A DNA stretch of 40,209 bases from sequence record OZ035809.1. One strand, 5' to 3'. The notes under the pieces were generated by a model. The model was not told where the DNA came from, made no database searches, and saw only the letters and a list, made by a program, of their open reading frames with translations. Source of the DNA: Kayfunavirus T147P5. Made by a program: the position numbers and the translations under genes. Positions 1 to 40,209 of this stretch are shown piece after piece; position 1 is the stretch's first letter, and the number at the start of each line of letters is the position of its first letter.

Positions 1-33
1 TACAAAACGATTAAAGGAGGTGGTAAAACATGA
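1..33 (+). CDS. holin (gene 17.5-like) C-terminal fragment; valid only if the window ends are contiguous (wrap-around)
   Basis: Frame 1 is open from nt 1 to TGA at 31-33 (YKTIKGGGKT*), in the same codon phase as the holin ORF that runs off the window at 40209; stop overlaps the gene 18 ATG (ATGA). Lys-rich tail fits a holin C-terminus. Confidence 0.3.
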   Translation, partial: YKTIKGGGKT

Positions 34-293
34 CGCAGATGGACTTAGAGAAGTTCCTCTTAATGCTAGATACTGAACGTGCTCGACTCATGCTGCAAGA
101 CCTGCGGGATGACTCTAAGCGTTCACCTCAGCTTTACAACGCCATTGAGAAGCTACTGGCTCGTCACAACTTCGTGCTAAGCAAGGTGTCTGTTGACGAG
201 AAGACGCTCGCTGATATGGAGGCCCTGAACGCAGAGTACGATAAGGTGCTCTCAGCGACTGAGGATAATGACACCGGGTATGGTGTTCAATAA
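30..293 (+). CDS. terminase small subunit (T7 gp18-like)
   Basis: RBS AAGGAGG at 14-20; 87 aa; shares LxMLDT...RSPQLYNAI.KLL.RH.F with T7 gp18 (recalled); lies just upstream of spanins and terminase large subunit. Confidence 0.85.
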   Translation: MTQMDLEKFLLMLDTERARLMLQDLRDDSKRSPQLYNAIEKLLARHNFVLSKVSVDEKTLADMEALNAEYDKVLSATEDNDTGYGVQ

Positions 294-295
294 GT

Positions 296-341
296 GTTAG
301 ACTCAAGGTCATTACTATATGTAGTGGCCTTTATGGTTAAC
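296..341 (+). promoter_or_regulatory. RNase III-site-like RNA hairpin (analogous position to T7 R18.5)
   Basis: Inner stem AAGGUCA(305-311)/UGGCCUU(325-331) with one G-U pair, outer stem GUUA(296-299)/UAAC(338-341), 13-nt loop; near-identical element at 16436-16481 and 9519-9565. Confidence 0.5.
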
Positions 342-354
342 ACTAGGAGGATAT

Positions 355-759
355 ATGGAAGGACAATATTTAAGCGGTGGTTACTATAAAGTAACTATCA
401 ATGGTAAGGTTCACGGGGTTCATCGGGTTAAATGGGAGATGGCGCATGGGCCAGTTCCGGCTGGCTACGTCATTGACCATATAGACCGGAACACTCTGAA
501 CAATGAGCTATCAAACCTAAGGGCAATACCTAAAGGCGCTAATGGTGCTAATACCTTATCGTCTAGAGAGTTACCAAAAGGAGTCTACTCACGGTTCGCT
601 AAAAGGCTTAACGCTACAGTGTACTATGGAGACATACGCATTGGTGGCATCAAGAGAACCCATGAGCCTACTACCAATCTACAGAAAGTTGAGGACTGGG
701 CTAAAGAGGCCCACGCAAATCTTCTTAAGGAGGTGTATGGTGTGGTTAACGTTTATTAA
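355..759 (+). CDS. HNH homing endonuclease
   Basis: RBS AGGAGG 345-350; 134 aa with HGVHRVKWEMAHGPVPAGYVIDHIDRNTLNNELSNLR (classic HNH motif); inserted between terminase small subunit and spanin, overlapping the spanin start. Confidence 0.8.
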   Translation: MEGQYLSGGYYKVTINGKVHGVHRVKWEMAHGPVPAGYVIDHIDRNTLNNELSNLRAIPKGANGANTLSSRELPKGVYSRFAKRLNATVYYGDIRIGGIKRTHEPTTNLQKVEDWAKEAHANLLKEVYGVVNVY

Positions 760-1177
760 GAGAGTGGTCCCTTGGCTAGTGGCAGGACTCCTGTTCGCCT
801 CTGGTTACTGGGTAGCTGACAATAAGTGGGAGGCTAAAGTAAATGAAGAATACATCACGAAACTTGAGGCACGAGAGAGTCAACGAACTGCTATCCAAGC
901 ACGAGTCGATGAAGTCTCAGCGGAGTGGCAGGACAAGATGTCCTCGCTGGAAGGCTCTACTGATAGGATTATTAATGACCTTAACCGCGATAACAGGCGG
1001 CTGCTCGTCAAAGTCAAGACCTCAGGTCTCAGCGAGCCAGATTACAGTAGATGCTTCCCTAATGGTCGAGTCGAACTACACCCAGAGACTTCTAAAAGTC
1101 TTATCCGAATAACGCAAGAAGCTGACCTTAAGGAGAAAGCTTTACAGGAAACCATAAGGAGGTTGCGTGGCGAATAA
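737..1177 (+). CDS. i-spanin (Rz-like, T7 gp18.5-like)
   Basis: ATG 737 with RBS AAGGAGG 725-731; N-terminal TM segment ([17 protein letters not shown]); resembles T7 gp18.5; the ORF-track start at 542 is an in-frame upstream extension without RBS. Confidence 0.8.
843..1112 (+). CDS. o-spanin (Rz1-like lipoprotein, T7 gp18.7-like), embedded in +1 frame of i-spanin
   Basis: Signal/lipobox [14 protein letters not shown]; C-terminal VDASLMVE resembles T7 gp18.7 (VDSSLMVE); fully nested within 737-1177 as in T7. Confidence 0.75.
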   Translation: MKNTSRNLRHERVNELLSKHESMKSQRSGRTRCPRWKALLIGLLMTLTAITGGCSSKSRPQVSASQITVDASLMVESNYTQRLLKVLSE

Positions 1178-2936
1178 GAAAACACCTGCTGAAAGACAGG
1201 CAGAAATGACCCAAAGGATGAGGGATGACTTCGTGTTCTTCATATTCGTTCTATGGAAAGCTCTGAGCCTTCCTGTTCCAACACGCTGCCAGATAGATAT
1301 GTGTAAGAAGCTGGCGGCTGGAGATAATCGACGCTTCATCCTTCAAGCATTCCGTGGTATTGGAAAGTCGTTCCTGACCTGTGGTTTCGTGGTCTGGAAG
1401 TTATGGAATAACCCAGACTTGAAGTTCATGATTGTGTCGGCCTCAAAGGAACGAGCCGATGCGAACTCCATCTTCATCAAGCGTATCATCGACCTCATGC
1501 CTCAGCTTCAGGAACTCAAACCTAAACAGGGGCAGCGAGATGCGGTTATCAGCTTCGACGTGGGACCTGCCAAGCCAGACCACTCACCTTCGGTTAAGTC
1601 CGTTGGTATCACTGGTCAGTTGACTGGTAGTCGTGCTGACATCCTGATTGCCGATGACGTTGAGGTTCCGAACAACTCAGCGACTCAGGCTGCACGAGAC
1701 CGTCTATCAGAGCTTGTGAAAGAGTTCGACGCTATCCTGAAGCCGGGAGGTACGATCATCTATCTGGGTACTCCTCAGAACGAGATGACCCTGTACCGTG
1801 AGCTGGAAGGTCGTGGGTACACCACTACTATCTGGCCCGCTCGTTATCCACGCGACAGGAAGGACTGGCAGTCTTACGGCGACCGTCTGGCTCCTATGCT
1901 TCAGGCAGAGCTGGAAGAGGACCCTGAGTCCTTCTACTGGCGTCCGACTGATGAAGTACGCTTCGATGATACGGACCTGAAGGAACGTGAGCTGTCCTAC
2001 GGTAAAGCTGGATTCGCTCTACAGTTCATGCTTAACCCGAACCTGAGTGATGCCGAGAAGTACCCTCTGAAGCTCCGTGACCTTATCGTAGCCGACTTGG
2101 ACCCAGCGTCCAGCCCAATGGTCTACCAATGGTTGCCAAACCCTCAGAACAAGCGTGAGGACGTTCCTAACGTGGGACTCATGGGTGACTCGTACCACAC
2201 GTATCAGACTGTAGGTTCTGCCTTCAGTTCGTACACCCAGAAGATTCTGGTCATAGACCCTAGTGGTCGTGGTAAGGATGAAACTGGCTATGCGGTACTA
2301 TACCAGCTCAACGGCTATATCTTCGCTATGGAAGTTGGCGGTATGCGTGGTGGCTATGAAGACTCTACGCTGGAAGCCTTGGCTAAGATTGGTCGTAAGT
2401 GGAAGGTCAACGAGTACGTCATTGAGGGTAACTTCGGTGATGGTATGTACCTTGAGTTATTCAAGCCTGTAGCTGCCCGTATCCATCCTGCTGCTGTAAC
2501 TGAAGTGAAGAGTAAGGGTCAGAAAGAACTCCGCATCTGTGACGTTCTGGAGCCTATCATGGGGTCTCACCGACTTATCGTTAACGCTGCTGCTATAGTC
2601 CAAGACTACCAGTCTGCCTCTGATAAGGATGGTGTTCGTAACCCTATCTACTCTCTCTTCTACCAGATGACACGTATCTCTCGTGAACGTGGAGCCTTGG
2701 CACACGATGACCGACTTGATGCGCTGGCTATCGGTGTACAGTTCTTCGTTGAGTCTATGGCTAAGGATGCCAACAAAGGCGAACGTGAAGTCACTGAGGA
2801 GTGGCTGGAGGAACAGATGGAGAACCCACGGAAAGGCTTCGAGTCCATCCACACGGAGTTCTGGGACAATGGGGTCCGGGTAACTCACGATACGGACGAC
2901 GAGCTTGGACTAGGGTCCTACGTTACGTTCCACTAG
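1167..2936 (+). CDS. terminase large subunit (T7 gp19-like)
   Basis: 589 aa; long collinear similarity to T7 gp19 ([77 protein letters not shown]). Confidence 0.95.
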
Positions 2937-3030
2937 CTGAATGAATAACTATAGGCGAAAACTGAATTAATACGCGGTTAGTAACCTATAGTTACTACCA
3001 GTCTAACCTACTGTTTTACAAGGAGTTTGG

Positions 3031-3053
3031 ACTTAACTATCACTATAGGGAAG
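3031..3053 (+). promoter_or_regulatory. phage RNAP promoter (phiOR-like)
   Basis: ACTTAACTATCACTATAGGGAAG; matches the 11-copy consensus; +1 G about 3048; between gene 19 and gene 19.5 as in T7. Confidence 0.8.
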
Positions 3054-3232
3054 ACCCCCGGTTACTTATAGTATTACTGTAGTGAATATACATATGCAGA
3101 CTTTATGCAAGACCTTAGGAGGCAGACTCCGAGTTCTTACCTAAGGCTTGCACCGATGGAAGGAGGGTGATATTAATCATAATCCCTCCAATACAGATAG
3201 TAAAGACCATAGATACAGGAGGTATGTAGCAT

Positions 3233-3391
3233 ATGGCAAAGACCAAAGCTGTACTTAAAGCTCTGGCGACCAATCGAGCTACATACAGGTTTCTTGCTGC
3301 TGTTCTACTTGCTGCTGGCGTTACTGCTGGAAGTCAGTGGGTCGGGTGGGTCGAGACTCTCGTATGTTCTCTGGTCTCTCAGTGTAATTAA
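3233..3391 (+). CDS. gp19.5-like small protein
   Basis: Not in ORF track (52 aa); RBS AGGAGG 3216-3221; MAKTKAVLKALATNRATYRFLAAVLLAAG...LVCSLVSQCN resembles T7 gp19.5 (..RVTYRFLVVL...VVCSIL..); same position after gene 19. Confidence 0.6.
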   Translation: MAKTKAVLKALATNRATYRFLAAVLLAAGVTAGSQWVGWVETLVCSLVSQCN

Positions 3392-3460
3392 CGCAATCAT
3401 GGTAACGATTCATGAGCGGAAGACCTAAGGTCAGTACGTGGATAAAGACTCACTCTACTG

Positions 3461-3599
3461 ACCTTAGCTACTGTAGTCAAGGACTTTAGGTAACACCATT
3501 CAGGCTCTCACCTCTGGTCTACCTACTGATTGGTTCACTGGTCGTCATCCGATGGTCTTAGACCTACGGTCCTTGACCTACAGTAGCTGGTTCCTAAGG
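3461..3599. repeat. imperfect inverted repeat (about 24-bp arms, about 85-bp spacer) just left of the presumed terminal repeat
   Basis: Left arm ACCTTAGCTACTGTAGTCAAGGAC (3461-3484) vs right arm GTCCTTGACCTACAGTAGCTGGT (3569-3591), reverse-complementary with one indel and one mismatch. Confidence 0.5.
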
Positions 3600-3637
3600 A
3601 GGGACGATGAGTTTTGGACCAAAAGTTTGAGACCACA

Positions 3638-3826
3638 TCTCACAGTTCAAGAACCTCAAGTCTCCCCATAGGCCATCTTTCAGTCCAGACCAAAGGCCCT
3701 ACCCCAGTCTATCATAAGGTTAGACCGATGGTCAAGACTTCAGGTCAACGATAGGTTGTGGCTATGGCTTAGGGAAGGACGATAGGTAGGGACTATGGGT
3801 CTGTCTTTGAGTCTCTATCTGTATCA
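3638..3826. repeat. probable direct terminal repeat (single collapsed copy) containing the physical genome ends
   Basis: Begins TCTCACAGTTCAAGAACCTCAAGTCTCCCCATAGG, closely resembling the first bases of the T7 genome (recalled); 246 bp downstream of gene 19.5; end near CTATCTGTATCAG is approximate. Confidence 0.45.
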
Positions 3827-3910
3827 GACCATAAGTCACTAACCTACAGTCTCACTAACCTACAGTCTCAACCATAAGACACCAACACCTACAGTCATAG
3901 ACCTACAGTT
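3827..3910. repeat. short direct-repeat array (ACCTACAGT units)
   Basis: ACCTACAGT at 3842, 3858, 3887, 3901 with tandem 16-bp CTCACTAACCTACAGT x2; analogous to the CCTAAAG-type arrays after the T7 terminal repeat. Confidence 0.5.
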
Positions 3911-4020
3911 ACTAGACACAAAGCTATAGACTTAAGGTCTAAGACATGTTAGTCAAAGACTATATCCTCTTACACCATGGGGCCGACGATAGCTTAATCA
4001 ATATTATTTCAAATTACCTA

Positions 4021-4049
4021 TTGACTATAGGTCCAGACTATGGCCTAAT
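4021..4049 (+). promoter_or_regulatory. candidate host sigma70 early promoter (T7 A1-like)
   Basis: -35 TTGACT (4021-4026), 17-bp spacer, -10 CCTAAT/CTAATA (4044-4050); resembles T7 A1 architecture (TTGACT-17-GATACT). Confidence 0.45.
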
Positions 4050-4161
4050 AGCTTACGTCAACACGACACGGCAACAACCGGATAGTGAAGACGCCGGGTC
4101 ATCCCGGTTAAGTAGACAGCCTGATAAGTCATACGAAAAACAGGCAGATGACAGAAAGTAG

Positions 4162-4191
4162 TTGACAAGCAGTAACGATAAGATGTAAGCT
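4162..4191 (+). promoter_or_regulatory. A2/A3-like promoter remnant (TTGACA ... TAAGAT) with non-canonical spacing
   Basis: TTGACA 4162-4167 and TAAGAT 4179-4184 separated by only 11 bp; alternative -10 TAAGCT at 18 bp is weak. Confidence 0.25.
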
Positions 4192-4306
4192 GTACCACAT
4201 CGAAACAACGGTGACGACCGACACTGAAACGGTCTACCTGAAGTCCTCTGACTGAAGGGAATGCTCTTTAACAATCTGGATAAACTCTTAATGTGCGCCG
4301 ATAGCG

Positions 4307-4378
4307 ACTAACTACAGGGTCTTTGAGTCTACATCTGAAGGCCCTGGCTGATAGTCACTAACTTAACGGATGGACACT
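4307..4378 (+). promoter_or_regulatory. conserved early intergenic element E1 (probable RNA processing/regulatory site)
   Basis: GACTAACTACAGGG...GGCCCTGGCTGATAGTCACTAAC; diverged copy of E2/E3; immediately precedes first early ORF. Confidence 0.4.
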
Positions 4379-4624
4379 ATGAAACACTTAAGCACAATCA
4401 CTAATCACAATGAAGTATTCGTGAACACTAAAGGTTATGCGTGGATTCAGCTTAAAGAGATGAGAGGAGCGCGTCACCGTGTGGTAGTTCGCAAGGTATC
4501 AAGCAAGCCGTTCAGCAACTACAGCGTAGATATTGTGCGTATAGACAACGAGACTTACCTGATAGACTCGCAGATAACCGTGAGTCCTACAGCGGGCATC
4601 TCAGCTCCTTATTTCGCTAACTGA
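4370..4624 (+). CDS. hypothetical early protein
   Basis: 84-aa ORF; alternative start ATG 4379 fits the RBS spacing seen for E2/E3; first gene after the host-promoter region. Confidence 0.6.
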   Translation: MDTMKHLSTITNHNEVFVNTKGYAWIQLKEMRGARHRVVVRKVSSKPFSNYSVDIVRIDNETYLIDSQITVSPTAGISAPYFAN

Positions 4625-4627
4625 GAG

Positions 4628-4697
4628 TGATTAACTACAGGTCGTTAGAATCATAGCGGCCTGACTGATAGTCACTAGCAACCTAAGAGGATTCATT
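4628..4697 (+). promoter_or_regulatory. conserved early intergenic element E2
   Basis: TGATTAACTACAGGTCGTTAGAATCATAGCGGCCTGACTGATAGTCACTAGC; about 90 percent identical to E3; fills the intergenic gap; RBS AAGAGGA follows. Confidence 0.4.
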
Positions 4698-4976
4698 ATG
4701 AGACTGAACAAAGCTACAGCAGAAGCCTTCCGCAAGGAGCTTGAATCAAGATTATTGTGTGGAGTGGCGGAAGGAGCCGCTCGATATAAAGAGAATGGTC
4801 TAACGTTCAAGCGCTTTATGTGGGATTGCTATCACGGAGTGGGCCATAAAAAGTCGCAGGAAATAATCACCAGCAACAATGCGGAAGTGCAAGTGATAGG
4901 AGGATACATGGCTAACGTGAAGGATTCACACATAGAGACAATGCTTAAGAATGCACTTAAAGATGTAGCCTACTAG
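4698..4976 (+). CDS. hypothetical early protein
   Basis: 92-aa ORF with RBS AAGAGGA; no recognisable motif. Confidence 0.65.
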   Translation: MRLNKATAEAFRKELESRLLCGVAEGAARYKENGLTFKRFMWDCYHGVGHKKSQEIITSNNAEVQVIGGYMANVKDSHIETMLKNALKDVAY

Positions 4977-5046
4977 TGATTAACTACAGGTCGTTAGACT
5001 GATAGCGGCCTGACTGATAGTCACTAACAACTGAGAGGATATAACT
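4977..5046 (+). promoter_or_regulatory. conserved early intergenic element E3
   Basis: TGATTAACTACAGGTCGTTAGACTGATAGCGGCCTGACTGATAGTCACTAACAAC; contains short hairpin TGACT-GAT-AGTCA; precedes ocr-like gene. Confidence 0.4.
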
Positions 5047-5550
5047 ATGGAACGTAACGCTAACGCATACTATGAGCTGCTGGCTGCAACCGTTGAGGCA
5101 TTTATCGAGCGTATTCAGTACGACCACCTGACTCAAGATGATGACTACAGCGATGCGCTGCATGAGGTCGTAGACGGTCAGGTTCCACACTATTACCACG
5201 AGATTTTTACGGTGATGGCTGCTGATGGTATAGACCACGAGTTCGAAGACTCTGGGCTGATGCCTGAAACCAAGGACGTAACGCGTATACTACAAGCTCG
5301 CATCTATGAGGCGCTTTATAACGATGTGTCTAATAGCTTGGATGTAGTCTGGTTTGAGGCTGAAGAGGCAGACGAAGAGGATGAATATTGGGTAGTTGAC
5401 GCTAAAACAGGCGCAATAATTGTGCAAGCTGTAGCTCTTGAGGTCGCTACTGCATGTGCCAATGTCAACTATGCAACAGGTCGCCACCTGAAGGTGGAAG
5501 ACATCAATGATAACGTAGTGTTCGACCCTGCGGCTGAGGACTGCGAGTGA
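5047..5550 (+). CDS. ocr: Ocr-like DNA-mimic anti-restriction protein (T7 gp0.3-like) with about 54-aa C-terminal extension
   Basis: [43 protein letters not shown] nearly identical to T7 Ocr core; acidic stretch [10 protein letters not shown]; 167 aa versus 117 aa in T7. Confidence 0.8.
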
Positions 5551-5705
5551 TGGTAACTTATGGTATCTGCCAGCACCACGTCGCAAACGCCCGGCTTATG
5601 GTCAAGACCGGGCAATTAAACCACGATGCGACTATGCGTCACCTGAAAGCGGTCTATGAGGGCCGCAAGCGCATACACGACAGTTTGCACGCTGAGGATA
5701 AGTAA
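5550..5705 (+). CDS. small early protein at the position of T7 gene 0.4
   Basis: Not in ORF track (51 aa); ATG overlaps ocr stop (TGATG); ..TMRHLKAVYEGRKRI.. loosely resembles T7 gp0.4 as recalled. Confidence 0.45.
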   Translation: MVTYGICQHHVANARLMVKTGQLNHDATMRHLKAVYEGRKRIHDSLHAEDK

Positions 5706-5818
5706 CGTGTATCATAGCCTGACCATAACGCTGACAGGCGGGTACTGAGTGATAGACGAGAGGTCATCGACTGATAGGTGGCCTCAAAGATTACCACTTG
5801 AATTAATAGGAGTTAACT

Positions 5819-5908
5819 ATGAGTGTGGGATATTGGGTCTGCCTAGCGCCAGTTATCTGGATGATAGGCTATGGGTTATACGACTGTATTAAACGGAAAT
5901 CACTATGA
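5819..5908 (+). CDS. small hydrophobic peptide (29 aa)
   Basis: RBS AGGAG 5808-5812; MSVGYWVCLAPVIWMIGYGLYDCIKRKSL; stop overlaps next ATG. Confidence 0.3.
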   Translation: MSVGYWVCLAPVIWMIGYGLYDCIKRKSL

Positions 5909-6102
5909 GTCTTGCACTATTGATAGCCATAGGCTATGGACTTATCGCCTACGTGCTGATGAGAGACATCTACAAAGCGCGTAAAGTCTACAAATTCAAC
6001 TATGTACGTCTGGGCCGCTGGACTGTACGTCAACCTAACGGACGATTCATGCGCAACCTAGCGAACGTCTGGGATATAGCAACACTTGGGAGCAAACTGT
6101 AA
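5905..6102 (+). CDS. small membrane protein
   Basis: 65-aa ORF with N-terminal TM segment LALLIAIGYGLIAYVLM; translationally coupled to the flanking ORFs. Confidence 0.5.
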   Translation: MSLALLIAIGYGLIAYVLMRDIYKARKVYKFNYVRLGRWTVRQPNGRFMRNLANVWDIATLGSKL

Positions 6103-6428
6103 TGAACAAGTCATACGGGATTAATCTGGTACACTCTATGGACGCAGACATGCAAATGTTAAGCCTACTTGCTACCGGGTATCGTCACGGAACGTCAAGT
6201 CACACCGCACGTCAACAGCAGGAGCGGGACCGGGTACTGCAAGCAAGACTCCGGGCTGAGGGCCATAAGTCCGAGCTGATGTGTCTGGCGTATGGTGGAC
6301 GACCAATCACTGACGATGGTAAACTTTTAGTCTCAGGCTGGAAGGCGATAGACCAACGGTCAACCATCAAGCACACGACTCATGGTGACTTCAGTCATCT
6401 TCACGCTAACCCACTGATATGCAAGTGA
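6102..6428 (+). CDS. hypothetical early protein
   Basis: 108-aa ORF occupying the slot where T7 has gene 0.7; no kinase motifs. Confidence 0.6.
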   Translation: MNKSYGINLVHSMDADMQMLSLLATGYRHGTSSHTARQQQERDRVLQARLRAEGHKSELMCLAYGGRPITDDGKLLVSGWKAIDQRSTIKHTTHGDFSHLHANPLICK

Positions 6429-6433
6429 TTCTG

Positions 6434-6456
6434 ACTTAACTATCACTATAGGACTC
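6434..6456 (+). promoter_or_regulatory. phage RNAP promoter immediately upstream of the RNAP gene
   Basis: ACTTAACTATCACTATAGGACTC; full consensus match; leader 6457-6525 contains direct repeats (AAGTGAAAGAC x2, GACTTTAAGT x2). Confidence 0.75.
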
Positions 6457-6525
6457 AAGGTCTAAGACTCCAAGTGAAAGACCAAAGAGACTTTAAGTGA
6501 AAGACTAATAACAAGGACTTTAAGT

Positions 6526-9207
6526 ATGAGCGTCATCTCTATTGACAAACACGACTTCTCTGATGTGTCGAACGCCATTGAGCCGTTTAACCTGCTGGCT
6601 GACCACTACGGGCAAGACCTTGCAGTCAAACAGCTTCAGCTTGAGCATGAGGCATACACTGAAGGCGAGCGACGTTTCATCAAGAACCTTGAGCGGCAGA
6701 CTGAGCGAGGGGAACTGGCAGACAATCAGGTCGCCAAGCCTTTGATGCAGACTCTGGTTCCTAAGATTGCGCAAGCCGTCAAGGAGTGGCATGAAGGTCC
6801 AGACGGGAAGCTGTCAACCTCTCGTCCGAGCGTAGCGTTCACCATGTTAAGCACTGAAGAGAAGGCCGTCAAGGACCGCTCTCTTCGCATCTCCTGCGAG
6901 TCTGCTGCGGTTATCATACTGAAGGTCATCCTCTCCAAGCTGGTCAAGCCTGAAGGTATACCGATTACACCGATGGCCTCCGCGATAGGTCGCACACTTG
7001 AGGATGAAATCCGATTCGGTCGCATTCGTGACAAGGAGAAGGAGCACTTCAAGAAGGCAATAGCTGATAACCTGAACAAGAGAGCCGGGGCATCATACAA
7101 GAAAGCCTACATGCAAGCGGTCGAGACATCCATGCTGGAGCAAGGCCAACTAGAAGATGCGTGGGGAACTTGGAGTCCGACCGAGGCTGTCCACGTTGGA
7201 ATCAAGATGCTGGAGATTGTCATCCAGTCAACACAACTGGTCGAGCTTAAGCGTTATGGTGCTGGCAATGCAGCGGCTGACGTTGAGATGGTCCACCTGT
7301 CAGACTTCTGGGTCAAGAAGATGGCACAACGCGGCTTCAGCCTTGCGGGCATCGCTCCAGTCTACCAACCTTGCGTAGTTCCACCTAAGCCGTGGACTGG
7401 TGTCGTAGGCGGTGGGTACTGGGCCAAAGGTCGCAGACCATTACCACTGATTCGCTTAGGGTCTAAGTCTGCGGTGGCACGTTACGAAGACGTGTATATG
7501 CCTGAAGTCTATGACGCTGTTAACATCATCCAGAATACACCTTGGAAAGTGAACAAGAAGGTTCTGGACGTGGTGAACATGGTCGAGAAGTTGAACAACA
7601 CGCCTATTGATGACATCCCTCAGATGGAGCCACTGAAGCCTGAAGAATATGCGGGTGAGACTGAAGAGGAACTCAAGGCGTGGAAGAAAGCGGCTGCTGG
7701 TATCTATCGCCGCGAGAAGGCCAGACAGTCACGCAGGTTGTCGCTGAGCTTTATCGTTAACCAAGCGAACAAGTTCTCTCAGTTCAAGGCCATCTGGTTC
7801 CCGTATAACATGGACTGGCGCGGTCGCGTCTACGCTGTGCCGATGTTCAACCCTCAGGGTAACGACATGCAAAAGGGTCTCCTGACTCTGGCAGTCGGTA
7901 AGCCTATTGGTGCTGATGGTTTCAAATGGCTGAAGGTCCACGGTGCAAACTGTGCGGGTGTCGATAAAGTCACCTTCGAGGAGCGCATCAAGTGGGTGGA
8001 AGATAACCACGACAACATCATGGCTACCGCTAAGGCACCGATGGACAGCATTGAGTGGTGGGGTAAGTTAGACTCTCCGTTCTGCTTCCTAGCGTTCTGC
8101 TTCGAGTATGCTGGCGTAATGCACCACGGTTTGTCTTACTCCTGCTCGCTGCCGATAGCTTTCGATGGGTCCTGCTCTGGGATTCAGCACTTCAGCGCGA
8201 TGCTTCGTGATCACATCGGTGGACATGCAGTAAACCTGACGCCTTCCGGTAAGGTCCAAGACATCTACCGCATCGTGTCTGACCGCATTGAGGAGGAGCT
8301 TAAAGTCCTGCTGGTTAATGGCACGGACAACGAGGGGGTCACTAACGAGGATAAGAAAACTGGCGAGATTACCGAACGTATCAAGCTGGGGACACGAGAG
8401 CTGGCCCGCCAGTGGCTGACTTACGGTATGTCACGCAAGGTTACTAAGCGCTCAGTCATGACTCTGGCCTATGGGTCGAAAGAGTACGGCTTTGCAGACC
8501 AAGTTTACGAGGACATCGTGATGCCAGCGATTGACTCAGGGTCTGGCGCTATGTTCACTGAACCAAGCCAAGCGTCTCGCTTCATGGCTAAGATGATTTG
8601 GGAAGCTGTGAGTGTGACCGTAGTTGCTGCAGTTGACGCGATGAAGTGGCTTCAAGGTGCTGCCAAGCTGCTGGCGGCTGAAGTGAAGGACAAGAAGACT
8701 GGAGAAATCCTGAAGCCTTGCCTTCCGGTACACTGGGTCACACCTGATGGGTTCCCGGTCTGGCAGGAATACCGCAAGAAGGATACCACTCGTCTGAACC
8801 TGATGTTCTTAGGGTCATTCAACCTTCAGCCTACCGTCAACAAAGGCACGAAGAAGGAGTTGGATAAGCACAAGCAGGAGTCAGGAATTAGCCCGAACTT
8901 CGTCCACTCACAAGATGGTAGCCATCTCCGCAAGACTGTAGTCCACACTCACCGCAAGTATGGCGTGATGTCATTCGCAGTGATTCACGATAGCTTCGGG
9001 ACCATCCCGGCTGACGCTGAGTATCTGTTCCGGGGTGTCCGTGAGACGATGGTCGAGACCTACCGCGACAACGATGTGCTGCTTGACTTCTACGAGCAGT
9101 TTGAATACCAACTTCATGAGAGCCAGCGCGACAAGTTGCCTGAGCTTCCGAAGAAAGGTAAACTGAATATTGAGGACATTCTATCTTCAGACTTTGCATT
9201 CGCTTAA
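6526..9207 (+). CDS. DNA-directed RNA polymerase, single-subunit (T7 gp1-like)
   Basis: 893 aa; collinear with T7 RNAP (DFSD...PFN.LADHYG, FQPCVVPPKPWTG, WFPYNMDWRGRVYAV, FCFLAFCFEYAG, HDSFGT, C-terminal FAFA). Confidence 0.97.
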   Translation: MSVISIDKHDFSDVSNAIEPFNLLADHYGQDLAVKQLQLEHEAYTEGERRFIKNLERQTERGELADNQVAKPLMQTLVPKIAQAVKEWHEGPDGKLSTSRPSVAFTMLSTEEKAVKDRSLRISCESAAVIILKVILSKLVKPEGIPITPMASAIGRTLEDEIRFGRIRDKEKEHFKKAIADNLNKRAGASYKKAYMQAVETSMLEQGQLEDAWGTWSPTEAVHVGIKMLEIVIQSTQLVELKRYGAGNAAADVEMVHLSDFWVKKMAQRGFSLAGIAPVYQPCVVPPKPWTGVVGGGYWAKGRRPLPLIRLGSKSAVARYEDVYMPEVYDAVNIIQNTPWKVNKKVLDVVNMVEKLNNTPIDDIPQMEPLKPEEYAGETEEELKAWKKAAAGIYRREKARQSRRLSLSFIVNQANKFSQFKAIWFPYNMDWRGRVYAVPMFNPQGNDMQKGLLTLAVGKPIGADGFKWLKVHGANCAGVDKVTFEERIKWVEDNHDNIMATAKAPMDSIEWWGKLDSPFCFLAFCFEYAGVMHHGLSYSCSLPIAFDGSCSGIQHFSAMLRDHIGGHAVNLTPSGKVQDIYRIVSDRIEEELKVLLVNGTDNEGVTNEDKKTGEITERIKLGTRELARQWLTYGMSRKVTKRSVMTLAYGSKEYGFADQVYEDIVMPAIDSGSGAMFTEPSQASRFMAKMIWEAVSVTVVAAVDAMKWLQGAAKLLAAEVKDKKTGEILKPCLPVHWVTPDGFPVWQEYRKKDTTRLNLMFLGSFNLQPTVNKGTKKELDKHKQESGISPNFVHSQDGSHLRKTVVHTHRKYGVMSFAVIHDSFGTIPADAEYLFRGVRETMVETYRDNDVLLDFYEQFEYQLHESQRDKLPELPKKGKLNIEDILSSDFAFA

Positions 9208-9223
9208 TAACAGGAGAGACAAC

Positions 9224-9424
9224 ATGCAATTCGAACACCGTGTATCAAACGTACCTGGTGGTAACAAGGTCGTAACAGTAACAATGGCGGCTGGCAAGGG
9301 TCTATTCAAAGTTACTATGGTCCCGACTGGAACGGCTAAGGCCAAAGGTATCAGCCAGAAGGAGCTGATTCAGGTAATCCAGTGGTCGCACGAGAAGGCC
9401 CTACGGGAAGAGGCAACCAAATGA
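9224..9424 (+). CDS. hypothetical protein
   Basis: RBS CAGGAGAG 9211-9218, ATG 9224; 66 aa; the ORF-track start at 9170 overlaps the RNAP 3' end and lacks RBS. Confidence 0.5.
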   Translation: MQFEHRVSNVPGGNKVVTVTMAAGKGLFKVTMVPTGTAKAKGISQKELIQVIQWSHEKALREEATK

Positions 9425-9500
9425 CAGACCTACAGTTACTGGCCATGTGGCTGGGAGCACTAGCAGTATTCACTTTAATCCAACGCAGAAGAGGTTAACC

Positions 9501-9523
9501 CTAAACTATCACTATAGGATTAG
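9501..9523 (+). promoter_or_regulatory. phage RNAP promoter (phi1.1-like)
   Basis: CTAAACTATCACTATAGGATTAG; +1 about 9518. Confidence 0.8.
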
Positions 9524-9565
9524 ACTAAAGGTCATGACTCAAAGTCGTGGCCTTCATGATTAACC
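9519..9565 (+). promoter_or_regulatory. RNase III-site-like hairpin (analogous position to T7 R1.1)
   Basis: Same inner stem AAGGUCA(9528-9534)/UGGCCUU(9548-9554) as the elements at 296 and 16436. Confidence 0.45.
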
Positions 9566-9595
9566 CTAAATAAACACTACTGGAGATTTAACCGT

Positions 9596-9775
9596 ATGTA
9601 TCAGAACACTATCAACTTCGAGCGCATCCGTGAACGTCAGCAGACTGAAGGTTACATCCCGAAGGGCCGCAAGCTGAACAAGACCAAGCGTGGCGGTGGT
9701 ATCAAAGGCGCTTTCCGAAACGCTGAAGGTAAAGACTCTCTGGTCAACCAAGAGAAATACTTCGTAGGAGCATAA
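9596..9775 (+). CDS. gp1.1-like small basic protein
   Basis: Not in ORF track (59 aa); RBS GGAG 9582-9585; ..KGRKLNKTKRGGG.. resembles T7 gp1.1 (KGRKLNKTKR). Confidence 0.55.
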   Translation: MYQNTINFERIRERQQTEGYIPKGRKLNKTKRGGGIKGAFRNAEGKDSLVNQEKYFVGA

Positions 9776-9779
9776 CTCT

Positions 9780-10043
9780 ATGGGCCGACTTTATAGTGGC
9801 AACCTCAACGCTTTCAGAGCAGCGTGTAACAGGCTTTATCAGTTAGACTTCGCTGTTATATCTCAGGAGTTTCAAGACCATACGTCACGCCAAGAGTGCA
9901 TGAAACTCAGGGTGGAGGACCGAGCTGGTAACATCTTCGCGCTTGAGACCTTCGCACACTACGATGAAGACGTGCTGTATAATACTGCAACAGACTACCT
10001 CAACGGTCTCGCTGACCAACTCGACACATGGAGCAAAGCATAA
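9780..10043 (+). CDS. gp1.2-like protein (dGTPase inhibitor family)
   Basis: 87 aa; MGRLYSGNLNAF.AA.N.L.QLD.AVI...RL.EDR.GN...T.HDEDVL.N..TD.LN closely resembles T7 gp1.2. Confidence 0.8.
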   Translation: MGRLYSGNLNAFRAACNRLYQLDFAVISQEFQDHTSRQECMKLRVEDRAGNIFALETFAHYDEDVLYNTATDYLNGLADQLDTWSKA

Positions 10044-11125
10044 TGACAACTATCAAAACTAACCCGCACCGCGCTGTAGATTACTCTGAGTCTGGCATTA
10101 AAAAGGCACTGGAAGCAGCCGGGTCTCTGGAAGCTGAAGTGAAGTACGATGGTGTCCGGTTGAACCTTCCGGTGCTGCGAGAAGGTGAGACATACTGGTT
10201 AAGCCGTGAGTCTAAACCGCTGCCAGCACTGGAGTGGATGAACTCTGAGTTAGGGAATGCGTGGACTCAAGCTGACTGGCGATGGTTCCTGCGTCAAGCT
10301 GGATACGAAGGCGTAGGCCTGATGATTGACGGAGAGGTAATGGTCAAAGGTGTTGACTTCAACACATCATCGGGTCTCATCCGAACGAAGTGGCTGAAGC
10401 CTAGCAACGAGGAGTTCGCTGAATGCTATCCGGGACGTGGCAAGAAGGTCCCGTTCTGGGTAGCCAGGTCACGACTCAAGGTTGTGGTCTACGGCGTCGT
10501 AGATATGACAACCATTGCTGACCCGAAAGCCGAAGGTCCTATCCATAGCGTCACACGCCTGAAGGCCGAAGCTATCGTCCCTCTCCTCCAGAAATACTTC
10601 CCGGAAATCTACTGGGTTCTGTCTGAGTCACACACGGTCTATGACCTTGAGTCGCTCAACTCCCTGTACGAACAGAAGCGTCTGGAAGGACATGAGGGTC
10701 TGGTAGTCAAGGACCCACTAGGTAAGTACAAGCGTGGCAAGAAGTCTGGCATGTGGAAAATGAAGCCTGAGGAGACCATCGACGGGACCGTGTGTGGCCT
10801 CGTGTGGGGGACTCCTGGTAAGGCTAACGAAGGTAAGGTCATCGGCTTTGAGGTTCTACTGGAGGATGGCATGGTGGTCAACGCCTGTGGTCTGACTGAA
10901 GAACAGAAGGACGAGTTTACGGCTAAGGTCAAGGAGGACACGCTTGCTGCGGTTGGCATCTTTGAGCCGTACGGCATTGGTGGTAACGAACCTTGCTTCA
11001 ATAACCCATACGAAGGCTGGCAGTGTGAAGTCCTCTTCATGGAGAGGTTCCCTGATGGCTCCCTTCGTCACCCCAGCTTCAAGTGCTGGCGTGGAACCGA
11101 AGACAACCCAACGGTGAAGTCATGA
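10043..11125 (+). CDS. ATP-dependent DNA ligase (T7 gp1.3-like)
   Basis: Start chosen at ATG 10043 (TAATG overlap with gp1.2) to match T7 N-terminus (MTTIKTNP..); adenylation motif EVKYDGVR; EGHEGLVVKDP; KSGMWKMKPE; SLRHPSF. Confidence 0.9.
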   Translation: MTTIKTNPHRAVDYSESGIKKALEAAGSLEAEVKYDGVRLNLPVLREGETYWLSRESKPLPALEWMNSELGNAWTQADWRWFLRQAGYEGVGLMIDGEVMVKGVDFNTSSGLIRTKWLKPSNEEFAECYPGRGKKVPFWVARSRLKVVVYGVVDMTTIADPKAEGPIHSVTRLKAEAIVPLLQKYFPEIYWVLSESHTVYDLESLNSLYEQKRLEGHEGLVVKDPLGKYKRGKKSGMWKMKPEETIDGTVCGLVWGTPGKANEGKVIGFEVLLEDGMVVNACGLTEEQKDEFTAKVKEDTLAAVGIFEPYGIGGNEPCFNNPYEGWQCEVLFMERFPDGSLRHPSFKCWRGTEDNPTVKS

Positions 11126-11301
11126 GTACACAACTTTATATCAACATAGCAAGTGGTCAACTCTACGCTGTGGTAAATGGCGAGCTGTGGTATCGTAAAC
11201 TCAAGAAGTGGGCCAAGTCCTACTACGATGAAGAGACAATATCAACCATGAGTCATCGCTACCGTAAGGCTGCTAAGGTGAACAACTTTAAGATGCGTTA
11301 A
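11122..11301 (+). CDS. hypothetical small protein (gene 1.4/1.5 position)
   Basis: ATG 11122 overlaps ligase stop (ATGA); 59 aa. Confidence 0.5.
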   Translation: MSTQLYINIASGQLYAVVNGELWYRKLKKWAKSYYDEETISTMSHRYRKAAKVNNFKMR

Positions 11302-11307
11302 CGTCAA

Positions 11308-11339
11308 CCCAGTGGTCTTAGGACTGCTGGGTTTCTTTG
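11308..11339 (+). terminator. intrinsic terminator candidate (analogous to T7 early terminator TE after gene 1.3)
   Basis: Stem CCCAGUGGUC (11308-11317)/GACUGCUGGG (11322-11331) with two G-U pairs, loop UUAG, followed by UUUCUUUG. Confidence 0.6.
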
Positions 11340-11360
11340 CGTCTGGGCCACCAGCTAGAC

Positions 11361-11383
11361 CCTAAGCTATCACTATAGGACAA
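11361..11383 (+). promoter_or_regulatory. phage RNAP promoter
   Basis: CCTAAGCTATCACTATAGGACAA; +1 about 11378. Confidence 0.75.
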
Positions 11384-11409
11384 CCCTAACCGACCAAAGG
11401 AGAAACCTT

Positions 11410-11664
11410 ATGTCTAAAAACTTAATGTTCAACCGATTTACTCGAAGCTTCCACCTGTCGCATAGCCCATTCAGCTTCCATAAAGCTAATCAACCATTAC
11501 CCCGCTTTGGTAAGACAGTGGCTCTGTCTCCTACAGTTCATGCGCTAGTCACCCGCAAGTCTATGCTGAATGCTATGGATAAAGAACAAGTTGATGTGCC
11601 TGTGGTCATTACAAAATGGCCTCGCATTAAGCTGGCACTTCTGGTAATTAAGGAGGCGCTCTGA
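11410..11664 (+). CDS. hypothetical protein (gene 1.6 position)
   Basis: 84-aa ORF downstream of promoter; RBS AAGGAG 11397-11402. Confidence 0.55.
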   Translation: MSKNLMFNRFTRSFHLSHSPFSFHKANQPLPRFGKTVALSPTVHALVTRKSMLNAMDKEQVDVPVVITKWPRIKLALLVIKEAL

Positions 11665-11996
11665 TGACATACTGTGATAGCACCACATACTGTGAAGCAT
11701 GTAATGGTGACGACCGCTTCCCGCACGTTGGTAAACTTGTAGGTAACAAACTACAAGAAATTGATGACGTCCGCAAGCCGTCCCACTATCAGGTCTTTGA
11801 TAGCGTGGAATCCATTGAGATTATCGCACGGTCAATGACTGTGAGTGAGTTCCGTGGGTTCTGCATGGGTAACGTCCTGAAGTATCGACTCCGGGCTGGT
11901 AAGAAGTCCGAACTGGCTACTATGGAGAAGGACCTGAACAAAGCATCCTTCTATCAGAAGCTGTTCGACTTGCATAAAGGTAAGTGCTATGCTTAA
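11664..11996 (+). CDS. gp1.7-like protein (short form)
   Basis: 110 aa; KPSHYQVFDSVE...GFCMGNVLKYRLRAG resembles a conserved block of T7 gp1.7 as recalled; shorter than T7 gp1.7. Confidence 0.45.
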   Translation: MTYCDSTTYCEACNGDDRFPHVGKLVGNKLQEIDDVRKPSHYQVFDSVESIEIIARSMTVSEFRGFCMGNVLKYRLRAGKKSELATMEKDLNKASFYQKLFDLHKGKCYA

Positions 11997-12075
11997 TGAT
12001 ATTGTGTATTACTGTGTAGTATGCGCCGGAGTTGGAGCACTAATCATTTTAATATATTGGGCCATAGAGGTGTAA
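11989..12075 (+). CDS. small hydrophobic peptide (28 aa)
   Basis: ATG 11989 overlaps preceding stop (ATGCTTAA); MLNDIVYYCVVCAGVGALIILIYWAIEV; stop TAA 12073-12075 directly before next ATG. Confidence 0.25.
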   Translation: MLNDIVYYCVVCAGVGALIILIYWAIEV

Positions 12076-12076
12076 T

Positions 12077-12175
12077 ATGGAAAAGCCGAGTGAGTGGTGC
12101 GAGCATAAATTTGAGGAGACAGGTAACGTCGATTACCTTCAGCTCTACAACTTATGGAAGGAGCGTGGTCTATGA
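12077..12175 (+). CDS. small protein (32 aa)
   Basis: [32 protein letters not shown]; stop overlaps gp2 ATG (ATGA). Confidence 0.3.
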
Positions 12176-12330
12176 CTGACGTAGAGAAGAAATACATCGT
12201 GGAGCTTGAGGGTCGCGTTCAGTCCTTCGAGGTTCCGATGTATGCAAGGTCTCTTGAAGAGGCTACCCTGAAGTCCCAAGAGTATGAGGACGCTGGGTTT
12301 GTGGTCGGACGGATTCGTCCTGAGCCCTAA
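12172..12330 (+). CDS. gp2-like inhibitor of host RNA polymerase
   Basis: Not in ORF track (52 aa); [14 protein letters not shown]......[10 protein letters not shown] matches T7 gp2 core (SFEVPIYAETLDEA...AGFEVTRVRP). Confidence 0.7.
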
Positions 12331-12348
12331 ACTATCACTGTAGGACAG
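12326..12348 (+). promoter_or_regulatory. phage RNAP promoter (variant, phi2.5-like)
   Basis: CCTAAACTATCACTGTAGGACAG; one substitution at -3; overlaps gp2 stop. Confidence 0.6.
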
Positions 12349-12387
12349 ACGTCCAGTTCGTAACTTTAAATTAGGAGATTTACACCA

Positions 12388-13086
12388 ATGGCTAAAGAGC
12401 AACTGAAGACTTTCACCACTCCGGTAGCTGGTATCGTTGAGCCTTACGCATGGCTGAACAAAGCAGACACCAAGTTTAATGAACGTGGTGAGCATAAGGT
12501 TAACCTGACATTCGACCTGAGCAACCCGAAGGTCCGTAAGATGATTGATGTCTTACAGAAGATTCACGACGATGCGTATGCGAAAGCACTCGCAGACCAC
12601 GAGAAGAACCCACCTCAGGTTCAGCGTGGCAAGAAGCCTATTGAACCACGAGAGGGCGACATGCCGTGGATTGAGAATGGTGACGGTACTGTTACCATGA
12701 AGTTTAAATGCTTCGCGTCTTACCTGAAGGATGGTAAGTCAGAGCCTATCGTATTACGGTTCTACGACACCGATGCTAAGTTAATCCGTGACGTCCCGAA
12801 TATTGGCGCTGGCTCAAAACTGAAGGTCAAGTTTAAAGTCCTGCCGTTCAAGTGGAACGCTGCGACTGGTGCAAGCGTTAAGCTACAGCTTGAGTCCTGC
12901 CTTCTGGTAGAACTGAAGGAGTGGAAAGGTGATGGTACTGGTGGCGATGGCGGCTGGGGTGATGATGAAGACCTCGGTACTGGCTACAAAGCATCAACCG
13001 ATGGTGACTTCGGGTCTGATGACTTCGGTGACGATGGTTACGAAGGTGGTGACGACTCCAACTCTGGTGGCGATTACGACTTCTAA
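12388..13086 (+). CDS. single-stranded DNA-binding protein (T7 gp2.5-like)
   Basis: 232 aa; Gly/Asp-rich acidic C-terminus ending GGDYDF as in gp2.5; RBS TTAGGAG. Confidence 0.9.
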   Translation: MAKEQLKTFTTPVAGIVEPYAWLNKADTKFNERGEHKVNLTFDLSNPKVRKMIDVLQKIHDDAYAKALADHEKNPPQVQRGKKPIEPREGDMPWIENGDGTVTMKFKCFASYLKDGKSEPIVLRFYDTDAKLIRDVPNIGAGSKLKVKFKVLPFKWNAATGASVKLQLESCLLVELKEWKGDGTGGDGGWGDDEDLGTGYKASTDGDFGSDDFGDDGYEGGDDSNSGGDYDF

Positions 13087-13538
13087 TGGCCCAATGGTCT
13101 GCAAAACGGGGGCACTCTGTGGGTGCCTACCGCTCTGGACTTGAAGCCAAGAACCAGCAGTGGCTGGAACAGAACGGCGTCAAAGCGGAGTACGAAAGCC
13201 ATTATATCAACTATGTGATTCCGGCTTCCGACCACAAGTACACACCAGATTTTATCCTTCCCAACGGTATCATCGTGGAGACCAAAGGTATCTTTGATAG
13301 TGATGACCGTAAGAAGCACCTTCTGGTACGAGAACAGCACCCAGAGTTAGACATCCGGTTCGTGTTCTCAAGTTCCCGCTCAAAGTTATACAAAGGGTCT
13401 CCGACCACGTATGGAGCATGGTGCGAAAAGAACGGCTATAAGTATGCCGATAAGTTCATCCCGGTTGAGTGGCTGCGAGAGGCGACTGTACGTCTGCCTT
13501 CAGGTATACTCATCCCCAAGAAGAAAGGAGTTAAGTGA
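13086..13538 (+). CDS. endonuclease I, Holliday-junction resolvase (T7 gp3-like)
   Basis: 150 aa; YVIPASDHKYTPDF.LPNGI.VETKG...SDDRKKHLL.REQHPELDIR.VFSSSR.KLYKGSPTTYG near-identical to T7 endo I. Confidence 0.92.
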   Translation: MAQWSAKRGHSVGAYRSGLEAKNQQWLEQNGVKAEYESHYINYVIPASDHKYTPDFILPNGIIVETKGIFDSDDRKKHLLVREQHPELDIRFVFSSSRSKLYKGSPTTYGAWCEKNGYKYADKFIPVEWLREATVRLPSGILIPKKKGVK

Positions 13539-13762
13539 TGACTCAGGAAGTTAAGGTCGTTCGTCAGCGTCTGACCATTGATAAAATCCCGGTAGGCTAT
13601 GCGTTTATCGTCCACGGTAAGCCGGGTGAAGTGTACGTGAAGATTAGTAACTCTCACGTCTTCAACCATAAGTTACTCCAGATGCACACCACGGATGCTA
13701 ACCGCTTCCAACGTCATCTGAACCTCGTAGCTGTAGAGCTGGTGGTGTATGATGGTGAGTAA
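13535..13762 (+). CDS. hypothetical protein
   Basis: 75-aa ORF; RBS AAGGAG; overlaps flanking genes by a few nt; no T7 counterpart between gene 3 and 3.5. Confidence 0.5.
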   Translation: MMTQEVKVVRQRLTIDKIPVGYAFIVHGKPGEVYVKISNSHVFNHKLLQMHTTDANRFQRHLNLVAVELVVYDGE

Positions 13763-14210
13763 GGTGCAATTCAACCCACGGTCACGGACTGACGCTATCT
13801 TCGTTCACTGTTCGGCTACCAAGCCAGAGATGGACATCGGGGTAGAGACCATCCGTATGTGGCACAAGCAGCAAGGCTGGCTGGACGTAGGCTACCACTT
13901 TATCATCAAGCGCGATGGTACTGTGGAAGAGGGTCGCCCTGTCAATGTCGTAGGGTCACACGTTAAGGACTGGAACTCACGGTCTGTAGGAGTCTGCCTT
14001 GTAGGCGGAATTGACGCTAAGGGCAAGTTTGAAGCTAACTTCACTCAGGCCCAGATGAACTCCCTGCGCAACAAGCTGGCTGACCTGAAGGCCCTGTATC
14101 CTCAGGCAGAAATCAAAGCACACCATGACGTAGCACCAAAGGCGTGTCCAAGTTTCGACTTACAACGCTGGCTGTCTACCAATGAGCTGGTCACTTCCGA
14201 CCACGGTTAA
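13749..14210 (+). CDS. lysozyme / N-acetylmuramoyl-L-alanine amidase (T7 gp3.5-like)
   Basis: 153 aa; TDAIFVHCSATKP, WLDVGYHFIIKRDGTVEEGR, VCLVGGIDAKGKF.ANFT.AQM.SL, HHDVAPKACPSFDL match T7 lysozyme. Confidence 0.92.
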   Translation: MMVSKVQFNPRSRTDAIFVHCSATKPEMDIGVETIRMWHKQQGWLDVGYHFIIKRDGTVEEGRPVNVVGSHVKDWNSRSVGVCLVGGIDAKGKFEANFTQAQMNSLRNKLADLKALYPQAEIKAHHDVAPKACPSFDLQRWLSTNELVTSDHG

Positions 14211-14234
14211 TAAACTCTAAAGGAGAATAACTCA

Positions 14235-14450
14235 ATGATTAAACTTATCGAATTTCTTGGTCGTCTGGTGGTGCGTGGCTATCGTCGTGCTGCGGTACTG
14301 GAACGAAAGGTAGAAAAGAAGACTGCCGATGGTGCGGCTGATGCTGCTGCTATGGCTGACAAGCTGACCATCGCGTCACTGGAAGCTGGCATGAAGGCAC
14401 GTCAAGCTGACACCAAAGCTAACCAGTTGGCTAAGTTCTTCAAAGCCTAA
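14235..14450 (+). CDS. hypothetical protein
   Basis: 71-aa ORF with RBS AAGGAG; Ala/Lys-rich. Confidence 0.55.
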   Translation: MIKLIEFLGRLVVRGYRRAAVLERKVEKKTADGAADAAAMADKLTIASLEAGMKARQADTKANQLAKFFKA

Positions 14451-14468
14451 ACTATCACCTTAGGGATG
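14446..14468 (+). promoter_or_regulatory. phage RNAP promoter (degenerate variant)
   Basis: CCTAAACTATCACCTTAGGGATG; two substitutions in the -4 to -2 region; upstream of primase-helicase. Confidence 0.5.
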
Positions 14469-14515
14469 GGACCGTGAGTCCTGTCCCTCTGTTCGCATTT
14501 GTGATTAAGGAGTGA

Positions 14516-16219
<1,704 letters not shown>

Positions 16220-16234
16220 ATGTCAATGCCCTGA

Positions 16235-16435
16235 GTGCGATTGGAAGTCACCATACGGAGGACACCATTAGTGTTTAAGAAACTTAAAGCTCGCTACCAT
16301 CGGTTCATGTACAAATGGTGGAGTGACGAAGCAACCTGCCTGTCCAACATTCTGGGAGACCAAAGGTTCAACTCTGCGGCATGGAAGAAAGCTAACCGGA
16401 AGTTCATGTATCACTTCTTGCGTACAGACTTCTAG
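16235..16435 (+). CDS. hypothetical small protein
   Basis: ORF-track GTG start at 16235; a better-supported start is GTG 16271 (RBS GGAGGA 16255-16260, 10-nt spacer); basic, Trp-rich. Confidence 0.4.
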   Translation: MRLEVTIRRTPLVFKKLKARYHRFMYKWWSDEATCLSNILGDQRFNSAAWKKANRKFMYHFLRTDF

Positions 16436-16481
16436 GTCTAGACTCAAGGTCATTCACATCGAGTGGCCTTTATGATTAGAC
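16436..16481 (+). promoter_or_regulatory. RNase III-site-like hairpin (analogous to T7 R4.7 region)
   Basis: Inner stem AAGGUCA(16446-16452)/UGGCCUU(16464-16470) identical to the copy at 296; outer stem GUCUA/UAGAC differs but stays complementary. Confidence 0.5.
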
Positions 16482-16498
16482 TAAACGGAGGATTAACC

Positions 16499-16900
16499 AT
16501 GTTTGATTGCATTGAGTGGACCGGGTGTCGAGATAGTTTCGGCTATGGTATGCGAAAGGTCAACGGGAAGGTCCGTAGACTACATCTGATAGCCTTCGAG
16601 GAGGCGAATGGTCAGATACCAGAGGGAATGGTCGTGAGGCACAAATGCGACAACCCTGCATGCTACAATCCAGAACACTTGGAGCTGGGGACACGGGCTG
16701 AGAACAATCACGATAGAGATGTTAGAGGTAGAACCGCTAAAGGCGTGAGACATGGAAGCTCTAAGCTTACACCTGAAATAATACAAGAGGCCAAGATGCT
16801 TTACTCAGGAGGTGGCTGGACTCACCGCTCCTTAGGTAAGAAGTATGGAGTGGGTCACCGCACACTGGCTAGAGCAATTGGAGGAGAAACATGGACTTAA
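16499..16900 (+). CDS. HNH homing endonuclease with C-terminal helix-turn-helix
   Basis: Start chosen at ATG 16499 (RBS GGAGGA 16486-16491); VVRHKCDNPACYNPEHLELGTRAENNHDR; paralogous to 22094 and 33145. Confidence 0.8.
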   Translation: MFDCIEWTGCRDSFGYGMRKVNGKVRRLHLIAFEEANGQIPEGMVVRHKCDNPACYNPEHLELGTRAENNHDRDVRGRTAKGVRHGSSKLTPEIIQEAKMLYSGGGWTHRSLGKKYGVGHRTLARAIGGETWT

Positions 16901-19059
16901 GTAACGTATATGGGTCTGATATCGAGACCAACGGTCTCCTTGACACCGTGTCCCAGTTCCATTGTGGGGTCCTGATTAATGCCGAGTCGAATGAGACCCT
17001 TAAGTATGGGGTAGCGCCGATGGTCGGTATCGTCGGTGGCTTCAAAGAGTATGTACAGAAGGTGGAAGAAATTGCTGCAACGCCTACGGGTATGCTTGTC
17101 TTCCATAACGGTATCAACTATGACGTCCCGGCTATTGACAAGCTGAAGCGTTTGTACTTTGGGAAACGATTTAACTTCCCGAAACACAAGATGATTGATA
17201 CCTTGGTGCTGGGCCGCTTGATGTATCCAAACATTAAGTTCTCAGACATGGGCGCAGTGAAAGCTGGTCGTCTGCCCCCTCAGATGATGGGACGACAGTC
17301 TCTTGAGGCTTGGGGCTATCGTCTCGGTGAGATGAAAGGTGAGTACAAACACGATTACGTTGCCAAGTGCAAGGCTGAAGGTATCGAATATAAGGCTGGG
17401 GACGAATGGTTGTTCCCGTCTCAGGAGATGCTGGACTATAACGTTCAAGACGTTGTGGTCACACTGGCGTTGTTCAAGAAGTTCCTGACTGACAAGTATT
17501 ACTTCCAGTCTGAACAGTTCGCTTTCGACCAGATTTATGCGTTGCGTCTGGAACATGATGCTGCGTGGACCTGTGCGAAGATGGAACGTAACGGCTATCC
17601 GATGAACACCGAGATGGTCGAAGGCTTATATCGTGAACTCACCGTCAAACGTGCAGAGCTGCTGGACAAGCTGCGTTCGACTTTCGGTAGCTGGTATGCA
17701 CCGAAGGGAGGCAAGGAGTTCTTCAAGCACCCACGTACAGGCAAGGACCTTCCTAAGTATCCGCGAGTCGTGTATCCTAAGGTCGGTGGCATCTTTAAGA
17801 AGCCGAAGAACAAAGCTCAACGATTAGGTCTTGAGCCTTGCGAGTTCGACTCACGAGACACGATGGAAGGAGCACCATTCACGCCAATAACTTACGTTGA
17901 GTTTAATCCGGGAAGCGGAGACCACTTAGCGAAAGTTCTGATGGAGCGTGGTTGGGAGCCTGTGGACTTCACTGACACCGGGAAACCTGTAGTTGATGAC
18001 GAGACGTTGGAACACGTTAAGTTACCAGACGCAGAGGCTCAGGCTTGCGTAGAGCTGGTCCGTGAGTATCTGGTGGTCCAGAAGCGCATCGGTCAGGCTG
18101 CTGAAGGTAAGAACGCATGGTTGAAACTTGTAGGTCCAGACGGACGTATGCACGGTTCAATCAACCCATGTGGTGCAGTAACCGGACGTGCGACCCATAG
18201 TTCACCAAACATGGCTCAGGTACCGGCTAACGGTGCTCCGTATGGTGAGACTTGCCGTGGTGCTTTTGGTGCAGCGTGGAACAAGAAGGACGGTAAACCA
18301 GACCCTTGGATTCAAGTAGGTGTGGATGCTTCGGGTCTTGAGCTTCGTTGTCTGGGGAATCGAGCGGCTCCGTTTGATGGTGGAGACTATGCGAAGACTG
18401 TGGTCGAAGGTGACATCCACTGGGCCAACGCAGTCAACGCTGGGTTAGCACCTACCGTTCCACGCGATAAGTCGAACCACGACCACGATGCTTTCCGTAA
18501 TAACGCCAAGACGTTCATCTATGCGTTCCTGTATGGTGCAGGGGCCGCGAAGATTGGACTTATAGTTGGAGGTGGTAAGAAGGAAGGTGCGGCCCTGATG
18601 AAGAAATTCATTGAGGGCACACCAGCTATCAAGGACCTGCGAGAGGCTGTGCAGAACACGCTCATCTCAGAGTCGAAGTGGGTAGATGGTGAGAACATCG
18701 TGAAGTGGAAACGTCGCTGGCTGAAAGGTCTGGATGGTCGCCGCATTCACATCCGGTCGCCACACTCAGCACTTAACGCTCTACTTCAGGGTGATGGTGC
18801 GGTTGTCTGTAAGCACTGGATGGTACTGACTGAGAAGAAACTTGAAGAGGCTGGTTACGGTAACGGATGGGACGGTGACTTTGCGCTAATGGCTTGGATT
18901 CACGATGAATTGCAGATAGCGTGCCGTACTCAGGAGATAGCAGAAGATGTCGTCCGTATTGCTCAAGAGGCGATGCGCGAGGTCGGACGCTTCTATAACT
19001 TCAAGTGTGAACTTGATACGGAGGGTAAGATTGGACCAACGTGGAAAGAGTGTCATTGA
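16891..19059 (+). CDS. DNA polymerase (T7 gp5-like, family A)
   Basis: 722 aa; exo motif SDIETNGLL; pol motifs GKPWIQ.G.DASGLELR, RDNAKTFIYAFLYGAG, HDELQ; collinear with T7 gp5. Confidence 0.95.
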   Translation: MDLSNVYGSDIETNGLLDTVSQFHCGVLINAESNETLKYGVAPMVGIVGGFKEYVQKVEEIAATPTGMLVFHNGINYDVPAIDKLKRLYFGKRFNFPKHKMIDTLVLGRLMYPNIKFSDMGAVKAGRLPPQMMGRQSLEAWGYRLGEMKGEYKHDYVAKCKAEGIEYKAGDEWLFPSQEMLDYNVQDVVVTLALFKKFLTDKYYFQSEQFAFDQIYALRLEHDAAWTCAKMERNGYPMNTEMVEGLYRELTVKRAELLDKLRSTFGSWYAPKGGKEFFKHPRTGKDLPKYPRVVYPKVGGIFKKPKNKAQRLGLEPCEFDSRDTMEGAPFTPITYVEFNPGSGDHLAKVLMERGWEPVDFTDTGKPVVDDETLEHVKLPDAEAQACVELVREYLVVQKRIGQAAEGKNAWLKLVGPDGRMHGSINPCGAVTGRATHSSPNMAQVPANGAPYGETCRGAFGAAWNKKDGKPDPWIQVGVDASGLELRCLGNRAAPFDGGDYAKTVVEGDIHWANAVNAGLAPTVPRDKSNHDHDAFRNNAKTFIYAFLYGAGAAKIGLIVGGGKKEGAALMKKFIEGTPAIKDLREAVQNTLISESKWVDGENIVKWKRRWLKGLDGRRIHIRSPHSALNALLQGDGAVVCKHWMVLTEKKLEEAGYGNGWDGDFALMAWIHDELQIACRTQEIAEDVVRIAQEAMREVGRFYNFKCELDTEGKIGPTWKECH

Positions 19060-19090
19060 CCATCGAACCCAGACCCTACGCTTCCATACC

Positions 19091-19366
19091 ATGCCTACCG
19101 GATGTATCGTCTGCGTGTCCCACAAGAGGAACCAAGATGGGTACTTCCGGTACTCCATGGGAAGCTACAGGAAGGGCAACAAGTTCGCCTTCATGTTCCA
19201 CCGATGGGTGTGGGAGCAGAAGCGCGGACCTATACCAAATGGCTACGAGATAGACCATTTATGCTTGAACCGTGGGTGCTGCAACATAGAGCATCTACAG
19301 TGTATTCCAAAACGCGAACACGTCATTAAGACGAACCGTGAGCGCAAACTTGTTAAGAAGGAGTAA
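19091..19366 (+). CDS. HNH endonuclease (T7 gene 5.3 position)
   Basis: Frame open from within the DNAP 3' end; first ATG after DNAP stop at 19091 (no obvious RBS); GYEIDHLCLNRGCCNIEHLQCIPKREH. Confidence 0.6.
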   Translation: MPTGCIVCVSHKRNQDGYFRYSMGSYRKGNKFAFMFHRWVWEQKRGPIPNGYEIDHLCLNRGCCNIEHLQCIPKREHVIKTNRERKLVKKE

Positions 19367-19371
19367 CCACA

Positions 19372-19656
19372 ATGGCTATGACCAAACGTATGCGAGTAAG
19401 TTTTGACCTGAAGATGGTTGTTAGCTCAAAGGAAGAAGAGACCATGTGTTGCCAACTAGCTGAGCTTACTAAAGCCTACGCTGGTGGTGAGAAGCTGGAC
19501 GGACTTCAGTTGGCTATGGTCAAAGCAGCTATTGAGTTAGGACCTGAGTCTGCTCTTGAGCTGGCACTGAAGAAGGCCCTCAAGGAGGTGATTGTGGAGG
19601 GGTTCGATGGAGACCAGTTCAATGTCTCCAACTTCCGCTTCGAGGTGAAACGATGA
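19372..19656 (+). CDS. gp5.5-like protein
   Basis: 94 aa; N-terminus MAMTKRMRVSFD resembles T7 gp5.5 (MAMTKKFKVSFD); position between DNAP and gp5.7. Confidence 0.65.
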   Translation: MAMTKRMRVSFDLKMVVSSKEEETMCCQLAELTKAYAGGEKLDGLQLAMVKAAIELGPESALELALKKALKEVIVEGFDGDQFNVSNFRFEVKR

Positions 19657-19862
19657 GTGAATACTTACGGGTCCTAGCGGCCCTTAAGTCCTGCCCGAAG
19701 ACCTTCCAGTCCAACTATGTGCGCAACAACGCTGCACTTGTGGCTGAGGCTGCGAGTCGTGGACATCTAAGCTGCCTGTCTATGGATGGGCGTAACAACG
19801 GTGCGTGGGAGATTACAGCTGCTGGCACCAAATTCCTGAACCAACACGGAGGATGCCTGTGA
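19653..19862 (+). CDS. gp5.7-like protein
   Basis: 69 aa; LKSCPKTFQSNYVRNNAALVAEAASRGHLSCL...NGAWEITAAGTKFL almost identical to T7 gp5.7. Confidence 0.85.
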   Translation: MSEYLRVLAALKSCPKTFQSNYVRNNAALVAEAASRGHLSCLSMDGRNNGAWEITAAGTKFLNQHGGCL

Positions 19863-20725
19863 GCGAAAAGAAAATAGCTCTGGTGCTAGACGGTGACTAC
19901 TTAGTGTTCTCTTCTATGGCTGCTGCCGAGGACGAGACAGACTGGGGTGATGGCATATGGACCCTTATCTGCGACCATGAGAAGGCTCGTCGTATCCTTG
20001 AGAACACCATCGCTGAAATCGTTAAGAAGCGTAAGGCGTGGAAAGACGCTAAGATTGTGATGTGCTTTACTGACGATAACAACTGGCGTAAGGACGTGCT
20101 ACCTACCTATAAGGCCAATCGTAAAGGTTCCCGCAAGCCTGTAGGTTACAAGAAGTTCGTAGCCGAAGTGATGGCTGACCCACGGTTCAACAGCTTCCTG
20201 CGTCCTACGCTTGAGGGCGATGACTGTATGGGTATCATCGGGACCAGACCTCAGATTGTTGGATGTGACCATGCGGTTCTGGTGTCCTGTGATAAGGACT
20301 TCAAGACCATCCCGAACTGCGAGTTCTTCTGGTTAACCACTGGTGAAATACTAAGTCATACGACTGCTGAGGCAGACTACTGGCACATGGAGCAGACCAT
20401 CAAGGGTGACACTACAGATGGTTATGGCGGGATTCCTGGGATGGGTGAGGACACCACTCGTGCGTTCCTTGACGAGCCGTACTACTTCGTGCAGGAGAGC
20501 CGTGAGCTTAAGACTGGCAAGAACAAAGGCCAGATTAAGACTGAGTGGAAGAAGTACCCTAAGCGTGAAGACATGACGCTGTGGGACTGCATGGTGACTC
20601 TGGCTGCTAAAGCTGGGATGACCGAGGAGGAACTTCTGGTCCAAGCTCAGGTAGCTCGTATTTGCCGAGCCTCTGACTATGACCCTAAGTCAAAGGAGGT
20701 CATCCTATGGACACCATCCATGTAA
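19853..20725 (+). CDS. 5'-3' exonuclease (T7 gp6-like)
   Basis: Start at ATG 19853 (RBS GGAGGA 19847-19852) rather than 19805; LDGDYLVF, NWRK...YKANRK..KPVGY, SCDKDFKTIPNC, IKGD.TDGY.GI.G, AKAGMTEE match T7 gp6. Confidence 0.9.
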   Translation: MPVSEKKIALVLDGDYLVFSSMAAAEDETDWGDGIWTLICDHEKARRILENTIAEIVKKRKAWKDAKIVMCFTDDNNWRKDVLPTYKANRKGSRKPVGYKKFVAEVMADPRFNSFLRPTLEGDDCMGIIGTRPQIVGCDHAVLVSCDKDFKTIPNCEFFWLTTGEILSHTTAEADYWHMEQTIKGDTTDGYGGIPGMGEDTTRAFLDEPYYFVQESRELKTGKNKGQIKTEWKKYPKREDMTLWDCMVTLAAKAGMTEEELLVQAQVARICRASDYDPKSKEVILWTPSM

Positions 20726-20799
20726 TATACTGGGCCGGACTTCTGGCCCTTTACTGCATGTACAAGTGGTTCGGGTCGAACAACCGCCCCAAACACTGA
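20707..20799 (+). CDS. small membrane protein (gene 6.3 position)
   Basis: Not in ORF track (30 aa); MDTIHVIYWAGLLALYCMYKWFGSNNRPKH; overlaps the gp6 3' end in another frame. Confidence 0.3.
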   Translation: MDTIHVIYWAGLLALYCMYKWFGSNNRPKH

Positions 20800-20851
20800 G
20801 TCTAACAGATAGTCATATCCTATCAATCCAATAGTCATCCATAGGTGAAAC

Positions 20852-20874
20852 ACTAAACTATCACTATAGGGACT
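20852..20874 (+). promoter_or_regulatory. phage RNAP promoter (phi6.5-like)
   Basis: CTAAACTATCACTATAGGGACTT; +1 about 20869. Confidence 0.8.
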
Positions 20875-20935
20875 TTAGGACCTAAGATATGACTATAAGA
20901 TAGACTTTAGTCTTAACTTAAAGAGGAGATTCAAG

Positions 20936-21208
20936 ATGGCGATTAATGCTATTGAAAACGTTGTTAAGCAGTTACAGGAAGAAAGACTCGATGTCCCGAA
21001 CATCTCCCAGTCTGCCATCCAGTTCATGCACGTATTGTTTAACGCAAGCTACGCTGAGAAGATGGGAGCTATCAGTCTCCTCAAGCAGCAAGGCTACAGC
21101 GATGCGTTCATTGCCGGATTCATCAAGGGTCTCCAGTATTGTTCTGACACTCTCGACTCTGCGATTGCTATGCGTCGTGAGCTGAAAGATACCGTTCAGT
21201 TCGATTAA
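20936..21208 (+). CDS. gp6.5-like protein
   Basis: 90-aa ORF with RBS AGAGGAG; assigned by position. Confidence 0.6.
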   Translation: MAINAIENVVKQLQEERLDVPNISQSAIQFMHVLFNASYAEKMGAISLLKQQGYSDAFIAGFIKGLQYCSDTLDSAIAMRRELKDTVQFD

Positions 21209-21222
21209 CTGTAGGAGGGACT

Positions 21223-21447
21223 ATGTGTTTCAGTCCAAAGATTAGCACTCCGAAGCCTTCGGTCCAAGCACCTGAACCAGCACCTCTGAGTGAGGAAGTT
21301 GCGTCAGTTGACATCGGGGCTGAATCGGATGTGGACACCAATGAGACCAAAGGTATCAAAGACCTTAAGGTTAAGAAGGAGTCTGCGCCTAAAGATAAAT
21401 CGTCAGTGAGTCGCGCTATGCGAGCCTCTGGCGTCAACATGGGGTAA
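21223..21447 (+). CDS. gp6.7-like virion protein
   Basis: 74 aa; MCFSPKISTPK...EPAPL..EV.SV resembles T7 gp6.7 N-terminus. Confidence 0.75.
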   Translation: MCFSPKISTPKPSVQAPEPAPLSEEVASVDIGAESDVDTNETKGIKDLKVKKESAPKDKSSVSRAMRASGVNMG

Positions 21448-21451
21448 GACA

Positions 21452-21856
21452 ATGCTACCATATCTCAACTCACGCGAAGGTCGCCACATGTGCGCCTGTC
21501 GCCTCTGGGAAGACGGGCAGTCTAACTTCAAGTCATTCGAGGACTTCAAGGCTCATACTTACCGTATGGCTGACGAGTTCGACGGTGAAGAGTACACAAT
21601 CTACGATGTCTCAGGTCAACCAGTAGCGTATCTCTACATGCTGGCTACCGCATCATGGCACCGACCGACTCCCGGTCTTGACCTTTCAATCGTCGCTATT
21701 CGTCGTGACTCGCAGTCCTCCCGCAAGGTTCTTGAGACTGTCAGACACATCATAGACGAAGAGTGCAAGCGTTGGGGTCTTGGCTGGTATTCTCGTGTCA
21801 AGCATGTTTCCGGGTCGGTAGACATCGTAACAACTAAGGAGATTAATCGTGGGTAA
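21452..21856 (+). CDS. gp7-like protein (host-range/virion assembly, by position)
   Basis: 134-aa ORF between 6.7 and 7.3 homologs; assigned by synteny only. Confidence 0.55.
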   Translation: MLPYLNSREGRHMCACRLWEDGQSNFKSFEDFKAHTYRMADEFDGEEYTIYDVSGQPVAYLYMLATASWHRPTPGLDLSIVAIRRDSQSSRKVLETVRHIIDEECKRWGLGWYSRVKHVSGSVDIVTTKEINRG

Positions 21857-22097
21857 ATCAATCAGTAAGGCTTTCAAGAAAGTGGTGAACAATGCGTTGG
21901 GGACCGTTGGTCTTGGCTCTGATGACGCACCTAAGGTTGTTGAGGCTAAGACCCCAGCAGCACCAGTGGAAGTACCGAACGACAAAGTGGAGGATGTGGA
22001 TACTGAAACAACCGCATCTGACGAGAAGAAAGTGAAGCGTTCCGGTAAGCGTAGCCTTCAGGTCTCTCGTACCTCTGGTGGCGGTATTTCTATATGA
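21849..22097 (+). CDS. gp7.3-like tail-associated protein
   Basis: 82 aa; N-terminus MGKSISKAFKK and C-terminal SGKRSLQVSRTSGGGISI resemble T7 gp7.3. Confidence 0.75.
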   Translation: MGKSISKAFKKVVNNALGTVGLGSDDAPKVVEAKTPAAPVEVPNDKVEDVDTETTASDEKKVKRSGKRSLQVSRTSGGGISI

Positions 22098-22486
22098 CAC
22101 CATGTCATGAATGGGGTGGATACTGCACCAAGGATGGCTACGGTGAAACTAGGGTAGATGGGCGCAAGGTTCGCGTTCATCGCCTAGAGTGGACGAAACA
22201 CTACGGACCCATTCCGCATGACAAAGTGGTTCGCCACAAGTGTGACAACCCTAAGTGTTTTAATATTGAACACCTAGAGTTAGGAACAACACAGGATAAC
22301 ACGGCTGACAGAGTGTCTCGTGGTCGAAGCGCCAAAGGAGAGGATAACGGTAACGCCATCCTCACTATTGATATTGTTAATGAGATTCGCGAAAGTAGCA
22401 TGTCTCAGCGCAAAATAGCGAAGACCTATGGAGTGTCACAGTCTACCGTATCTAAAATCAAACGCAATGTAACGTGGAGGTCATAA
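22094..22486 (+). CDS. HNH homing endonuclease with C-terminal helix-turn-helix (T7 gene 7.7 position)
   Basis: VVRHKCDNPKCFNIEHLELGTTQDNTADRVSRGRSAKG; C-terminal QRKIAKTYGVSQSTVSKI HTH-like; paralog of 16499 and 33145. Confidence 0.85.
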   Translation: MTPCHEWGGYCTKDGYGETRVDGRKVRVHRLEWTKHYGPIPHDKVVRHKCDNPKCFNIEHLELGTTQDNTADRVSRGRSAKGEDNGNAILTIDIVNEIRESSMSQRKIAKTYGVSQSTVSKIKRNVTWRS

Positions 22487-22487
22487 C

Positions 22488-24056
22488 ATGGCAGAACGTG
22501 AAGGATTTGCCGCTGAAGGCGCGAAGTCAGTTTATGATAGATTGAAGAACGGACGACAGCCTTACGAGACCCGCGCACAGAACTGCGCTGCCGTGACCAT
22601 CCCCTCGCTATTTCCCAAGGAGTCCGACAACTCCTCTACGGAATACGTGACGCCGTGGCAAGCTGTAGGTGCTCGCTGCTTGAACAACTTGGCTGCAAAG
22701 CTGATGTTGGCGTTATTCCCTCAGTCACCGTGGATGCGACTGACAGTCTCCGAATATGAGGCAAAGACCTTGAGTCAGGACTCAGAGGCGGCTGCGCGTG
22801 TTGACGAAGGGCTGGCTATGGTAGAGCGTGTGTTGATGGCCTACATGGAGACTAACAGTTTCCGTGTCCCATTGTTCGAGGCTCTGAAGCAGCTTATCGT
22901 CTCCGGTAACTGTCTGCTCTACATTCCAGAGCCTGAACAGGGAACCTACAGTCCCATGCGAATGTACCGCTTAGTGTCCTACGTTGTTCAACGTGATGCG
23001 TTCGGTAACATCTTGCAGATTGTGACTCTCGACAAGGTAGCGTTTAGTGCTCTACCGGAAGACGTGAAGTCTCAACTCAACGCAGACGACTATGAGCCTG
23101 ACACCGAGCTGGAAGTGTATACGCACATCTACCGTCAGGACGACGAGTATCTGCGCTACGAGGAAGTGGAAGGCATTGAGGTAACAGGGACCGATGGTTC
23201 ATATCCTCTGACTGCCTGTCCGTACATCCCTGTACGAATGGTTCGACTGGATGGTGAAGACTATGGTCGTTCTTACTGCGAGGAGTATCTTGGAGACCTG
23301 AACTCGCTGGAGACGATTACAGAAGCTATTACCAAAATGGCTAAGGTAGCCTCCAAGGTGGTGGGCCTCGTTAACCCGAACGGTATCACGCAACCTCGTC
23401 GTCTGAACAAGGCGGCTACAGGTGAGTTCGTGGCTGGTCGCGTTGAGGACATCAACTTCCTGCAACTGACGAAGGGTCAGGACTTTACGATTGCCAAGTC
23501 GGTGGCTGACGCTATCGAGCAACGTTTAGGATGGGCCTTCCTTCTTAATAGTGCTGTTCAGCGTAATGCCGAGCGAGTCACTGCTGAAGAGATTCGTTAT
23601 GTTGCTGGCGAACTGGAGGCGACCTTAGGTGGCGTGTACTCAGTACAGTCACAAGAGCTTCAGTTACCTATCGTCCGTGTGCTGATGAACCAGCTTCAGT
23701 CTGCTGGAATGATTCCTGACCTTCCGAAAGAAGCGGTAGAGCCTACTGTCTCCACTGGTCTGGAAGCGTTAGGTCGTGGTCAGGACTTAGAGAAGCTGAC
23801 TCAGGCAGTCAACATGATGACCGGGCTACAGCCTCTACAACAGGACCCAGACATTAACTTGCCTACACTGAAGCTGCGACTGCTGAATGCCTTAGGCATT
23901 GACACCGCTGGTCTGCTACTGACTCAGGACGAGAAGTTGCAACGCATGGCTGAACAATCCGCTCAAGGAGCTGTGGTCAACGGTGCGTCTGCTGCTGGTG
24001 CTAACATGGGTGCTGCTGTAGGTCAGGGAGCTGGTGAGGACATGGCTCAAGCCTAA
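22488..24056 (+). CDS. portal (head-tail connector) protein (T7 gp8-like)
   Basis: 522-aa ORF directly upstream of scaffold and capsid genes; size and position as T7 gp8. Confidence 0.9.
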   Translation: MAEREGFAAEGAKSVYDRLKNGRQPYETRAQNCAAVTIPSLFPKESDNSSTEYVTPWQAVGARCLNNLAAKLMLALFPQSPWMRLTVSEYEAKTLSQDSEAAARVDEGLAMVERVLMAYMETNSFRVPLFEALKQLIVSGNCLLYIPEPEQGTYSPMRMYRLVSYVVQRDAFGNILQIVTLDKVAFSALPEDVKSQLNADDYEPDTELEVYTHIYRQDDEYLRYEEVEGIEVTGTDGSYPLTACPYIPVRMVRLDGEDYGRSYCEEYLGDLNSLETITEAITKMAKVASKVVGLVNPNGITQPRRLNKAATGEFVAGRVEDINFLQLTKGQDFTIAKSVADAIEQRLGWAFLLNSAVQRNAERVTAEEIRYVAGELEATLGGVYSVQSQELQLPIVRVLMNQLQSAGMIPDLPKEAVEPTVSTGLEALGRGQDLEKLTQAVNMMTGLQPLQQDPDINLPTLKLRLLNALGIDTAGLLLTQDEKLQRMAEQSAQGAVVNGASAAGANMGAAVGQGAGEDMAQA

Positions 24057-24074
24057 ACTATCACTATAGGAACA
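24052..24074 (+). promoter_or_regulatory. phage RNAP promoter (phi9-like)
   Basis: CCTAAACTATCACTATAGGAACA; overlaps portal stop. Confidence 0.8.
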
Positions 24075-24145
24075 ACGTCTGGTCTACAATTTGTAGGTTT
24101 CTAGTCCAGTTGTTCCTACCATTTCAATCAAAGGAGAATGACTCA

Positions 24146-25069
24146 ATGTCCCAATCAGTTTATGCCGAGTTCGGCGTTAGCCCTAATGCAATCACTGGCT
24201 CCGTTGAGGACCTTAACGAACACCAGAAGTCTATGCTTGAACAGGACGTAGCTGTTCGCGATGGCGATGACGCTATTACCTTCAAGCAACTGGAAGCCGA
24301 AAACGAAGAGGCGACCGAAGAAGACGAGAACGTCGAAGAGGCTGAGGGTGAAGAAGACCACGAGTCCGATGACGAAGAGTCTGAGACCGATGGTGAGCAG
24401 CCTGAGTTCATCGAACTAGGTGATGCACCGAAAGAGCAGCCTGAGTTCATCGAACTAGGTGATGCACCGAAAGAGCTGACTGAAAGTGTCACCGCTCTGG
24501 ATGAAAACGAAGCTGCATTTGACGACATGGTGTCTTCTGCTGTAGAAGCTGGCAAGGTCACTGCTGATGAAATTACCGCTATCAAGGCTGAATACGCCAA
24601 GGACGGTAAGCTGTCTGACGCATCCTACGCTAAGTTGCAGGAAGCAGGTTACACCAAGCGCTTCGTAGATTCGTTTGTCCGTGGTCAGGAAGCTCTGGCT
24701 GAACAGTATGCCGCTGGTGTGGTTCGCTACGCTGGTGGTGCTGAACAGTTTAATCGCATCCTGTCACACCTTGAGTCCAACGACCCGTCAACTCGTGAAG
24801 CACTGGAAGCTGCTATCGTTCGTAAGGACATTGCGACTACCAAAGCTCTGCTGAATCTGGCTGGCAAGACTCTTGGTAAAGCTGTAGGCGTTAAACCTCA
24901 GCGTACCATCACCAATCAGGCTAAACCTGTGGTAGCACCTAAGGCTACTAAGACCGAAGCATTCAGCTCTAAGGCTGACATGATTAAGGCTATGAGTGAC
25001 CCGCGATACCTGCGTGACGCTAAGTACACGATGGAAGTGCGCGCTAAGGTAGCTGCATCGAGCCTGTAG
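24146..25069 (+). CDS. capsid assembly scaffolding protein (T7 gp9-like)
   Basis: Start at ATG 24146 (RBS AAGGAG 24131-24136) rather than 24110; acidic; VRDGDDAI, SYAKL.E.GYTK.FVDSFVRGQEALAEQY, IKAMSDPRY match T7 gp9. Confidence 0.85.
   Translation: MSQSVYAEFGVSPNAITGSVEDLNEHQKSMLEQDVAVRDGDDAITFKQLEAENEEATEEDENVEEAEGEEDHESDDEESETDGEQPEFIELGDAPKEQPEFIELGDAPKELTESVTALDENEAAFDDMVSSAVEAGKVTADEITAIKAEYAKDGKLSDASYAKLQEAGYTKRFVDSFVRGQEALAEQYAAGVVRYAGGAEQFNRILSHLESNDPSTREALEAAIVRKDIATTKALLNLAGKTLGKAVGVKPQRTITNQAKPVVAPKATKTEAFSSKADMIKAMSDPRYLRDAKYTMEVRAKVAASSL
24395..24472 (+). repeat. perfect 39-bp tandem duplication inside the scaffold gene
   Basis: GAGCAGCCTGAGTTCATCGAACTAGGTGATGCACCGAAA occurs twice back to back (24395-24433, 24434-24472), encoding EQPEFIELGDAPK x2 in frame. 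Confidence 0.9.
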
Positions 25070-25070
25070 G

Positions 25071-25093
25071 ACTAAACTATCACTATAGGGAGA
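25071..25093 (+). promoter_or_regulatory. phage RNAP promoter (phi10-like, strongest consensus match)
   Basis: TAAACTATCACTATAGGGAGACC with GGGAGA initiating sequence; about 100-nt leader before capsid gene. Confidence 0.85.
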
Positions 25094-25195
25094 CCAAGAG
25101 ACAGACTCAAGGTTTCCCTATTACTTCAGTCCATACGGATTGGGCGTACAGTAAGTAATAAACTTTATCTTTCAATTGAATAGGAGAATTATCAT

Positions 25196-26245
25196 ATGGC
25201 AAACGTTCCGGGTCAGAAAGTTGGTACAGACCAAGGTAAGGGCAAATCTGGTTCCGACGCTCTGGCGTTGTTCCTGAAGGTCTTTGCTGGCGAAGTCCTG
25301 ACCGCATTCACTCGCCGCTCTGTAACTGCTGACAAGCATATTGTCCGTACCATTCAGAACGGTAAGTCTGCTCAGTTCCCGGTCATGGGTCGCACCTCTG
25401 GTGTGTATCTAGCTCCTGGTGAGCGACTGTCCGATAAGCGTAAAGGTATCAAACATACCGAGAAAGTGATTACCATTGATGGTCTGCTGACTGCCGATGT
25501 GATGATTTTCGACATTGAAGACGCGATGAACCACTATGACGTGGCTGGCGAGTACTCCAACCAGTTAGGTGAAGCTCTGGCTATCGCTGCCGATGGTGCG
25601 GTACTGGCTGAGATGGCCATTCTGTGTAACCTACCGGCTGCATCTGATGAAAACATCGCTGGTCTTGGCAAAGCGTCTGTGCTGGAAGTTGGTACTAAAA
25701 CCGACCTGAACACCCCTGCTAAACTGGGTGAAGCAATCATCGGTCAACTTACCATCGCTCGTGCGAAACTGACCTCCAACTACGTACCTGCTGGCGACCG
25801 TTACTTCTACACCACGCCTGACAACTACTCTGCGATTCTGGCTGCTTTGATGCCTAACGCTGCTAACTACGCTGCTCTGATTGACCCTGAGACGGGCAAC
25901 ATCCGTAACGTAATGGGCTTCGTTGTGGTTGAGGTTCCGCACCTGACTCAGGGTGGTGCTGGTGAGACTCGTGGTGACGATGGTATCACTATCGCTTCCG
26001 GTCAGAAGCACGCCTTCCCAGCTACTGCCACTGGTGATGTTAAAGTTGCTCTGGACAACGTTGTGGGTATGTTCTCTCACCGTTCTGCGGTGGGTACCGT
26101 TAAACTGCGTGACTTGGCGCTGGAACGTGACCGTGACGTCGATGCTCAGGGCGACCTGATTGTTGGTAAGTACGCTATGGGTCACGGTGGTCTGCGTCCT
26201 GAAGCAGCGGGCGCACTGGTTTTCACAGCAGCGTCAGCGGGTTAA
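25196..26245 (+). CDS. major capsid protein (T7 gp10A-like)
   Basis: 349 aa; GTDQGKG, LALFLKVF.GEVLTAF, DKRKGIKHTEKVITIDGLLTADV, NHYDV, ALMPNAANYAALIDPE, MGHGGLRPEAAGA nearly identical to T7 gp10A. Confidence 0.96.
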   Translation: MANVPGQKVGTDQGKGKSGSDALALFLKVFAGEVLTAFTRRSVTADKHIVRTIQNGKSAQFPVMGRTSGVYLAPGERLSDKRKGIKHTEKVITIDGLLTADVMIFDIEDAMNHYDVAGEYSNQLGEALAIAADGAVLAEMAILCNLPAASDENIAGLGKASVLEVGTKTDLNTPAKLGEAIIGQLTIARAKLTSNYVPAGDRYFYTTPDNYSAILAALMPNAANYAALIDPETGNIRNVMGFVVVEVPHLTQGGAGETRGDDGITIASGQKHAFPATATGDVKVALDNVVGMFSHRSAVGTVKLRDLALERDRDVDAQGDLIVGKYAMGHGGLRPEAAGALVFTAASAG

Positions 26246-26508
26246 CGACCTTTAAGGCCCTCTCTACCGAGGGTCCTACCTTAGAGACGTATAGTTCTAC
26301 GGTGGGAACCAGCTTGAAGGTTGACTTCCCGGAGCTTTCAGATGTGACCGACTGGTCGCTGCTTGATGTTACTACGCCTGATGGTGTTAGTTACTCCCGT
26401 AGAACCAACAGTCTCTACTTCAAGGCCACCTCTGGCGTGGAAGGTCTAGTGATTGTTGAGTATGACGGTTCGCCTGTGCGTTCCTTCAACGTATCTTTCA
26501 CAAACTAA
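25196..26508 (+). CDS. minor capsid protein 10B-like; product of putative programmed -1 frameshift near 26218-26224
   Basis: Heptamer G GTT TTC lies 7 codons before the gp10 stop; the -1 frame is open from 26224 to TAA 26506-26508 and contains ORF 26302-26508. Confidence 0.5.
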
Positions 26509-26512
26509 TTGA

Positions 26513-26550
26513 AACCCCTTGGGTGCCTTCGGGTGCTTGAGGGGTTTTTT
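26513..26550 (+). terminator. T-phi-like intrinsic terminator after the capsid gene
   Basis: AACCCCTTGGGTGCCTTCGGGTGCTTGAGGGGTTTTTT: long GC-rich stem with UUCG loop and U-tract; very similar to T7 T-phi as recalled. Confidence 0.85.
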
Positions 26551-26568
26551 GCTTAAGGAGTAAAACCT

Positions 26569-27135
26569 ATGGCTCAATACGTTCCACTGAATGCTAACGA
26601 TGACTTAGATGCCATCAACGATATGTTAGCAGCTATCGGTGAACCAGCAGTCCTACAACTTGACGAAGGCAACGCTGACGTCTCGAACGCTCAACGTATC
26701 CTGCATCGTGTCAATCGTCAGGTCCAAGCTAAAGGCTGGAACTTTAACATCAACGAAGCTGCTGTCCTGACGCCTGATGTCCAAGACAACAGGATTCGAT
26801 TCCTGCCGTCTTACCTTCGGGTCATGACTGCTGGGGCCACCAGCTACTACAGCAACATGGGTGGATACCTATACGACCTGTCAACTCAGTCAACCACTTT
26901 TACCGACCCTATAACGGTAGAGCTTGTTGAGATGAAACCGTTCTCTGAGATGCCTGTGGTATTCAGGGACTACATCGTTACCAAGGCCAGCCGTGAGTTC
27001 AACGCTAAGTTCTTCGGTAGCCCAGAGTCTGAACTGTACCTTCGTGAGCAGGAAGCAGAACTCTATCAGCAGGTCATGGAATACGAGATGGACACTGGTC
27101 GCTACAACATGATGTCCGACATCGGGAGGGACTAA
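26569..27135 (+). CDS. tail tubular protein A (T7 gp11-like)
   Basis: 188-aa ORF immediately after the T-phi-like terminator; RBS AAGGAG; size and position as T7 gp11. Confidence 0.88.
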   Translation: MAQYVPLNANDDLDAINDMLAAIGEPAVLQLDEGNADVSNAQRILHRVNRQVQAKGWNFNINEAAVLTPDVQDNRIRFLPSYLRVMTAGATSYYSNMGGYLYDLSTQSTTFTDPITVELVEMKPFSEMPVVFRDYIVTKASREFNAKFFGSPESELYLREQEAELYQQVMEYEMDTGRYNMMSDIGRD

Positions 27136-27362
27136 TGGCTAGTCACAACCTGAAGATTCACCGCCAGCACTTTGGGCCGGTACAACTAGGTCTAAAGACA
27201 GCAGAGCTGAGACTTAACGACCGGGACTTTAAGGTTGGCGACTGGCTTATCCTGAATGAGTGGGACAACGGGTATACTGGACAGCAGGTAGCACGTAAGG
27301 TTGTCCACATTGCTGACGTTGGTAACATCGCTGAGGGATACGTCCTAATGAGTATGATTTAA
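27135..27362 (+). CDS. hypothetical small protein inserted between tail tubular genes (possible ASCH/PUA-like fold)
   Basis: 75-aa ORF, ATG overlaps gp11 stop; no T7 counterpart; the fold suggestion is from general appearance only. Confidence 0.5.
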   Translation: MASHNLKIHRQHFGPVQLGLKTAELRLNDRDFKVGDWLILNEWDNGYTGQQVARKVVHIADVGNIAEGYVLMSMI

Positions 27363-27371
27363 GGAGGGCAT

Positions 27372-29729
27372 ATGCCGCTTATTACGCAAAGCATAAAAAA
27401 TCTTAAGGGTGGCATTAGCCAACAGCCTGACATCCTGAGGTTCTCAGACCAAGGCGAGGCTCAAGTTAACTGCTGGTCATCCGAGAGTGATGGCCTCCAG
27501 AAGCGTCCACCTACAGTCTTCAAGCGACGTCTTAACATCGACGTTGGGAGTAACCCTAAGTTCCACCTGATTAACCGTGACGAGCATGAGCAGTATTACA
27601 TCGTGTTCAATGGGTCCAACATTCAGGTAGTTGACTTGAGTGGTAATCAATACTCAGTTTCAGGTGCGGTAGATTACGTTAAGTCGTCCAACCCGCGAGA
27701 TGACATCCGTGTCGTTACCGTTGCAGACTATACGTTCATCGTGAACCGTAAGGTCGTCGTTAAAGGTGGAAGCGAGAAGTCACACTCTGGTTATAATCGT
27801 AAAGCTCGTGCTTTAATCAACCTGCGTGGTGGACAGTATGGTCGCACCCTTAAGGTAGGAATCAACGGAGGCGTTAAGGTTTCGCATAAGCTGCCAGCAG
27901 GTAATGATGCCGAGAATGACCCACCTAAGGTGGATGCTCAGGCCATCGGTGCAGCTCTGAGAGACCTTCTTGTTGCTGCTTACCCTACCTTCACGTTCGA
28001 CCTTGGGTCTGGATTCCTGTTAATCACTGCCCCTTCAGGGACTGACATTAACTCAGTGGAGACGGAGGATGGCTACGCTAACCAGCTAATCAGCCCAGTC
28101 CTAGACACGGTGCAAACAATCTCTAAGTTGCCTCTTGCGGCTCCAAATGGGTACATCATTAAGATTCAAGGTGAGACCAACAGTAGCGCCGATGAATATT
28201 ACGTGATGTATGACTCCAATACTAAGACGTGGAAGGAGACAGTAGAGCCGGGAGTGGTCACTGGGTTCGATAGCACCACAATGCCACATGCTCTGGTGAG
28301 ACAATCTGACGGATCCTTTGAGTTCAAGACTCTGGACTGGTCTAAGCGAGGTGCTGGTAATGATGACACAAACCCTATGCCTAGCTTCGTGGATGCTACG
28401 ATTAACGATGTGTTCTTCTACAGGAACAGGCTAGGGTTCTTGTCAGGAGAGAACGTAATCATGAGCCGTTCAGCCAGCTACTTTGCGTTCTTCCCTAAGA
28501 GTGCTGCGACACTGAGTGATGATGATCCTATTGACGTAGCTGTAAGTCACCCTCGAATCTCAATCCTTAAGTATGCCGTTCCGTTTAGCGAGCAGCTACT
28601 ACTTTGGTCGGATGAGGTTCAGTTCGTGATGACAAGCTCTGGGGTACTTACCTCGAAGTCTATCCAGCTTGATGTAGGCTCAGAGTTTGCCTTAGGCGAT
28701 AATGCCAGACCGTTCGCTGTAGGACGCTCAGTCTTCTTCTCAGCGCCTCGTGGGTCATTCACCAGTATTAAGCGATACTTCGCTGTAGCAGATGTGTCTG
28801 ACGTGAAGGATGCTGATGATACCACTGGCCACGTGCTGTCCTATATCCCTAACGGGGTGTTTGACATTCAAGGTACAGGGACTGAGAACTACATCTGCGT
28901 CAACTCTACAGGTGCATACAACCGAATCTACATCTACAAGTTCTTGTTTAAGGACGGCGTACAGCTCCAAGCATCTTGGTCGCACTGGGAGTTCCCTAAA
29001 GCTGATAAGATTCTGGCGTCTGCGTCGATTGGCTCAACCATGTTCATTGTTCGACAGCATCAAGGCGGCGTGGACCTTGAGCATCTTAAGTTCATCAAGG
29101 AGGCAACTGACTTACCATTAGAGCCGTATAGACTCCACGTTGACTCCAAGGTGTCTATGGTAATACCAATTGGCTCATACAACGCTGACACCTATAAGAC
29201 TACGGTTGACATTGGTTCTGCTTATGGTGGAAACGCACCGTCTCCCGGTCGGTACTATCTTATTGATAGTCAGGGTGCCTACGTGGACATTGGTGAATTG
29301 ACCGACATCTCAACTGTGGCTATACTCAATGGCGATTGGTCAGGACGTACAGTGTTCATCGGGCGGCCTTATCTGATGTCCTACAAGTTCTCACGGTTCC
29401 TGATTAAGATTGAAGACGAGAGTGGCACTCAGTCTGAAGACACTGGTCGTCTACAGCTTCGTCGGGCTTGGGTCAACTACAAAGACACTGGCGCTCTGAG
29501 ACTCATTGTCAGAAACGGTGAGCTGGAGTTCGTGAATACCTTCAACGGGTACACCATTGGTCAGCAAACCATCGGGACTACCAACATTGGGGATGGACAG
29601 TATCGCTTCGCTATGAATGGTAACGCATTAACCACGAGTCTAACCTTAGAGTCAGATTATCCTACCCCAGTGTCCATCGTTGGCTGTGGCTGGGAGGCGT
29701 CATACGCTAAGAAAGCTCGTTCCGTCTAA
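27372..29729 (+). CDS. tail tubular protein B (T7 gp12-like)
   Basis: 785-aa ORF; RBS AAGGAGG; size and position as T7 gp12. Confidence 0.9.
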   Translation: MPLITQSIKNLKGGISQQPDILRFSDQGEAQVNCWSSESDGLQKRPPTVFKRRLNIDVGSNPKFHLINRDEHEQYYIVFNGSNIQVVDLSGNQYSVSGAVDYVKSSNPRDDIRVVTVADYTFIVNRKVVVKGGSEKSHSGYNRKARALINLRGGQYGRTLKVGINGGVKVSHKLPAGNDAENDPPKVDAQAIGAALRDLLVAAYPTFTFDLGSGFLLITAPSGTDINSVETEDGYANQLISPVLDTVQTISKLPLAAPNGYIIKIQGETNSSADEYYVMYDSNTKTWKETVEPGVVTGFDSTTMPHALVRQSDGSFEFKTLDWSKRGAGNDDTNPMPSFVDATINDVFFYRNRLGFLSGENVIMSRSASYFAFFPKSAATLSDDDPIDVAVSHPRISILKYAVPFSEQLLLWSDEVQFVMTSSGVLTSKSIQLDVGSEFALGDNARPFAVGRSVFFSAPRGSFTSIKRYFAVADVSDVKDADDTTGHVLSYIPNGVFDIQGTGTENYICVNSTGAYNRIYIYKFLFKDGVQLQASWSHWEFPKADKILASASIGSTMFIVRQHQGGVDLEHLKFIKEATDLPLEPYRLHVDSKVSMVIPIGSYNADTYKTTVDIGSAYGGNAPSPGRYYLIDSQGAYVDIGELTDISTVAILNGDWSGRTVFIGRPYLMSYKFSRFLIKIEDESGTQSEDTGRLQLRRAWVNYKDTGALRLIVRNGELEFVNTFNGYTIGQQTIGTTNIGDGQYRFAMNGNALTTSLTLESDYPTPVSIVGCGWEASYAKKARSV

Positions 29730-29736
29730 CTTATTG

Positions 29737-29786
29737 AAGGGCCTATAGATTTACCTTAACTATCACTATAGGGACTATAGGCCCTT
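29737..29786 (+). promoter_or_regulatory. 12-bp perfect inverted repeat (RNA hairpin, R13-like) enclosing the phi13 promoter
   Basis: AAGGGCCTATAG (29737-29748) and CTATAGGCCCTT (29775-29786) are exact reverse complements; the promoter lies in the loop. Confidence 0.5.
29754..29776 (+). promoter_or_regulatory. phage RNAP promoter (phi13-like)
   Basis: CCTTAACTATCACTATAGGGACT; +1 about 29771. Confidence 0.8.
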
Positions 29787-29805
29787 AAGGTTATAAGGAG
29801 ACTTT

Positions 29806-30276
29806 ATGTATATTCGCAAGGCTACGGAACCAGATGTCCACTACTTTCTGTGGCATCTTTCAGCAGATGATGTTAATGAATGCAAAGCAAACTACGGGTC
29901 AACCGTGGGTCTCTCTGAGAGACTGCTTAAGCACCTATCTCCATCATCTGTGGTTTTAACGAACGGTGTAGGTGAAGTGTTTGCCTATGGTGGAAACCAA
30001 GGGGATAACGTATGGTTCTTGACTTCTGGTCTGGTCTACAAGCTGGGGACTAAAGAGAAGCGAGAGTTCATAAAGTGTATCTCTGAGTACAGGGACTTAA
30101 TGTTAGACCAATACGGGACCATCTGGAACTACGTGTGGTCAGGCAATAAGTCTCACATTAAATTCTTGAAGTTGCTTGGCGCTAAATTCCATGATGATTG
30201 GACTGTAAGCCCGGTAACTGGTGAGAGTTTTCAACTATTCACTATCTCTAAGGAGGACGTATGTGCGAGCCAGTAA
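29806..30276 (+). CDS. internal virion protein A (T7 gp13-like, by position)
   Basis: 156-aa ORF with RBS AAGGAG between gp12 and gp14 homologs. Confidence 0.65.
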   Translation: MYIRKATEPDVHYFLWHLSADDVNECKANYGSTVGLSERLLKHLSPSSVVLTNGVGEVFAYGGNQGDNVWFLTSGLVYKLGTKEKREFIKCISEYRDLMLDQYGTIWNYVWSGNKSHIKFLKLLGAKFHDDWTVSPVTGESFQLFTISKEDVCASQ

Positions 30277-30848
30277 GTATCGGCATGGGTATTATGGCTG
30301 TAGCTGGTGCCGCTATGTCCGCTTCTAGTCAGGCCAAAGCTGAGGGTGCTGCTATCGACGCTCAGAACCGTCAGGCTCAGGAGATGGTTAAGCAGATGAA
30401 CTACTCTGACGCCAACCTGAAGATGCAGGAGCGAGACCTGAAGGAGCAGCAGATGGCTGAACTGACAGAGACCACGTTAAACGGTATCCGCAATCAGGGT
30501 ATGGTCCGAGCTGCGGTAGCTGAGTCAGGTCTGGAAGGTAACTCTATGGACAGGATTGAACGTCAAGTCGCGGGAGACACAGTCAAGGAGAGAGCCGGGA
30601 TTACCGAAAGCTACAACCGTGACTATGCGGCTATCTTCGGGAACCGTATCGCCAACATTGAGAACACCAAGTCTGCTATCCGTGGTCAAGGTAAAATCAT
30701 CAAGACCAGCCCACTAGCTCATGCACTTAATGTTGCTAACGCCGGGATGCAGGGGTACGCTGCTGGTAAGTCAATATCTGGGGCATCAAGCTCTGGTGGT
30801 TCTGCACCGATTAGTGCTGCTAAAGGCACACCTACAGGTCATAGCTAA
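30261..30848 (+). CDS. internal virion protein B (T7 gp14-like)
   Basis: 195 aa; N-terminus MCEPVSIGMGIMAVAG, NYSDANLKMQERDLKE, LEGNSMDRIER, YNRDYAAIFG resemble T7 gp14. Confidence 0.8.
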   Translation: MCEPVSIGMGIMAVAGAAMSASSQAKAEGAAIDAQNRQAQEMVKQMNYSDANLKMQERDLKEQQMAELTETTLNGIRNQGMVRAAVAESGLEGNSMDRIERQVAGDTVKERAGITESYNRDYAAIFGNRIANIENTKSAIRGQGKIIKTSPLAHALNVANAGMQGYAAGKSISGASSSGGSAPISAAKGTPTGHS

Positions 30849-30859
30849 GAGGAGGACTA

Positions 30860-33142
30860 ATGGCTAGTAATATTGAATCAGCTCTGGCTAATCGGACTAT
30901 GGGTCGTGGCAGAGCGCCGGGTAAAACTATAGCCGTCAACTATCAAGCAGCCAGCGTTCAGGCTCCAACTGGTGACTCCGGTCTGGCTCGTGCGTTAACC
31001 AACTTCGTTGAGTCTGGAACTGGATTGTACAAGCAGTTCAAAGATGATGAGAAGACACGGGCTGACGAGCGGTCTAACGAGATTATCCGTAAGCTGACTC
31101 CTCAGCAGAGACGAGAGGCTATCCAGAACGGGACACTGCTGTATCAGGACGACCCGTATGCTATGGAAGCACTTCGAGTCAAGACTGGTCGTAATGCTGC
31201 CTTTGCTGTAGACGACGAGATTAACGTTAAGATTCAGAACGGTGAGTTCCGTACACGTCAGGACATGGAAGAGTATCGCCACCAGCGACTTCAGGACGCC
31301 GCTAAGTCCTATGCTGAAGAGGCGGGTATTAACCCTACAGACGAGTTCTTCCAGCGAGGGTTCAACGATAGCATCACAGACCGCAACATCGCTATCTATG
31401 GGTCCTTCAATAAGTATTTCAGTAAGCAGTCTGAAGAGACAGCAATGTTGAATACTCGTATTGAGATGAACTCATTCCTGAACGATGGCGACCTGATGCG
31501 TTCACCTGAGTCTGGCAAGACCTTCATGGCCTACCTTCGTGATGGACTAACTACTGCTGCTATCCCTTCGGACCAGCGAGCACGGGAGGTAATTACCCAG
31601 ACGGTCCGTGACGCAATCCAGAAGTCAGGCGGCTCCAACTTCCTACAGCAAGTACGAGGCGAGCGAATCACCCTTAACGGTGTGGATGCTACAGTCGAAG
31701 AGATTGTAGGACCTGATGTCTTCAACGCTGCTATTGTTGAGGCGCAAGGAACTGAGTACAAGCTGGTGGCTAAGTATCAGGAGGACTTAGCGTTAGGCGT
31801 TCAGTCTGCGATTCTTCAGGACGACCCAACCATCGGTCTGGACCAGATTCAGAAACTCAAGGAGCAGAACAACCTGCTTCAACCGGGTGAAGAACTCACG
31901 CCTCAGCGTCAGATGCTTATTAATGCCGAAGCCAGCTTGCTTGAAGCGGTAAAGCGTAAGTCTGCTGAACAGGCGAAGGAGAACACTAAGTTAATCCAGA
32001 CTCAGAACAAGCAACTGGTCATTGACCAAGTGTATCAGCGACGTCTGGCTGGGGACAACGTGTCCACCAACTATGAGGACCTTCCAGTCTCAGATGCTAC
32101 AGGCGAGTTCAAGCGTTCTGACATGAACAACTATGCGTCTGCCAAGCTACAGCAGATTGACCAGATGGACATACCTGAGGCTGCTAAAGACGCTCAGAAG
32201 GTGGCATTGTTAAGAGCTGACACTAACAACGGTCCGTTCCGTAATGCCTTCCAGACTCTAACTCAGGACGCTGCTGGCGAGTGGCAAGCTGCGGTCATCC
32301 GTGGGCAGTACGACCCAGACAAGATGCAACGCTTCGAGTCTCTTCGTCGTGCCTACACTCAGGACCCTTCAAGTTTTGCAGCTCTGTATCCTGACCAAGC
32401 TCAGTTGTTCTCTACGTTCGACCAGATGGACAAGATGGGTCTGGACCCTCAGACGATGATTGAAGCTGATAAGCAAGCTGCAAGTCAAAGCCGTGAGATG
32501 CGCATGGAGTCAGACAAGGCGTGGCAGGAGTTGAAGAACGACTCTCGGAATAAGGACCTTTCGCGTCTTCCTACGTCTCTGGACTCAAGTGCTCGTAAGG
32601 TCTGGGACTCATGGTACTATCGTACAGGTAACGCTGACGCTGCAACTCAGCAGACTCAACGCTGGCTGAATGAGAACACCGTAACGTTCCAGTCTGAGGG
32701 TTCTGACGGTAAGTCCATCGGCATGGTGTCGAAGCACCAGCTTATGGTCGGGGATAACCCAGAGTCTTGGCAGGTGGGTCGAGATATTATAGACACCGCT
32801 CGTCAGCAGCTCATTAAGGCTAACCCTTGGGTAGTGAACTCTCAGTTGTCCGTTGTTGAACAGAACGGCTCTATCTTCCTCCAAGACGCTACAGGGACTA
32901 TTCGTATTCGCTACGATAAAGAACTTGTAGGTAAACTCTACCGCGAACAACAGCAGAAGGCACAAGATGCCGCATACGATCAGGCAGAACGTGACGCTAA
33001 CAAGCGAGCGCGTATCGTCGGGACTAAAGCTGCTGGTGACAAACGTCGAGCTGACCGAGAGGCCAACATCGAGAAGCGCGGTGGGATGTACAATGACGTC
33101 TCACTGGAGGGTATCGCAAACGCACTAATCGGTAAGGAGTAA
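30860..33142 (+). CDS. internal virion protein C (T7 gp15-like)
   Basis: 760-aa ORF with RBS GAGGAGG; size and position as T7 gp15. Confidence 0.8.
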   Translation: MASNIESALANRTMGRGRAPGKTIAVNYQAASVQAPTGDSGLARALTNFVESGTGLYKQFKDDEKTRADERSNEIIRKLTPQQRREAIQNGTLLYQDDPYAMEALRVKTGRNAAFAVDDEINVKIQNGEFRTRQDMEEYRHQRLQDAAKSYAEEAGINPTDEFFQRGFNDSITDRNIAIYGSFNKYFSKQSEETAMLNTRIEMNSFLNDGDLMRSPESGKTFMAYLRDGLTTAAIPSDQRAREVITQTVRDAIQKSGGSNFLQQVRGERITLNGVDATVEEIVGPDVFNAAIVEAQGTEYKLVAKYQEDLALGVQSAILQDDPTIGLDQIQKLKEQNNLLQPGEELTPQRQMLINAEASLLEAVKRKSAEQAKENTKLIQTQNKQLVIDQVYQRRLAGDNVSTNYEDLPVSDATGEFKRSDMNNYASAKLQQIDQMDIPEAAKDAQKVALLRADTNNGPFRNAFQTLTQDAAGEWQAAVIRGQYDPDKMQRFESLRRAYTQDPSSFAALYPDQAQLFSTFDQMDKMGLDPQTMIEADKQAASQSREMRMESDKAWQELKNDSRNKDLSRLPTSLDSSARKVWDSWYYRTGNADAATQQTQRWLNENTVTFQSEGSDGKSIGMVSKHQLMVGDNPESWQVGRDIIDTARQQLIKANPWVVNSQLSVVEQNGSIFLQDATGTIRIRYDKELVGKLYREQQQKAQDAAYDQAERDANKRARIVGTKAAGDKRRADREANIEKRGGMYNDVSLEGIANALIGKE

Positions 33143-33144
33143 AC

Positions 33145-33594
33145 ATGAAGAACGGGACAGCCAGTGAGAGACTGGCAGAACTGTCAGTAACGGAAGAGTC
33201 TGGCTGTATCCGATTCACAGGCCACTTAGACGGAGAAGGATACGGAAGGATAATGGTGGCTAGGGTTAAGTATATGGCACATCGTCTCTCCTACTCCCTA
33301 AATAAGGGGCCAATACCAGATGGCTATGTTGTTAGGCATAAATGTGATAATCCATCATGCATAAATCCTGAACACCTTGAAGTAGGAACTCAGGCTGACA
33401 ACATTGCAGATAAGGTTTCCAGAGGCCGACAGGCAAGAGGGAGTGGAGCAGGAAGAGCTATACTGACAGAGGAATCTGTTAGGGAAATACGCTCCAGTCC
33501 ATTAAAAGTATCTGAGCTTTCCACCTTATACGGGGTAAGCGTCGTTTCCATACGAAATATATTGAGGAGAAAGACATGGCAACACGTGGTGTAA
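33145..33594 (+). CDS. HNH homing endonuclease with C-terminal helix-turn-helix, inserted between gp15 and gp16
   Basis: YVVRHKCDNPSCINPEHLEVGTQADNIADKVSRGRQARG; paralog of 16499 and 22094; overlaps gp16 start by 19 nt. Confidence 0.85.
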   Translation: MKNGTASERLAELSVTEESGCIRFTGHLDGEGYGRIMVARVKYMAHRLSYSLNKGPIPDGYVVRHKCDNPSCINPEHLEVGTQADNIADKVSRGRQARGSGAGRAILTEESVREIRSSPLKVSELSTLYGVSVVSIRNILRRKTWQHVV

Positions 33595-36500
33595 GGAACG
33601 CAAATCCGGGTAATATCCGTAAGTCCAAAGACCAGTGGGAAGGTGCTATAGGCGATGATGGTGCATTCGTTATCTTCGACAGTCCTGAATCTGGGGTACG
33701 AGCATTAGCGAAAAACCTTCAAAGCTACGGTCGCCAAGGTTATGACTCTATCGAGAAGATTATCAACAGATGGGCACCTCCGAGCGAGAACGACACTCAG
33801 TCCTACATCGACTCGGTTGTATCTGCGACTGGTATTCCTGCAACTCAAAGTCTCGACCTATCGGACCCTGACACCCTGTCTTCTCTGGCACAAGCTATCG
33901 GCTTCCATGAGACAGGCTCCCGGTACGACCCTGAAGTCTACAAACAGGGAGTTGCACGAGCACTCAATGGCATTAGCCCAAAGACTCCACCAGTAAGCGC
34001 TAACGTATTTGACGCACTCACGGAAGGATTAAAGTCGAAACCTAAAGTATCTCTGGGTGAGAACCTTCCGACCGCTGCTGGTTTGAACATTGAGGGTCAA
34101 GCACCTGAAGCTCCCAACGAATCGTTCGGTGAGATGTTCTATAAGGCTACTGGAGAGACCATGCAGGAGCGAGAGGAGCGCTCTACGTGGTTCGGTTTTG
34201 GTTCTGCTACAGAAGCTGAAGTGAAGAACTCTATGGTAGGCGTGGCTATCCGCGCTGGTCAGACTGAGGACTCACTGGATGTCATTGGCGACGTGTTCAA
34301 CCCGACCCGCTGGAACAACCATAAGTGGTCTCGTGAGGAGCTGGACCAGATTCGTAACGCTGGGGTTCTGCCTCAGTATTATGGGGTAATTACTGGTGGG
34401 TCTCCTCAGAACCTGACCGAGCTTATTAACTTGGCTCTTGAGAACCAGAAGTTGGACCAAGAGAAGGCCAAGGCTGGGACTGGTGCTCAGTTAACTGCTG
34501 GTGTGATTGGTGCTGGTGTAGACCCTCTGACATACGTTCCTATCGCTGGACAGGTTGGTAAAGGTGGTAAGCTGGTCAATAAGATGTTCACCGTGGCTGC
34601 TCAATCTGGAGCACTGGCTGGTGTGTCCGAGATGGCCCGTACCTCAGTGGCTGGTGGTGATGCTCATGTGGCTGAAGCTATCCTTGGTGGTGCTCTCTTC
34701 GGTGGTGGTATGACTGCTATCGCCGATGGGTTAGGCAGAGCCTTAGGCCGCAACACTAATGAGTTCGCTGGCCCAGCTACACGTCTGGAAGCTCGTGAGA
34801 CCGCTCGTAATGTTGATGGTCAGGACCTGTCTCGTCTCCCTATTCAGGAAGGTGAGCATACCTTTAGTCATCAAGGCGTTAAGTTCGCTGACGTTCCTAA
34901 CGAGCCGGGTAGTGTACGACTTGAAGATGGTTCAATCCTGATTGGTGAGAACCCTCTGAACCCTAAGACACGTCAGGTCTTTGACGAAGTGATTGAGCCT
35001 GAACGTGCCGCTGCTGGTGTGAACCTTGGTGGTCTTACTGAGATTGGCCTGAAGCTGCTTCGGTCTGAGAACCCTGAGATTCGTGGAGTAGCTGCTGACT
35101 TAGTGCGTTCACCGACTGGTATGCAGTCTGGGGCCTCAGGTAAAATCGGGACAACTGCGTCAGACGTGTTCGAGAGACTTCGTGCTGTGGACCATCGGTT
35201 CTACAACGACATCGACGATGCGGTTACTGAGGCGCTCAAGGACCCATACTTCCAGACAGCATTCTGGCGAGACTCTGGCGCATTCCGTCAGGACATCTAC
35301 CAGCGTGTGTCTATGGCTATCGAAGATGGTAGTGGGAACCTGAAGGCTGAACTAACTCCGGGAGAACTGAAAGTCTACGACCTGCTGAAGAACCAGTTTG
35401 ACGCCAAGCGTGAGATGATGGAGAACCCAGCTATGTTTGGTCGGCCAGACGCTCAGTCTATCTTTCCGGGTAGCCGCTTCAAGGGGACCTACGTCCCGCA
35501 TGTGTATAGCAACCAGATGAAGGAGCTGTACATCAAGGAGCTTGGAAGCCCAGAAGCGCTACAGGAGGCCATCAAGAAGTCATGGTTGACAAGCTATGCG
35601 TCTCGACCTGATGTCAAGAAACGCGTGGACGAGGCACTCTTAGAGGCTGACCCTACGTTGACTCCAGAGGGACTTGCTGCTGCGGTCGATAAGTACGCCA
35701 ACGATAAGGCTTACGGTATCTCTCACACCGAGCAGTTCGAACGCTCATCCGTAATGGAAGAGAATATCAACGGTCTGGTGGGTCTGGAGAACAACAGCTT
35801 CCTTGAGGCTCGTAACCTGTTCGATAGCGATATGTCAATCGTCCTGCCTAACGGTCAGACCTTCAGTGTCAACAACCTGCGTGAGTGGGACATGGACAAG
35901 ATTGTCCCGGCCTACAACCGTCGAGTTAATGGCGATATTGCTATCATGGCTGGTACAGGCAAAACCACGAAGGACATGAAGGACTTGGTTGAGACCATGA
36001 TGAACAAGGCCGGGGATGACGGTAAGTTGAAAGGTGAGGTATCTACCTTACGTGACACCTTGAAGATTCTCACTGGTCGTGCTCGACGTGATGGGGCTGA
36101 TGATGCAGCCTTCGCTACAGTGATGCGTACAATGACAGACCTATCGTTCTTCACTAAGAATGCCTATATGGGTGTTCAGAACTTGACGGAGATTGGTGGT
36201 ATGCTGGCTCGCGGCAACGTTCGTGCTCTGCTGCATGGAGTCCCGATGTTCCGTGACCTAGCCTTCCGTAACAAGAAGGTAGGGGCTTCAGAGATTAAGG
36301 ACCTGCACAATGTTATCTTCGGTAAGGAACTGGATGACTCAATCCGTCCGTCTAAACAGGATGTCATTGACCGTCTGCGGTCTTACAGTGACCTAGGTCG
36401 TGGTGCAGCTACAGCTCTGGGGACTGCCAAGTATTACACTGGTGAACTTGCAGTACGCTCTCCGTTCACTAAAGTCCTCAATGGTACGACCAACTACCTG

Positions 36501-37463
36501 TTAGATGCTGGACGTCAAGGATTCCTGTCTGACATCGTGGAGCATAGCTTGACTGGTAGTAAGCGTAAGTTCGATGACCGCTGGCTGAAGACAGCTGGTA
36601 TCTCAGACGAGCAGTGGAAGGGCATTAAGTCCCTAATCCGTGAGTCAGTGACTCGTGGTCCAGACGGGAAGTACACCATCAAGGATAAGAAGGCGTTCAG
36701 TCAGGACCCAAGGGCTATGGACCTGTGGCGTATGGGTGACACCATCGCTGACGAAACGTTACTCCGTCCTCATAAGCTGTCCAACATGGACGCCAAGGCT
36801 TATGGTCCTATCGCTAAGACTGTCCTTCAGTTTAAGAACTTCGTCATCAAGTCCATCAATGGGCGAACCATGCGTACCTTCTATAACGCCACGAAGAACA
36901 ACCGAGCGATTGACGCTGCACTATCGACCGTGATGTCTATGGGTCTGGCTGGTATCTACTACATGGCTCAGGCGCACATCAAGGCTTATGCTATGCAGGA
37001 TGGTCGAGACCGTGACTACCTTAAGCAAGCTCTGGACCCGACGATGATTGGTTATGCGGCTCTGTCCCGTAGTTCACATCTGGGTGGCCCACTTGGGGTA
37101 GCTAACATTCTAGGAGGCATCGCTGGGTATGAGGACACTAAGATGCTCCGTTCGTCTATCCTACCTCGTTCGCCTACAGAGAAGCCTGAACGTGCCATCA
37201 CGTTTGGTGCAGCTACAAGTGACCCTGTGATGAATGTTGTTGGTAACTTCTTGGAGCAGGTTCCAGCTTTCGGATATGCTGCTAACGTTGGCGTTTCTGC
37301 TTACAACTTGGCTGGCTACCTCAAGGCTGATACTCGTGTCAACGAGCGAGACTACATGACCGGGATGTATAACACCTTCCGTGAACTGGTTCCGAACGAC
37401 CCGATTACTCAGAAGCTGTTGCTTGGAACGTTTGAGGAGCAAGGCATCCACATCAAGGACTAA
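33576..37463 (+). CDS. internal virion protein D (T7 gp16-like ejection protein)
   Basis: 1295-aa ORF; internal blocks FGF..A.EAE..NS.VG.A.RAG, TRWN.H.W..EELD.IRN, ITGGSPQNL..LI.LA.EN, AGVIGAGVDPLTYVP, SVAGGDA match T7 gp16 as recalled; N-terminal 150 aa may differ from T7. Confidence 0.85.
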   Translation: MATRGVRNANPGNIRKSKDQWEGAIGDDGAFVIFDSPESGVRALAKNLQSYGRQGYDSIEKIINRWAPPSENDTQSYIDSVVSATGIPATQSLDLSDPDTLSSLAQAIGFHETGSRYDPEVYKQGVARALNGISPKTPPVSANVFDALTEGLKSKPKVSLGENLPTAAGLNIEGQAPEAPNESFGEMFYKATGETMQEREERSTWFGFGSATEAEVKNSMVGVAIRAGQTEDSLDVIGDVFNPTRWNNHKWSREELDQIRNAGVLPQYYGVITGGSPQNLTELINLALENQKLDQEKAKAGTGAQLTAGVIGAGVDPLTYVPIAGQVGKGGKLVNKMFTVAAQSGALAGVSEMARTSVAGGDAHVAEAILGGALFGGGMTAIADGLGRALGRNTNEFAGPATRLEARETARNVDGQDLSRLPIQEGEHTFSHQGVKFADVPNEPGSVRLEDGSILIGENPLNPKTRQVFDEVIEPERAAAGVNLGGLTEIGLKLLRSENPEIRGVAADLVRSPTGMQSGASGKIGTTASDVFERLRAVDHRFYNDIDDAVTEALKDPYFQTAFWRDSGAFRQDIYQRVSMAIEDGSGNLKAELTPGELKVYDLLKNQFDAKREMMENPAMFGRPDAQSIFPGSRFKGTYVPHVYSNQMKELYIKELGSPEALQEAIKKSWLTSYASRPDVKKRVDEALLEADPTLTPEGLAAAVDKYANDKAYGISHTEQFERSSVMEENINGLVGLENNSFLEARNLFDSDMSIVLPNGQTFSVNNLREWDMDKIVPAYNRRVNGDIAIMAGTGKTTKDMKDLVETMMNKAGDDGKLKGEVSTLRDTLKILTGRARRDGADDAAFATVMRTMTDLSFFTKNAYMGVQNLTEIGGMLARGNVRALLHGVPMFRDLAFRNKKVGASEIKDLHNVIFGKELDDSIRPSKQDVIDRLRSYSDLGRGAATALGTAKYYTGELAVRSPFTKVLNGTTNYLLDAGRQGFLSDIVEHSLTGSKRKFDDRWLKTAGISDEQWKGIKSLIRESVTRGPDGKYTIKDKKAFSQDPRAMDLWRMGDTIADETLLRPHKLSNMDAKAYGPIAKTVLQFKNFVIKSINGRTMRTFYNATKNNRAIDAALSTVMSMGLAGIYYMAQAHIKAYAMQDGRDRDYLKQALDPTMIGYAALSRSSHLGGPLGVANILGGIAGYEDTKMLRSSILPRSPTEKPERAITFGAATSDPVMNVVGNFLEQVPAFGYAANVGVSAYNLAGYLKADTRVNERDYMTGMYNTFRELVPNDPITQKLLLGTFEEQGIHIKD

Positions 37464-37482
37464 ACTATCACTATAGGAAACG
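37460..37482 (+). promoter_or_regulatory. phage RNAP promoter (phi17-like)
   Basis: CTAAACTATCACTATAGGAAACG; overlaps gp16 stop; upstream of tail spike gene. Confidence 0.8.
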
Positions 37483-37528
37483 GGACGCTACCATAGGTCC
37501 CATTTAATTCAACACTTAAGGAGGCCCA

Positions 37529-40003
37529 ATGGCTGCAACATTCAATGACTATCCAATACAAGGCACTCAGTACCGAGTAGAGTTCCCATACTTAGCACGA
37601 CCATTCGTCCTTGTATACCTAACGTCCTCAGACCCTCTGGTAGCTCCTCTCCTACTTAGACTTAACTCAGAGTACACTTTCATGTCACCATATCTGATTA
37701 ATATCAGTGTTGCTATGGCTGGATATAATGGAGTACGTTTAGTCCGACAGACATCCTCAACACCGTTAGTAAACTTTGTAGATAGCTCAGCACTAACCGC
37801 TGGAGACCTCACAGTTGCCGAGGTTCAATCTATCCATATTGCAGAGGAGGCAAGGGACCAAACCTTCTCAATGACCAAGGAGATGGTAGACGCAGCACGG
37901 GCTTATCTTGATGAGATTGAGAAAGCGCTAGAGGAGATAAACAAGATTCTGGCAAACGGCTTCAATCCTGTAGGGTCGTTCGAGTCTGGTGCTGAAGTAA
38001 CGATTCGAAATGACACGGTTAGCTTAGGGTTCGGTTCATCCATTCAGTATTTCCAGTGGTGGGGTCAATTACCAAAAACTGTACCAGCGGGTTCAACACC
38101 AGAGTCAACTGGTGGATTAGGTAAAGGTAAATGGGTCCCAGTAGGTGATGGTCAGTTGCGCTCTGAGATTACTGTTCTGGACAGTATTAAGGACCTATTG
38201 TCATCTGCACAGGGTCTTGGTACTGTGCGTTCTGTAAAGGGGTACATCTCAGGTACAGACTTCGGTGGTGGTGACTTCTTGTGGGACCCAACATGTCCAC
38301 GGTCTAAACATAACGGCATCACAATATTCAGCCCAACGGTTCCATTCAGCGGCCTGTACGCAGACGTTCCGAGTTTCCACGCAGGGGTAGGAGAAACAGC
38401 ACCTGCCGAGACTGGCTGCTGGAGACGTAAGGATTGTGGACGTAAGCTATTACTGGCTTGGGGTGGAGTGGATGTATCTGGTACTCAACCAGTTGACGCT
38501 ATCTTGACTAGCATGTGTTCGTATGCACACAACACACGTCAGATTCTTGACGCAGAACCTAATGATGAACTTCAGGCTGGATTCTCGACAGGGACTCAAA
38601 CAAAGGATAAGTTCAACGGCTTCACCCAAGCGTCTGTCGTGCTAGAGAATAAGTACGTCACCCTTAGAGGTAACGGAGCTAAGATTAAGACCTATCACCC
38701 AATCCACAAGGAGCGCTCTGTGTTTGTCCTACGAAATGGTGGATATAACATCTCAGGGTTCAAATGGAACGATGGGTATACTGATTTCAGCATAGCACCG
38801 TCTGATACGCAGCATAAGCAGGGTGAATGGTGGCTTGGAATAGTTGCGGATGGCGGTGTAACTCTTGTGGCTGAAGACAACGAAGTAACTGCTGCGCAAT
38901 ACTTTGTCAGGGCTGATGTATTCAATGGTACGTCATGGAATGAGCGTGTATCGGTGCGCAAGAATAAATTCGCATATGTAACGAACTACTGCTTCCTTAG
39001 CCGCAAGCTTCGTCACTATGAGTTTAGTTACAACGAGGTTAGACACAATGGTAGGGAGTGGCATACCTATGGTGAAGCCTGTGCTCCTACTACCTATACC
39101 ACACACTCTGTTATCAGGAGTAATAACTTCTACAATCAGATTGCAATCCAATCGTGTATAACACCCGGTTCATACCACGAGTCGTGTTTAATCGTGAACA
39201 ATCACTGCGAGAGATATCAGGGTATCTTTGTAGAGATTGGGTCATCTAGCAATATTAGCATCCTAAATAACAGCTCCTATTCAACTGGAGAACGTAACGG
39301 GGCGCACATATTGTTGGTATCAGGAGATGTTGATGATGAACCTGCTGGAGGACTGAGTAACCTAATCATCAATGGTAACGTGTTTAAAGGTGGTGGTATG
39401 GTCGTGCGCGAGTATAACACTGGTACGCCAAAACGGTGGGGTATTTCGATTACCAATAACCACATGATTGACTGCCCTCTACCCACAATGACCAACTCTG
39501 CCTACAACTGCATAACTTTCTCAGGAAACTACTGTGAGCCGCCAGCGGACTTCCCGTTCCTTGCGATTGGTGGTAGGAATCCAATTATCGAGAATAACGT
39601 CCTACGAGGAGTGTCTATTAAGATGAGGGACTTAGGGTATCACATCGTAGGACTAACAGTTAGGAACAATAAGTTTGTGGACGGCGCTACTGTGCAGAAC
39701 TTCACTGCTGCAATCGACATGAACTATTACTCCAGACTTGTGGCTGAAGGTAACGACTTCACGGAATACACCTGTCAGTCAATCTTAGCACTTCCTATTA
39801 ACTCAGTTGAGGTGGGCTTCCACAGACTTGGCTCGGCAGAAGGACTTAAGGATACTCCTACTGCGTTATTTGGTGCAAAACTTACTGACGCATTTGCTGG
39901 AGATTTTGTGGCATGTTCCGACCCGCTGTCAAAAGGCGCATATGGATGGGTTATGATGAATGAACCTAATAAAACTTGGGGCAAGATTAACCTAACAACG
40001 TAA
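37529..40003 (+). CDS. tail spike: T7 gp17-like N-terminal adaptor domain fused to a large beta-helix (putative polysaccharide depolymerase) C-terminal domain
   Basis: 824 aa; N-terminal about 150 aa (RVEFPYLARPFV, DLTVAEVQSIHIAEEARD) resemble T7 gp17 N-terminus; remainder has repeated IxxNN/GN strands (LIINGNVFKGG, ISITNNHMIDC, IIENNVLRGVSI, LTVRNNKFVDG). Confidence 0.85.
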   Translation: MAATFNDYPIQGTQYRVEFPYLARPFVLVYLTSSDPLVAPLLLRLNSEYTFMSPYLINISVAMAGYNGVRLVRQTSSTPLVNFVDSSALTAGDLTVAEVQSIHIAEEARDQTFSMTKEMVDAARAYLDEIEKALEEINKILANGFNPVGSFESGAEVTIRNDTVSLGFGSSIQYFQWWGQLPKTVPAGSTPESTGGLGKGKWVPVGDGQLRSEITVLDSIKDLLSSAQGLGTVRSVKGYISGTDFGGGDFLWDPTCPRSKHNGITIFSPTVPFSGLYADVPSFHAGVGETAPAETGCWRRKDCGRKLLLAWGGVDVSGTQPVDAILTSMCSYAHNTRQILDAEPNDELQAGFSTGTQTKDKFNGFTQASVVLENKYVTLRGNGAKIKTYHPIHKERSVFVLRNGGYNISGFKWNDGYTDFSIAPSDTQHKQGEWWLGIVADGGVTLVAEDNEVTAAQYFVRADVFNGTSWNERVSVRKNKFAYVTNYCFLSRKLRHYEFSYNEVRHNGREWHTYGEACAPTTYTTHSVIRSNNFYNQIAIQSCITPGSYHESCLIVNNHCERYQGIFVEIGSSSNISILNNSSYSTGERNGAHILLVSGDVDDEPAGGLSNLIINGNVFKGGGMVVREYNTGTPKRWGISITNNHMIDCPLPTMTNSAYNCITFSGNYCEPPADFPFLAIGGRNPIIENNVLRGVSIKMRDLGYHIVGLTVRNNKFVDGATVQNFTAAIDMNYYSRLVAEGNDFTEYTCQSILALPINSVEVGFHRLGSAEGLKDTPTALFGAKLTDAFAGDFVACSDPLSKGAYGWVMMNEPNKTWGKINLTT

Positions 40004-40047
40004 TATAACTTTGGGTCACGGACGACCCGCTTTAAACTGGAGGTTTT

Positions 40048-40209
40048 ATGATTGAGTTAGACTTCAAGAATGAGGTCCTTAAAGCCTCTCCTATCGTCGG
40101 GACCGCTGCGGCTGATGGTGCCAGTCGGTTCTTCTTCGGACTTACACTGAACGAATGGTTCTACGTTGCAGCTATCGCGTACACCGTTGTCCAGATTGGT
40201 GTTCTAGTC
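40048..40209 (+). CDS. class II holin (T7 gp17.5-like), 3'-truncated by window end
   Basis: RBS CTGGAGG 40037-40043; MIELDFKNEVLKASPIVGTAAADGASRFFFGLTLNEWFYVAAIAYTVVQIG nearly identical to T7 gp17.5; ORF runs off the window in frame. Confidence 0.8.
   Translation, partial: MIELDFKNEVLKASPIVGTAAADGASRFFFGLTLNEWFYVAAIAYTVVQIGVLV

Follow-up and report, generated by a model that had tools for sequence, protein, structure and literature searches.

The stretch of DNA analyzed here (the window; 40,209 nucleotides) is a complete Kayfunavirus genome in circularly permuted form, as recognized by alignment with the ends of K1F and with the annotated features of EcoDS1. Over the 3.4 kb surrounding the promoter in front of gene 1, identity to genomes of Kayfunavirus (K1F-like, Studiervirinae) is 94-98%. 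Because the window is a circular permutation with its left end at 3638, transcription from the gene 1 promoter is predicted to start about 2.8 kb in from the physical left end. The following features define the setting:

3638-3824, plus strand: direct terminal repeat, the physical left genome end, with a concatemer-junction-like ATCTGTA at 3817
4021-4199, plus strand: region of a pair of host sigma-70 early promoters, which correspond by homology to the first two that are annotated for the host enzyme in EcoDS1
6102-6428, plus strand: last small early ORF, gp0.38-like and without a Pfam family, with its stop codon 6 nt 5' of the promoter
6526-9207, plus strand: gene 1, single-subunit RNA polymerase of 893 amino acids (PF00940, 1.6e-106; PF14700)
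11306-11339, plus strand: early terminator TE for host RNA polymerase, a hairpin and then a T-run, after the ligase gene
13749-14210, plus strand: gp3.5-type amidase (lysozyme; PF01510, 9.3e-17)

The two host-type early promoters were placed at about 4021 and 4161 by homology to the EcoDS1 annotation, and their activity is predicted. The assignment of the ORF at 6526-9207 to the phage RNA polymerase, made in a first-pass annotation of this DNA, is confirmed by its matches to both single-subunit polymerase families (PF00940 and PF14700). Three strong early-type hairpins are also found in the early region, at 4302-4362, 4626-4680 and 4974-5030 (plus strand; -23 to -24.5 kcal/mol). They have ...CTACAGG(G)TC...CTGATAGTCACTA... 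in common, and each is located just 5' of an early gene (compare R0.3, R0.5 and R1 of T7). A weak promoter-like sequence, CCTAAACTATCACCTTAGG, occurs farther to the right at 14446-14464 (plus strand), about 55 nt 5' of the primase/helicase ORF that starts at 14519; it has 3 mismatches in the 16-mer core.

The gene 1 promoter sits in the 97-nt gap immediately 5' of the RNA polymerase gene, together with the elements of the leader:

6434-6456, plus strand: phage RNA polymerase promoter ACTTAACTATCACTATAGGACTC, -17 to +6, with its predicted +1 at G6451 and a class-II-like GGA start
6440-6503, plus strand: long imperfect hairpin, as predicted by folding, in which the promoter core makes up the 5' arm (dG -17.4, z -2.33)
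6451-6525, plus strand: 5' leader (75 nt) of the predicted phage-initiated gene 1 mRNA; in all K1F-like loci, +1 and the ATG are 75-87 nt apart
6452-6460, plus strand: GACTCAAGG motif, common to the 5' arm of canonical RNase III-type hairpins
6466-6506, plus strand: the two best direct-repeat copies, GACTCCAAGTGAAAGACC and GACTTTAAGTGAAAGACT, with weaker copies starting at 6452 and 6516
6513-6517, plus strand: Shine-Dalgarno-like AAGGA, 8 nt 5' of the ATG

The position of +1 was set by alignment with T7-type promoters, and 6434-6456 is then the conventional span from -17 to +6. A phage promoter had been proposed at exactly these coordinates, and both the sequence and the position hold. The element matches the 23-bp consensus of K1F-class phage RNA polymerase promoters, including the CACTATAGG core and the G at +1, and it belongs to a family with 10 members in the window. 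The family was defined by the 19-mer ACTTAACTATCACTATAGG (6434-6452), for which 10 matches with up to 3 mismatches were found, all on the plus strand, where shuffled sequences gave an expectation of 0.00. The CACTATAGG core by itself occurs 9 times in the window (0.27 expected). When scored with a leave-one-out PWM, the gene 1 promoter reaches 31.3 bits, within the range of 29.1-36.2 bits covered by the 10 family sites. The element is intergenic, is on the same strand as the genes, and has its predicted +1 75 nt 5' of the gene 1 ATG. No terminator-like site was found between 6451 and 6526, and no host promoter overlapping the element, of the kind represented by promoter C in T7, was detected in a sigma-70 consensus scan, which also misses the real early promoters.

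The initial description of this site needs adjustment in two details. It had been called a full consensus match, which is slightly generous, as position -14 is T at this site and at two others where 7 of the 10 sites have A, and the initially transcribed sequence is GGACTC. The latter is non-optimal (the optimum being GGGAGA, as found at the capsid-gene promoter at 25071), and it puts the gene 1 promoter with the early/middle promoters at 9500, 11361 and 12326. The close placement upstream of the polymerase gene was also correctly recognized, but the figure of 70 nt was not: the leader is 75 nt long, and 92 nt separate the promoter's 5' edge from the ATG. Family membership and placement are direct observations, and initiation at G6451 is predicted from them. 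With these properties, the 23-bp element at 6434-6456 is very probably active as a promoter for the T7-type RNA polymerase that the phage itself encodes.

The leader that would be transcribed from G6451 contains four degenerate GACTYNAAG..AAGAC units, starting at 6452, 6466, 6489 and 6516, and the repeat pair 6465-6485/6488-6508 shows 86% identity. The direct repeats listed in the first-pass annotation are indeed present (AAGTGAAAGAC at 6472 and 6495, and GACTTTAAGT at 6489 and 6516); Tandem Repeats Finder reported nothing in 6300-6700, the repeats being too short and degenerate. The GACTCAAGG motif occurs in the window five times on the plus strand and three times on the minus strand, with 0.42 copies expected. 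Its recurrence downstream of other promoters and hairpins was also remarked upon at the outset. The intergenic copies are hairpin arms, with those at 300 and 16441 opening canonical hairpins, and the copy at 25104 comes after the promoter at 25071. Four copies, at 10473 (plus strand) and at 10653, 22776 and 24777 (minus strand), are inside coding regions, three of the four in antisense orientation, and GT comes next in all eight copies. The leader repeats are best read as part of a general leader and hairpin vocabulary of the phage.

The AAGGACTTTAAGTATG initiation region at the end of the leader is kept in Kayfunavirus types A-C. The leader also contains two GTG-started mini-ORFs on the plus strand, one of 8 codons (6474-6500) and one of 3 codons (6497-6508). 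The second of these is preceded by GAGACTTTAA, a mimic of the real AAGGACTTTAAGTATG initiation region, and a short GTG ORF is also present in Dev2-type leaders. These mini-ORFs may be a matter of chance in an A-rich leader.

The conservation of the promoter was analyzed in a set of 80 IMG/VR loci encoding RNA polymerase relatives plus several GenBank genomes, with the polymerase start located in each. All of the K1F-like loci with a definable promoter family (about 20 of the IMG/VR loci) have a family member 75-87 nt 5' of the polymerase ATG. A promoter before gene 1 was also present on direct inspection of K1F, Dev2, EcL30g, phi1_146013 and EcpYZU01, and the site is kept in 220 phage records. 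Furthermore, the sequence of the site varies with the specificity of the polymerase. In phages with CTAT specificity (the window, K1F and Dev2 types), the gene 1 site reads ...AACTATCACTATAGG, and the specificity loop of the window-type polymerase is TRLNLMFLGSFNLQPT, with N..N. In those with CCCT specificity (L017, L037 and EcpYZU01), the site reads ...AACCCTCACT(A/G)TAGG and the loop is TRLDLMFLGTFRLQPT, with the T3-like Asp and Arg. In CR8 (genus Caroctavirus), which has GGTA specificity, the site reads ...GGAAGGTACACTATAGG and the loop is TRIKLMFMG-VQYRPT, with a K11-like Lys. The region from -8 to -12 matches the loop of the cognate polymerase, and the two co-vary among relatives; like the conservation of the site, this is observed directly in the aligned loci. 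A site that has been kept at one position through two specificity switches is under selection as a promoter, and its co-variation with three promoter specificities argues strongly for a functional site.

One of these switches can be followed within a single genus. When the three loci L017, L037 and L108 (EcpYZU01) are compared with the window, the loop changes from N to D and from N to R (T7 residues 746-758) at about 88% polymerase identity, and in the same three loci all of the promoters go from CTAT to the T3-like CCCT at positions -11 to -8. Such a natural specificity switch could aid the design of orthogonal polymerases. The K1F polymerase and its predicted promoter function as an orthogonal expression pair (PMC12218169). 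Additional variation is found among the Dev2-type relatives, which carry CACTAAAGG (A at -2) at the gene 1 promoter only, a change that might weaken the site. In EcL30g, a window-type upstream promoter half is joined to a Dev2-type leader, and this mosaic suggests recombination within the element.

The natural reading of a conserved position, together with a sequence that tracks the promoter specificity of each phage, is an autoregulatory loop. In the proposed course of events, host RNA polymerase would act first, from the two sigma-70 promoters near the left end (about 4021 and 4161), and would transcribe the early operon, including gene 1, as far as TE (11306-11339). The newly made phage polymerase would then initiate at G6451, copying the gene that encodes it along with the genes downstream, so that gene 1 would become independent of the host enzyme and self-amplifying, a natural "autogene". 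At later times, the promoter would be damped by the gp3.5 lysozyme, as in T7. The arrangement in the window agrees with this scheme in that a cognate promoter lies 5' of the polymerase ORF with no terminator between the two, and a separate host route to the first polymerase molecules is provided by the EcoDS1-homologous promoters, with their predicted activity. An autoregulatory loop had been raised as a possibility in the first-pass annotation; the placement of the element, the lack of a terminator-like site before the ATG and the clade-wide conservation all support the suggestion, and in our reading of the locus the mechanism is most likely one in which gene 1 amplifies itself. Several properties of the loop can be estimated by analogy with T7. 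With a GGA start in place of GGGAGA, the promoter probably belongs to the weaker class II and has moderate strength; the lysozyme brake exerted by the gp3.5 amidase on class II promoters is presumed, and the size of the feedback would likewise be gauged from T7. Transcripts from G6451 would also feed genes 1.1-1.3 and beyond, and so the benefit to gene 1 is not isolated.

The T7-, T3- and K11/KP32-like phages have a different arrangement. No family promoter was found within 400 nt of gene 1 in any of about 50 such loci. A canonical R1-type hairpin precedes gene 1 there, and in most of these loci a promoter of the phiOL type is present at a distance of 2.1-3.4 kb on the 5' side of the gene. T7 itself has phiOL at nt 405, ahead of gene 1 and oriented like it. 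The first-pass statement that gene 1 of T7 is served by host promoters is only partly right. In the K1F clade, no phiOL-like site was found between the left end and gene 1, and none appears in the EcoDS1 annotation. SP6 was considered as a precedent for a promoter before the polymerase gene and rejected, because its first SP6-type site is at 6287, past the polymerase gene (3392-6016).

Only one other family member is found upstream of gene 1 in the window:

3031-3053, plus strand: phiOR-like promoter, which precedes the terminal repeat by about 600 nt and has a 19-mer identical to that of the gene 1 promoter

The location of this twin site fits that of phiOR. The gene 1 promoter does not have a terminal location of the phiOL or phiOR type, with its +1 about 2814 nt from the left end (3638). 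The two sites have the exact 19-mer and 24 of 40 upstream nt in common (18 of 40 for the next best pair), a hint of a duplicated promoter, and they likely arose by duplication. In the comparison of 3003-3053 with 6406-6456, the upstream stretch of the gene 1 copy overlaps the 3' end of the ORF at 6102-6428. The ATCTGTA that resembles a concatemer-junction pause site stands between the phiOR-like promoter and the early region. With no phiOL in the clade and a pause-like site after phiOR, the local promoter would be the main route by which the phage polymerase reaches gene 1.

The same distribution could be explained in another way, namely that the promoter is functional but was selected mainly as the clade's substitute for phiOL, with feedback on gene 1 as a by-product. 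The site would then be the first entry point of the phage polymerase, serving transcription takeover, transcription-coupled DNA entry or replication priming. The reciprocal pattern, in which T7-, T3- and K11-like loci have only the distant promoter (2.1-3.4 kb) and K1F-like loci show the reverse, is consistent with such a substitution, and the sequence that the site has in common with its phiOR-like twin at 3031 points to duplication of an "end" promoter. However, the site is about 2.8 kb away from the left end and is fixed at 75-87 nt before gene 1 in all lineages, and this fixed placement directly before gene 1 argues that gene 1 is the gene served. Moreover, the polymerase is absent until gene 1 has entered the cell, which would leave no entry advantage for the first genome, and the site comes without a demonstrated origin-like AT-rich tract or primase-site cluster. 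We consider it rather unlikely that substitution for phiOL was the main basis of selection. Still less can be said for a chance sequence, or a decaying promoter copy, with no activity. The non-optimal initial sequence would fit such a copy, but an exact 19-mer match where none is expected by chance, and one kept in 220 phage records through two specificity switches, makes this explanation hardly credible.

A further alternative starts from the hairpin predicted over the promoter and leader: the selected feature might be an R1-like RNase III hairpin that parts gene 1 mRNA from early mRNA, with the promoter-like sequence as its 5' arm. R1 of T7 occupies the same place, and the leader begins with GACTCAAGGTC, a sequence that also forms the 5' arm in canonical RNase III-type hairpins of the phage (at about 293, 9519 and 16434). 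In the predicted two-tier fold at 6440-6503, UCACU..AGG.CUC would pair with GAG.CUU..AGUGA around a GGUCU/AGACC stem. The z of -2.33, obtained by folding the tight span 6436-6510, equals that of T7's proven R1; the leader folded from +1 or with wide flanks gave z values of -0.28 and -0.50, which are not significant. In Dev2-type phages, the promoter core and the leader hold two perfectly complementary 11-bp segments, TATCACTAAAG/CTTTAGTGATA. Other results speak against a selected hairpin. The site tracks three promoter specificities, which would be needless for a hairpin arm. A covariance model built from seven canonical hairpins, six of them window sites, recovers its six window training sites with 56-72 bits but found no match in the leader (6436-6510) even at E up to 10. 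No pair in the 6440-6503 hairpin has changed on both sides, and a recurrent T>C, at first read as a gain from G-U to G-C, was shown by the pair count to break a predicted A-U pair, so that reading was rejected. In addition, the CR8 and EcpYZU01 leaders fold differently. The negative evidence outweighs the positive, so we treat the hairpin as a possibility and not as a finding, and it is very unlikely that a hairpin was the feature selected. The roles of promoter and hairpin are nonetheless compatible and not mutually exclusive.

Several further observations concern this hairpin and others in the region. The full 6440-6503 form is possible only in read-through transcripts, and the inner part (6454-6489) is also possible in phage-initiated RNA. 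If the promoter core acts as the 5' arm of a long hairpin, two isoforms of gene 1 mRNA would result: a read-through form with the whole hairpin, processed or structured, and a phage-initiated form with the upper stem only, so that early and middle messages of gene 1 could differ in stability or translation. This model of the RNA is doubtful; if it were true, the T>A change at -2 in Dev2-type phages and the perfect 11-bp complement could be seen as a compensatory adjustment of the switch. The 11-bp inverted repeat is located at 2386-2396 and 2440-2450 in L109 (Dev2), with the second copy 43 nt downstream, and likewise in L011-13, L019-20, L110 and L111. A convergent minus-strand promoter within this repeat was considered and rejected, as the core alone matches and -17 to -10 does not. 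The covariance model also detected one RNase III-type hairpin outside its training set, at 5748-5801 (plus strand; 32 bits, E 3e-5), which precedes the small ORFs at 6102-6428 and 5905-6102. A search of 2900-12500 against Rfam gave no family match at E up to 1.

Self-amplification of gene 1, the preferred reading, has implications beyond this phage. The textbook rule derived from T7, that the host polymerase makes the phage polymerase, would not be general even within the Studiervirinae. A whole clade (Kayfunavirus plus Caroctavirus) and, independently, Ghunavirus have the polymerase gene wired to its own promoter. A natural self-amplifying module of this kind would be relevant to phage engineering and to orthogonal expression systems based on K1F. 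The gain made here is a modest one, consisting of the distribution of the promoter at the level of clades, its persistence across two changes of specificity, and the lack of phiOL where the local promoter is present.

The element itself was already known. In EcoDS1 (NC_011042), a "promoter phi" is annotated before gene 1 at 2244-2266, and it is the identical 23-mer; the Citrobacter phages CR44b and CR8 have "predicted promoter" features at the same place. EcoDS1 and the window have the same 23-mer at the same position in the same map (terminal repeat, host promoters and TE), with no difference of substance. A promoter before gene 1 is thus ordinary for the K1F clade, already annotated and not new. 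The EcoDS1, CR44b and CR8 records present the site as annotation only, and neither a functional test nor a discussion of autoregulation at this site in Kayfunavirus was found in the literature reached, the scope of which did not include the K1F genome paper. Several Kayfunavirus papers give promoters and leave the one before gene 1 undiscussed. In a 2026 Kayfunavirus paper, eight 18-bp CTWAACTATCACTATAGG repeats were taken as promoters, and one of these is found where SPD_007 ends; judging from the locus tags, SPD_007 comes before the polymerase gene, SPD_008 (PMC13298934).

Outside of the K1F clade, the closest parallels are in Ghunavirus. Both gh-1 (phi1; NC_004665, 939-961; L117) and PCW2 (L113, 7986-8002) have, like the window, a cognate promoter about 100 nt before the polymerase gene, and in gh-1 an RNase III-like site is annotated nearby. 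Unlike the window, gh-1 belongs to the genus Ghunavirus, has the promoter sequence AAAACCCTCACTGTGGC and encodes the polymerase as its first gene, and its R1 hairpin is upstream of phi1 and does not overlap it. The gh-1 phi1 promoter overlaps an annotated minor early terminator and a host promoter. A more distant case is the Pseudomonas phage LUZ100, in which a phage promoter (phi1) was mapped directly 5' of the polymerase gene and self-activation was proposed (PMC10134795). As in the window, a host promoter would bootstrap the system in LUZ100, followed by self-activation of the polymerase (PMC10134795). LUZ100 differs in being a remote T7-like phage that carries an integrase/MarR cassette and may be temperate, and its starts are mapped whereas those in the window are predicted.

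T7 has a hairpin at the homologous intergenic position before gene 1, as is predicted for the window, but there the minor E. coli promoter C (3113) and the canonical R1 are found with no phage promoter within 400 nt, and in T7-like phages the phage polymerase has access to gene 1 through phiOL. The original T7 autogene construct was reportedly that of Dubendorff and Studier. In the engineered T7 autogene, gene 1 of T7 is placed under a T7 promoter (see PMC6395690 and PMC1500874). That construct and the window have the same basic design, a polymerase gene under its cognate promoter, with positive feedback in the one case and probable positive feedback in the other. The T7 autogene is synthetic and needs control by repressor and lysozyme in cells, whereas the arrangement in the window is natural and would operate as part of a lytic program.

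Follow-up and report, generated by a model that had tools for sequence, protein, structure and literature searches.

A predicted K1F-type RNA polymerase-promoter pair in Kayfunavirus T147P5

In the genome of Kayfunavirus T147P5, the specificity loop of the phage RNA polymerase (RNAP) and a family of repeated promoter-like sequences both depart from their counterparts in T7, which raises the question of whether the two have changed together and, if so, whether the resulting specificity is new. The window analysed here is the whole stretch of 40,209 nucleotides in sequence record OZ035809.1. An initial annotation of it had proposed a co-varying polymerase-promoter pair, potentially an orthogonal expression system, and had rested the loop change on a single residue, an Asn at the position of T7 R756. 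The evidence indicates that T147P5 very probably carries a K1F-type RNAP/promoter pair, with recognition altered from that of T7 by a loop that includes R756N, Q754S, and I761V (T7 numbering).

Gene 1 and its genomic setting

Judged by its nucleotide identity to Kayfunavirus genomes and its collinearity with them, T147P5 is a complete, circularly permuted, K1F-like genome of the genus Kayfunavirus (Studiervirinae). Its first 25 kb show 93-96% identity over 84-94% to Kayfunavirus AN17P1, AN24P4, vB_EcoP_F, and others, and the RNAP gene has a nucleotide identity of 95-98% to many Kayfunavirus records and of 98.4% to AN24P4.

Gene 1 (6526..9207, + strand) encodes a protein of 893 aa that is assigned to the T7-like single-subunit RNAPs of K1F type from its ORF, its Pfam matches, and its identity to K1F gp1. 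Both RNA_pol (PF00940, 1.6e-106) and RPOL_N (PF14700, 6.5e-15) pass the curated cut-offs, and the protein matches the T7 RNAP chains in the PDB over its full length (E=0), with 1ARO and 1CEZ as the nearest solved structures. It is 64% identical to T7 RNAP (PDB 1CEZ/1QLN) and shares its fold family and architecture, while the N-terminal domain has insertions of 2 aa and ~11 aa relative to T7. The T7 catalytic and nucleotide-selection residues D537, D812, K631, Y639, and H811 correspond to D547, D822, K641, Y649, and H821 of T147P5, and their five columns are invariant across the six RNAPs aligned with MAFFT (T147P5, T7, T3, K11, SP6, and K1F), for which T7 residue numbering was verified directly on NP_041960. 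On both domain content and catalytic residues, the predicted gene 1 product is a T7-like single-subunit DNA-dependent RNA polymerase.

The closest reference is K1F gp1 (NC_007456), which is 99% identical to the T147P5 RNAP and has the same specificity loop. All eight substitutions between the two proteins (K113R, T201A, D330E, E374A, T501A, G604M, N607H, and I619L) lie outside that loop. Further differences are the circular permutation of the T147P5 assembly relative to the K1F record and the tailspike, which in T147P5 is 824 aa long and matches Tail_spike_N and, weakly and below threshold, a beta-helix, compared with 1064 aa for K1F gp17, described as an endosialidase (PMC4925675). None of these differences has a bearing on promoter specificity.

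The promoter set

The motif CTATCACTATAGG occurs in T147P5 as nine exact copies and two copies with one or two mismatches, all 11 of them on the + strand. Allowing two mismatches, 12 matches are observed against 1.09 expected by chance, a number reached in 0 of 100 shuffles. With a position weight matrix (PWM) derived from the 11 sites, these reach 33-42 bits and the next best site in T147P5 reaches 15.8. The twelfth near-match, CTATGACTGTAGG at 3888-3900 on the minus strand, was considered as a leftward promoter and rejected, as it falls outside the PWM top 20. This near-match is also present in K1F.

All 11 predicted promoters lie in intergenic gaps with a + strand ORF 32-185 nt downstream, and both placement and sequence match the T7-class architecture of ~23 bp from -17 to +6, with G after TATA, on the coding strand. 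The first (3031..3053, -17 to +6 ACTTAACTATCACTATAGGGAAG) follows the terminase gene, at a position like that of phiOR, and has an orthologous K1F site at 38858. Gene 1 is flanked on its 5′ side by a promoter at 75 nt from the RNAP start codon (6434..6456), which is kept in 20 of 20 further Kayfunavirus loci checked, K1F included, and on its 3′ side by another (9500..9522); both were recognized by motif and PWM. The next (11361..11383), after the 365-aa ORF 10028-11125 at the K1F gene 1.3 position (DNA ligase), is the sole site with G at -12. Two sites are variants: that at 12326..12348, 5′ of ORF 12388-13086 (K1F gene 2.5 position), reads CACTGTA with G at -3, as it also does in K1F and GW1, and that at 14446..14468, 5′ of the 566-aa ORF 14519-16219 (K1F gene 4 position), reads CACCTTA, as also found in K1F. 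The remaining promoters precede ORF 20936-21208 (20852..20874; K1F gene 6.5 position), ORF 24110-25069 (24052..24074; K1F gene 9 position, scaffold), ORF 25196-26245 (25071..25093; K1F gene 10 position, major capsid), ORF 29806-30276 (29754..29776; K1F gene 13 position), and the tail-fibre/tailspike gene (37459..37481). The promoter at 25071..25093 has a GGGAGA start like that of T7 class III promoters.

As the initial annotation stated, CTAT occupies -11 to -8 in 11 of 11 sites where T7 has GACT, as T7-type loci do. At -12, T147P5 promoters have A instead of the C of T7, giving ACTAT at -12 to -8 in 10 sites and GCTAT in one. The upstream region differs as well: -17 to -15 diverges overall, and C-16 and T-15 are invariant in T147P5 where T7 has A-16 and A-15. 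The T7 core from -8 to +2 is otherwise identical to that of T147P5, and the -7 to +2 core, CACTATAGG, is common to T147P5, T7, T3, and K11 promoters. The same combination of ACTAT and CACTATAGG is found in K1F, whose promoter set, taken directly from the NC_007456 sequence, agrees with that of T147P5 in all 11 members, in their core, in the two variant sites, and in the promoter 75 nt 5′ of gene 1. Within three mismatches, the T147P5 genome holds no T7-type promoter sequences beyond chance.

The 11 repeated 19-23-mers might instead represent another signal, such as RNase III sites or replication or packaging elements, with the loop change being unrelated drift. This is extremely improbable given the core shared with the T7, T3, and K11 promoters, the uniform + strand, intergenic placement ahead of ORFs, and the positional orthology of the sites to annotated promoters of relatives. 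Moreover, K1F RNAP and polymerases with the K1F loop give expression from PK1F, a promoter of the same sequence class, and in GW1 the motif shifts together with the loop. The predicted 11 middle/late promoters, as well as gene 1, can be annotated with confidence.

The specificity loop and promoter recognition

From approximately T7 residue 700 to the C-terminus, T147P5, K1F, T7, T3, and K11 are mutually gapless in the MAFFT alignment. The specificity loop, a β-hairpin with the sequence YRKKDTTRLNLMFLGSFNLQPTVNKGTKKELD, comprises residues 749-780 (8770..8865, + strand), equivalent to T7 739-770. Within it, the segment RLNLMFLGSFNLQ (residues 756-768; 8791..8829, + strand, in frame with ORF 6526-9207) covers the equivalents of T7 R746 to Q758; the leading T of 'TRLNLMFLGSFNLQ', as the initial annotation gave it, is encoded by codon 8788-8790, just outside this interval. 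Since the alignment of the loop to T7 is gapless, N766 (AAC, 8821..8823, + strand) is the equivalent of T7 R756, so that the proposed Asn assignment holds in the alignment with T7, T3, K11, and SP6. The same gapless alignment bears out the retention of T7 R746, N748, and Q758, which are R756, N758, and Q768 in T147P5. Relative to T7, the loop carries R756N, Q754S, I761V, and Q744T. The second and third of these are S764 (TCA, 8815..8817, + strand) and V771 (GTC, 8836..8838, + strand), matching the 754S and 761V of a published K1F graft (PMC11880802 Table 2), and the loop as a whole has the K1F-type combination N748/S754/N756/Q758/V761.

In T7 RNAP, R756 hydrogen-bonds G(-9) (PMC8874028, PMC5937735), and the literature further describes contacts of Q758 with A-8, of R746 with G-7, and of N748 with -10/-11. 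In the proposed mechanism, the specificity-loop hairpin of the T147P5 polymerase would insert into the promoter major groove at around -12 to -7 with R746, N748, and Q758 retained, while R756, the reader of template-strand G(-9) in T7, would be replaced by Asn along with Q754S and I761V. The promoters would answer with A-C-T-A-T at -12 to -8 in place of the C-G-A-C-T of T7. Because of ACTAT, the C:G pair read by Arg in T7 is absent and -9 is instead A:T. Asn766 may make atomic contacts with this A:T pair and with T:A at -10. Given the exchange of R756 for Asn and the ACTAT promoters, the T147P5 polymerase would thus transcribe only its own middle/late promoters.

A second element may participate further upstream. 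The T7 AT-rich recognition loop (residues 93-101, KAKRGKRPT) reads promoter positions -17 to -13, and its aligned equivalent in T147P5 (6802..6834, + strand) is DGKLSTSRPSV, with a 2-residue insertion. This divergent loop may contribute to the reading of C-16/T-15.

Published K1F specificity and co-variation across lineages

The K1F loop has been grafted into T7 RNAP and, together with an ACTAT promoter, forms an orthogonal pair (Temme 2012, PMC3458549). Engineered T7(K1F) and K1FR polymerase variants are used with PK1F in that study and in a later one (PMC3458549; Segall-Shapiro 2014, PMC4299498), and the substitutions in the graft are 754S, 756N, and 761V with the ACTAT promoter (Zhu 2025, PMC11880802 Table 2). 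The graft gave 17-fold induction and was orthogonal, which shows experimentally that the K1F loop suffices to direct T7 RNAP to an ACTAT promoter; a later rating of the graft set that includes T7(K1F) put its orthogonality at only a modest level, a ratio of 8 (PMC11880802), and a split-polymerase K1F version regained activity only with M750R. Native K1F RNAP and PK1F are also in use as an orthogonal system, both for expression and as a mutator (PMC12218169), and experiments show this pair to be orthogonal to other phage RNAP pairs, with the mutation frequency up 46,470-fold on the cognate promoter versus 6-27-fold on non-cognate promoters.

The engineered T7(K1F) and K1FR polymerases have 754S, 756N, 761V, and ACTAT at -12 to -8 in common with T147P5. 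They differ in having a T7 scaffold and T7 flanks (-17 to -13 TAATA), whereas in T147P5 the AT-rich loop is the native one and the upstream bases are.CTWAA. Selective use of PK1F over T7, T3, and other phage promoters is a literature result for the K1F graft and the native K1F RNAP, and would extend to T147P5 by analogy; the tools already built on PK1F and K1F RNAP should be usable with this phage. The idea of a potential orthogonal expression system is sound in that the K1F pair works as one, but such systems have already been published (PMC3458549, PMC4299498, PMC12218169). As K1F-type specificity, its loop determinants, and its orthogonal use are all known, the T147P5 pair matters little as a discovery.

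Co-variation of the two partners was tabulated for 80 IMG/VR loci and references, with residues 746/748/754/756/758 set against bases -12 to -8. Every locus with RNSNQ has ACTAT (n=20, including K1F), RNQRQ (T7) goes with CGACT, and both RDQRQ (T3) and RDTRQ (GW1-type Kayfunavirus) go with ACCCT. For some T7-like groups with a different start region (e.g., L027 and L029), the single-site rows of this table are noise, and de novo k-mer analysis gives CGACT. KP32-like RNAPs (RKQNF) combine N756 with T-10/A-9, whereas K11-type RNAPs (K748/N756/K758) have C at -9. The latter rule out a code in which N756 invariably goes with A at -9, and the residue-to-base rule is therefore context-dependent. A 2025 covariation study likewise placed K1F in a separate specificity cluster and found 748, 756, and 758 to be dominant in determining specificity, with 756 coupled to -10 and -9.

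The most informative contrast comes from Cronobacter phage GW1 (Kayfunavirus GW1, NC_048161), a member of the same genus with an RNAP that is 88% identical and has the same loop backbone. GW1 carries D748/T754/R756, resembling T3 in these key residues, where T147P5 carries N/S/N, and residues 730-800 of the two RNAPs differ at only five positions (N758D, S764T, N766R, T775G, and K776S). Its promoters are orthologous to those of T147P5, including the one 5′ of gene 1, and all have ACCCT at -12 to -8, two bases (-10 and -9) from ACTAT; orthologous promoters with the same +1 to +8 differ at -16, -10, and -9. The pairing of D748/T754/R756 with ACCCT supports the view that the T147P5 polymerase and promoters are a co-varying pair of a specificity distinct from that of T7.

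How much of this distinction is due to R756N is a separate matter. Asn is real, but it is too narrow a basis for the loop change, as T147P5 departs from T7 at 754, 761, and -12 and in the AT-rich loop with -16/-15 as well, and R756N alone cannot explain the whole CTAT change because N748 is kept although -11/-10 are C,T compared with G,A in T7. A less probable, though by no means negligible, alternative is that the difference from T7 does not lie mainly in R756N and is spread over 748/754/761 and the N-terminal AT-rich loop reading -17 to -13. Consistent with this, the functional graft had three substitutions, 748, 754, and 756 all change together in GW1, N756 occurs with C(-9) in K11-type phages, and both the AT-rich loop, with its insertion, and the invariant C-16/T-15 diverge from T7. 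However, the graft altered only the loop and bases -12 to -7, yet activity and discrimination were seen, so the loop is sufficient for the -12 to -8 part. In addition, the published covariation gives the dominant role to 748/756/758, and among the four base-contacting residues solely 756 differs from T7. The K1F-type reading, in which the loop including R756N, Q754S, and I761V alters recognition, is retained.

That Kayfunavirus holds two mutually distinct polymerase/promoter specificities, a K1F type (N748/S754/N756 with ACTAT) and a GW1 type (D748/T754/R756 with ACCCT), is proposed here only tentatively and is rather doubtful. The two would differ in three loop residues and, at -10/-9, in each of ~8-11 orthologous promoters, including the self-promoter 75 nt 5′ of gene 1, and no intermediates between them occur among 25 Kayfunavirus-like loci. 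If this split is undescribed, it would provide a compact natural case for studying how a polymerase switches in concert with its entire promoter set. In any event, the contrast between the GW1 and K1F types is a neat example from nature of a polymerase and its promoters co-evolving, in keeping with the 748/756/758 covariation rules in the literature.

The specificity loop and its promoters

The RNA polymerase (RNAP) of the window is an 893-aa ORF (6526-9207) with 95-98% nucleotide identity to Kayfunavirus genomes. The initial annotation had placed Asn at the position of T7 R756 in the specificity loop, with the equivalents of T7 R746, N748, and Q758 kept. The interval concerned (8791-8829) is in frame with the RNAP ORF and encodes RLNLMFLGSFNLQ, residues 756-768, in which N766 is specified by AAC (8821-8823). 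In a protein alignment with the K1F, T7, T3, K11, and SP6 RNAPs (sequences from RefSeq records), the window, K1F, T7, T3, and K11 enzymes align without gaps over the entire C-terminal part that begins near T7 residue 700, thus residue correspondence among them is unambiguous. N766 does match T7 R756, and R756, N758, and Q768 match T7 R746, N748, and Q758, as proposed; S764 and V771 stand at T7 Q754 and I761. T7 residue numbers were confirmed directly on the T7 protein. The catalytic residues are also kept. K1F gp1 is 99% identical to the window RNAP, with eight differences that all lie outside the loop, and its entire hairpin, YRKKDTTRLNLMFLGSFNLQPTVNKGTKKELD, is identical. The nearest solved structures are T7 RNAP chains, and no K1F RNAP structure is found among the PDB sequence matches to the window RNAP.

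The promoter sequence CTATCACTATAGG occurs as nine exact copies and two copies with one to two mismatches, always on the + strand. Allowing ≤2 mismatches, 12 matches are found against 1.09 expected, a number reached in 0 of 100 shuffles. A position weight matrix (PWM) built from the 11 sites scores them at 33-42 bits, whereas the next best site in the window scores 15.8. All 11 are located in intergenic gaps, with a + strand ORF 32-185 nt downstream. CTAT at -11 to -8 was correctly described as common to all promoters (11/11), and -12 is A in 10 of them; positions -16, -15, -13, -11 to -5, and -2 to +2 are invariant. The contrast with GACT of T7 also holds, since T7-type loci read CGACT at -12 to -8; T7-type promoters differ further at -12 (C in T7, A in the window) and at -17 to -15, differences that the initial annotation left out. 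All 11 sites recur in K1F, the two weaker variants CACTGTA and CACCTTA among them. The 15.8-bit site, which scores highest below the threshold (20898, + strand), is only 29 nt downstream of the promoter with +1 at 20869 and may be a degenerate duplicate of this neighbor.

Recognition within and probably beyond the loop

In T7, loop residues form the hydrogen bonds R756:G-9, Q758:A-8, and R746:G-7, while N748 contacts -10/-11 (PMC8874028; PMC5937735; PMC11880802). The window RNAP retains the R746 and Q758 equivalents and its promoters retain T-8 and C-7, whereas both the Arg at the 756 equivalent and the C:G pair at -9 are gone. Asn766 would then read A:T at -9 and, with N758, also T:A at -10, consistent with the coupling of position 756 to both bases (PMC11880802).

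The AT-rich recognition loop reads DGKLSTSRPSV in the window (6802-6834, with a two-residue insertion), KAKRGKRPT in T7, and TRGKPQV in GW1, a Cronobacter phage; upstream, the window promoters carry C-16/T-15, those of T7 A-16/A-15, and those of GW1 T-16. Because the two differ in parallel, native specificity probably resides partly outside the specificity loop. The N-terminal domain departs from T7 and T3 both here and at 6856-6888, where an extra segment, EEKAVKDRSLR, lies just past the AT-rich loop equivalent; the K11 insertion at this place is even longer.

Co-variation across loci and within Kayfunavirus

Loops were extracted from 80 RNAP loci from IMG/VR, each with 10-kb flanks, and promoter consensuses were derived per locus both de novo and anchored on the conserved core. 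With residues given at T7 746/748/754/756/758 and bases at -12 to -8, RNSNQ pairs with ACTAT in all loci of the type (20 in the core-anchored run, including K1F), RNQRQ (T7) with CGACT or AGACT, RDQRQ (T3) with ACCCT, RKQNK (K11) with GG(A/G)CA, RKQNF with GGTAG, and RDTRQ (GW1-type Kayfunavirus) with ACCCT. Arg756 is paired with C at -9 (template-strand G) in four different loop backgrounds. Asn756 is paired with T-10/A-9 in two (K1F and RKQNF types) but with C-9 in K11, thus the residue-to-base rule is context-dependent. A divergent relative (IMGVR_UViG_2700988933; RNAP 79% identical) has the loop IKKDTTRIKLMFMGQYR--PTLN, with a two-residue deletion, and putative promoters AAGGAAGGTACACTATAGG. 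An unrelated 10-mer, ACCTACAGTC, is present there in eight copies, all on one strand.

The GW1 type is the most informative of the comparison. Cronobacter phage GW1 (NC_048161; RNAP at 10001-12664) belongs to Kayfunavirus. Its RNAP shares 88% identity with the window enzyme and departs from it at only five positions across residues 730-800 (N758D, S764T, N766R, T775G, and K776S). The eight GW1 promoters identified in this locus read TTAAACCCTCACTATAGG, with T3-like bases at -12 to -8 opposite a D748/T754/R756 loop. Orthologous window and GW1 promoters, marked by identity at +1 to +8 (e.g., GGACTCAA, GGATTAGA, and GGACAACC), differ at -16, -10, and -9. Since the loop and all promoters differ, polymerase and promoters have switched together within one genus. 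This second specificity is also present in another IMG/VR locus (L020), and no intermediates between the K1F and GW1 types were seen among 25 Kayfunavirus-like loci. The proposed co-varying polymerase-promoter pair is therefore supported by GW1 and the cross-locus pairings, although its attribution to a single residue was too narrow.

Published K1F systems, genome layout, and gene 1

The initial annotation also raised a potential orthogonal expression system, which is correct but long realized, as both the K1F graft and native K1F RNAP with its promoter (PK1F) are published. Phage RNAP hairpins were clustered into subfamilies, each with one promoter binding-region consensus, and T7 RNAP with the K1F hairpin was active (17-fold) and orthogonal on a T7 promoter carrying K1F bases at -12 to -7 (Temme 2012; PMC3458549). 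A sigma fragment with the K1F loop (K1FR, carrying M750R) was used subsequently (Segall-Shapiro 2014; PMC4299498). The Temme graft, listed by Zhu (2025; PMC11880802) as 754S, 756N, 761V with cognate ACTAT, exactly matches the residues and bases of the window; orthogonality of the graft set was rated 8, and direct-coupling analysis found that 748/756/758 dominate specificity in a network including the K1F cluster. For broad-host orthogonal expression, native K1F RNAP and PK1F are already an established system, and they now also serve as a targeted mutator, with a 46,470-fold increase on cognate versus 6-27-fold on non-cognate promoters (PMC12218169). K1F-type specificity and its orthogonal use are thus already known.

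The first 25 kb are collinear with and 93-96% identical to Kayfunavirus AN17P1, AN24P4, vB_EcoP_F, and others. Pfam indicates a T7-like layout, with a T7-type large terminase (1167-2936), ocr (5047-5550), the RNAP (6526-9207, + strand), and a T7-tail-N tailspike (37529-40003). Compared with the K1F reference record, the genome is assembled in circularly permuted order: genes of K1F right-end positions (17.5-19) stand first (1-3100), and the phiOR-like promoter at 3048 is the counterpart of K1F site 38858, near the right end of K1F. The terminal repeat and physical ends are expected at roughly 3100-3950. The 824-aa tailspike contains a T7-tail N-terminal domain, Tail_spike_N, and a weak sub-threshold beta-helix match; as it is unlike the 1064-aa K1F gp17, host-capsule specificity is probably not K1.

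A full-consensus cognate promoter (6434-6456, +1 at 6451) lies 75 nt upstream of the RNAP ATG at 6526. It is kept at -75/-81 in the window and in 20 of 20 further Kayfunavirus loci examined; among these, the GW1 type bears the site in an ACCCT version of its own. No such promoter precedes gene 1 in T3, one T7-like locus, and two K11-like loci examined. Any residual novelty would lie in the K1F-type/GW1-type split and in this promoter, whose genus-wide position just upstream of gene 1 suggests that the gene is under positive autoregulation in Kayfunavirus.

Follow-up and report, generated by a model that had tools for sequence, protein, structure and literature searches.

Five HNH_3 genes in a Kayfunavirus genome

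By its sequence, the window (the whole stretch of DNA analysed here, 40,209 nucleotides of Kayfunavirus T147P5, record OZ035809.1) is the genome of a Kayfunavirus, a K1F-like coliphage of the T7 family. When a 10-kb section of it (positions 14000-24000) is compared with phage records, 284 match, of which 200 cover 80% or more of the section. Nearly all of the matching records are K1F-like T7-family podoviruses of the genus Kayfunavirus, with 90-97% identity. The genes follow the order seen in T7, K1F and CR44b; the circular permutation is a different one. Five genes in the window encode a protein with the Pfam domain HNH_3 (PF13392), and three of these, referred to hereafter as HNH1, HNH2 and HNH3, are the main subject of this report. 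The genes and the features that go with them are as follows.

355..759, plus strand: fifth HNH_3 gene, 134 aa, of the T7 gp3.8/CR44b 3.8A type (PF13392, E 2e-17)
16499..16900, plus strand: HNH1, HNH_3 + HTH endonuclease gene, 133 aa (Pfam HNH_3, E 5e-17)
16880..16920, plus strand: replacement GGAGGAG ribosome-binding site and ATG (16891) with recoded gene 5 N-terminus (allele alignment)
19091..19366, plus strand: fourth HNH_3 gene, 91 aa, directly after the DNA polymerase gene, at the T7 gene 5.3 position (PF13392, E 1.6e-19)
22094..22486, plus strand: HNH2, HNH_3 + HTH endonuclease gene, 130 aa (Pfam HNH_3, E 3e-17)
22488..22664, plus strand: diverged 5' stretch of gene 8, linked to endonuclease-gene presence (mismatches versus AN17P1)
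33145..33594, plus strand: HNH3, HNH_3 + HTH endonuclease gene, 149 aa (Pfam HNH_3, E 4e-14)
33576..33724, plus strand: diverged 5' stretch of gene 16, linked to endonuclease-gene presence (mismatches versus AN17P1)

The original prediction, made from the letters of the DNA, had described a paralogous family of three HNH-HTH homing endonucleases at separate loci. The three ORFs are present at the coordinates it gave, all on the plus strand, and their neighbours, judged from ORF positions, are those it named: primase-helicase and DNA polymerase for HNH1, gp7.3 and portal for HNH2, and the internal virion proteins gp15 and gp16 for HNH3. As a description of the trio the count of three stands; as a total for the genome it does not, since Pfam identifies five HNH_3 genes. 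The two further genes are more distant from the trio and are without the HTH tail. The protein of the gene at 19091-19366 shares 47% identity with K1F gp5.3 across 99 aa, and K1F gp5.3 sits within the split (two-part) gene 5 of its phage; gene 5 of the window, unlike that of K1F, is one uninterrupted ORF. This fourth gene has 99.6% DNA identity in AN17P1 and is missing from most other compared genomes. The fifth gene, at 355-759, lies between the small terminase gene (gp18) and the spanin gene (gp18.5), and its product is 53% identical to CR44b 3.8A (tblastn); the allele is shared only with AN24P4 (98.4% identity over positions 1-1400), and most listed relatives lack about 350 bp here. A terminase-associated HNH role was considered for the trio and rejected, as none of the three adjoins terminase genes.

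Membership of the trio in the HNH family is clear. HNH1, HNH2 and HNH3 score 61.7, 62.2 and 52.4 bits, respectively, against HNH_3 (E 4e-14 to 3e-17, with a curated cut-off of 24.8 bits), each gives a weak Pfam match to zf-His_Me_endon, and PHROG HNH-endonuclease families match them at E 1e-29 to 1e-35. The motif VVRHKCDNPxCxNxEHLExGT..DN..R..RGR, from which their kinship had been predicted, is indeed common to the three proteins, with 44 columns invariant among them. When the trio is aligned with 34 diverse homologues (37 sequences in all), C4, H29, H48, C50, D51, C55, H60, N69 and D72 are the same in every sequence, and N57 is conserved in at least 90%. By analogy, H48, D51, H60, N57, N69 and D72 would have catalytic or metal-binding roles, and the conserved C4, H29, C50, C55 and H60 of the window proteins suggest a zinc site.

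The HTH-like C-terminal tail that had also been predicted is borne out by three kinds of evidence: Pfam HTH matches in HNH2, which are weak (E about 2e-4) and under the curated cut-offs except for HTH_psq; HTH predictions annotated on the CR44b orthologues; and an AlphaFold2 model of HNH2, the one member of the trio that was modelled, in which a beta-beta-alpha nuclease core is followed by three C-terminal helices (mean pLDDT 84.9). The top Foldseek match of this model in the PDB, along the full length of the model, is I-HmuI (1u3e; 139 columns, E 2.6e-3, probability 1.00), to which the similarity is modest (TM 0.49, 18% identity). No PDB match reached E 0.001 or better in this Foldseek search; I-PpoI comes next after I-HmuI, and HTH proteins match the tail as partial matches. 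A sequence search of the PDB with a profile of the three proteins gave no real relative, the matches being chance ones to ribosomal proteins and HTH proteins at E above 0.02. The trio would thus share the two-domain layout of I-HmuI, with an N-terminal nuclease and a C-terminal HTH, the fold evidence coming from the model of HNH2.

No Rfam family reaches its gathering score anywhere in the window, and hence no group I intron model does, so that HNH1-3 are taken to be free-standing rather than intron-borne. Their ORFs lie between complete neighbouring genes or overlap the ends of those genes. Pfam, the structure model and Rfam together support the description of the trio as free-standing HNH + HTH genes of homing-endonuclease type at three separate loci. 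The CR44b promoter consensus matches ten sites in the window, and none of HNH1-3 lies directly 3' of a match; expression of the three genes therefore presumably relies on the class II and class III transcripts of the genes around them. Each touches or overlaps the genes on either side and holds the ribosome-binding site of the downstream gene within its own 3' end. The gene that follows is in each case an essential one: DNA polymerase (gp5) after HNH1, the portal (gp8) after HNH2 and the internal virion protein gp16 after HNH3.

Relatedness of HNH1, HNH2 and HNH3

Pairwise identities within the trio are 42%, 40% and 48%, the closest pair being HNH2 and HNH3 (47.6%), whereas orthologues at the same site in other phages are 80-99% identical. 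T7 gp7.7 is 43-48% identical to each member of the trio, and proteins from Yersinia, Klebsiella, Acinetobacter and Pseudomonas phages of other genera are 38-46% identical to HNH1; T7 gp5.3 gives no match to any of the three. The family is large: tblastn with HNH1 yields homologues from 1,635 phage records, and a profile search of a large protein collection returns 4,059 proteins at E 1e-10 or better. Among the best 120 of these 4,059 family members, ordered by nearness to HNH1, HNH2 ranks 57th and HNH3 104th. Within T7 records, tblastn finds only two HNH1-like places, one of which is gene 7.7. We take T7 gene 2.8 to be related to gene 7.7, both being HNH endonuclease-like, non-essential genes.

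In a neighbour-joining tree of 78 representatives (500 bootstraps, gp5.3-type outgroups left out), HNH1, HNH2 and HNH3 each fall in a same-site lineage of their own, with bootstrap values of 0.998, 0.84 and 0.55, respectively. The trio forms a clade in 0/500 bootstraps of this tree, and any two of its members are sisters in 0/500. The deep branches are without resolution, which leaves room for an ancient common origin within T7-like phages. A dS of 0.5-2 already separates same-site alleles, so the split between the genes of different sites must go back further.

The same three sites are occupied in the Citrobacter phage CR44b (Kayfunavirus, HG818823), where the genes 7.7B, 7.7 and 7.7C are each annotated as "predicted homing endonuclease." Like the window, CR44b has insertions at gp4.x/gp5, gp7.3/gp8 and gp15/gp16, with homologues of the trio at all three, and five HNH genes in total. 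Its 7.7B (133 aa) has the length and site of HNH1 and is 92% identical to it at the amino acid level, and its 7.7C (149 aa) stands in the same relation to HNH3 (84%). The gene at gp7.3/gp8, in contrast, is of another lineage (138 aa, only 48% identical to HNH2), and the remaining HNH genes are placed differently: 3.8A before gene 19 and 3.8B after it in CR44b, against 355-759 and 19091-19366 in the window.

These observations do not bear out the proposal that the trio is one lineage that spread recently within the genome. Identities of 40-48%, a clade in 0/500 bootstraps and the presence of same-site orthologues elsewhere all speak against it, and in sequence identity the three are no nearer to each other than to T7 gp7.7, an outcome that had been named beforehand as telling against the idea. 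The gp15/gp16 site, pointed out in the original prediction as no HNH site in T7, is not new either, as comparison with CR44b shows, whose predicted homing endonuclease 7.7C is annotated there; a gene of the HNH3 lineage is found at gp15/gp16 in ~10% of related GenBank records. To our knowledge, T7 has no HNH gene at this junction.

Empty sites, alleles and linked flanks

Base-level empty-site junctions could be mapped at all three sites. Among records compared with 600-700 bp of flank on each side of the endonuclease gene, a gene of the same lineage is carried by 12/225 at site 1 (HNH1), 6/219 at site 2 (HNH2) and 21/212 at site 3 (HNH3), and most of the other listed records are shorter over this interval by about 390, 380 or 430 bp, respectively. 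The insertions are not universal in relatives, as the original prediction had held they should not be: most of about 220 related records show precise empty sites. Once duplicates are removed, leaving 32 loci for each site, 4, 10 and 7 of them are occupied at sites 1, 2 and 3.

At site 1, HNH1 is preceded by the primase-helicase gene and small ORFs, overlaps the start of the DNA polymerase gene (16891) and is inserted within the first codons of gene 5, with a net insert of 388-389 bp by comparison with K1F and AN17P1, in which the site is empty. Where there is no insert, gene 5 begins GGAGGATTAACC-ATGTTTGACC-TTAAG (MFDLK...). In filled genomes, the old ribosome-binding site, ATG and TTTGA of gene 5 now open HNH1, and it is the 3' end of HNH1, GGAGGAGAAAC-ATGGAC-TTAAGT, that gives gene 5 a new ribosome-binding site and ATG. 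The empty allele thus reads GGAGGATTAACCATGTTTGACC followed directly by TTAAGAGTATCTGGGG, with the gene 5 N-terminus MFDLKSIWG, and the filled allele reads ...GGAGGAGAAACATGGACTTAAGTAACGTATATGGG, with the N-terminus MDLSNVYG. In the alignment, a recoded block of about 15 bp at the start of gene 5 is present in 4/4 filled and 0/6 empty genomes, and two more filled and four more empty loci agree. The linked polymorphism at this site spans only these ~15 bp, and the comparison in 50-bp bins gives no significant difference. From the arrangement of the two alleles, translation of gene 5 is predicted to depend on signals inside HNH1.

Site 1 is not reserved for this gene: GA2A has a methyltransferase-like gene at the junction instead. 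In a metagenomic T7-like contig, a protein 71% identical to HNH1 (P0056) is encoded between primase-helicase and polymerase. Two apparent parallels were set aside. "Gaps" of 349-383 bp at site 1 in some IMG/VR loci arise from a different upstream gene that disturbed the anchor and are not insertions, and T7 gp4.7 (135 aa), which occupies the position of HNH1, was rejected as a homologue, with 23% identity over 44 aa.

At site 2, HNH2 occupies the position of T7 gene 7.7. The gp7.3 gene ends at 22097 and the portal gene gp8 starts at 22488; the ATG of HNH2 shares bases with the gp7.3 stop codon (ATGA), its last codons contain the gp8 ribosome-binding site, and a net 379 bp stands in place of the short gp7.3-gp8 spacer. 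T7 gene 7.7 is like HNH2 in length (130 aa), in place (between 7.3 and 8) and in its HNH_3 + HTH layout; it differs in belonging to a phage of the genus Teseptimavirus and in a divergence as great as that within the window trio. HNH2 DNA is 97-99.5% identical in six records from five phages, including Vec13 (99.5%), KM02 and PDP351P3, and in Vec13 and other records the orthologue is annotated as "HNH endonuclease." At least seven further phages, including CR44b, EFA-1, ST31, GA2A and Pipis, carry an insert of the same size and of other sequence, and the gp7.3/gp8 junction is occupied by at least three protein lineages. A metagenomic protein 66% identical to HNH2 (P0053) is encoded between an ORF at the gp7.3 position and the portal gene of another T7-like contig.

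Downstream of HNH2, the start of gene 8 differs sharply from that of AN17P1: its first 178 bp hold 38 mismatches, almost every one at a third-codon position, and the 120 bp that follow hold 2. Over the first 200 bp 3' of the site, mean identity to the window is 90-97% in filled loci (n=10) and 81-84% in empty ones (n=22), with p 5e-6 to 4e-3 (50-bp bins, Mann-Whitney); these p-values, here and at site 3, treat related genomes as independent, which overstates their significance, and they are indicative only. Across the 32 loci, the 50-bp bins show no filled/empty difference upstream or farther downstream than 200 bp. Among ten compared genomes, one downstream haplotype is common to all of the lineages found at site 2. 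The stretch at 22488-22664 is a candidate for a co-converted or cleavage-immune segment.

At site 3, gp15 ends at 33142 and gp16 starts at 33576, so that the last 19 nt of HNH3 lie within gp16. The net insert between the gp15 TAA and the gp16 ATG is 429 bp, and the empty site reads TAA-CATA-ATG; this junction was read from unaligned anchored sequences, as MAFFT had set gp16 against the HNH gene. HNH3 DNA is 97-99% identical in SD6, PDP21P1, ST20 and others. Immediately past HNH3, a run of 130 bp differs from AN17P1 at 34 positions, and a weaker divergence of gene 16 runs on to about 33870. One gp16 start haplotype, MATRGVRN.NPGN.RKSKDQWEGA..., is common to 5/5 filled genomes, and another, MATRGIRNNNPGNIRVSKDQWEGMT..., to 5/5 empty genomes. 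Filled and empty loci differ in the bins +1..+50 (p 0.019) and +51..+100 (89% vs 76% identity, p 0.0017). Linked flanks of this kind are the pattern that would be expected if each gene and a short resistant downstream stretch move together.

As a separate observation, ATGGCNNNNCGTG occurs at the starts of gp8 and gp16 and nowhere else in the genome; the pattern was defined after the fact.

Alleles 96.8-99.5% DNA-identical to HNH1, HNH2 and HNH3 occur in three non-overlapping sets of phages, and in no record are two of the three alleles found together at 95% DNA identity or above. AN17P1, the closest backbone compared (95.9% identity), is without all three genes, and alleles of 97-99.5% identity are found in backbones that are only 93-95% identical. 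Same-site alleles are either 97-99% identical, which places them high among genome windows (80th-98th percentile), or 70-74% identical, in the lowest few percentiles. The backbone identity of about 95% is far above the 70-74% between distant same-site alleles (dS 1.4-2.1), and the alleles are therefore much older than the backbones that carry them. Across eight orthologue pairs, with dS up to 1.4-2.1, dN/dS is 0.07-0.17; the proteins are therefore constrained, and the ratio indicates that they are working proteins.

Homing and its alternatives

Taken together, the evidence makes it very probable, in our view, that the trio consists of free-standing HNH homing-endonuclease genes from three distinct lineages, each specific to its site and separated from the others since ancient times. 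We are similarly confident that these proteins belong to the T7 gp7.7-like, I-HmuI-like type, which combines a His-Me finger nuclease with a C-terminal HTH, and their presence in one genome most likely reflects three independent acquisitions or inheritances and not duplication within the genome. The literature fits this picture: T7-like Citrobacter phages are known to differ in whether they carry homing endonuclease genes (PMC4925675), an endonuclease-gene polymorphism of 397 bp has been seen inside a single Kayfunavirus stock (PMC8861465), and gene 7.7 is among the deletions in a reduced-genome T7 (PMC12153263).

The comparison with I-HmuI of phage SPO1 (PDB 1U3E) rests on a common layout of N-terminal HNH nuclease and C-terminal HTH, with the likeness in fold drawn through the HNH2 model. 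I-HmuI, I-HmuII, I-BasI, I-TwoI and I-PfoP3I introduce a single-strand nick a few bases away from the insertion site, and several enzymes of the I-HmuI type sit in phage DNA polymerase genes (PMC3428280). I-HmuI and its relatives are encoded by group I introns, unlike the free-standing genes of the window, whose proteins are shorter than these enzymes and carry conserved Cys/His residues. I-TslI of PhiI/W31 has been classed with the I-HmuI-type HNH enzymes of polymerase-gene introns (PMC3428280). Both I-TslI and K1F gp5.3 resemble the gene at 19091-19366 in being HNH genes at gene 5 of T7-like phages, and both are relatives of that gene, not of the trio.

By analogy with these enzymes, the trio may be capable of cleavage and mobility. 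During co-infection with a relative that lacks the gene, the enzyme would nick or cut the empty allele near the insertion point, as in the I-HmuI model, with the first 15-200 bp of the downstream essential gene as the likely target. T7-type recombination, given what is generally known of it, would then repair the break using the gene-carrying genome, and the repair would copy in both the endonuclease gene and the short diverged downstream stretch, leaving the recipient resistant.

An alternative is that one endonuclease lineage was recently copied to three places in this genome by intragenomic (ectopic) homing. It would explain the common domain architecture and the 44 invariant residues, the status of HNH2 and HNH3 as the closest pair (47.6%) and the sharing of ATGGCNNNNCGTG by the gene starts after these two, a pattern recognised after the fact to which we give little weight. 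However, identities of 40-48%, no higher than those to T7 gp7.7 or to HNH proteins of phages from other genera, the failure of the trio or any pair to form a clade in 500 bootstraps, the 80-99% identical same-site orthologues in other phages (with CR44b homologues at all three sites) and a between-site divergence older than same-site dS values of 0.5-2 make such copying extremely unlikely. It is also conceivable that these are domesticated genes that serve the phage, through degradation of host or competitor DNA, HTH regulation or help in replication or packaging, and not mobile selfish elements. Purifying selection (dN/dS 0.07-0.17) fits a phage-benefiting function too, the genes are translationally coupled to essential genes, with gene 5 apparently needing signals inside HNH1, and the authors of a study of Hafnia phage Ca propose that virions in which the endonuclease gene is deleted are non-infectious (PMC8861465). 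We nevertheless consider domestication highly improbable: each gene is missing from most close relatives, which are viable isolates; T7 gene 7.7 is among the deletions in a viable reduced-genome T7 (PMC12153263); a single site may hold several unrelated alleles or, as at site 1 of GA2A, a methyltransferase-like gene instead; and diverged flanks linked to the gene are a signature of homing.

The patchy distribution might, alternatively, have come about mainly by repeated precise loss from a full ancestor under vertical descent, with no present-day homing. HNH1-type and HNH3-type genes are common to CR44b, EPr2 and UKE1, which could be shared ancestry, and the accepted life cycle of homing endonucleases includes loss. 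For Hafnia phage Ca, a deletion of 397 bp that arose spontaneously is on record (PMC8861465). Loss as the main process is, even so, highly unlikely in light of the 97-99.5% identical alleles in 93-95% identical backbones, of their absence from the closest backbone compared, and of the fact that no relative has two of the three alleles at 95% or above. The linked downstream stretches, ~20% diverged and differing at third-codon positions in gene 8, fit import from a distant donor and not deletion. It is just as improbable that the genes are inactive passengers or were only formerly mobile, as purifying selection argues against decaying passengers.

A more far-reaching reading, which we regard as tentative and on balance doubtful, extends homing to competition between phages. 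Here the diverged 5' stretches of genes 5, 8 and 16 would be what protects a genome from three distinct nucleases directed at the starts of essential genes in co-infecting relatives, the five stacked cassettes would serve as weapons in inter-phage competition (marker exclusion), and the family would have been retargeted between similar gene starts. Over long times, such retargeting may have run between starts of the form "ribosome-binding site, ATG, GC-NNNN-CGTG," a motif found at the gp8 and gp16 starts and at no other position in the genome.

With three long-separated, site-specific homing lineages as the preferred explanation, the finding itself is an ordinary one. Genes of the gp7.7 type are a recognised variable part of T7-like phage genomes, and the three sites are already known from CR44b, where their genes are annotated as predicted homing endonucleases. 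Of mild interest are the takeover of the gene 5 start signals by HNH1, the junction shared by several lineages and the predicted target stretches. For phage engineering, a simple deletion of HNH1 is not possible, because the translation signals on which gene 5 is predicted to depend lie inside it. We found no published biochemistry on gp7.7-type proteins of T7-like phages in the literature; the mapped empty sites and linked stretches provide concrete predicted target sites. For the phage itself, the trio and the two further HNH genes, ~1.9 kb in all, are probably dispensable cargo.

Two further HNH_3 genes in the window

Besides the trio of HNH_3 genes with a C-terminal helix-turn-helix (HNH1, HNH2 and HNH3), the window encodes two other members of this domain family:

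19091-19366, + strand, fourth HNH_3 gene (91 aa, with the motif HLCLNRGCCNIEHL), corresponding in position to T7 gene 5.3
355-759, + strand, fifth HNH_3 gene (134 aa), T7 gp3.8 / CR44b 3.8A type

The fourth gene lies immediately 3' of the DNA polymerase gene, and its product, which has no helix-turn-helix tail, is 47% identical to K1F gp5.3. Copies occur in AN17P1, the closest backbone compared (99.6% identical), and in EFA-1 (82%), and the gene is missing from most of the other genomes compared. The fifth, flanked by the small terminase gene gp18 (30-293) and an Rz-like spanin gene, encodes a protein without the Cys residues. This allele is shared only with Kayfunavirus AN24P4 (98.4%); most listed relatives lack ~350 bp at the locus, and some carry other alleles there that are annotated as homing endonucleases.

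Gene 5 is uninterrupted in the window, whereas in K1F it is split into two parts with gp5.3 between them. The K1F annotation gives gene 5 as a two-part join (12917-15686) with the HNH gene gp5.3 inside it at 15015-15410, and this insertion has been described as a putative group I intron with a homing endonuclease gene (PMC4925675). No K1F-type gp5.3 insertion is present in gene 5 of the window. Near-identical gp5.3-type proteins are encoded by PDP21P1, CLBP1 and PDP351P3.

A motif common to the gp8 and gp16 starts

The insertion points of HNH2 (gp7.3/gp8) and HNH3 (gp15/gp16) are each closely followed by a copy of one motif:

Window 22488-22500 and 33576-33588, ATGGCNNNNCGTG, gp8 and gp16 start codons
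AN17P1 21918 and 32672, ATGGCNNNNCGTG, gp8 and gp16 start codons

The motif occurs exactly twice per genome versus about 0.27 expected, for a pattern defined after the fact. Both empty sites, i.e., alleles without the endonuclease gene, also share TAAGGAG upstream and TTCGC downstream, the latter altered in filled alleles. Its presence at both starts may be due to chance, or it may point to target sites that are related.

Variant cargo at the gp4.x/gp5 junction

BDX03P1 carries a diverged version (80% aa identity) of the HNH1-type cassette, with an extra 12-bp segment upstream of the gene (region about 16900-16945). This segment forms CTAAGCTATCACTGTAGGA, similar to the phage promoter consensus CTAAACTATCACTATAGGA. 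The BDX03P1 allele may carry its own promoter; HNH1 of the window has none. In Escherichia phage GA2A (IMG/VR copy, about 630-1495), the junction holds an 876-bp insert at the equivalent of about 16490 in the window, whose product, from its FDGVGGG ... SPCQGFS motifs alone, looks like a cytosine-5 DNA methyltransferase. Just after the insert, gene 5 begins in its "empty-type" form, and the gp4.x/gp5 junction therefore takes varied cargo.

Follow-up and report, generated by a model that had tools for sequence, protein, structure and literature searches.

Gene 10 of Kayfunavirus T147P5 probably encodes, by a T7-type -1 frameshift, a minor capsid protein extended by a predicted Ig-like domain

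The window considered here is the whole of sequence record OZ035809.1 (40,209 nt), the complete K1F-like Studiervirinae genome of Kayfunavirus T147P5. Over the 1365 nt covering the capsid gene and the extension that follows it, 461 phage records match, Kayfunavirus genomes best, with Escherichia phage 216Ecol046PP (97.5% nucleotide identity) and phage Peacock (95.8%) at the top. The features of this region are as follows:

25196..26245, + strand: major capsid protein gene 10A, 349 aa, 0 frame (ORF list; Pfam Gp10A-like, 6e-104)
26218..26225, + strand: putative slippery site G GTT TTC with a conserved 3' A, of the T7 -1 type (sequence; relatives)
26224..26245, + strand: dual-coding overlap, TAASAG-stop in the 0 frame and HSSVSGL in the -1 frame (translations)
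26224..26280, + strand: predicted linker of the extension, ~19 residues, HSSVSGLTTFKALSTEGPT, -1 frame (AlphaFold2; coding signature)
26255..26277, + strand: predicted RNA hairpin within the linker-coding sequence, beginning 30 nt 3' of the heptamer (folding)
26281..26508, + strand: predicted Ig-like beta-sandwich, extension residues 20-94, with motifs VTDWS and RRTNSLYFK and stop TAA at 26506-26508
26302..26304, + strand: GTG used by gene callers as the start of a 68-aa "hypothetical protein", equal to Val27 of the extension (ORF list; records)
26511..26550, + strand: Tphi-like intrinsic terminator with a 17-bp stem, UUCG loop and U-run (architecture matches T7 Tphi)

The 10A product matches capsid proteins of known structure (PDB 9vvq at 5.6e-214, the T7 10A entry 2xvr at 1.3e-144, and also 7y23), and its 0 frame closes with a TAA at 26243-26245. 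Shortly before this stop lies the heptamer GGTTTTC (26218-26224), read in the capsid frame as CTG GTT TTC (Leu341-Val342-Phe343) and followed by six sense codons (TAASAG), which makes Phe343 the seventh codon ahead of the stop, as an earlier note on this DNA had placed it. That note had also named the heptamer as the T7 gene 10 shift site, and the T7 record bears this out: it has GTG GTT TTC at the homologous codons (…RPEAAGA-V/L-V-F) and an annotated joined 10B coding sequence, and the capsid C-termini of T7 and T147P5 align with an identical heptamer. Within the T147P5 genome GGTTTTC occurs once, against 3.9 copies expected by chance (a count that is not significant), so that its mere presence is uninformative and the weight rests on comparative evidence.

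In the -1 frame no stop occurs between 26203 and 26505, and a TAA closes it at 26506-26508. The frame had previously been given as running from 26224 to 26508 with about 95 added residues; its openness and its stop hold, whereas it opens already at 26203 and adds 94 residues. Read from the slip, it continues as GGT TTT CAC AGC... with the peptide HSSVSGLTTFKALSTEGPTLETYSSTVGTSLKVDF...VSFTN, and the predicted slip product would be 437 aa long (343 + 94) vs. 349 aa for 10A, the 94 residues past the slip taking the place of 6 zero-frame residues. The predicted trans-frame junction peptide of T147P5 10B is YAMGHGGLRPEAAGALVFHSSVSGLTTFK, and peptides predicted from within the extension include ALSTEGPTLETYSSTVGTSLK, VDFPELSDVTDWSLLDVTTPDGVSYSR and ATSGVEGLVIVEYDGSPVR; the exact 437-aa fusion is absent from the protein collection searched. 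From the frequency of stop triplets, an open frame of 101 codons would arise by chance with a probability of ~0.006. We dropped the distance over which the -1 frame stays open past a stop as a statistic, as it does not discriminate in a tightly packed genome where neighbouring genes often use that frame.

Conservation was evaluated over a set of 31 relatives taken from GenBank (phages) and IMG/VR (contigs), spanning at least eight genera and including T7 (Teseptimavirus), K1F and many other Kayfunavirus, CR8 (Caroctavirus), KP32-like phages (Przondovirus), PP47 and Q19 (Pektosvirus), JA10 and Sibilus (Ningirsuvirus), and others. The motif NGTTTTCA is present in frame, at the same Val-Phe codons, in 31 of the 31. 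The first base of the heptamer is G in 27 sequences, A in two and C in two, and re-pairing in the P site is thus not conserved in all lineages. Immediately 3' of the heptamer an A is found in every case, even though the encoded residue varies (T, S or K). When 18 capsid genes at ≥70% protein identity were aligned by codon, only 31 of 187 amino-acid-invariant degenerate columns proved codon-invariant as well, and among the 15 invariant Val columns this is true of only one, the GTT of the heptamer. The heptamer's Phe codon TTC is invariant as well, as are 4 of 8 Phe columns, which reflects codon bias. The slip site is therefore conserved at the nucleotide level beyond what amino-acid conservation demands.

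A run of four T residues within a conserved motif could also be read at the level of transcription, the phage RNA polymerase slipping on the T run and leaving a one-base deletion in the mRNA; the -1 fusion produced would be identical, and sequence cannot separate the two levels. Known cases of transcriptional slippage, however, need longer runs, typically of 7 or more A or T, and the T4 run found here is shorter than is usual for it. Moreover, what is conserved is the tandem-codon element GUU UUC in a fixed frame, a property relevant to tRNA re-pairing but not to slippage of a polymerase, and the T7 case is classed as ribosomal (PMC5009743). We thus consider slippage of the polymerase extremely unlikely as the source of the fusion.

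Evidence for a functional -1 frame also comes from the distribution of variable sites over codon positions, counted in 15 ungapped Kayfunavirus sequences at ≥80% identity (variable sites at positions 1/2/3):

300 nt upstream of the heptamer, 0 frame: 9/6/62
26246-26301, -1 frame: 5/5/11
26302-26505, -1 frame: 15/12/43
past the extension stop, -1 frame: 6/7/7 (flat)

The coding signature thus changes from the 0 to the -1 frame at the slip site, and in the overlap at 26224-26245 variable sites are spread over all three codon positions. Across the comparison set the -1 frame is open over the slip site in every sequence examined and intact in 30 of the 31 relatives. By tblastn the extension family comprises 454 records, its carriers being part of Kayfunavirus together with CR8-, KP32-, PP47/Q19- and JA10-like phages. 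Its frame is kept among relatives down to ~40% protein identity, and homology to the KP32-like phages (~44% identity, tblastn) begins at residue 1 after the slip. The proposal of a T7 10B-like frameshift is thereby supported by a homologous site, synonymous constraint, a -1 coding signature and homology from the first residues of the extension onward.

These data bear on how the distal part of the extension is currently annotated, namely, in T147P5 and most of its relatives, as a separate "hypothetical protein" of 64-87 aa. Gene callers and most records agree on such a free-standing gene, here of 68 aa from the GTG at 26302 and requiring no frameshift, and PHROG 7473 ("unknown function"), to which the extension belongs, is itself built from such short ORFs. 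This GTG is the first start codon in the T147P5 -1 frame, none lying ahead of residue 27, and no Shine-Dalgarno sequence is found upstream of it. Among lineages the first ATG, GTG or TTG falls at extension residue 8, 9, 11, 13, 21, 25, 26, 27, 31 or 33, again with no usable Shine-Dalgarno sequence at the relatives' first -1 starts; the start position is not conserved, and gene callers accordingly return ORFs of 54-87 aa. By contrast, both the -1 coding signature, already seen in the 56 nt ahead of the first possible start, and the cross-genus homology reach upstream of the GTG to the slip site. The first predicted strand of the domain (E21-26) also sits upstream of GTG 26302, and a 68-aa product would be expected to miss it and form a truncated sandwich. 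Taken together, an independent gene appears very unlikely.

Existing records are mixed on this point. A word-indexed protein search returned short gene-caller ORFs only and no natural in-frame capsid-Ig fusion; two Klebsiella phage records carrying the name "major head protein" over the extension proved to be separate ORF calls and not fusions. In the record of Peacock the two frames are joined into a minor capsid protein. That of CR8 describes a 10B made by -1 frameshifting, gives "tttt" as the slip site and notes "matches in mass spectrometry analysis", a point on which the CR8 genome announcement is silent; neither that announcement nor the one for Peacock discusses 10B.

We modelled the extension with AlphaFold2 from a 20-sequence alignment (mean pLDDT 79.9). 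Residues 1-16 have pLDDT < 50, as for a linker, and the seven strands predicted over residues 20-94 make up a beta-sandwich (block pLDDT 86-91). This model suggests a flexible linker followed by an Ig-like beta-sandwich, a fold typical of phage surface decoration, and gives predicted structural support to the earlier idea that the extension could be a capsid decoration domain. Foldseek against viral models placed the "minor capsid protein" of PP81 first, followed mostly by Ig-like or carbohydrate-binding phage proteins. At the sequence level, Pfam gave no match to the extension at E ≤ 1, and its profile found no PDB sequence at E < 0.9; judged by Pfam, the T3 comparison and PDB, the extension shows no membership in the established Ig-like families (Big_2, I-set, FN3). 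When 1.8 billion representatives were searched exhaustively with its profile, only 18 proteins scored at E ≤ 0.001; the distant ones are tandem-repeat surface proteins, matched over their BACON, He_PIG or Big_1/invasin repeats. One BACON-repeat protein was matched at 9.5e-13 over its BACON region, the extension itself having no Pfam BACON match. On the strength of the model, an Ig-like fold can now be provisionally assigned to PHROG 7473.

This domain is missing in part from one natural genome (L025), where its distal half and the terminator are replaced by a small hydrophobic ORF. The domain is thus dispensable there, which is no proof of non-expression elsewhere. Dispensability in at least one genome, together with the different short extension of K1F and a heptamer count not above chance, would fit a -1 ORF that is an unexpressed or decaying remnant acquired by recombination, with the heptamer kept for the capsid's Val-Phe only. 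Against this, the strong third-position bias and the maintenance of the frame across genera indicate purifying selection, protein conservation does not account for the constraint on GTT at its synonymous position, and the model is that of a confident, well-folded domain. We regard a remnant as extremely unlikely.

We conclude that gene 10 of T147P5 very probably encodes both 10A and a minor 437-aa 10B, made by a T7-type -1 ribosomal slip and carrying the predicted Ig-like domain. In this scheme, most ribosomes would keep to the 0 frame, terminate at 26243-26245 and yield the 349-aa 10A. A minority would shift back by one base at G GUU UUC (26218-26224), with tRNA-Val and tRNA-Phe re-pairing on GGU UUU, and continue in the -1 frame to 26505 to give the 437-aa 10B. 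This protein would consist of 10A residues 1-343, the ~19-residue flexible linker and the 75-residue Ig-like beta-sandwich, and we infer that it would co-assemble with 10A, as the whole capsid fold is kept. The C-terminus of T7-type capsid proteins is exposed, which is the basis of T7 display, and the Ig-like domain would for this reason be expected on the outside of the head. It is tempting to speculate on its role there, which is most likely that of a weak adhesion or decoration module.

The mechanism itself is known, and the same extension is already annotated in Peacock and CR8, a near-identical and a related phage, so that the novelty of the case is low. Condron, Atkins and Gesteland reportedly described the programmed -1 ribosomal frameshift of T7 gene 10A/10B in 1991, and Fraser et al. 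are said to have reported phage Ig-like domains appended by frameshifting (e.g., in T3 10B). The T7 slip is a tandem ribosomal -1 shift in which X_XX is G_GU (PMC5009743), and T7 makes ~10% 10B (PMC1635266). In Kvp1, slippage at TTTTC(A) giving 10B was proven by mass spectrometry (PMC2579914), and a K1F g10b::gfp fusion gave viable fluorescent phage with the -1 product assembled into virions (PMC6277420). More broadly, the published picture is one of promiscuous phage Ig-like domains expressed via frameshifts (PMC5009743).

T147P5 resembles T7 in having the identical heptamer at homologous Val-Phe codons near the 3' end of a homologous capsid gene, a -1 ORF that overlaps the 0-frame stop, and a Tphi-type terminator with CCCC after the extension. 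It differs in what is added, which in T7 is a low-complexity charged tail of 56 residues (…TLTPAQEAARTRAANKARKEAELAAATAEQ) that is not Ig-like and in T147P5 is 94 residues with a predicted Ig-like fold. The earlier remark that the T147P5 extension is the longer of the two is correct (94 vs. 56 residues), although the length is nothing special, the extension being a different and widespread module. K1F, the type species of the genus, has the same heptamer at the same position but its own short T7-type tail of 48 residues, and the homology between T147P5 and K1F stops ~10 nt past the heptamer; the extension modules have therefore been exchanged at the slip site, which agrees with the picture of promiscuous domains given above. 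The extensions of CR8 (51% identity) and Peacock (~97%) belong to the same family as that of T147P5 and differ in nothing essential. In T3 and phiYeO3-12, the homologous capsid gene likewise ends in a -1 frameshift that adds an Ig-like domain (PMC5009743), whereas the slip site is C CCA AAG (Pro-Lys), four codons downstream, and the T147P5 extension has no detectable similarity to the Big_2 extension of T3 (best local BLASTP E 0.5). Compared with T4 Hoc, the lambda gpV C-terminal domain and BACON/He_PIG/Big_1 domains, the T147P5 extension has no direct Pfam match to these. At least three unrelated types of gene-10 extension are thus found in the subfamily, namely the T7/K1F tail, the T3 Big_2-like domain and the T147P5-type predicted Ig-like domain.

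The most immediate consequence is one of annotation, as most of several hundred records from Kayfunavirus, Przondovirus and other Studiervirinae list this sequence as a "hypothetical protein" or "minor capsid protein" in its own right (54-87 aa) where a trans-frame capsid fusion should stand. If the T7 efficiency applied, ~40 Ig-like copies would be expected per virion. Probable display of an Ig-like domain on a flexible linker would be relevant to the pharmacology of therapeutic phages (mucus or tissue adherence, immunogenicity), and it bears on display at the C-terminus of 10B in K1F-like phages.

The case does not alter the understanding of frameshifting in general. A search for a downstream stimulatory structure, as had been suggested earlier, did turn up the linker hairpin at 26255-26277 but no classical stimulator (a stem or pseudoknot 5-9 nt downstream) evident 3' of the T147P5 heptamer. 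The 121 nt after the heptamer fold with z = -3.1, the first 76 nt with only -0.93, and a sliding 120-nt scan gave z ~ -2.3 (dinucleotide shuffle), which is not an outlier within the gene; by dinucleotide shuffle the hairpin is not significant in T147P5 itself. Within the minimum-free-energy fold of the 121 nt, a long-range stem (ACCTTTAAG with CTTGAAGGTT) was rejected, as HC12 changes both sides to leave a C-A mismatch (paired by hand). Rfam applied to 26000-26700 gave two sub-threshold chance matches only and no frameshift element, and 12 downstream regions aligned with MAFFT were too divergent for RNAalifold to yield any consensus pairs.

Randomising synonymous codons while keeping the peptide, for the 60 nt past the 0-frame stop, gave z of -3.0 to -3.3 in T147P5. 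In other lineages with the Ig-type extension the values were -3.8 (EcpYZU01), -4.9 (KP32), -4.9 (JA10), -2.8 (Q19), -2.2 (PP47) and -1.8 (EV136_1), and the post-stop block was more extreme than each of 31 capsid-gene blocks in 7 of 7 Ig-type genomes. The same block carried no signal in T7 (-0.7) or K1F (+0.5). The hairpins of the Ig-type lineages occupy homologous linker positions with differing sequence, and at 15-30 nt their spacer exceeds that of a classical stimulator. The T147P5 hairpin may modulate frameshifting. A bolder reading, which we think rather improbable, is that it belongs to an undescribed long-spacer element that sets the 10A:10B ratio or is needed for expression of the trans-frame domain, and that the Ig-like, BACON-like module, swapped between genera precisely at the slip site, confers glycan or mucus binding on the virion.

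The extension had also been said to end just before a T-phi-like terminator, and the 17-bp stem and U-run at 26511-26550 indeed start two bases beyond it. In T7, a CCCC in the terminator >200 nt downstream contributes to frameshifting by a mechanism that is unexplained (PMC5009743). The T147P5 terminator has CCCC at 26515-26518, 291 nt 3' of the shift site, compared with ~200 nt in T7.

In all 31 related sequences compared, the T7-type -1 slip heptamer of the capsid gene (G GTT TTC, 26218-26224 in the window) is followed directly on its 3' side by an A (position 26225; NGTTTTCA). Because this base is constant while the zero-frame residue at its position varies (Thr, Ser or Lys), the sequences suggest that the conserved slip element is an octamer rather than a heptamer.

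Immediately beyond the 0-frame stop lies the stretch of RNA that encodes the 10B extension's linker:

26248-26307, structured linker-coding RNA, with a core hairpin at 26255-26277

Across seven lineages with Ig-type extensions (the window included), this RNA carries far more structure than synonymous-codon randomisations, and within each of the seven genomes the linker block is more extreme than all 31 blocks of the capsid gene. The hairpins occupy homologous positions in the window and the other six lineages (EcpYZU01, KP32, JA10, Q19, PP47 and EV136_1) but differ in sequence. Under the same randomisation, excess structure in the linker region was absent from T7 and K1F.

The extension itself is not uniformly retained. 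In another Kayfunavirus genome, L025 (IMGVR_UViG_2974604219_000001; region 1660-1800), the first 53 extension residues are intact, and unrelated DNA then replaces both the distal half of the extension and the Tphi terminator. This DNA encodes a small hydrophobic peptide (…MIMFYLLTALGLFVSFWAIILLTGP…) and lies immediately upstream of gene 11. L025 thus represents a natural loss of the predicted Ig-like domain.

Phage T3 (L029) lacks the GTTTTC site, with ATC GTG CTC in its place, and slips instead at C CCA AAG (L029 1917-1923), four codons downstream, which leads to a Big_2-like extension. Within one subfamily, the same capsid C-terminus is therefore found with three extensions that are unrelated to one another, and with two distinct slip sites.

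Two features were noted upstream of the capsid gene:

24110-25069, scaffolding protein gene 9
25071-25093, promoter-like sequence ACTAAACTATCACTATAGGGAGA in the gene 9/gene 10 interval

The latter, ~100 nt 5' of the capsid start codon and at the phi10 position, is similar to the promoters used by T7-group phage RNA polymerases. In the gene 9 product, a 13-residue stretch inside an acidic region is perfectly duplicated in tandem (EQPEFIELGDAPK, twice).

Downstream, the window carries an additional reading frame:

27135-27362, 75-aa ORF flanked by the tail tubular genes (11 and 12)

T7 has no gene at this location; a homologue in Enterobacter phage EV136_1 is annotated as DUF3850.

Follow-up and report, generated by a model that had tools for sequence, protein, structure and literature searches.

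The 76-nt spacer between genes 12 and 13 of Kayfunavirus T147P5 contains an exact 12-bp inverted repeat that encloses the phage promoter phi13, and we consider it probable, by analogy with T7 and T3, that this element corresponds, in Kayfunavirus, to the R13 processing hairpin found around phi13 in the T7 group and is cut by RNase III in read-through RNA. The window analysed here, the whole 40,209-nt stretch of sequence record OZ035809.1, is a complete K1F-like T7-group genome (Autographiviridae, Studiervirinae) whose start is rotated, the terminase gene lying at 1206-2936 and that of the RNA polymerase at 6526-9207; all of its long open reading frames are on the + strand. The 1 kb surrounding the repeat matches 219 phage records, which are Kayfunavirus, the best at 95-98% identity. 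From the open reading frame list and the annotations of near-identical phages, gene 12 (27372-29729, + strand) encodes the 785-aa tail tubular protein B and gene 13 (29806-30276, + strand) an internal virion protein, and the spacer that separates them houses both the repeat and the promoter in a layout identical to that of T7 and T3. The Shine-Dalgarno sequence AAGGAG (29795-29800, + strand) and the ATG (29806-29808, + strand) of gene 13 lie outside the hairpin. An Rfam scan of the whole window at gathering thresholds returned zero matches. Elsewhere in the window, a non-coding 1-kb region at 2937-3945 probably corresponds to the genome ends and holds a promoter (+1 at 3048) as well as a long inverted repeat (~3455-3590).

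A preceding sequence-only reading had described two exact 12-bp reverse complements flanking the promoter. The arms AAGGGCCTATAG (29737-29748) and CTATAGGCCCTT (29775-29786) are complementary at 12 of 12 positions with 26 nt between them, as that reading held. The window has nine matches to the phage promoter consensus where zero are expected, every one of them on the + strand, and TTAACTATCACTATAGGGA (29756-29774) is among them. Alignment with the T7 and T3 promoters assigns the phi13 start to G29771, which bears out the earlier estimate of about 29771, and places the promoter (-17 to +6) at 29754-29776 on the + strand; ASO2B, T7 and T3 have an annotated promoter at the homologous position. 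Relative to this start, the 5′ arm occupies -34 to -23 and the 3′ arm +5 to +16. Because the 5′ arm lies upstream of +1, both arms occur together in read-through RNA only, and phi13 RNA carries the 3′ arm alone, so that the distinction drawn earlier between the two transcripts holds.

In the minimum free energy fold of the + strand RNA, the 5′ arm AAGGGCCUAUAG (29737-29748) pairs with the 3′ arm CUAUAGGCCCUU (29775-29786) to give a 12-bp upper stem capped by a 26-nt loop, in which promoter positions -17 to +4 are accompanied by a weak 5-bp inner helix. Beneath the upper stem, an asymmetric internal loop (UAUUG at 29732-29736 on the 5′ side, AA on the 3′ side) leads to a 5-bp lower stem formed by UAACU (29727-29731) and GGUUA (29789-29793), and the gene 12 stop codon TAA (29727-29729) is inside this lower stem. 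By analogy with the T7 sequence CCUUUAU^GAUUA, the 3′ side of the internal loop would also be the cleavage zone for RNase III, predicted as CCCUU-AA^GG at 29787-29790 on the + strand. An alternative extension of the base vies with the lower stem for G29789, and the promoter core has at most a 7-bp alternative pairing available. RNA spanning 29720-29800 folds with -27.4 kcal/mol (z = -3.66), and one of 200 shuffled sequences folds equally well.

The window holds two perfect 12-bp inverted repeats with loops no longer than 60 nt; 200 dinucleotide shuffles averaged 0.14 such repeats, and 8% of the shuffles contained at least one. The only other such repeat, at 3425-3436/3456-3467, falls in the 2937-3945 region. 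Taken by itself, the repeat around phi13 is only moderately unlikely to have arisen by chance; a chance origin is implausible because the repeat sits around a promoter in a 76-nt spacer, where hairpins are documented in T7 and T3. Its 3′ arm was apparently made through duplication of the promoter core. Two 9-nt direct repeats, ACTATAGGG (29765-29773) and ACTATAGGC (29774-29782), stand in tandem at 29765-29782 on the + strand, and the second copy provides most of the arm. With a 3′ arm that is a separate segment at +5 to +16, the whole promoter therefore falls in the loop, as in R6.5 of T7 and T3, and phi13 transcripts carry the complete 3′ arm.

Although the sequence-only reading implied that this arrangement is new, it is the known R13/phi13 of T7 and T3, which that reading had not recognised. 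In the T3 RefSeq record, a stem_loop at 25443-25480 labelled 'RNase III recognition site R13', an annotation that may be a prediction, wholly encloses 'T3 promoter phi13' (25457-25479), and R6.5 (17135-17206) is placed around phi6.5 (17160-17182) in the same way. The gene 12-13 spacer of T7 folds into a 15-bp hairpin in which UUCUCCCUGUGGUGG pairs with positions -8 to +7 of phi13 itself. The RNase III site R13 of T7 reportedly goes back to Dunn and Studier in 1983. Ten T7 cleavage coordinates, reportedly given by Dunn and Studier in 1983, all map to structurally equivalent positions, which supports them: at canonical sites the cut falls within CCUUUAU^G, 3′ of the internal loop's centre strand on its 3′ side, and at R13 it falls at the hairpin's 3′ base. 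RNase III features, R13 included, are not displayed in the T7 records inspected, the K1F record has no regulatory features annotated at the gene 12-13 junction, and the R13-type hairpin is unannotated in the Kayfunavirus records inspected, of which ASO2B carries the promoter only.

Folding of the junction in 12 representative T7-group lineages placed the 5′ arm of the longest helix within -42 to -19, with a 3′ arm overlapping the promoter, in nine of them: T7, T3, MmP1, Aeromonas KFSA9, Przondovirus KP32, Pektosvirus, Unyawovirus, a Pseudomonas phage and the Kayfunavirus-like L020. The arm sequences vary by lineage, tracking the promoter of each phage, and the z-scores of the junction folds range from -0.5 to -6.4. 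A 3′ arm wholly downstream of +1 (+5 to +16) was seen in the lineage of the window only, among these 12. Two further features of such spacers came to light. Just past phi13, T7 (L001/L060) has a degenerate partial promoter copy, AATACGACT-AC-GGGAGG, at 27284-27300, which includes the gene 13 Shine-Dalgarno sequence, could offer the same 5′ arm an alternative 3′ partner and parallels the duplicated core of the candidate. A homopolymer of 13-15 G lies between phi13 and gene 13 in T3 (L028, ~375-390) and in Dickeya phage W2B (L031, ~345-358).

By this analogy, late read-through RNA from upstream promoters would carry both arms and fold into the 12-bp stem, holding the promoter in its 26-nt loop. 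Host RNase III would then make a single 3′-side cut at the foot of the upper stem, near 29787-29790, such that the gene 12 mRNA would end in a protective 3′ hairpin and the RNA from gene 13 onward would begin with a 5′-monophosphate just upstream of its ribosome-binding site. RNA initiated at phi13 (+1 at 29771) would start inside the loop without the 5′ arm, form no hairpin, escape processing and retain a 5′-triphosphate. We infer hairpin formation in vivo, cleavage by RNase III together with its position, and a stabilising effect on the message. The scheme predicts two classes of gene 13-17 messages with 5′ ends 16-19 nt apart; a literature search found no mapping of Kayfunavirus transcript ends. 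We rejected the idea that the hairpin masks the gene 13 ribosome-binding site: the predicted probability that the Shine-Dalgarno sequence is unpaired is 0.55 in read-through, 0.66 in phi13-initiated and 0.60 in cleaved RNA, and with accessibility so similar in all three leaders, the structure does not serve to mask translation. If the 9-nt duplication of the promoter core re-registered R13 in Kayfunavirus, one consequence is that the start of the phi13 transcript, GGGACUAUAGGCC, is the complement of the 5′ arm in read-through RNA, and there is a slim chance that abortive or early phi13 RNA pairs with that arm, blocking the hairpin and RNase III processing in trans when phi13 is very active. 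Antitermination by abortive transcripts has been reported at Tphi of T7 (PMC2952870), and blocking in trans, if true, would link phi13 activity to the processing of upstream messages.

The predicted structure is of a size and shape that RNase III could use. For the E. coli enzyme, the shortest significantly reactive helix measures 11 bp from cleavage site to loop (PMC1540722); internal loops confine its cleavage to one strand, and 3′ hairpins shield upstream RNA from exonucleases (PMC1540722; PMC3867540). The 12-bp stem exceeds this 11-bp minimum and has an internal loop below it in the predicted fold, and as modelled the two features fit the rules for E. coli RNase III.

We compared the element with canonical RNase III sites through a covariance model built from 16 T3 and T7 sites, without the window sequence. 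On the + strand, the model matched 293-345, 4303-4362, 4626-4677, 4975-5028, 5748-5801, 9516-9570 and 16434-16486 at 28-55 bits. Some of these seven sites sit at the positions of T3 R18.5, R1.1 and R4.7, three tandem sites in the early region have ACAGGUC..GGCCUGACUGAUAGUCAC in common, and all seven are unannotated in the Kayfunavirus records inspected. The candidate itself was not reported by the model at E<=10, and a local search gave no meaningful alignment. From T7 and T3, the same model recovers both R6.5 sites (~54 bits) but not the documented R13 and R3.8. Because the model does not detect it, we place the candidate outside the canonical family, non-canonical in the way that R13 is. Canonical sites (R0.3, R0.5, R1.1, R4.7, R18.5) resemble its predicted fold in having two stems with an internal loop and AAGG/CCUU followed by G(A/G)UUA. 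The AAGG/CCUU/GGUUA likeness is real, but the pattern was designed with the candidate already in view. The loops of canonical sites measure 3-6 nt against 26 nt here, and the stem interiors are unrelated.

These observations bear on whether a hairpin, once formed, is cut at all. An uncut hairpin might serve as a passive barrier to 3′ exonucleases, as an insulator that separates the messages of genes 12 and 13, or as a place where RNase III binds without cutting. The fold is stable, the canonical-site model gives no match, and G-C pairs near the predicted cleavage site may belong to the catalytic antideterminants described in PMC1540722; moreover, 10.1101/106799 describes the RNase III site R13 of T7 as weak. 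We nevertheless think it unlikely that the hairpin stays uncut, given its positional homology with named RNase III sites of T7 and T3 and a stem base, AAGG/CCUU plus GGUUA, that is common to canonical sites. A barrier, in addition, requires endonucleolytic entry downstream, and none is evident.

Conservation of the junction was followed within the genus. IMG/VR, metagenomes and GenBank together supplied 44 junctions that reduced to 23 types, of which 22 were aligned and one (L020, with a T7-type register) was set apart; the metagenome scan contributed only 15 loci, mostly of junction types already known. The 9-bp core GGCCUAUAG/CUAUAGGCC is invariant across the 22 types except for apical mismatches in L056 and L058, and the 3′ arm is invariant in 21 of them. 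Variation is found in the loop upstream of the promoter, in the promoter specificity region (three types) and at the end of gene 12. The Kayfunavirus relatives L016, L021 and L024 (at ~1440-1470 of each locus) combine arms identical to those of the window with another specificity region, ACACCCTCACTATAGGGA or TTTAACACTCACTATAGGGA, which implies RNA polymerases of differing specificity within the genus. The third pair from the base is mismatched in 14 of the 22 types, the continuous stem then often being 9 bp, and the perfect 12 bp are confined to a subgroup of Kayfunavirus junction types. Considered as a helix of 15 positions, the structure has 13-15 of them paired in every one of the 22 types, with a single mismatch at either of two places.

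Substitutions within the stems of the 22 types are few. The upper stem has one A-U to G.U change (L002), and 97% of cells in the lower stem are paired, with U-A/U.G variation at one pair that gives G.U in seven types. Compensatory covariation amounted to zero pairs changed on both sides among the 22 types under two alternative structures, and shuffles gave the observed value. In 20 of the 22 types, RNA of the + strand folds more stably than that of the - strand, with a mean difference of 2.35 kcal/mol. This strand bias and the tolerance of G.U pairs fit a structure that acts as + strand RNA. Within the genus, support consists of conservation and wobble tolerance, without covariation, and could reflect constraints at the sequence level. 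The anatomy of the sequence, its conservation and its homology in position and design to the T7-group elements are established.

In a further alternative, the repeat has no function in RNA. It would then be a by-product of the 9-nt duplication of the promoter core, which contains the palindrome CTATAG, and its arms would be conserved for promoter context, for the initially transcribed sequence, for the gene 13 leader, or through recent ancestry or recombination. The tandem copies agree with such an origin, as do the zero covariation and the position of the 3′ arm within the transcribed leader; the L057 junction is near-identical even though its gp13 is only 66% identical, which could be a mosaic exchange. 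The duplication, however, accounts only for CTATAGG and not for the additional GCCCTT/AAGGGC match. The 5′ arm lies outside a T7-type promoter yet is conserved as well as the promoter, hairpins recur at the junction with unrelated sequences in most T7-group lineages, and the + strand fold is favoured via G.U pairs. On balance, we regard a mere by-product as improbable and retain the reading of the element as a probable RNase III processing hairpin, drawn from its T7 and T3 counterparts.

The sequence-only reading had called the hairpin 'processing or terminator-like', and its first half gains from the position and design shared with R13 and R6.5 of T7 and T3. That the hairpin makes the phage RNA polymerase pause or terminate, and so limits read-through into gene 13 and guards phi13 from occlusion, is very unlikely in spite of the stable stem with its G+C-rich centre: the loop is 26 nt long, no U-run follows the stem (tail UUAAGGUUAUAAGG), a terminator scan calls nothing at the element, and T7 and T3 list no terminator at the gene 12-13 junction. 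A genuine late terminator of the Tphi type lies after the capsid gene at about 26516-26556, where a tight hairpin is followed by UUUUUU.

Other promoters of the window are also associated with hairpins. At 20795-20915, a second promoter (20854-20872, +1 at 20869) is nested in a long hairpin of -33.4 kcal/mol, at the position of R6.5/phi6.5 in T7 and T3; the hairpin is undetected by the canonical-site model, and the transcribed start of this promoter, GGGACTTTAGGACCTAAG, resembles that of phi13, GGGACTATAGGCCCTTAAG. At the late and middle promoters at 14463-14490, 24069-24118 and 25088-25122, hairpins start at or near +1 and do not enclose the promoter, forming 5′-terminal stem-loops comparable to T7 R3.8 and the phi10 leader.

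Annotation of K1F-like phages, several of which are under development for therapy and engineering, would gain a probable R13 enclosing phi13; the same reasoning suggests an R6.5 that encloses the promoter at 20854. Moving phi13 together with its flanks, whether in genome refactoring or as a part, would bring the putative processing signal along. The element opens no new question: the arrangement is already documented in T7 and T3, and what differs here is the register, with the 3′ arm at +5 to +16. The principle of a nested hairpin has reportedly been known for T7 since 1983.

In design, the closest likeness is to R6.5 of T7 and T3. These sites have a lower stem, an asymmetric internal loop and an upper stem of about 10-12 bp of the form AAGG...CCUU, with an entire phage promoter in the apical loop and the 3′ arm downstream of +1. 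T7 R6.5 reads AAGGUCCCUA-[phi6.5]-UAGGGGCCUU-UAC^GAUUA, T3 R6.5 is of the same kind, and the candidate reads AAGGGCCUAUAG-[phi13]-CUAUAGGCCCUU-AA-GGUUA, so that the pattern AAGG..[promoter]..CCUU-UAY-GAUUA of the two R6.5 sites stands against AAGG..[promoter]..CCUU-AA-GGUUA here. In contrast to the candidate, R6.5 is located before gene 6.5, has an internal loop of 2 nt/3 nt rather than 5 nt/2 nt, and scores ~54 bits with the canonical-site model, which gives the candidate no score.

In position, the counterpart is R13 of T7 and T3, which shares with the candidate the gene 12-13 spacer and a 5′ arm placed between the gene 12 stop, which it closely follows, and the promoter. In all three phages, the hairpin is confined to read-through RNA because the 5′ arm precedes the promoter, and in T3 the promoter likewise lies within the annotated stem-loop. 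The 3′ arm of T7 and T3 R13, however, is the promoter/initiation region itself (-8 to +7), whereas that of the candidate is a separate segment at +5 to +16; use of this region (about -8 to +8) as the 3′ arm, as found in T7, T3, MmP1, KP32 and KFSA9, does not extend to the candidate. R13 of T7 and T3 also lacks the AAGG/CCUU stem base and the lower stem, both of which are present in the predicted fold of the candidate. Overall, the sequence comparison indicates that the Kayfunavirus element is a register variant of the T7-group R13/phi13 hairpin.

Follow-up and report, generated by a model that had tools for sequence, protein, structure and literature searches.

The horizontal transfer of spike modules, including a conserved junction motif, has been documented among the Kayfuna-, Kaguna-, Gamaleya- and Kutterviruses (PMC10408124). 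Within the genus Kayfunavirus, phages such as Vec13, Penshu1, Ro103C3lw and K1F have in the same genome slot an exchangeable body that is situated behind a conserved junction (PMC10408124). The spikes of Vec13 and Penshu1 share with the spike described here a front end composed of a T7-type tail anchor (PF03906) and a Tail_spike_N domain (PF18668), at 44-53% identity; their bodies, in contrast, are unrelated to it, with Vec13 displaying a different β-helix (PF12708 and PF13229) and Penshu1 a GDSL esterase of the G7C gp63.1 type. Given that these sister phages carry other bodies on the same front end, spikes are the norm in Kayfunavirus. A preliminary description of the locus had implied that a spike in place of a T7-type fiber is a rarity, which is at odds with these sister spikes and with the published pattern (PMC10408124). 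Body exchange is the usual route of host change in the genus, and the present finding is in this respect an ordinary one: modular exchange, the Tail_spike_N junction and β-helix bodies in Kayfunavirus are all already documented (PMC10408124), and our understanding of such systems is unchanged by it.

The window, i.e. the whole analyzed stretch of 40,209 nucleotides from Kayfunavirus T147P5 (OZ035809.1), is a complete, closed and circularly permuted T7-like genome of 40.2 kb. The 17.5 kb region from 20000 to 37500 shows ~95% identity to Vec13, LM33_P1 and many other coliphages. The spike gene lies between the genes for gp16 (upstream) and a holin (downstream), and the latter is a 64 aa ORF that starts at 40048 and crosses the end of the window to position 33. 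It is followed by genes for the small terminase subunit, the spanins and the large terminase subunit, in that order. The same gene layout is seen in a near-identical phage contig (L002), and a 97%-identical spike protein (P0001) is encoded in a near-identical phage contig of an ENA metagenome. The features of the locus are:

37463..37481, + strand: phage RNA-polymerase promoter, AACTATCACTATAGGAAAC, upstream of the spike gene and within the conserved backbone
37518..37524, + strand: Shine-Dalgarno element AAGGAGG, seen in the sequence 4 nt before the ATG of the spike gene
37529..40003, + strand: tailspike gene in the gene-17 position, a replaced cassette; ORF of 824 aa with an ATG start
37529..37873, + strand: tail-attachment (anchor) domain of the T7 gp17 type, aa 1-115 (PF03906)
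37874..37963, + strand: linker or neck from the anchor to the Tail_spike_N domain, aa 116-145, from the alignment to 9lna and 9vvr
37964..38149, + strand: Tail_spike_N domain of the CBA120 TSP/G7C type, aa 146-207 (PF18668)
38150..38170, + strand: flexible hinge or module boundary predicted from low pLDDT, aa 208-214
38171..38536, + strand: predicted α/β sub-module before the helix, aa 215-336, with mixed helices and strands in the AF2 model
38537..39778, + strand: right-handed parallel β-helix in the AF2 model, aa 337-750, presumed to be the domain for polysaccharide binding and catalysis
39779..40003, + strand: small C-terminal domain, aa 751-824, and the stop codon; strands and one helix (model residues 619-676)

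The promoter is the counterpart of the T7 gene-17 promoter, and its core, AACTATCACTATAGG, occurs in 10 copies on the + strand as against 0.01 expected. It lies inside the backbone homology to Vec13 and Penshu1, which extends to 37531. A search for an intrinsic terminator after the spike gene recovered only a weak hairpin (40013-40028, z -1.3), and we claim no terminator there.

Examination of the nucleotide alignments reveals that the limits of this backbone homology practically coincide with those of the ORF. In blastn comparisons Vec13 and Penshu1 are 89-92% identical as far as 37531, i.e. the start codon, beyond which no identity is seen until 40007, 4 nt past the stop codon, where it returns at 97%; the Vec13 alignment remains collinear across the spike junction. 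Only two short DNA islands inside the gene, corresponding to aa 85-112 and aa 180-214, are shared with Vec13 or Penshu1. In a search across genera for the published 44-nt junction motif, only Penshu1 has a significant DNA island (38068-38169, 73.5% identity), the matches to VTCCBPA_322 and Vec13 in this position being non-significant with an E-value of 1.4. At the protein level identity to Vec13 and Penshu1 is 44-46% in the anchor and 52-53% in the Tail_spike_N domain, so that the anchor is unusually divergent for phages with ~95% backbone identity. Thus, as compared with these relatives, the whole ORF is replaced here and not the body alone, and recombination would have exchanged the entire ORF while the rest of the backbone stayed ~95% conserved. 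A megablast search with the spike gene found no match among 50,697 phage records, which indicates that it is not a known allele.

The front end of the protein can be assigned with the help of both Pfam models and solved structures. The PF03906 model matches aa 13-113 (54.1 bits as against a gathering cutoff of 25.2; E 1.9e-14), and T7 gp17 chains (7boz and 8dsp) cover aa 8-113 of the spike in alignments, a stretch that represents the part common to the two proteins, namely the N-terminal tail-attachment domain. The match to T7 gp17 had earlier been put at the first ~150 aa; the match itself stands, but it ends at aa ~113-115. Even the full-length gp17 chain (7boz, 553 aa) yields an alignment restricted to aa 8-113. 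The spike is unrelated to gp17 past aa ~115, being devoid of its coiled-coil shaft, pyramid and tip, and we rejected the possibility that the whole protein is a T7-type tail fiber: gp17 residues ~150-553 have no counterpart in it, and the fold of aa 146-824 is that of a β-helix protein.

Two solved spikes, 9lna (E 1e-51) and 9vvr (E 9e-45), for which a literature search returned no relevant paper, can be aligned past the anchor without a break, over aa 4-215. No Pfam model matches the linker at aa 116-145, and this is followed by a PF18668 match over aa 146-207 (59.5 bits as against a gathering cutoff of 25; E 3.4e-16), a model for the N-terminal domain of CBA120 TSP1 and G7C gp66, with the CBA120 TSP1, TSP3 and TSP4 chains also matching this domain. 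Immediately after it lies the sole segment with a pLDDT below 50 in the AF2 model of aa 146-824 (model residues 62-69, i.e. aa ~207-214). Similarity to the spikes of the same genus stops entirely at this hinge, with none past aa 215. Judged by these sequence comparisons, the Tail_spike_N domain appears to be the conserved junction ahead of an exchangeable body, and the mosaic layout of the spike matches the modular exchange described in PMC10408124.

The region following the junction had been described as a β-helix spanning the remaining ~670 aa. A helix is indeed present (aa ~337-750), but the region is not a single domain, as five parts can be distinguished past aa 146. An AF2 monomer model of aa 146-824, built from a 40-sequence alignment, has a mean pLDDT of 91.4 and a pTM of 0.84. 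Foldseek searches with it against the PDB recovered as top matches the CBA120 TSP3, TSP4 and TSP1, Fri1 gp49, Det7 and HK620 tailspikes and the GH110 enzymes (E 2e-10 to 1e-5), and phage spikes were likewise matched in a fold search of the BFVD. The check by structure prediction thus bears out the proposal that a parallel β-helix tailspike replaces the T7 fiber, and the β-helix fold of aa 337-750 is confirmed at the level of the predicted model. The helix would be right-handed and parallel, with roughly a dozen rungs.

The repeats on which the helix had originally been proposed need some qualification. The four peptides quoted in their support are present, at aa 612, 639, 686 and 709. The claim of many IxxNNxxxG repeats is overstated, since the literal motif occurs once (aa 686), but the rung signatures themselves are real: a relaxed motif, [ILV]x[ILV]xxNx[ILVFM], is found in 5 copies as against 0.42 expected, a count reached by none of 2000 shuffles. 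The four peptides together with a further one, ITFSGNY (aa 662), are spaced by 27, 23, 24 and 23 aa, and in the AF2 model each of the five sits where a predicted strand begins. The quoted peptides are true rung signatures, but they mark the C-terminal half of the helix only.

In sequence searches the helix is much less readily connected to known proteins. The Pfam Beta_helix model (PF13229) scores 22.1 bits on the spike itself, i.e. below its gathering score of 25.9, but relatives rise above this cutoff (29.2 bits for VTCCBPA_322 and 28.0 bits for P0058), and the helix has distant relatives that score above the Pfam cutoffs of Pect-lyase_RHGA_epim (PF12708) as well as of Beta_helix. An NCBIfam search of the spike returned nothing meaningful. 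Profile searches of the PDB were run with two alignments, A1 and a broader A2, with profiles from 40 and 27 homologues; they matched the front modules and recovered no solved or characterized homologue of the helix by sequence or profile, other than a marginal match to the GH110 enzyme PpaGal (E 0.011, improving to 0.0013). This match involves rungs that lie apart from the catalytic site of GH110. The helix is only 10-16% identical to the solved spikes and depolymerases CBA120 TSP2-4, Fri1 gp49, Depo32, HK620 and Det7, and likewise to the GH110 and GH87 hydrolases, AlgE4 and WceF. With identities this low, and with GH110 (E 0.0013) as the sole profile match, catalytic residues are not transferable from the solved enzymes. 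The family itself nevertheless offers a set of conserved positions: no exchange is seen at E395, R396, N471, R509, T513, E516, E569 and Y629 in relatives with as little as 23% identity, and D360, E433, W435, D463, Y487, R492, W511 and H593 of the helix are near-invariant. On the strength of this conservation these positions, acidic and aromatic residues among them, are candidates for the active site, with the acidic E395, E516 and E569 and, from the near-invariant set, E433 and D463 as the candidates for catalysis or sugar binding.

Of the two parts that flank the helix, the sub-module at aa ~215-336 is common to hundreds of otherwise different spikes and is separately mobile: when 1.84 billion representatives were searched exhaustively, 475 representative matches were mostly limited to query residues ~5-125, whereas the whole body was matched at E<1e-30 by only ~10 clusters at 50% identity. 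It is also matched by PHROGs 27346 and 32929. The small C-terminal domain has no match to Peptidase_S74 or any other Pfam model, and searches with the models for endosialidase-type chaperones (PF13884, PF12218/PF12219) found nothing at E-values up to 1. It diverges more than the helix, with 44% as against 75% identity to the closest relative, VTCCBPA_322.

This relative is a 765-aa spike, annotated as a hypothetical protein, of a Gamaleyavirus infecting Escherichia, and it carries the closest body in the phage records. Its sub-module is 77% identical to that of the spike in the window and its Tail_spike_N domain 37%, with a nucleotide identity of 72% over 38240-39591; in contrast to the present spike, its virion context is N4-like or G7C-like and the T7 anchor is absent from it. 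The body as a whole belongs to a family recognized by PHROG 24092 (aa 210-808, E 1.2e-115) and by PF27114 ('Phage_tail_beta'), the latter match being available in precomputed form for P0001 (97% identical) and for most homologues. This family is also seen in Kagunavirus (Ivi and 536P11), in Vectrevirus (T147P1), in Rtp-like siphoviruses (phiEB49 gp24 and ACG-M12 orf47) and behind P22 head-binding domains (PF09008) in prophages of Salmonella, E. coli and Morganella. The Ivi spike has 47.5% identity in the sub-module and ~48% throughout, and the Kagunavirus, Vectrevirus, Rtp-like and P22-like relatives as a group show 35-51% identity over aa ~210-820; they have other anchors and virion types, and their identity is too low for specificity to be transferred. 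Taken across the family, the fronts to which the body is joined are of the T7, P22 head-binding and Tail_spike_N types, in phages and prophages of E. coli, Salmonella, Citrobacter and Morganella. The spike is thus a tail anchor of the T7 type joined to a β-helix of the sugar-cutting type that was acquired from unrelated phages.

We propose that the protein is a modular receptor-binding tailspike whose imported β-helix most likely cleaves a surface polysaccharide, a reading that we regard as probable. The gp17-type anchor (aa 1-115) would fix the spike to the tail, and the Tail_spike_N domain with the hinge would serve as the conserved junction, behind which the imported sub-module, the parallel β-helix and the small C-terminal domain would make up the receptor-binding body. 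By analogy with the solved relatives of its front end, of which 9lna has 3 chains and 9vvr has 18, we infer that the spike is a homotrimer, with six trimers per tail. The helix would bind the host surface polysaccharide and presumably cleave it enzymatically, and this cleavage would bring the short tail to the outer membrane. The data at hand are best read as recognition of a surface polysaccharide. As for its nature, the P22-like head-binding slot usually carries O-antigen endoglycosidases. Given that the body recurs in spike slots of P22-like prophages and in phage genera specific for O-antigens, the distribution of its homologues suggests that the receptor is probably an O-antigen of Enterobacteriaceae rather than a capsule. 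When the DNA of the body was compared by blastn with 5,426 complete E. coli genomes, no close prophage copy was found that could tie it to a serogroup, the only matches being 6 partial ones at ~65% identity, too weak to be of use. Since PHROG 24092 and PF27114 are without a solved or biochemically characterized member, we also suggest, tentatively, that this body represents a distinct glycan-cleaving family, possibly new to CAZy and with an unreported O-antigen specificity, which would have been acquired along with the divergent anchor as a whole-ORF cassette.

The helix could alternatively be a polysaccharide lyase with an acidic capsule or EPS of the K-antigen or colanic-acid type as its substrate, and not an O-antigen hydrolase. 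In the fold searches, however, hydrolases such as GH110, GH87, CBA120 TSP2 and HK620 score equally well, and the sole enzymatic hint at the sequence level is the above-mentioned match to the GH110 enzyme PpaGal. The occurrence of the body behind head-binding domains in P22-like prophages and the invariance of several acidic residues also speak against a lyase, and we consider it unlikely. A second alternative is that the spike is a non-catalytic β-helix adhesin, which would bind its polysaccharide, or some other receptor on the surface, but leave it intact. The invariant charged residues make such a role less likely: E395, R396, R509, E516 and E569 persist down to 23% identity across different anchors and hosts, as is expected of an active site, and the solved β-helix spikes of phages in our match lists are nearly all enzymes. 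We accordingly give the adhesin little credence, less than the lyase. A branched system of the KP32, K11 or CBA120 type, with this spike as its first part and its Tail_spike_N domain docking a second receptor-binding protein, has two points in its favor: PF18668 stems from the branched complexes of CBA120 and G7C, and the closest relative of the body is encoded by one of two neighboring large genes (1029 aa and 765 aa), otherwise without annotation, of a Gamaleyavirus, and for this genus two receptor-binding proteins have been described (PMC10408124). Such a system is nevertheless highly improbable and was rejected because the second gene is absent: gp16 and the holin flank the spike gene with no second spike gene beside it, the closed 40.2-kb genome contains no further ORF above 400 aa that lacks an assignment, and contig L002 is laid out in the same way.

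Returning to the favored reading of a polysaccharide-cleaving spike, the host range of such phages is determined by their tailspike bodies, which are used both as serotype-specific depolymerases and in the engineering of phage host range. The present locus adds an uncharacterized body family on a T7-like chassis, and its clean start-to-stop boundaries are practical for spike swapping. One relative provides a lead with regard to hosts: phage ACG-M12 lyses all four of the O6:H1 isolates tested and CFT073, and it also lyses O14, O18ac, O25:H1, O135:H6 and rough strains (PMC3347319). An O6 specificity for the present spike was rejected as too weakly founded, given the 35% identity and the mixed host pattern, and is retained as a lead only; were this weak host pattern of the relatives to hold, the body could be an O6-related or other UPEC-relevant depolymerase.

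The tail anchor of the 824-aa spike is only 44-46% identical to the anchors of phages with about 95% backbone identity, an identity that extends to the tail tube proteins, the docking partners of the anchor. Its first ~28 codons instead show about 80% DNA identity to Enterobacter phages and YZ1. Anchor diversity within the genus seems to be larger than "conserved at genus level" implies. A second segment of the spike precedes the β-helix:

37529-37873, + strand: tail anchor of the spike, aa 1-115
38171-38536, + strand: spike sub-module, aa 215-336

This sub-module is common to hundreds of spike representatives whose other parts show no match, and is matched by the PHROG models 27346 and 32929, while a search of the local Pfam copy gave no match to it. 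In its distribution it acts as an independent, exchangeable unit. In the Gamaleyavirus Escherichia phage VTCCBPA_322, two large neighboring genes (2554-7992) code for products of 1029 aa and then 765 aa, both labeled 'hypothetical protein' in the record. The second is a spike combining Tail_spike_N with a β-helix that is 75% identical to that of the window, and the size and position of the first suggest that it is the other receptor-binding protein of this genus.

The start of the window contains an inserted gene and two overlapping ORFs:

346-751 (ORF 355..759), + strand: HNH homing endonuclease gene (PHROG 99, E 4e-23)
542-1177, + strand: mechanically listed ORF of 211 aa
843..1112: o-spanin ORF, embedded in the 542-1177 ORF

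The HNH insertion lies between the genes for the small terminase subunit and the spanins. It is missing from the sister phages Vec13 and Penshu1 and from a metagenomic phage contig (ENA ERZ14864638 NODE_632), whose alignments skip from 345 to 752. Apart from this stretch, which it lacks, the contig is nonetheless 98% identical to the window. It has its own HNH_3 gene (contig positions 8298-8475), located 3' of the large terminase subunit gene and not in the interval from the small terminase subunit gene to the spanin genes; thus, two otherwise near-identical genomes carry homing endonucleases at differing sites. The 211-aa ORF is probably over-extended: its Rz-like i-spanin match is limited to residues 69-210, and the homology of relatives to this region begins at 752.

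A further ORF spans the end of the window into its start:

40048-40209 joined to 1-33: holin ORF of 64 aa

It overlaps the ATG of the small terminase gene (position 30), and the Vec13 alignment is collinear through the same junction. Together these observations establish that the window is an entire genome, closed and circularly permuted, in which any terminal repeat has been collapsed. The phage RNA polymerase promoter core AACTATCACTATAGG occurs 10 times in the window, against a chance expectation of 0.01, and only on the + strand:

3035, 6438, 9504, 11365, 12330, 20856, 24056, 25075, 29758 and 37463, + strand: promoter core copies
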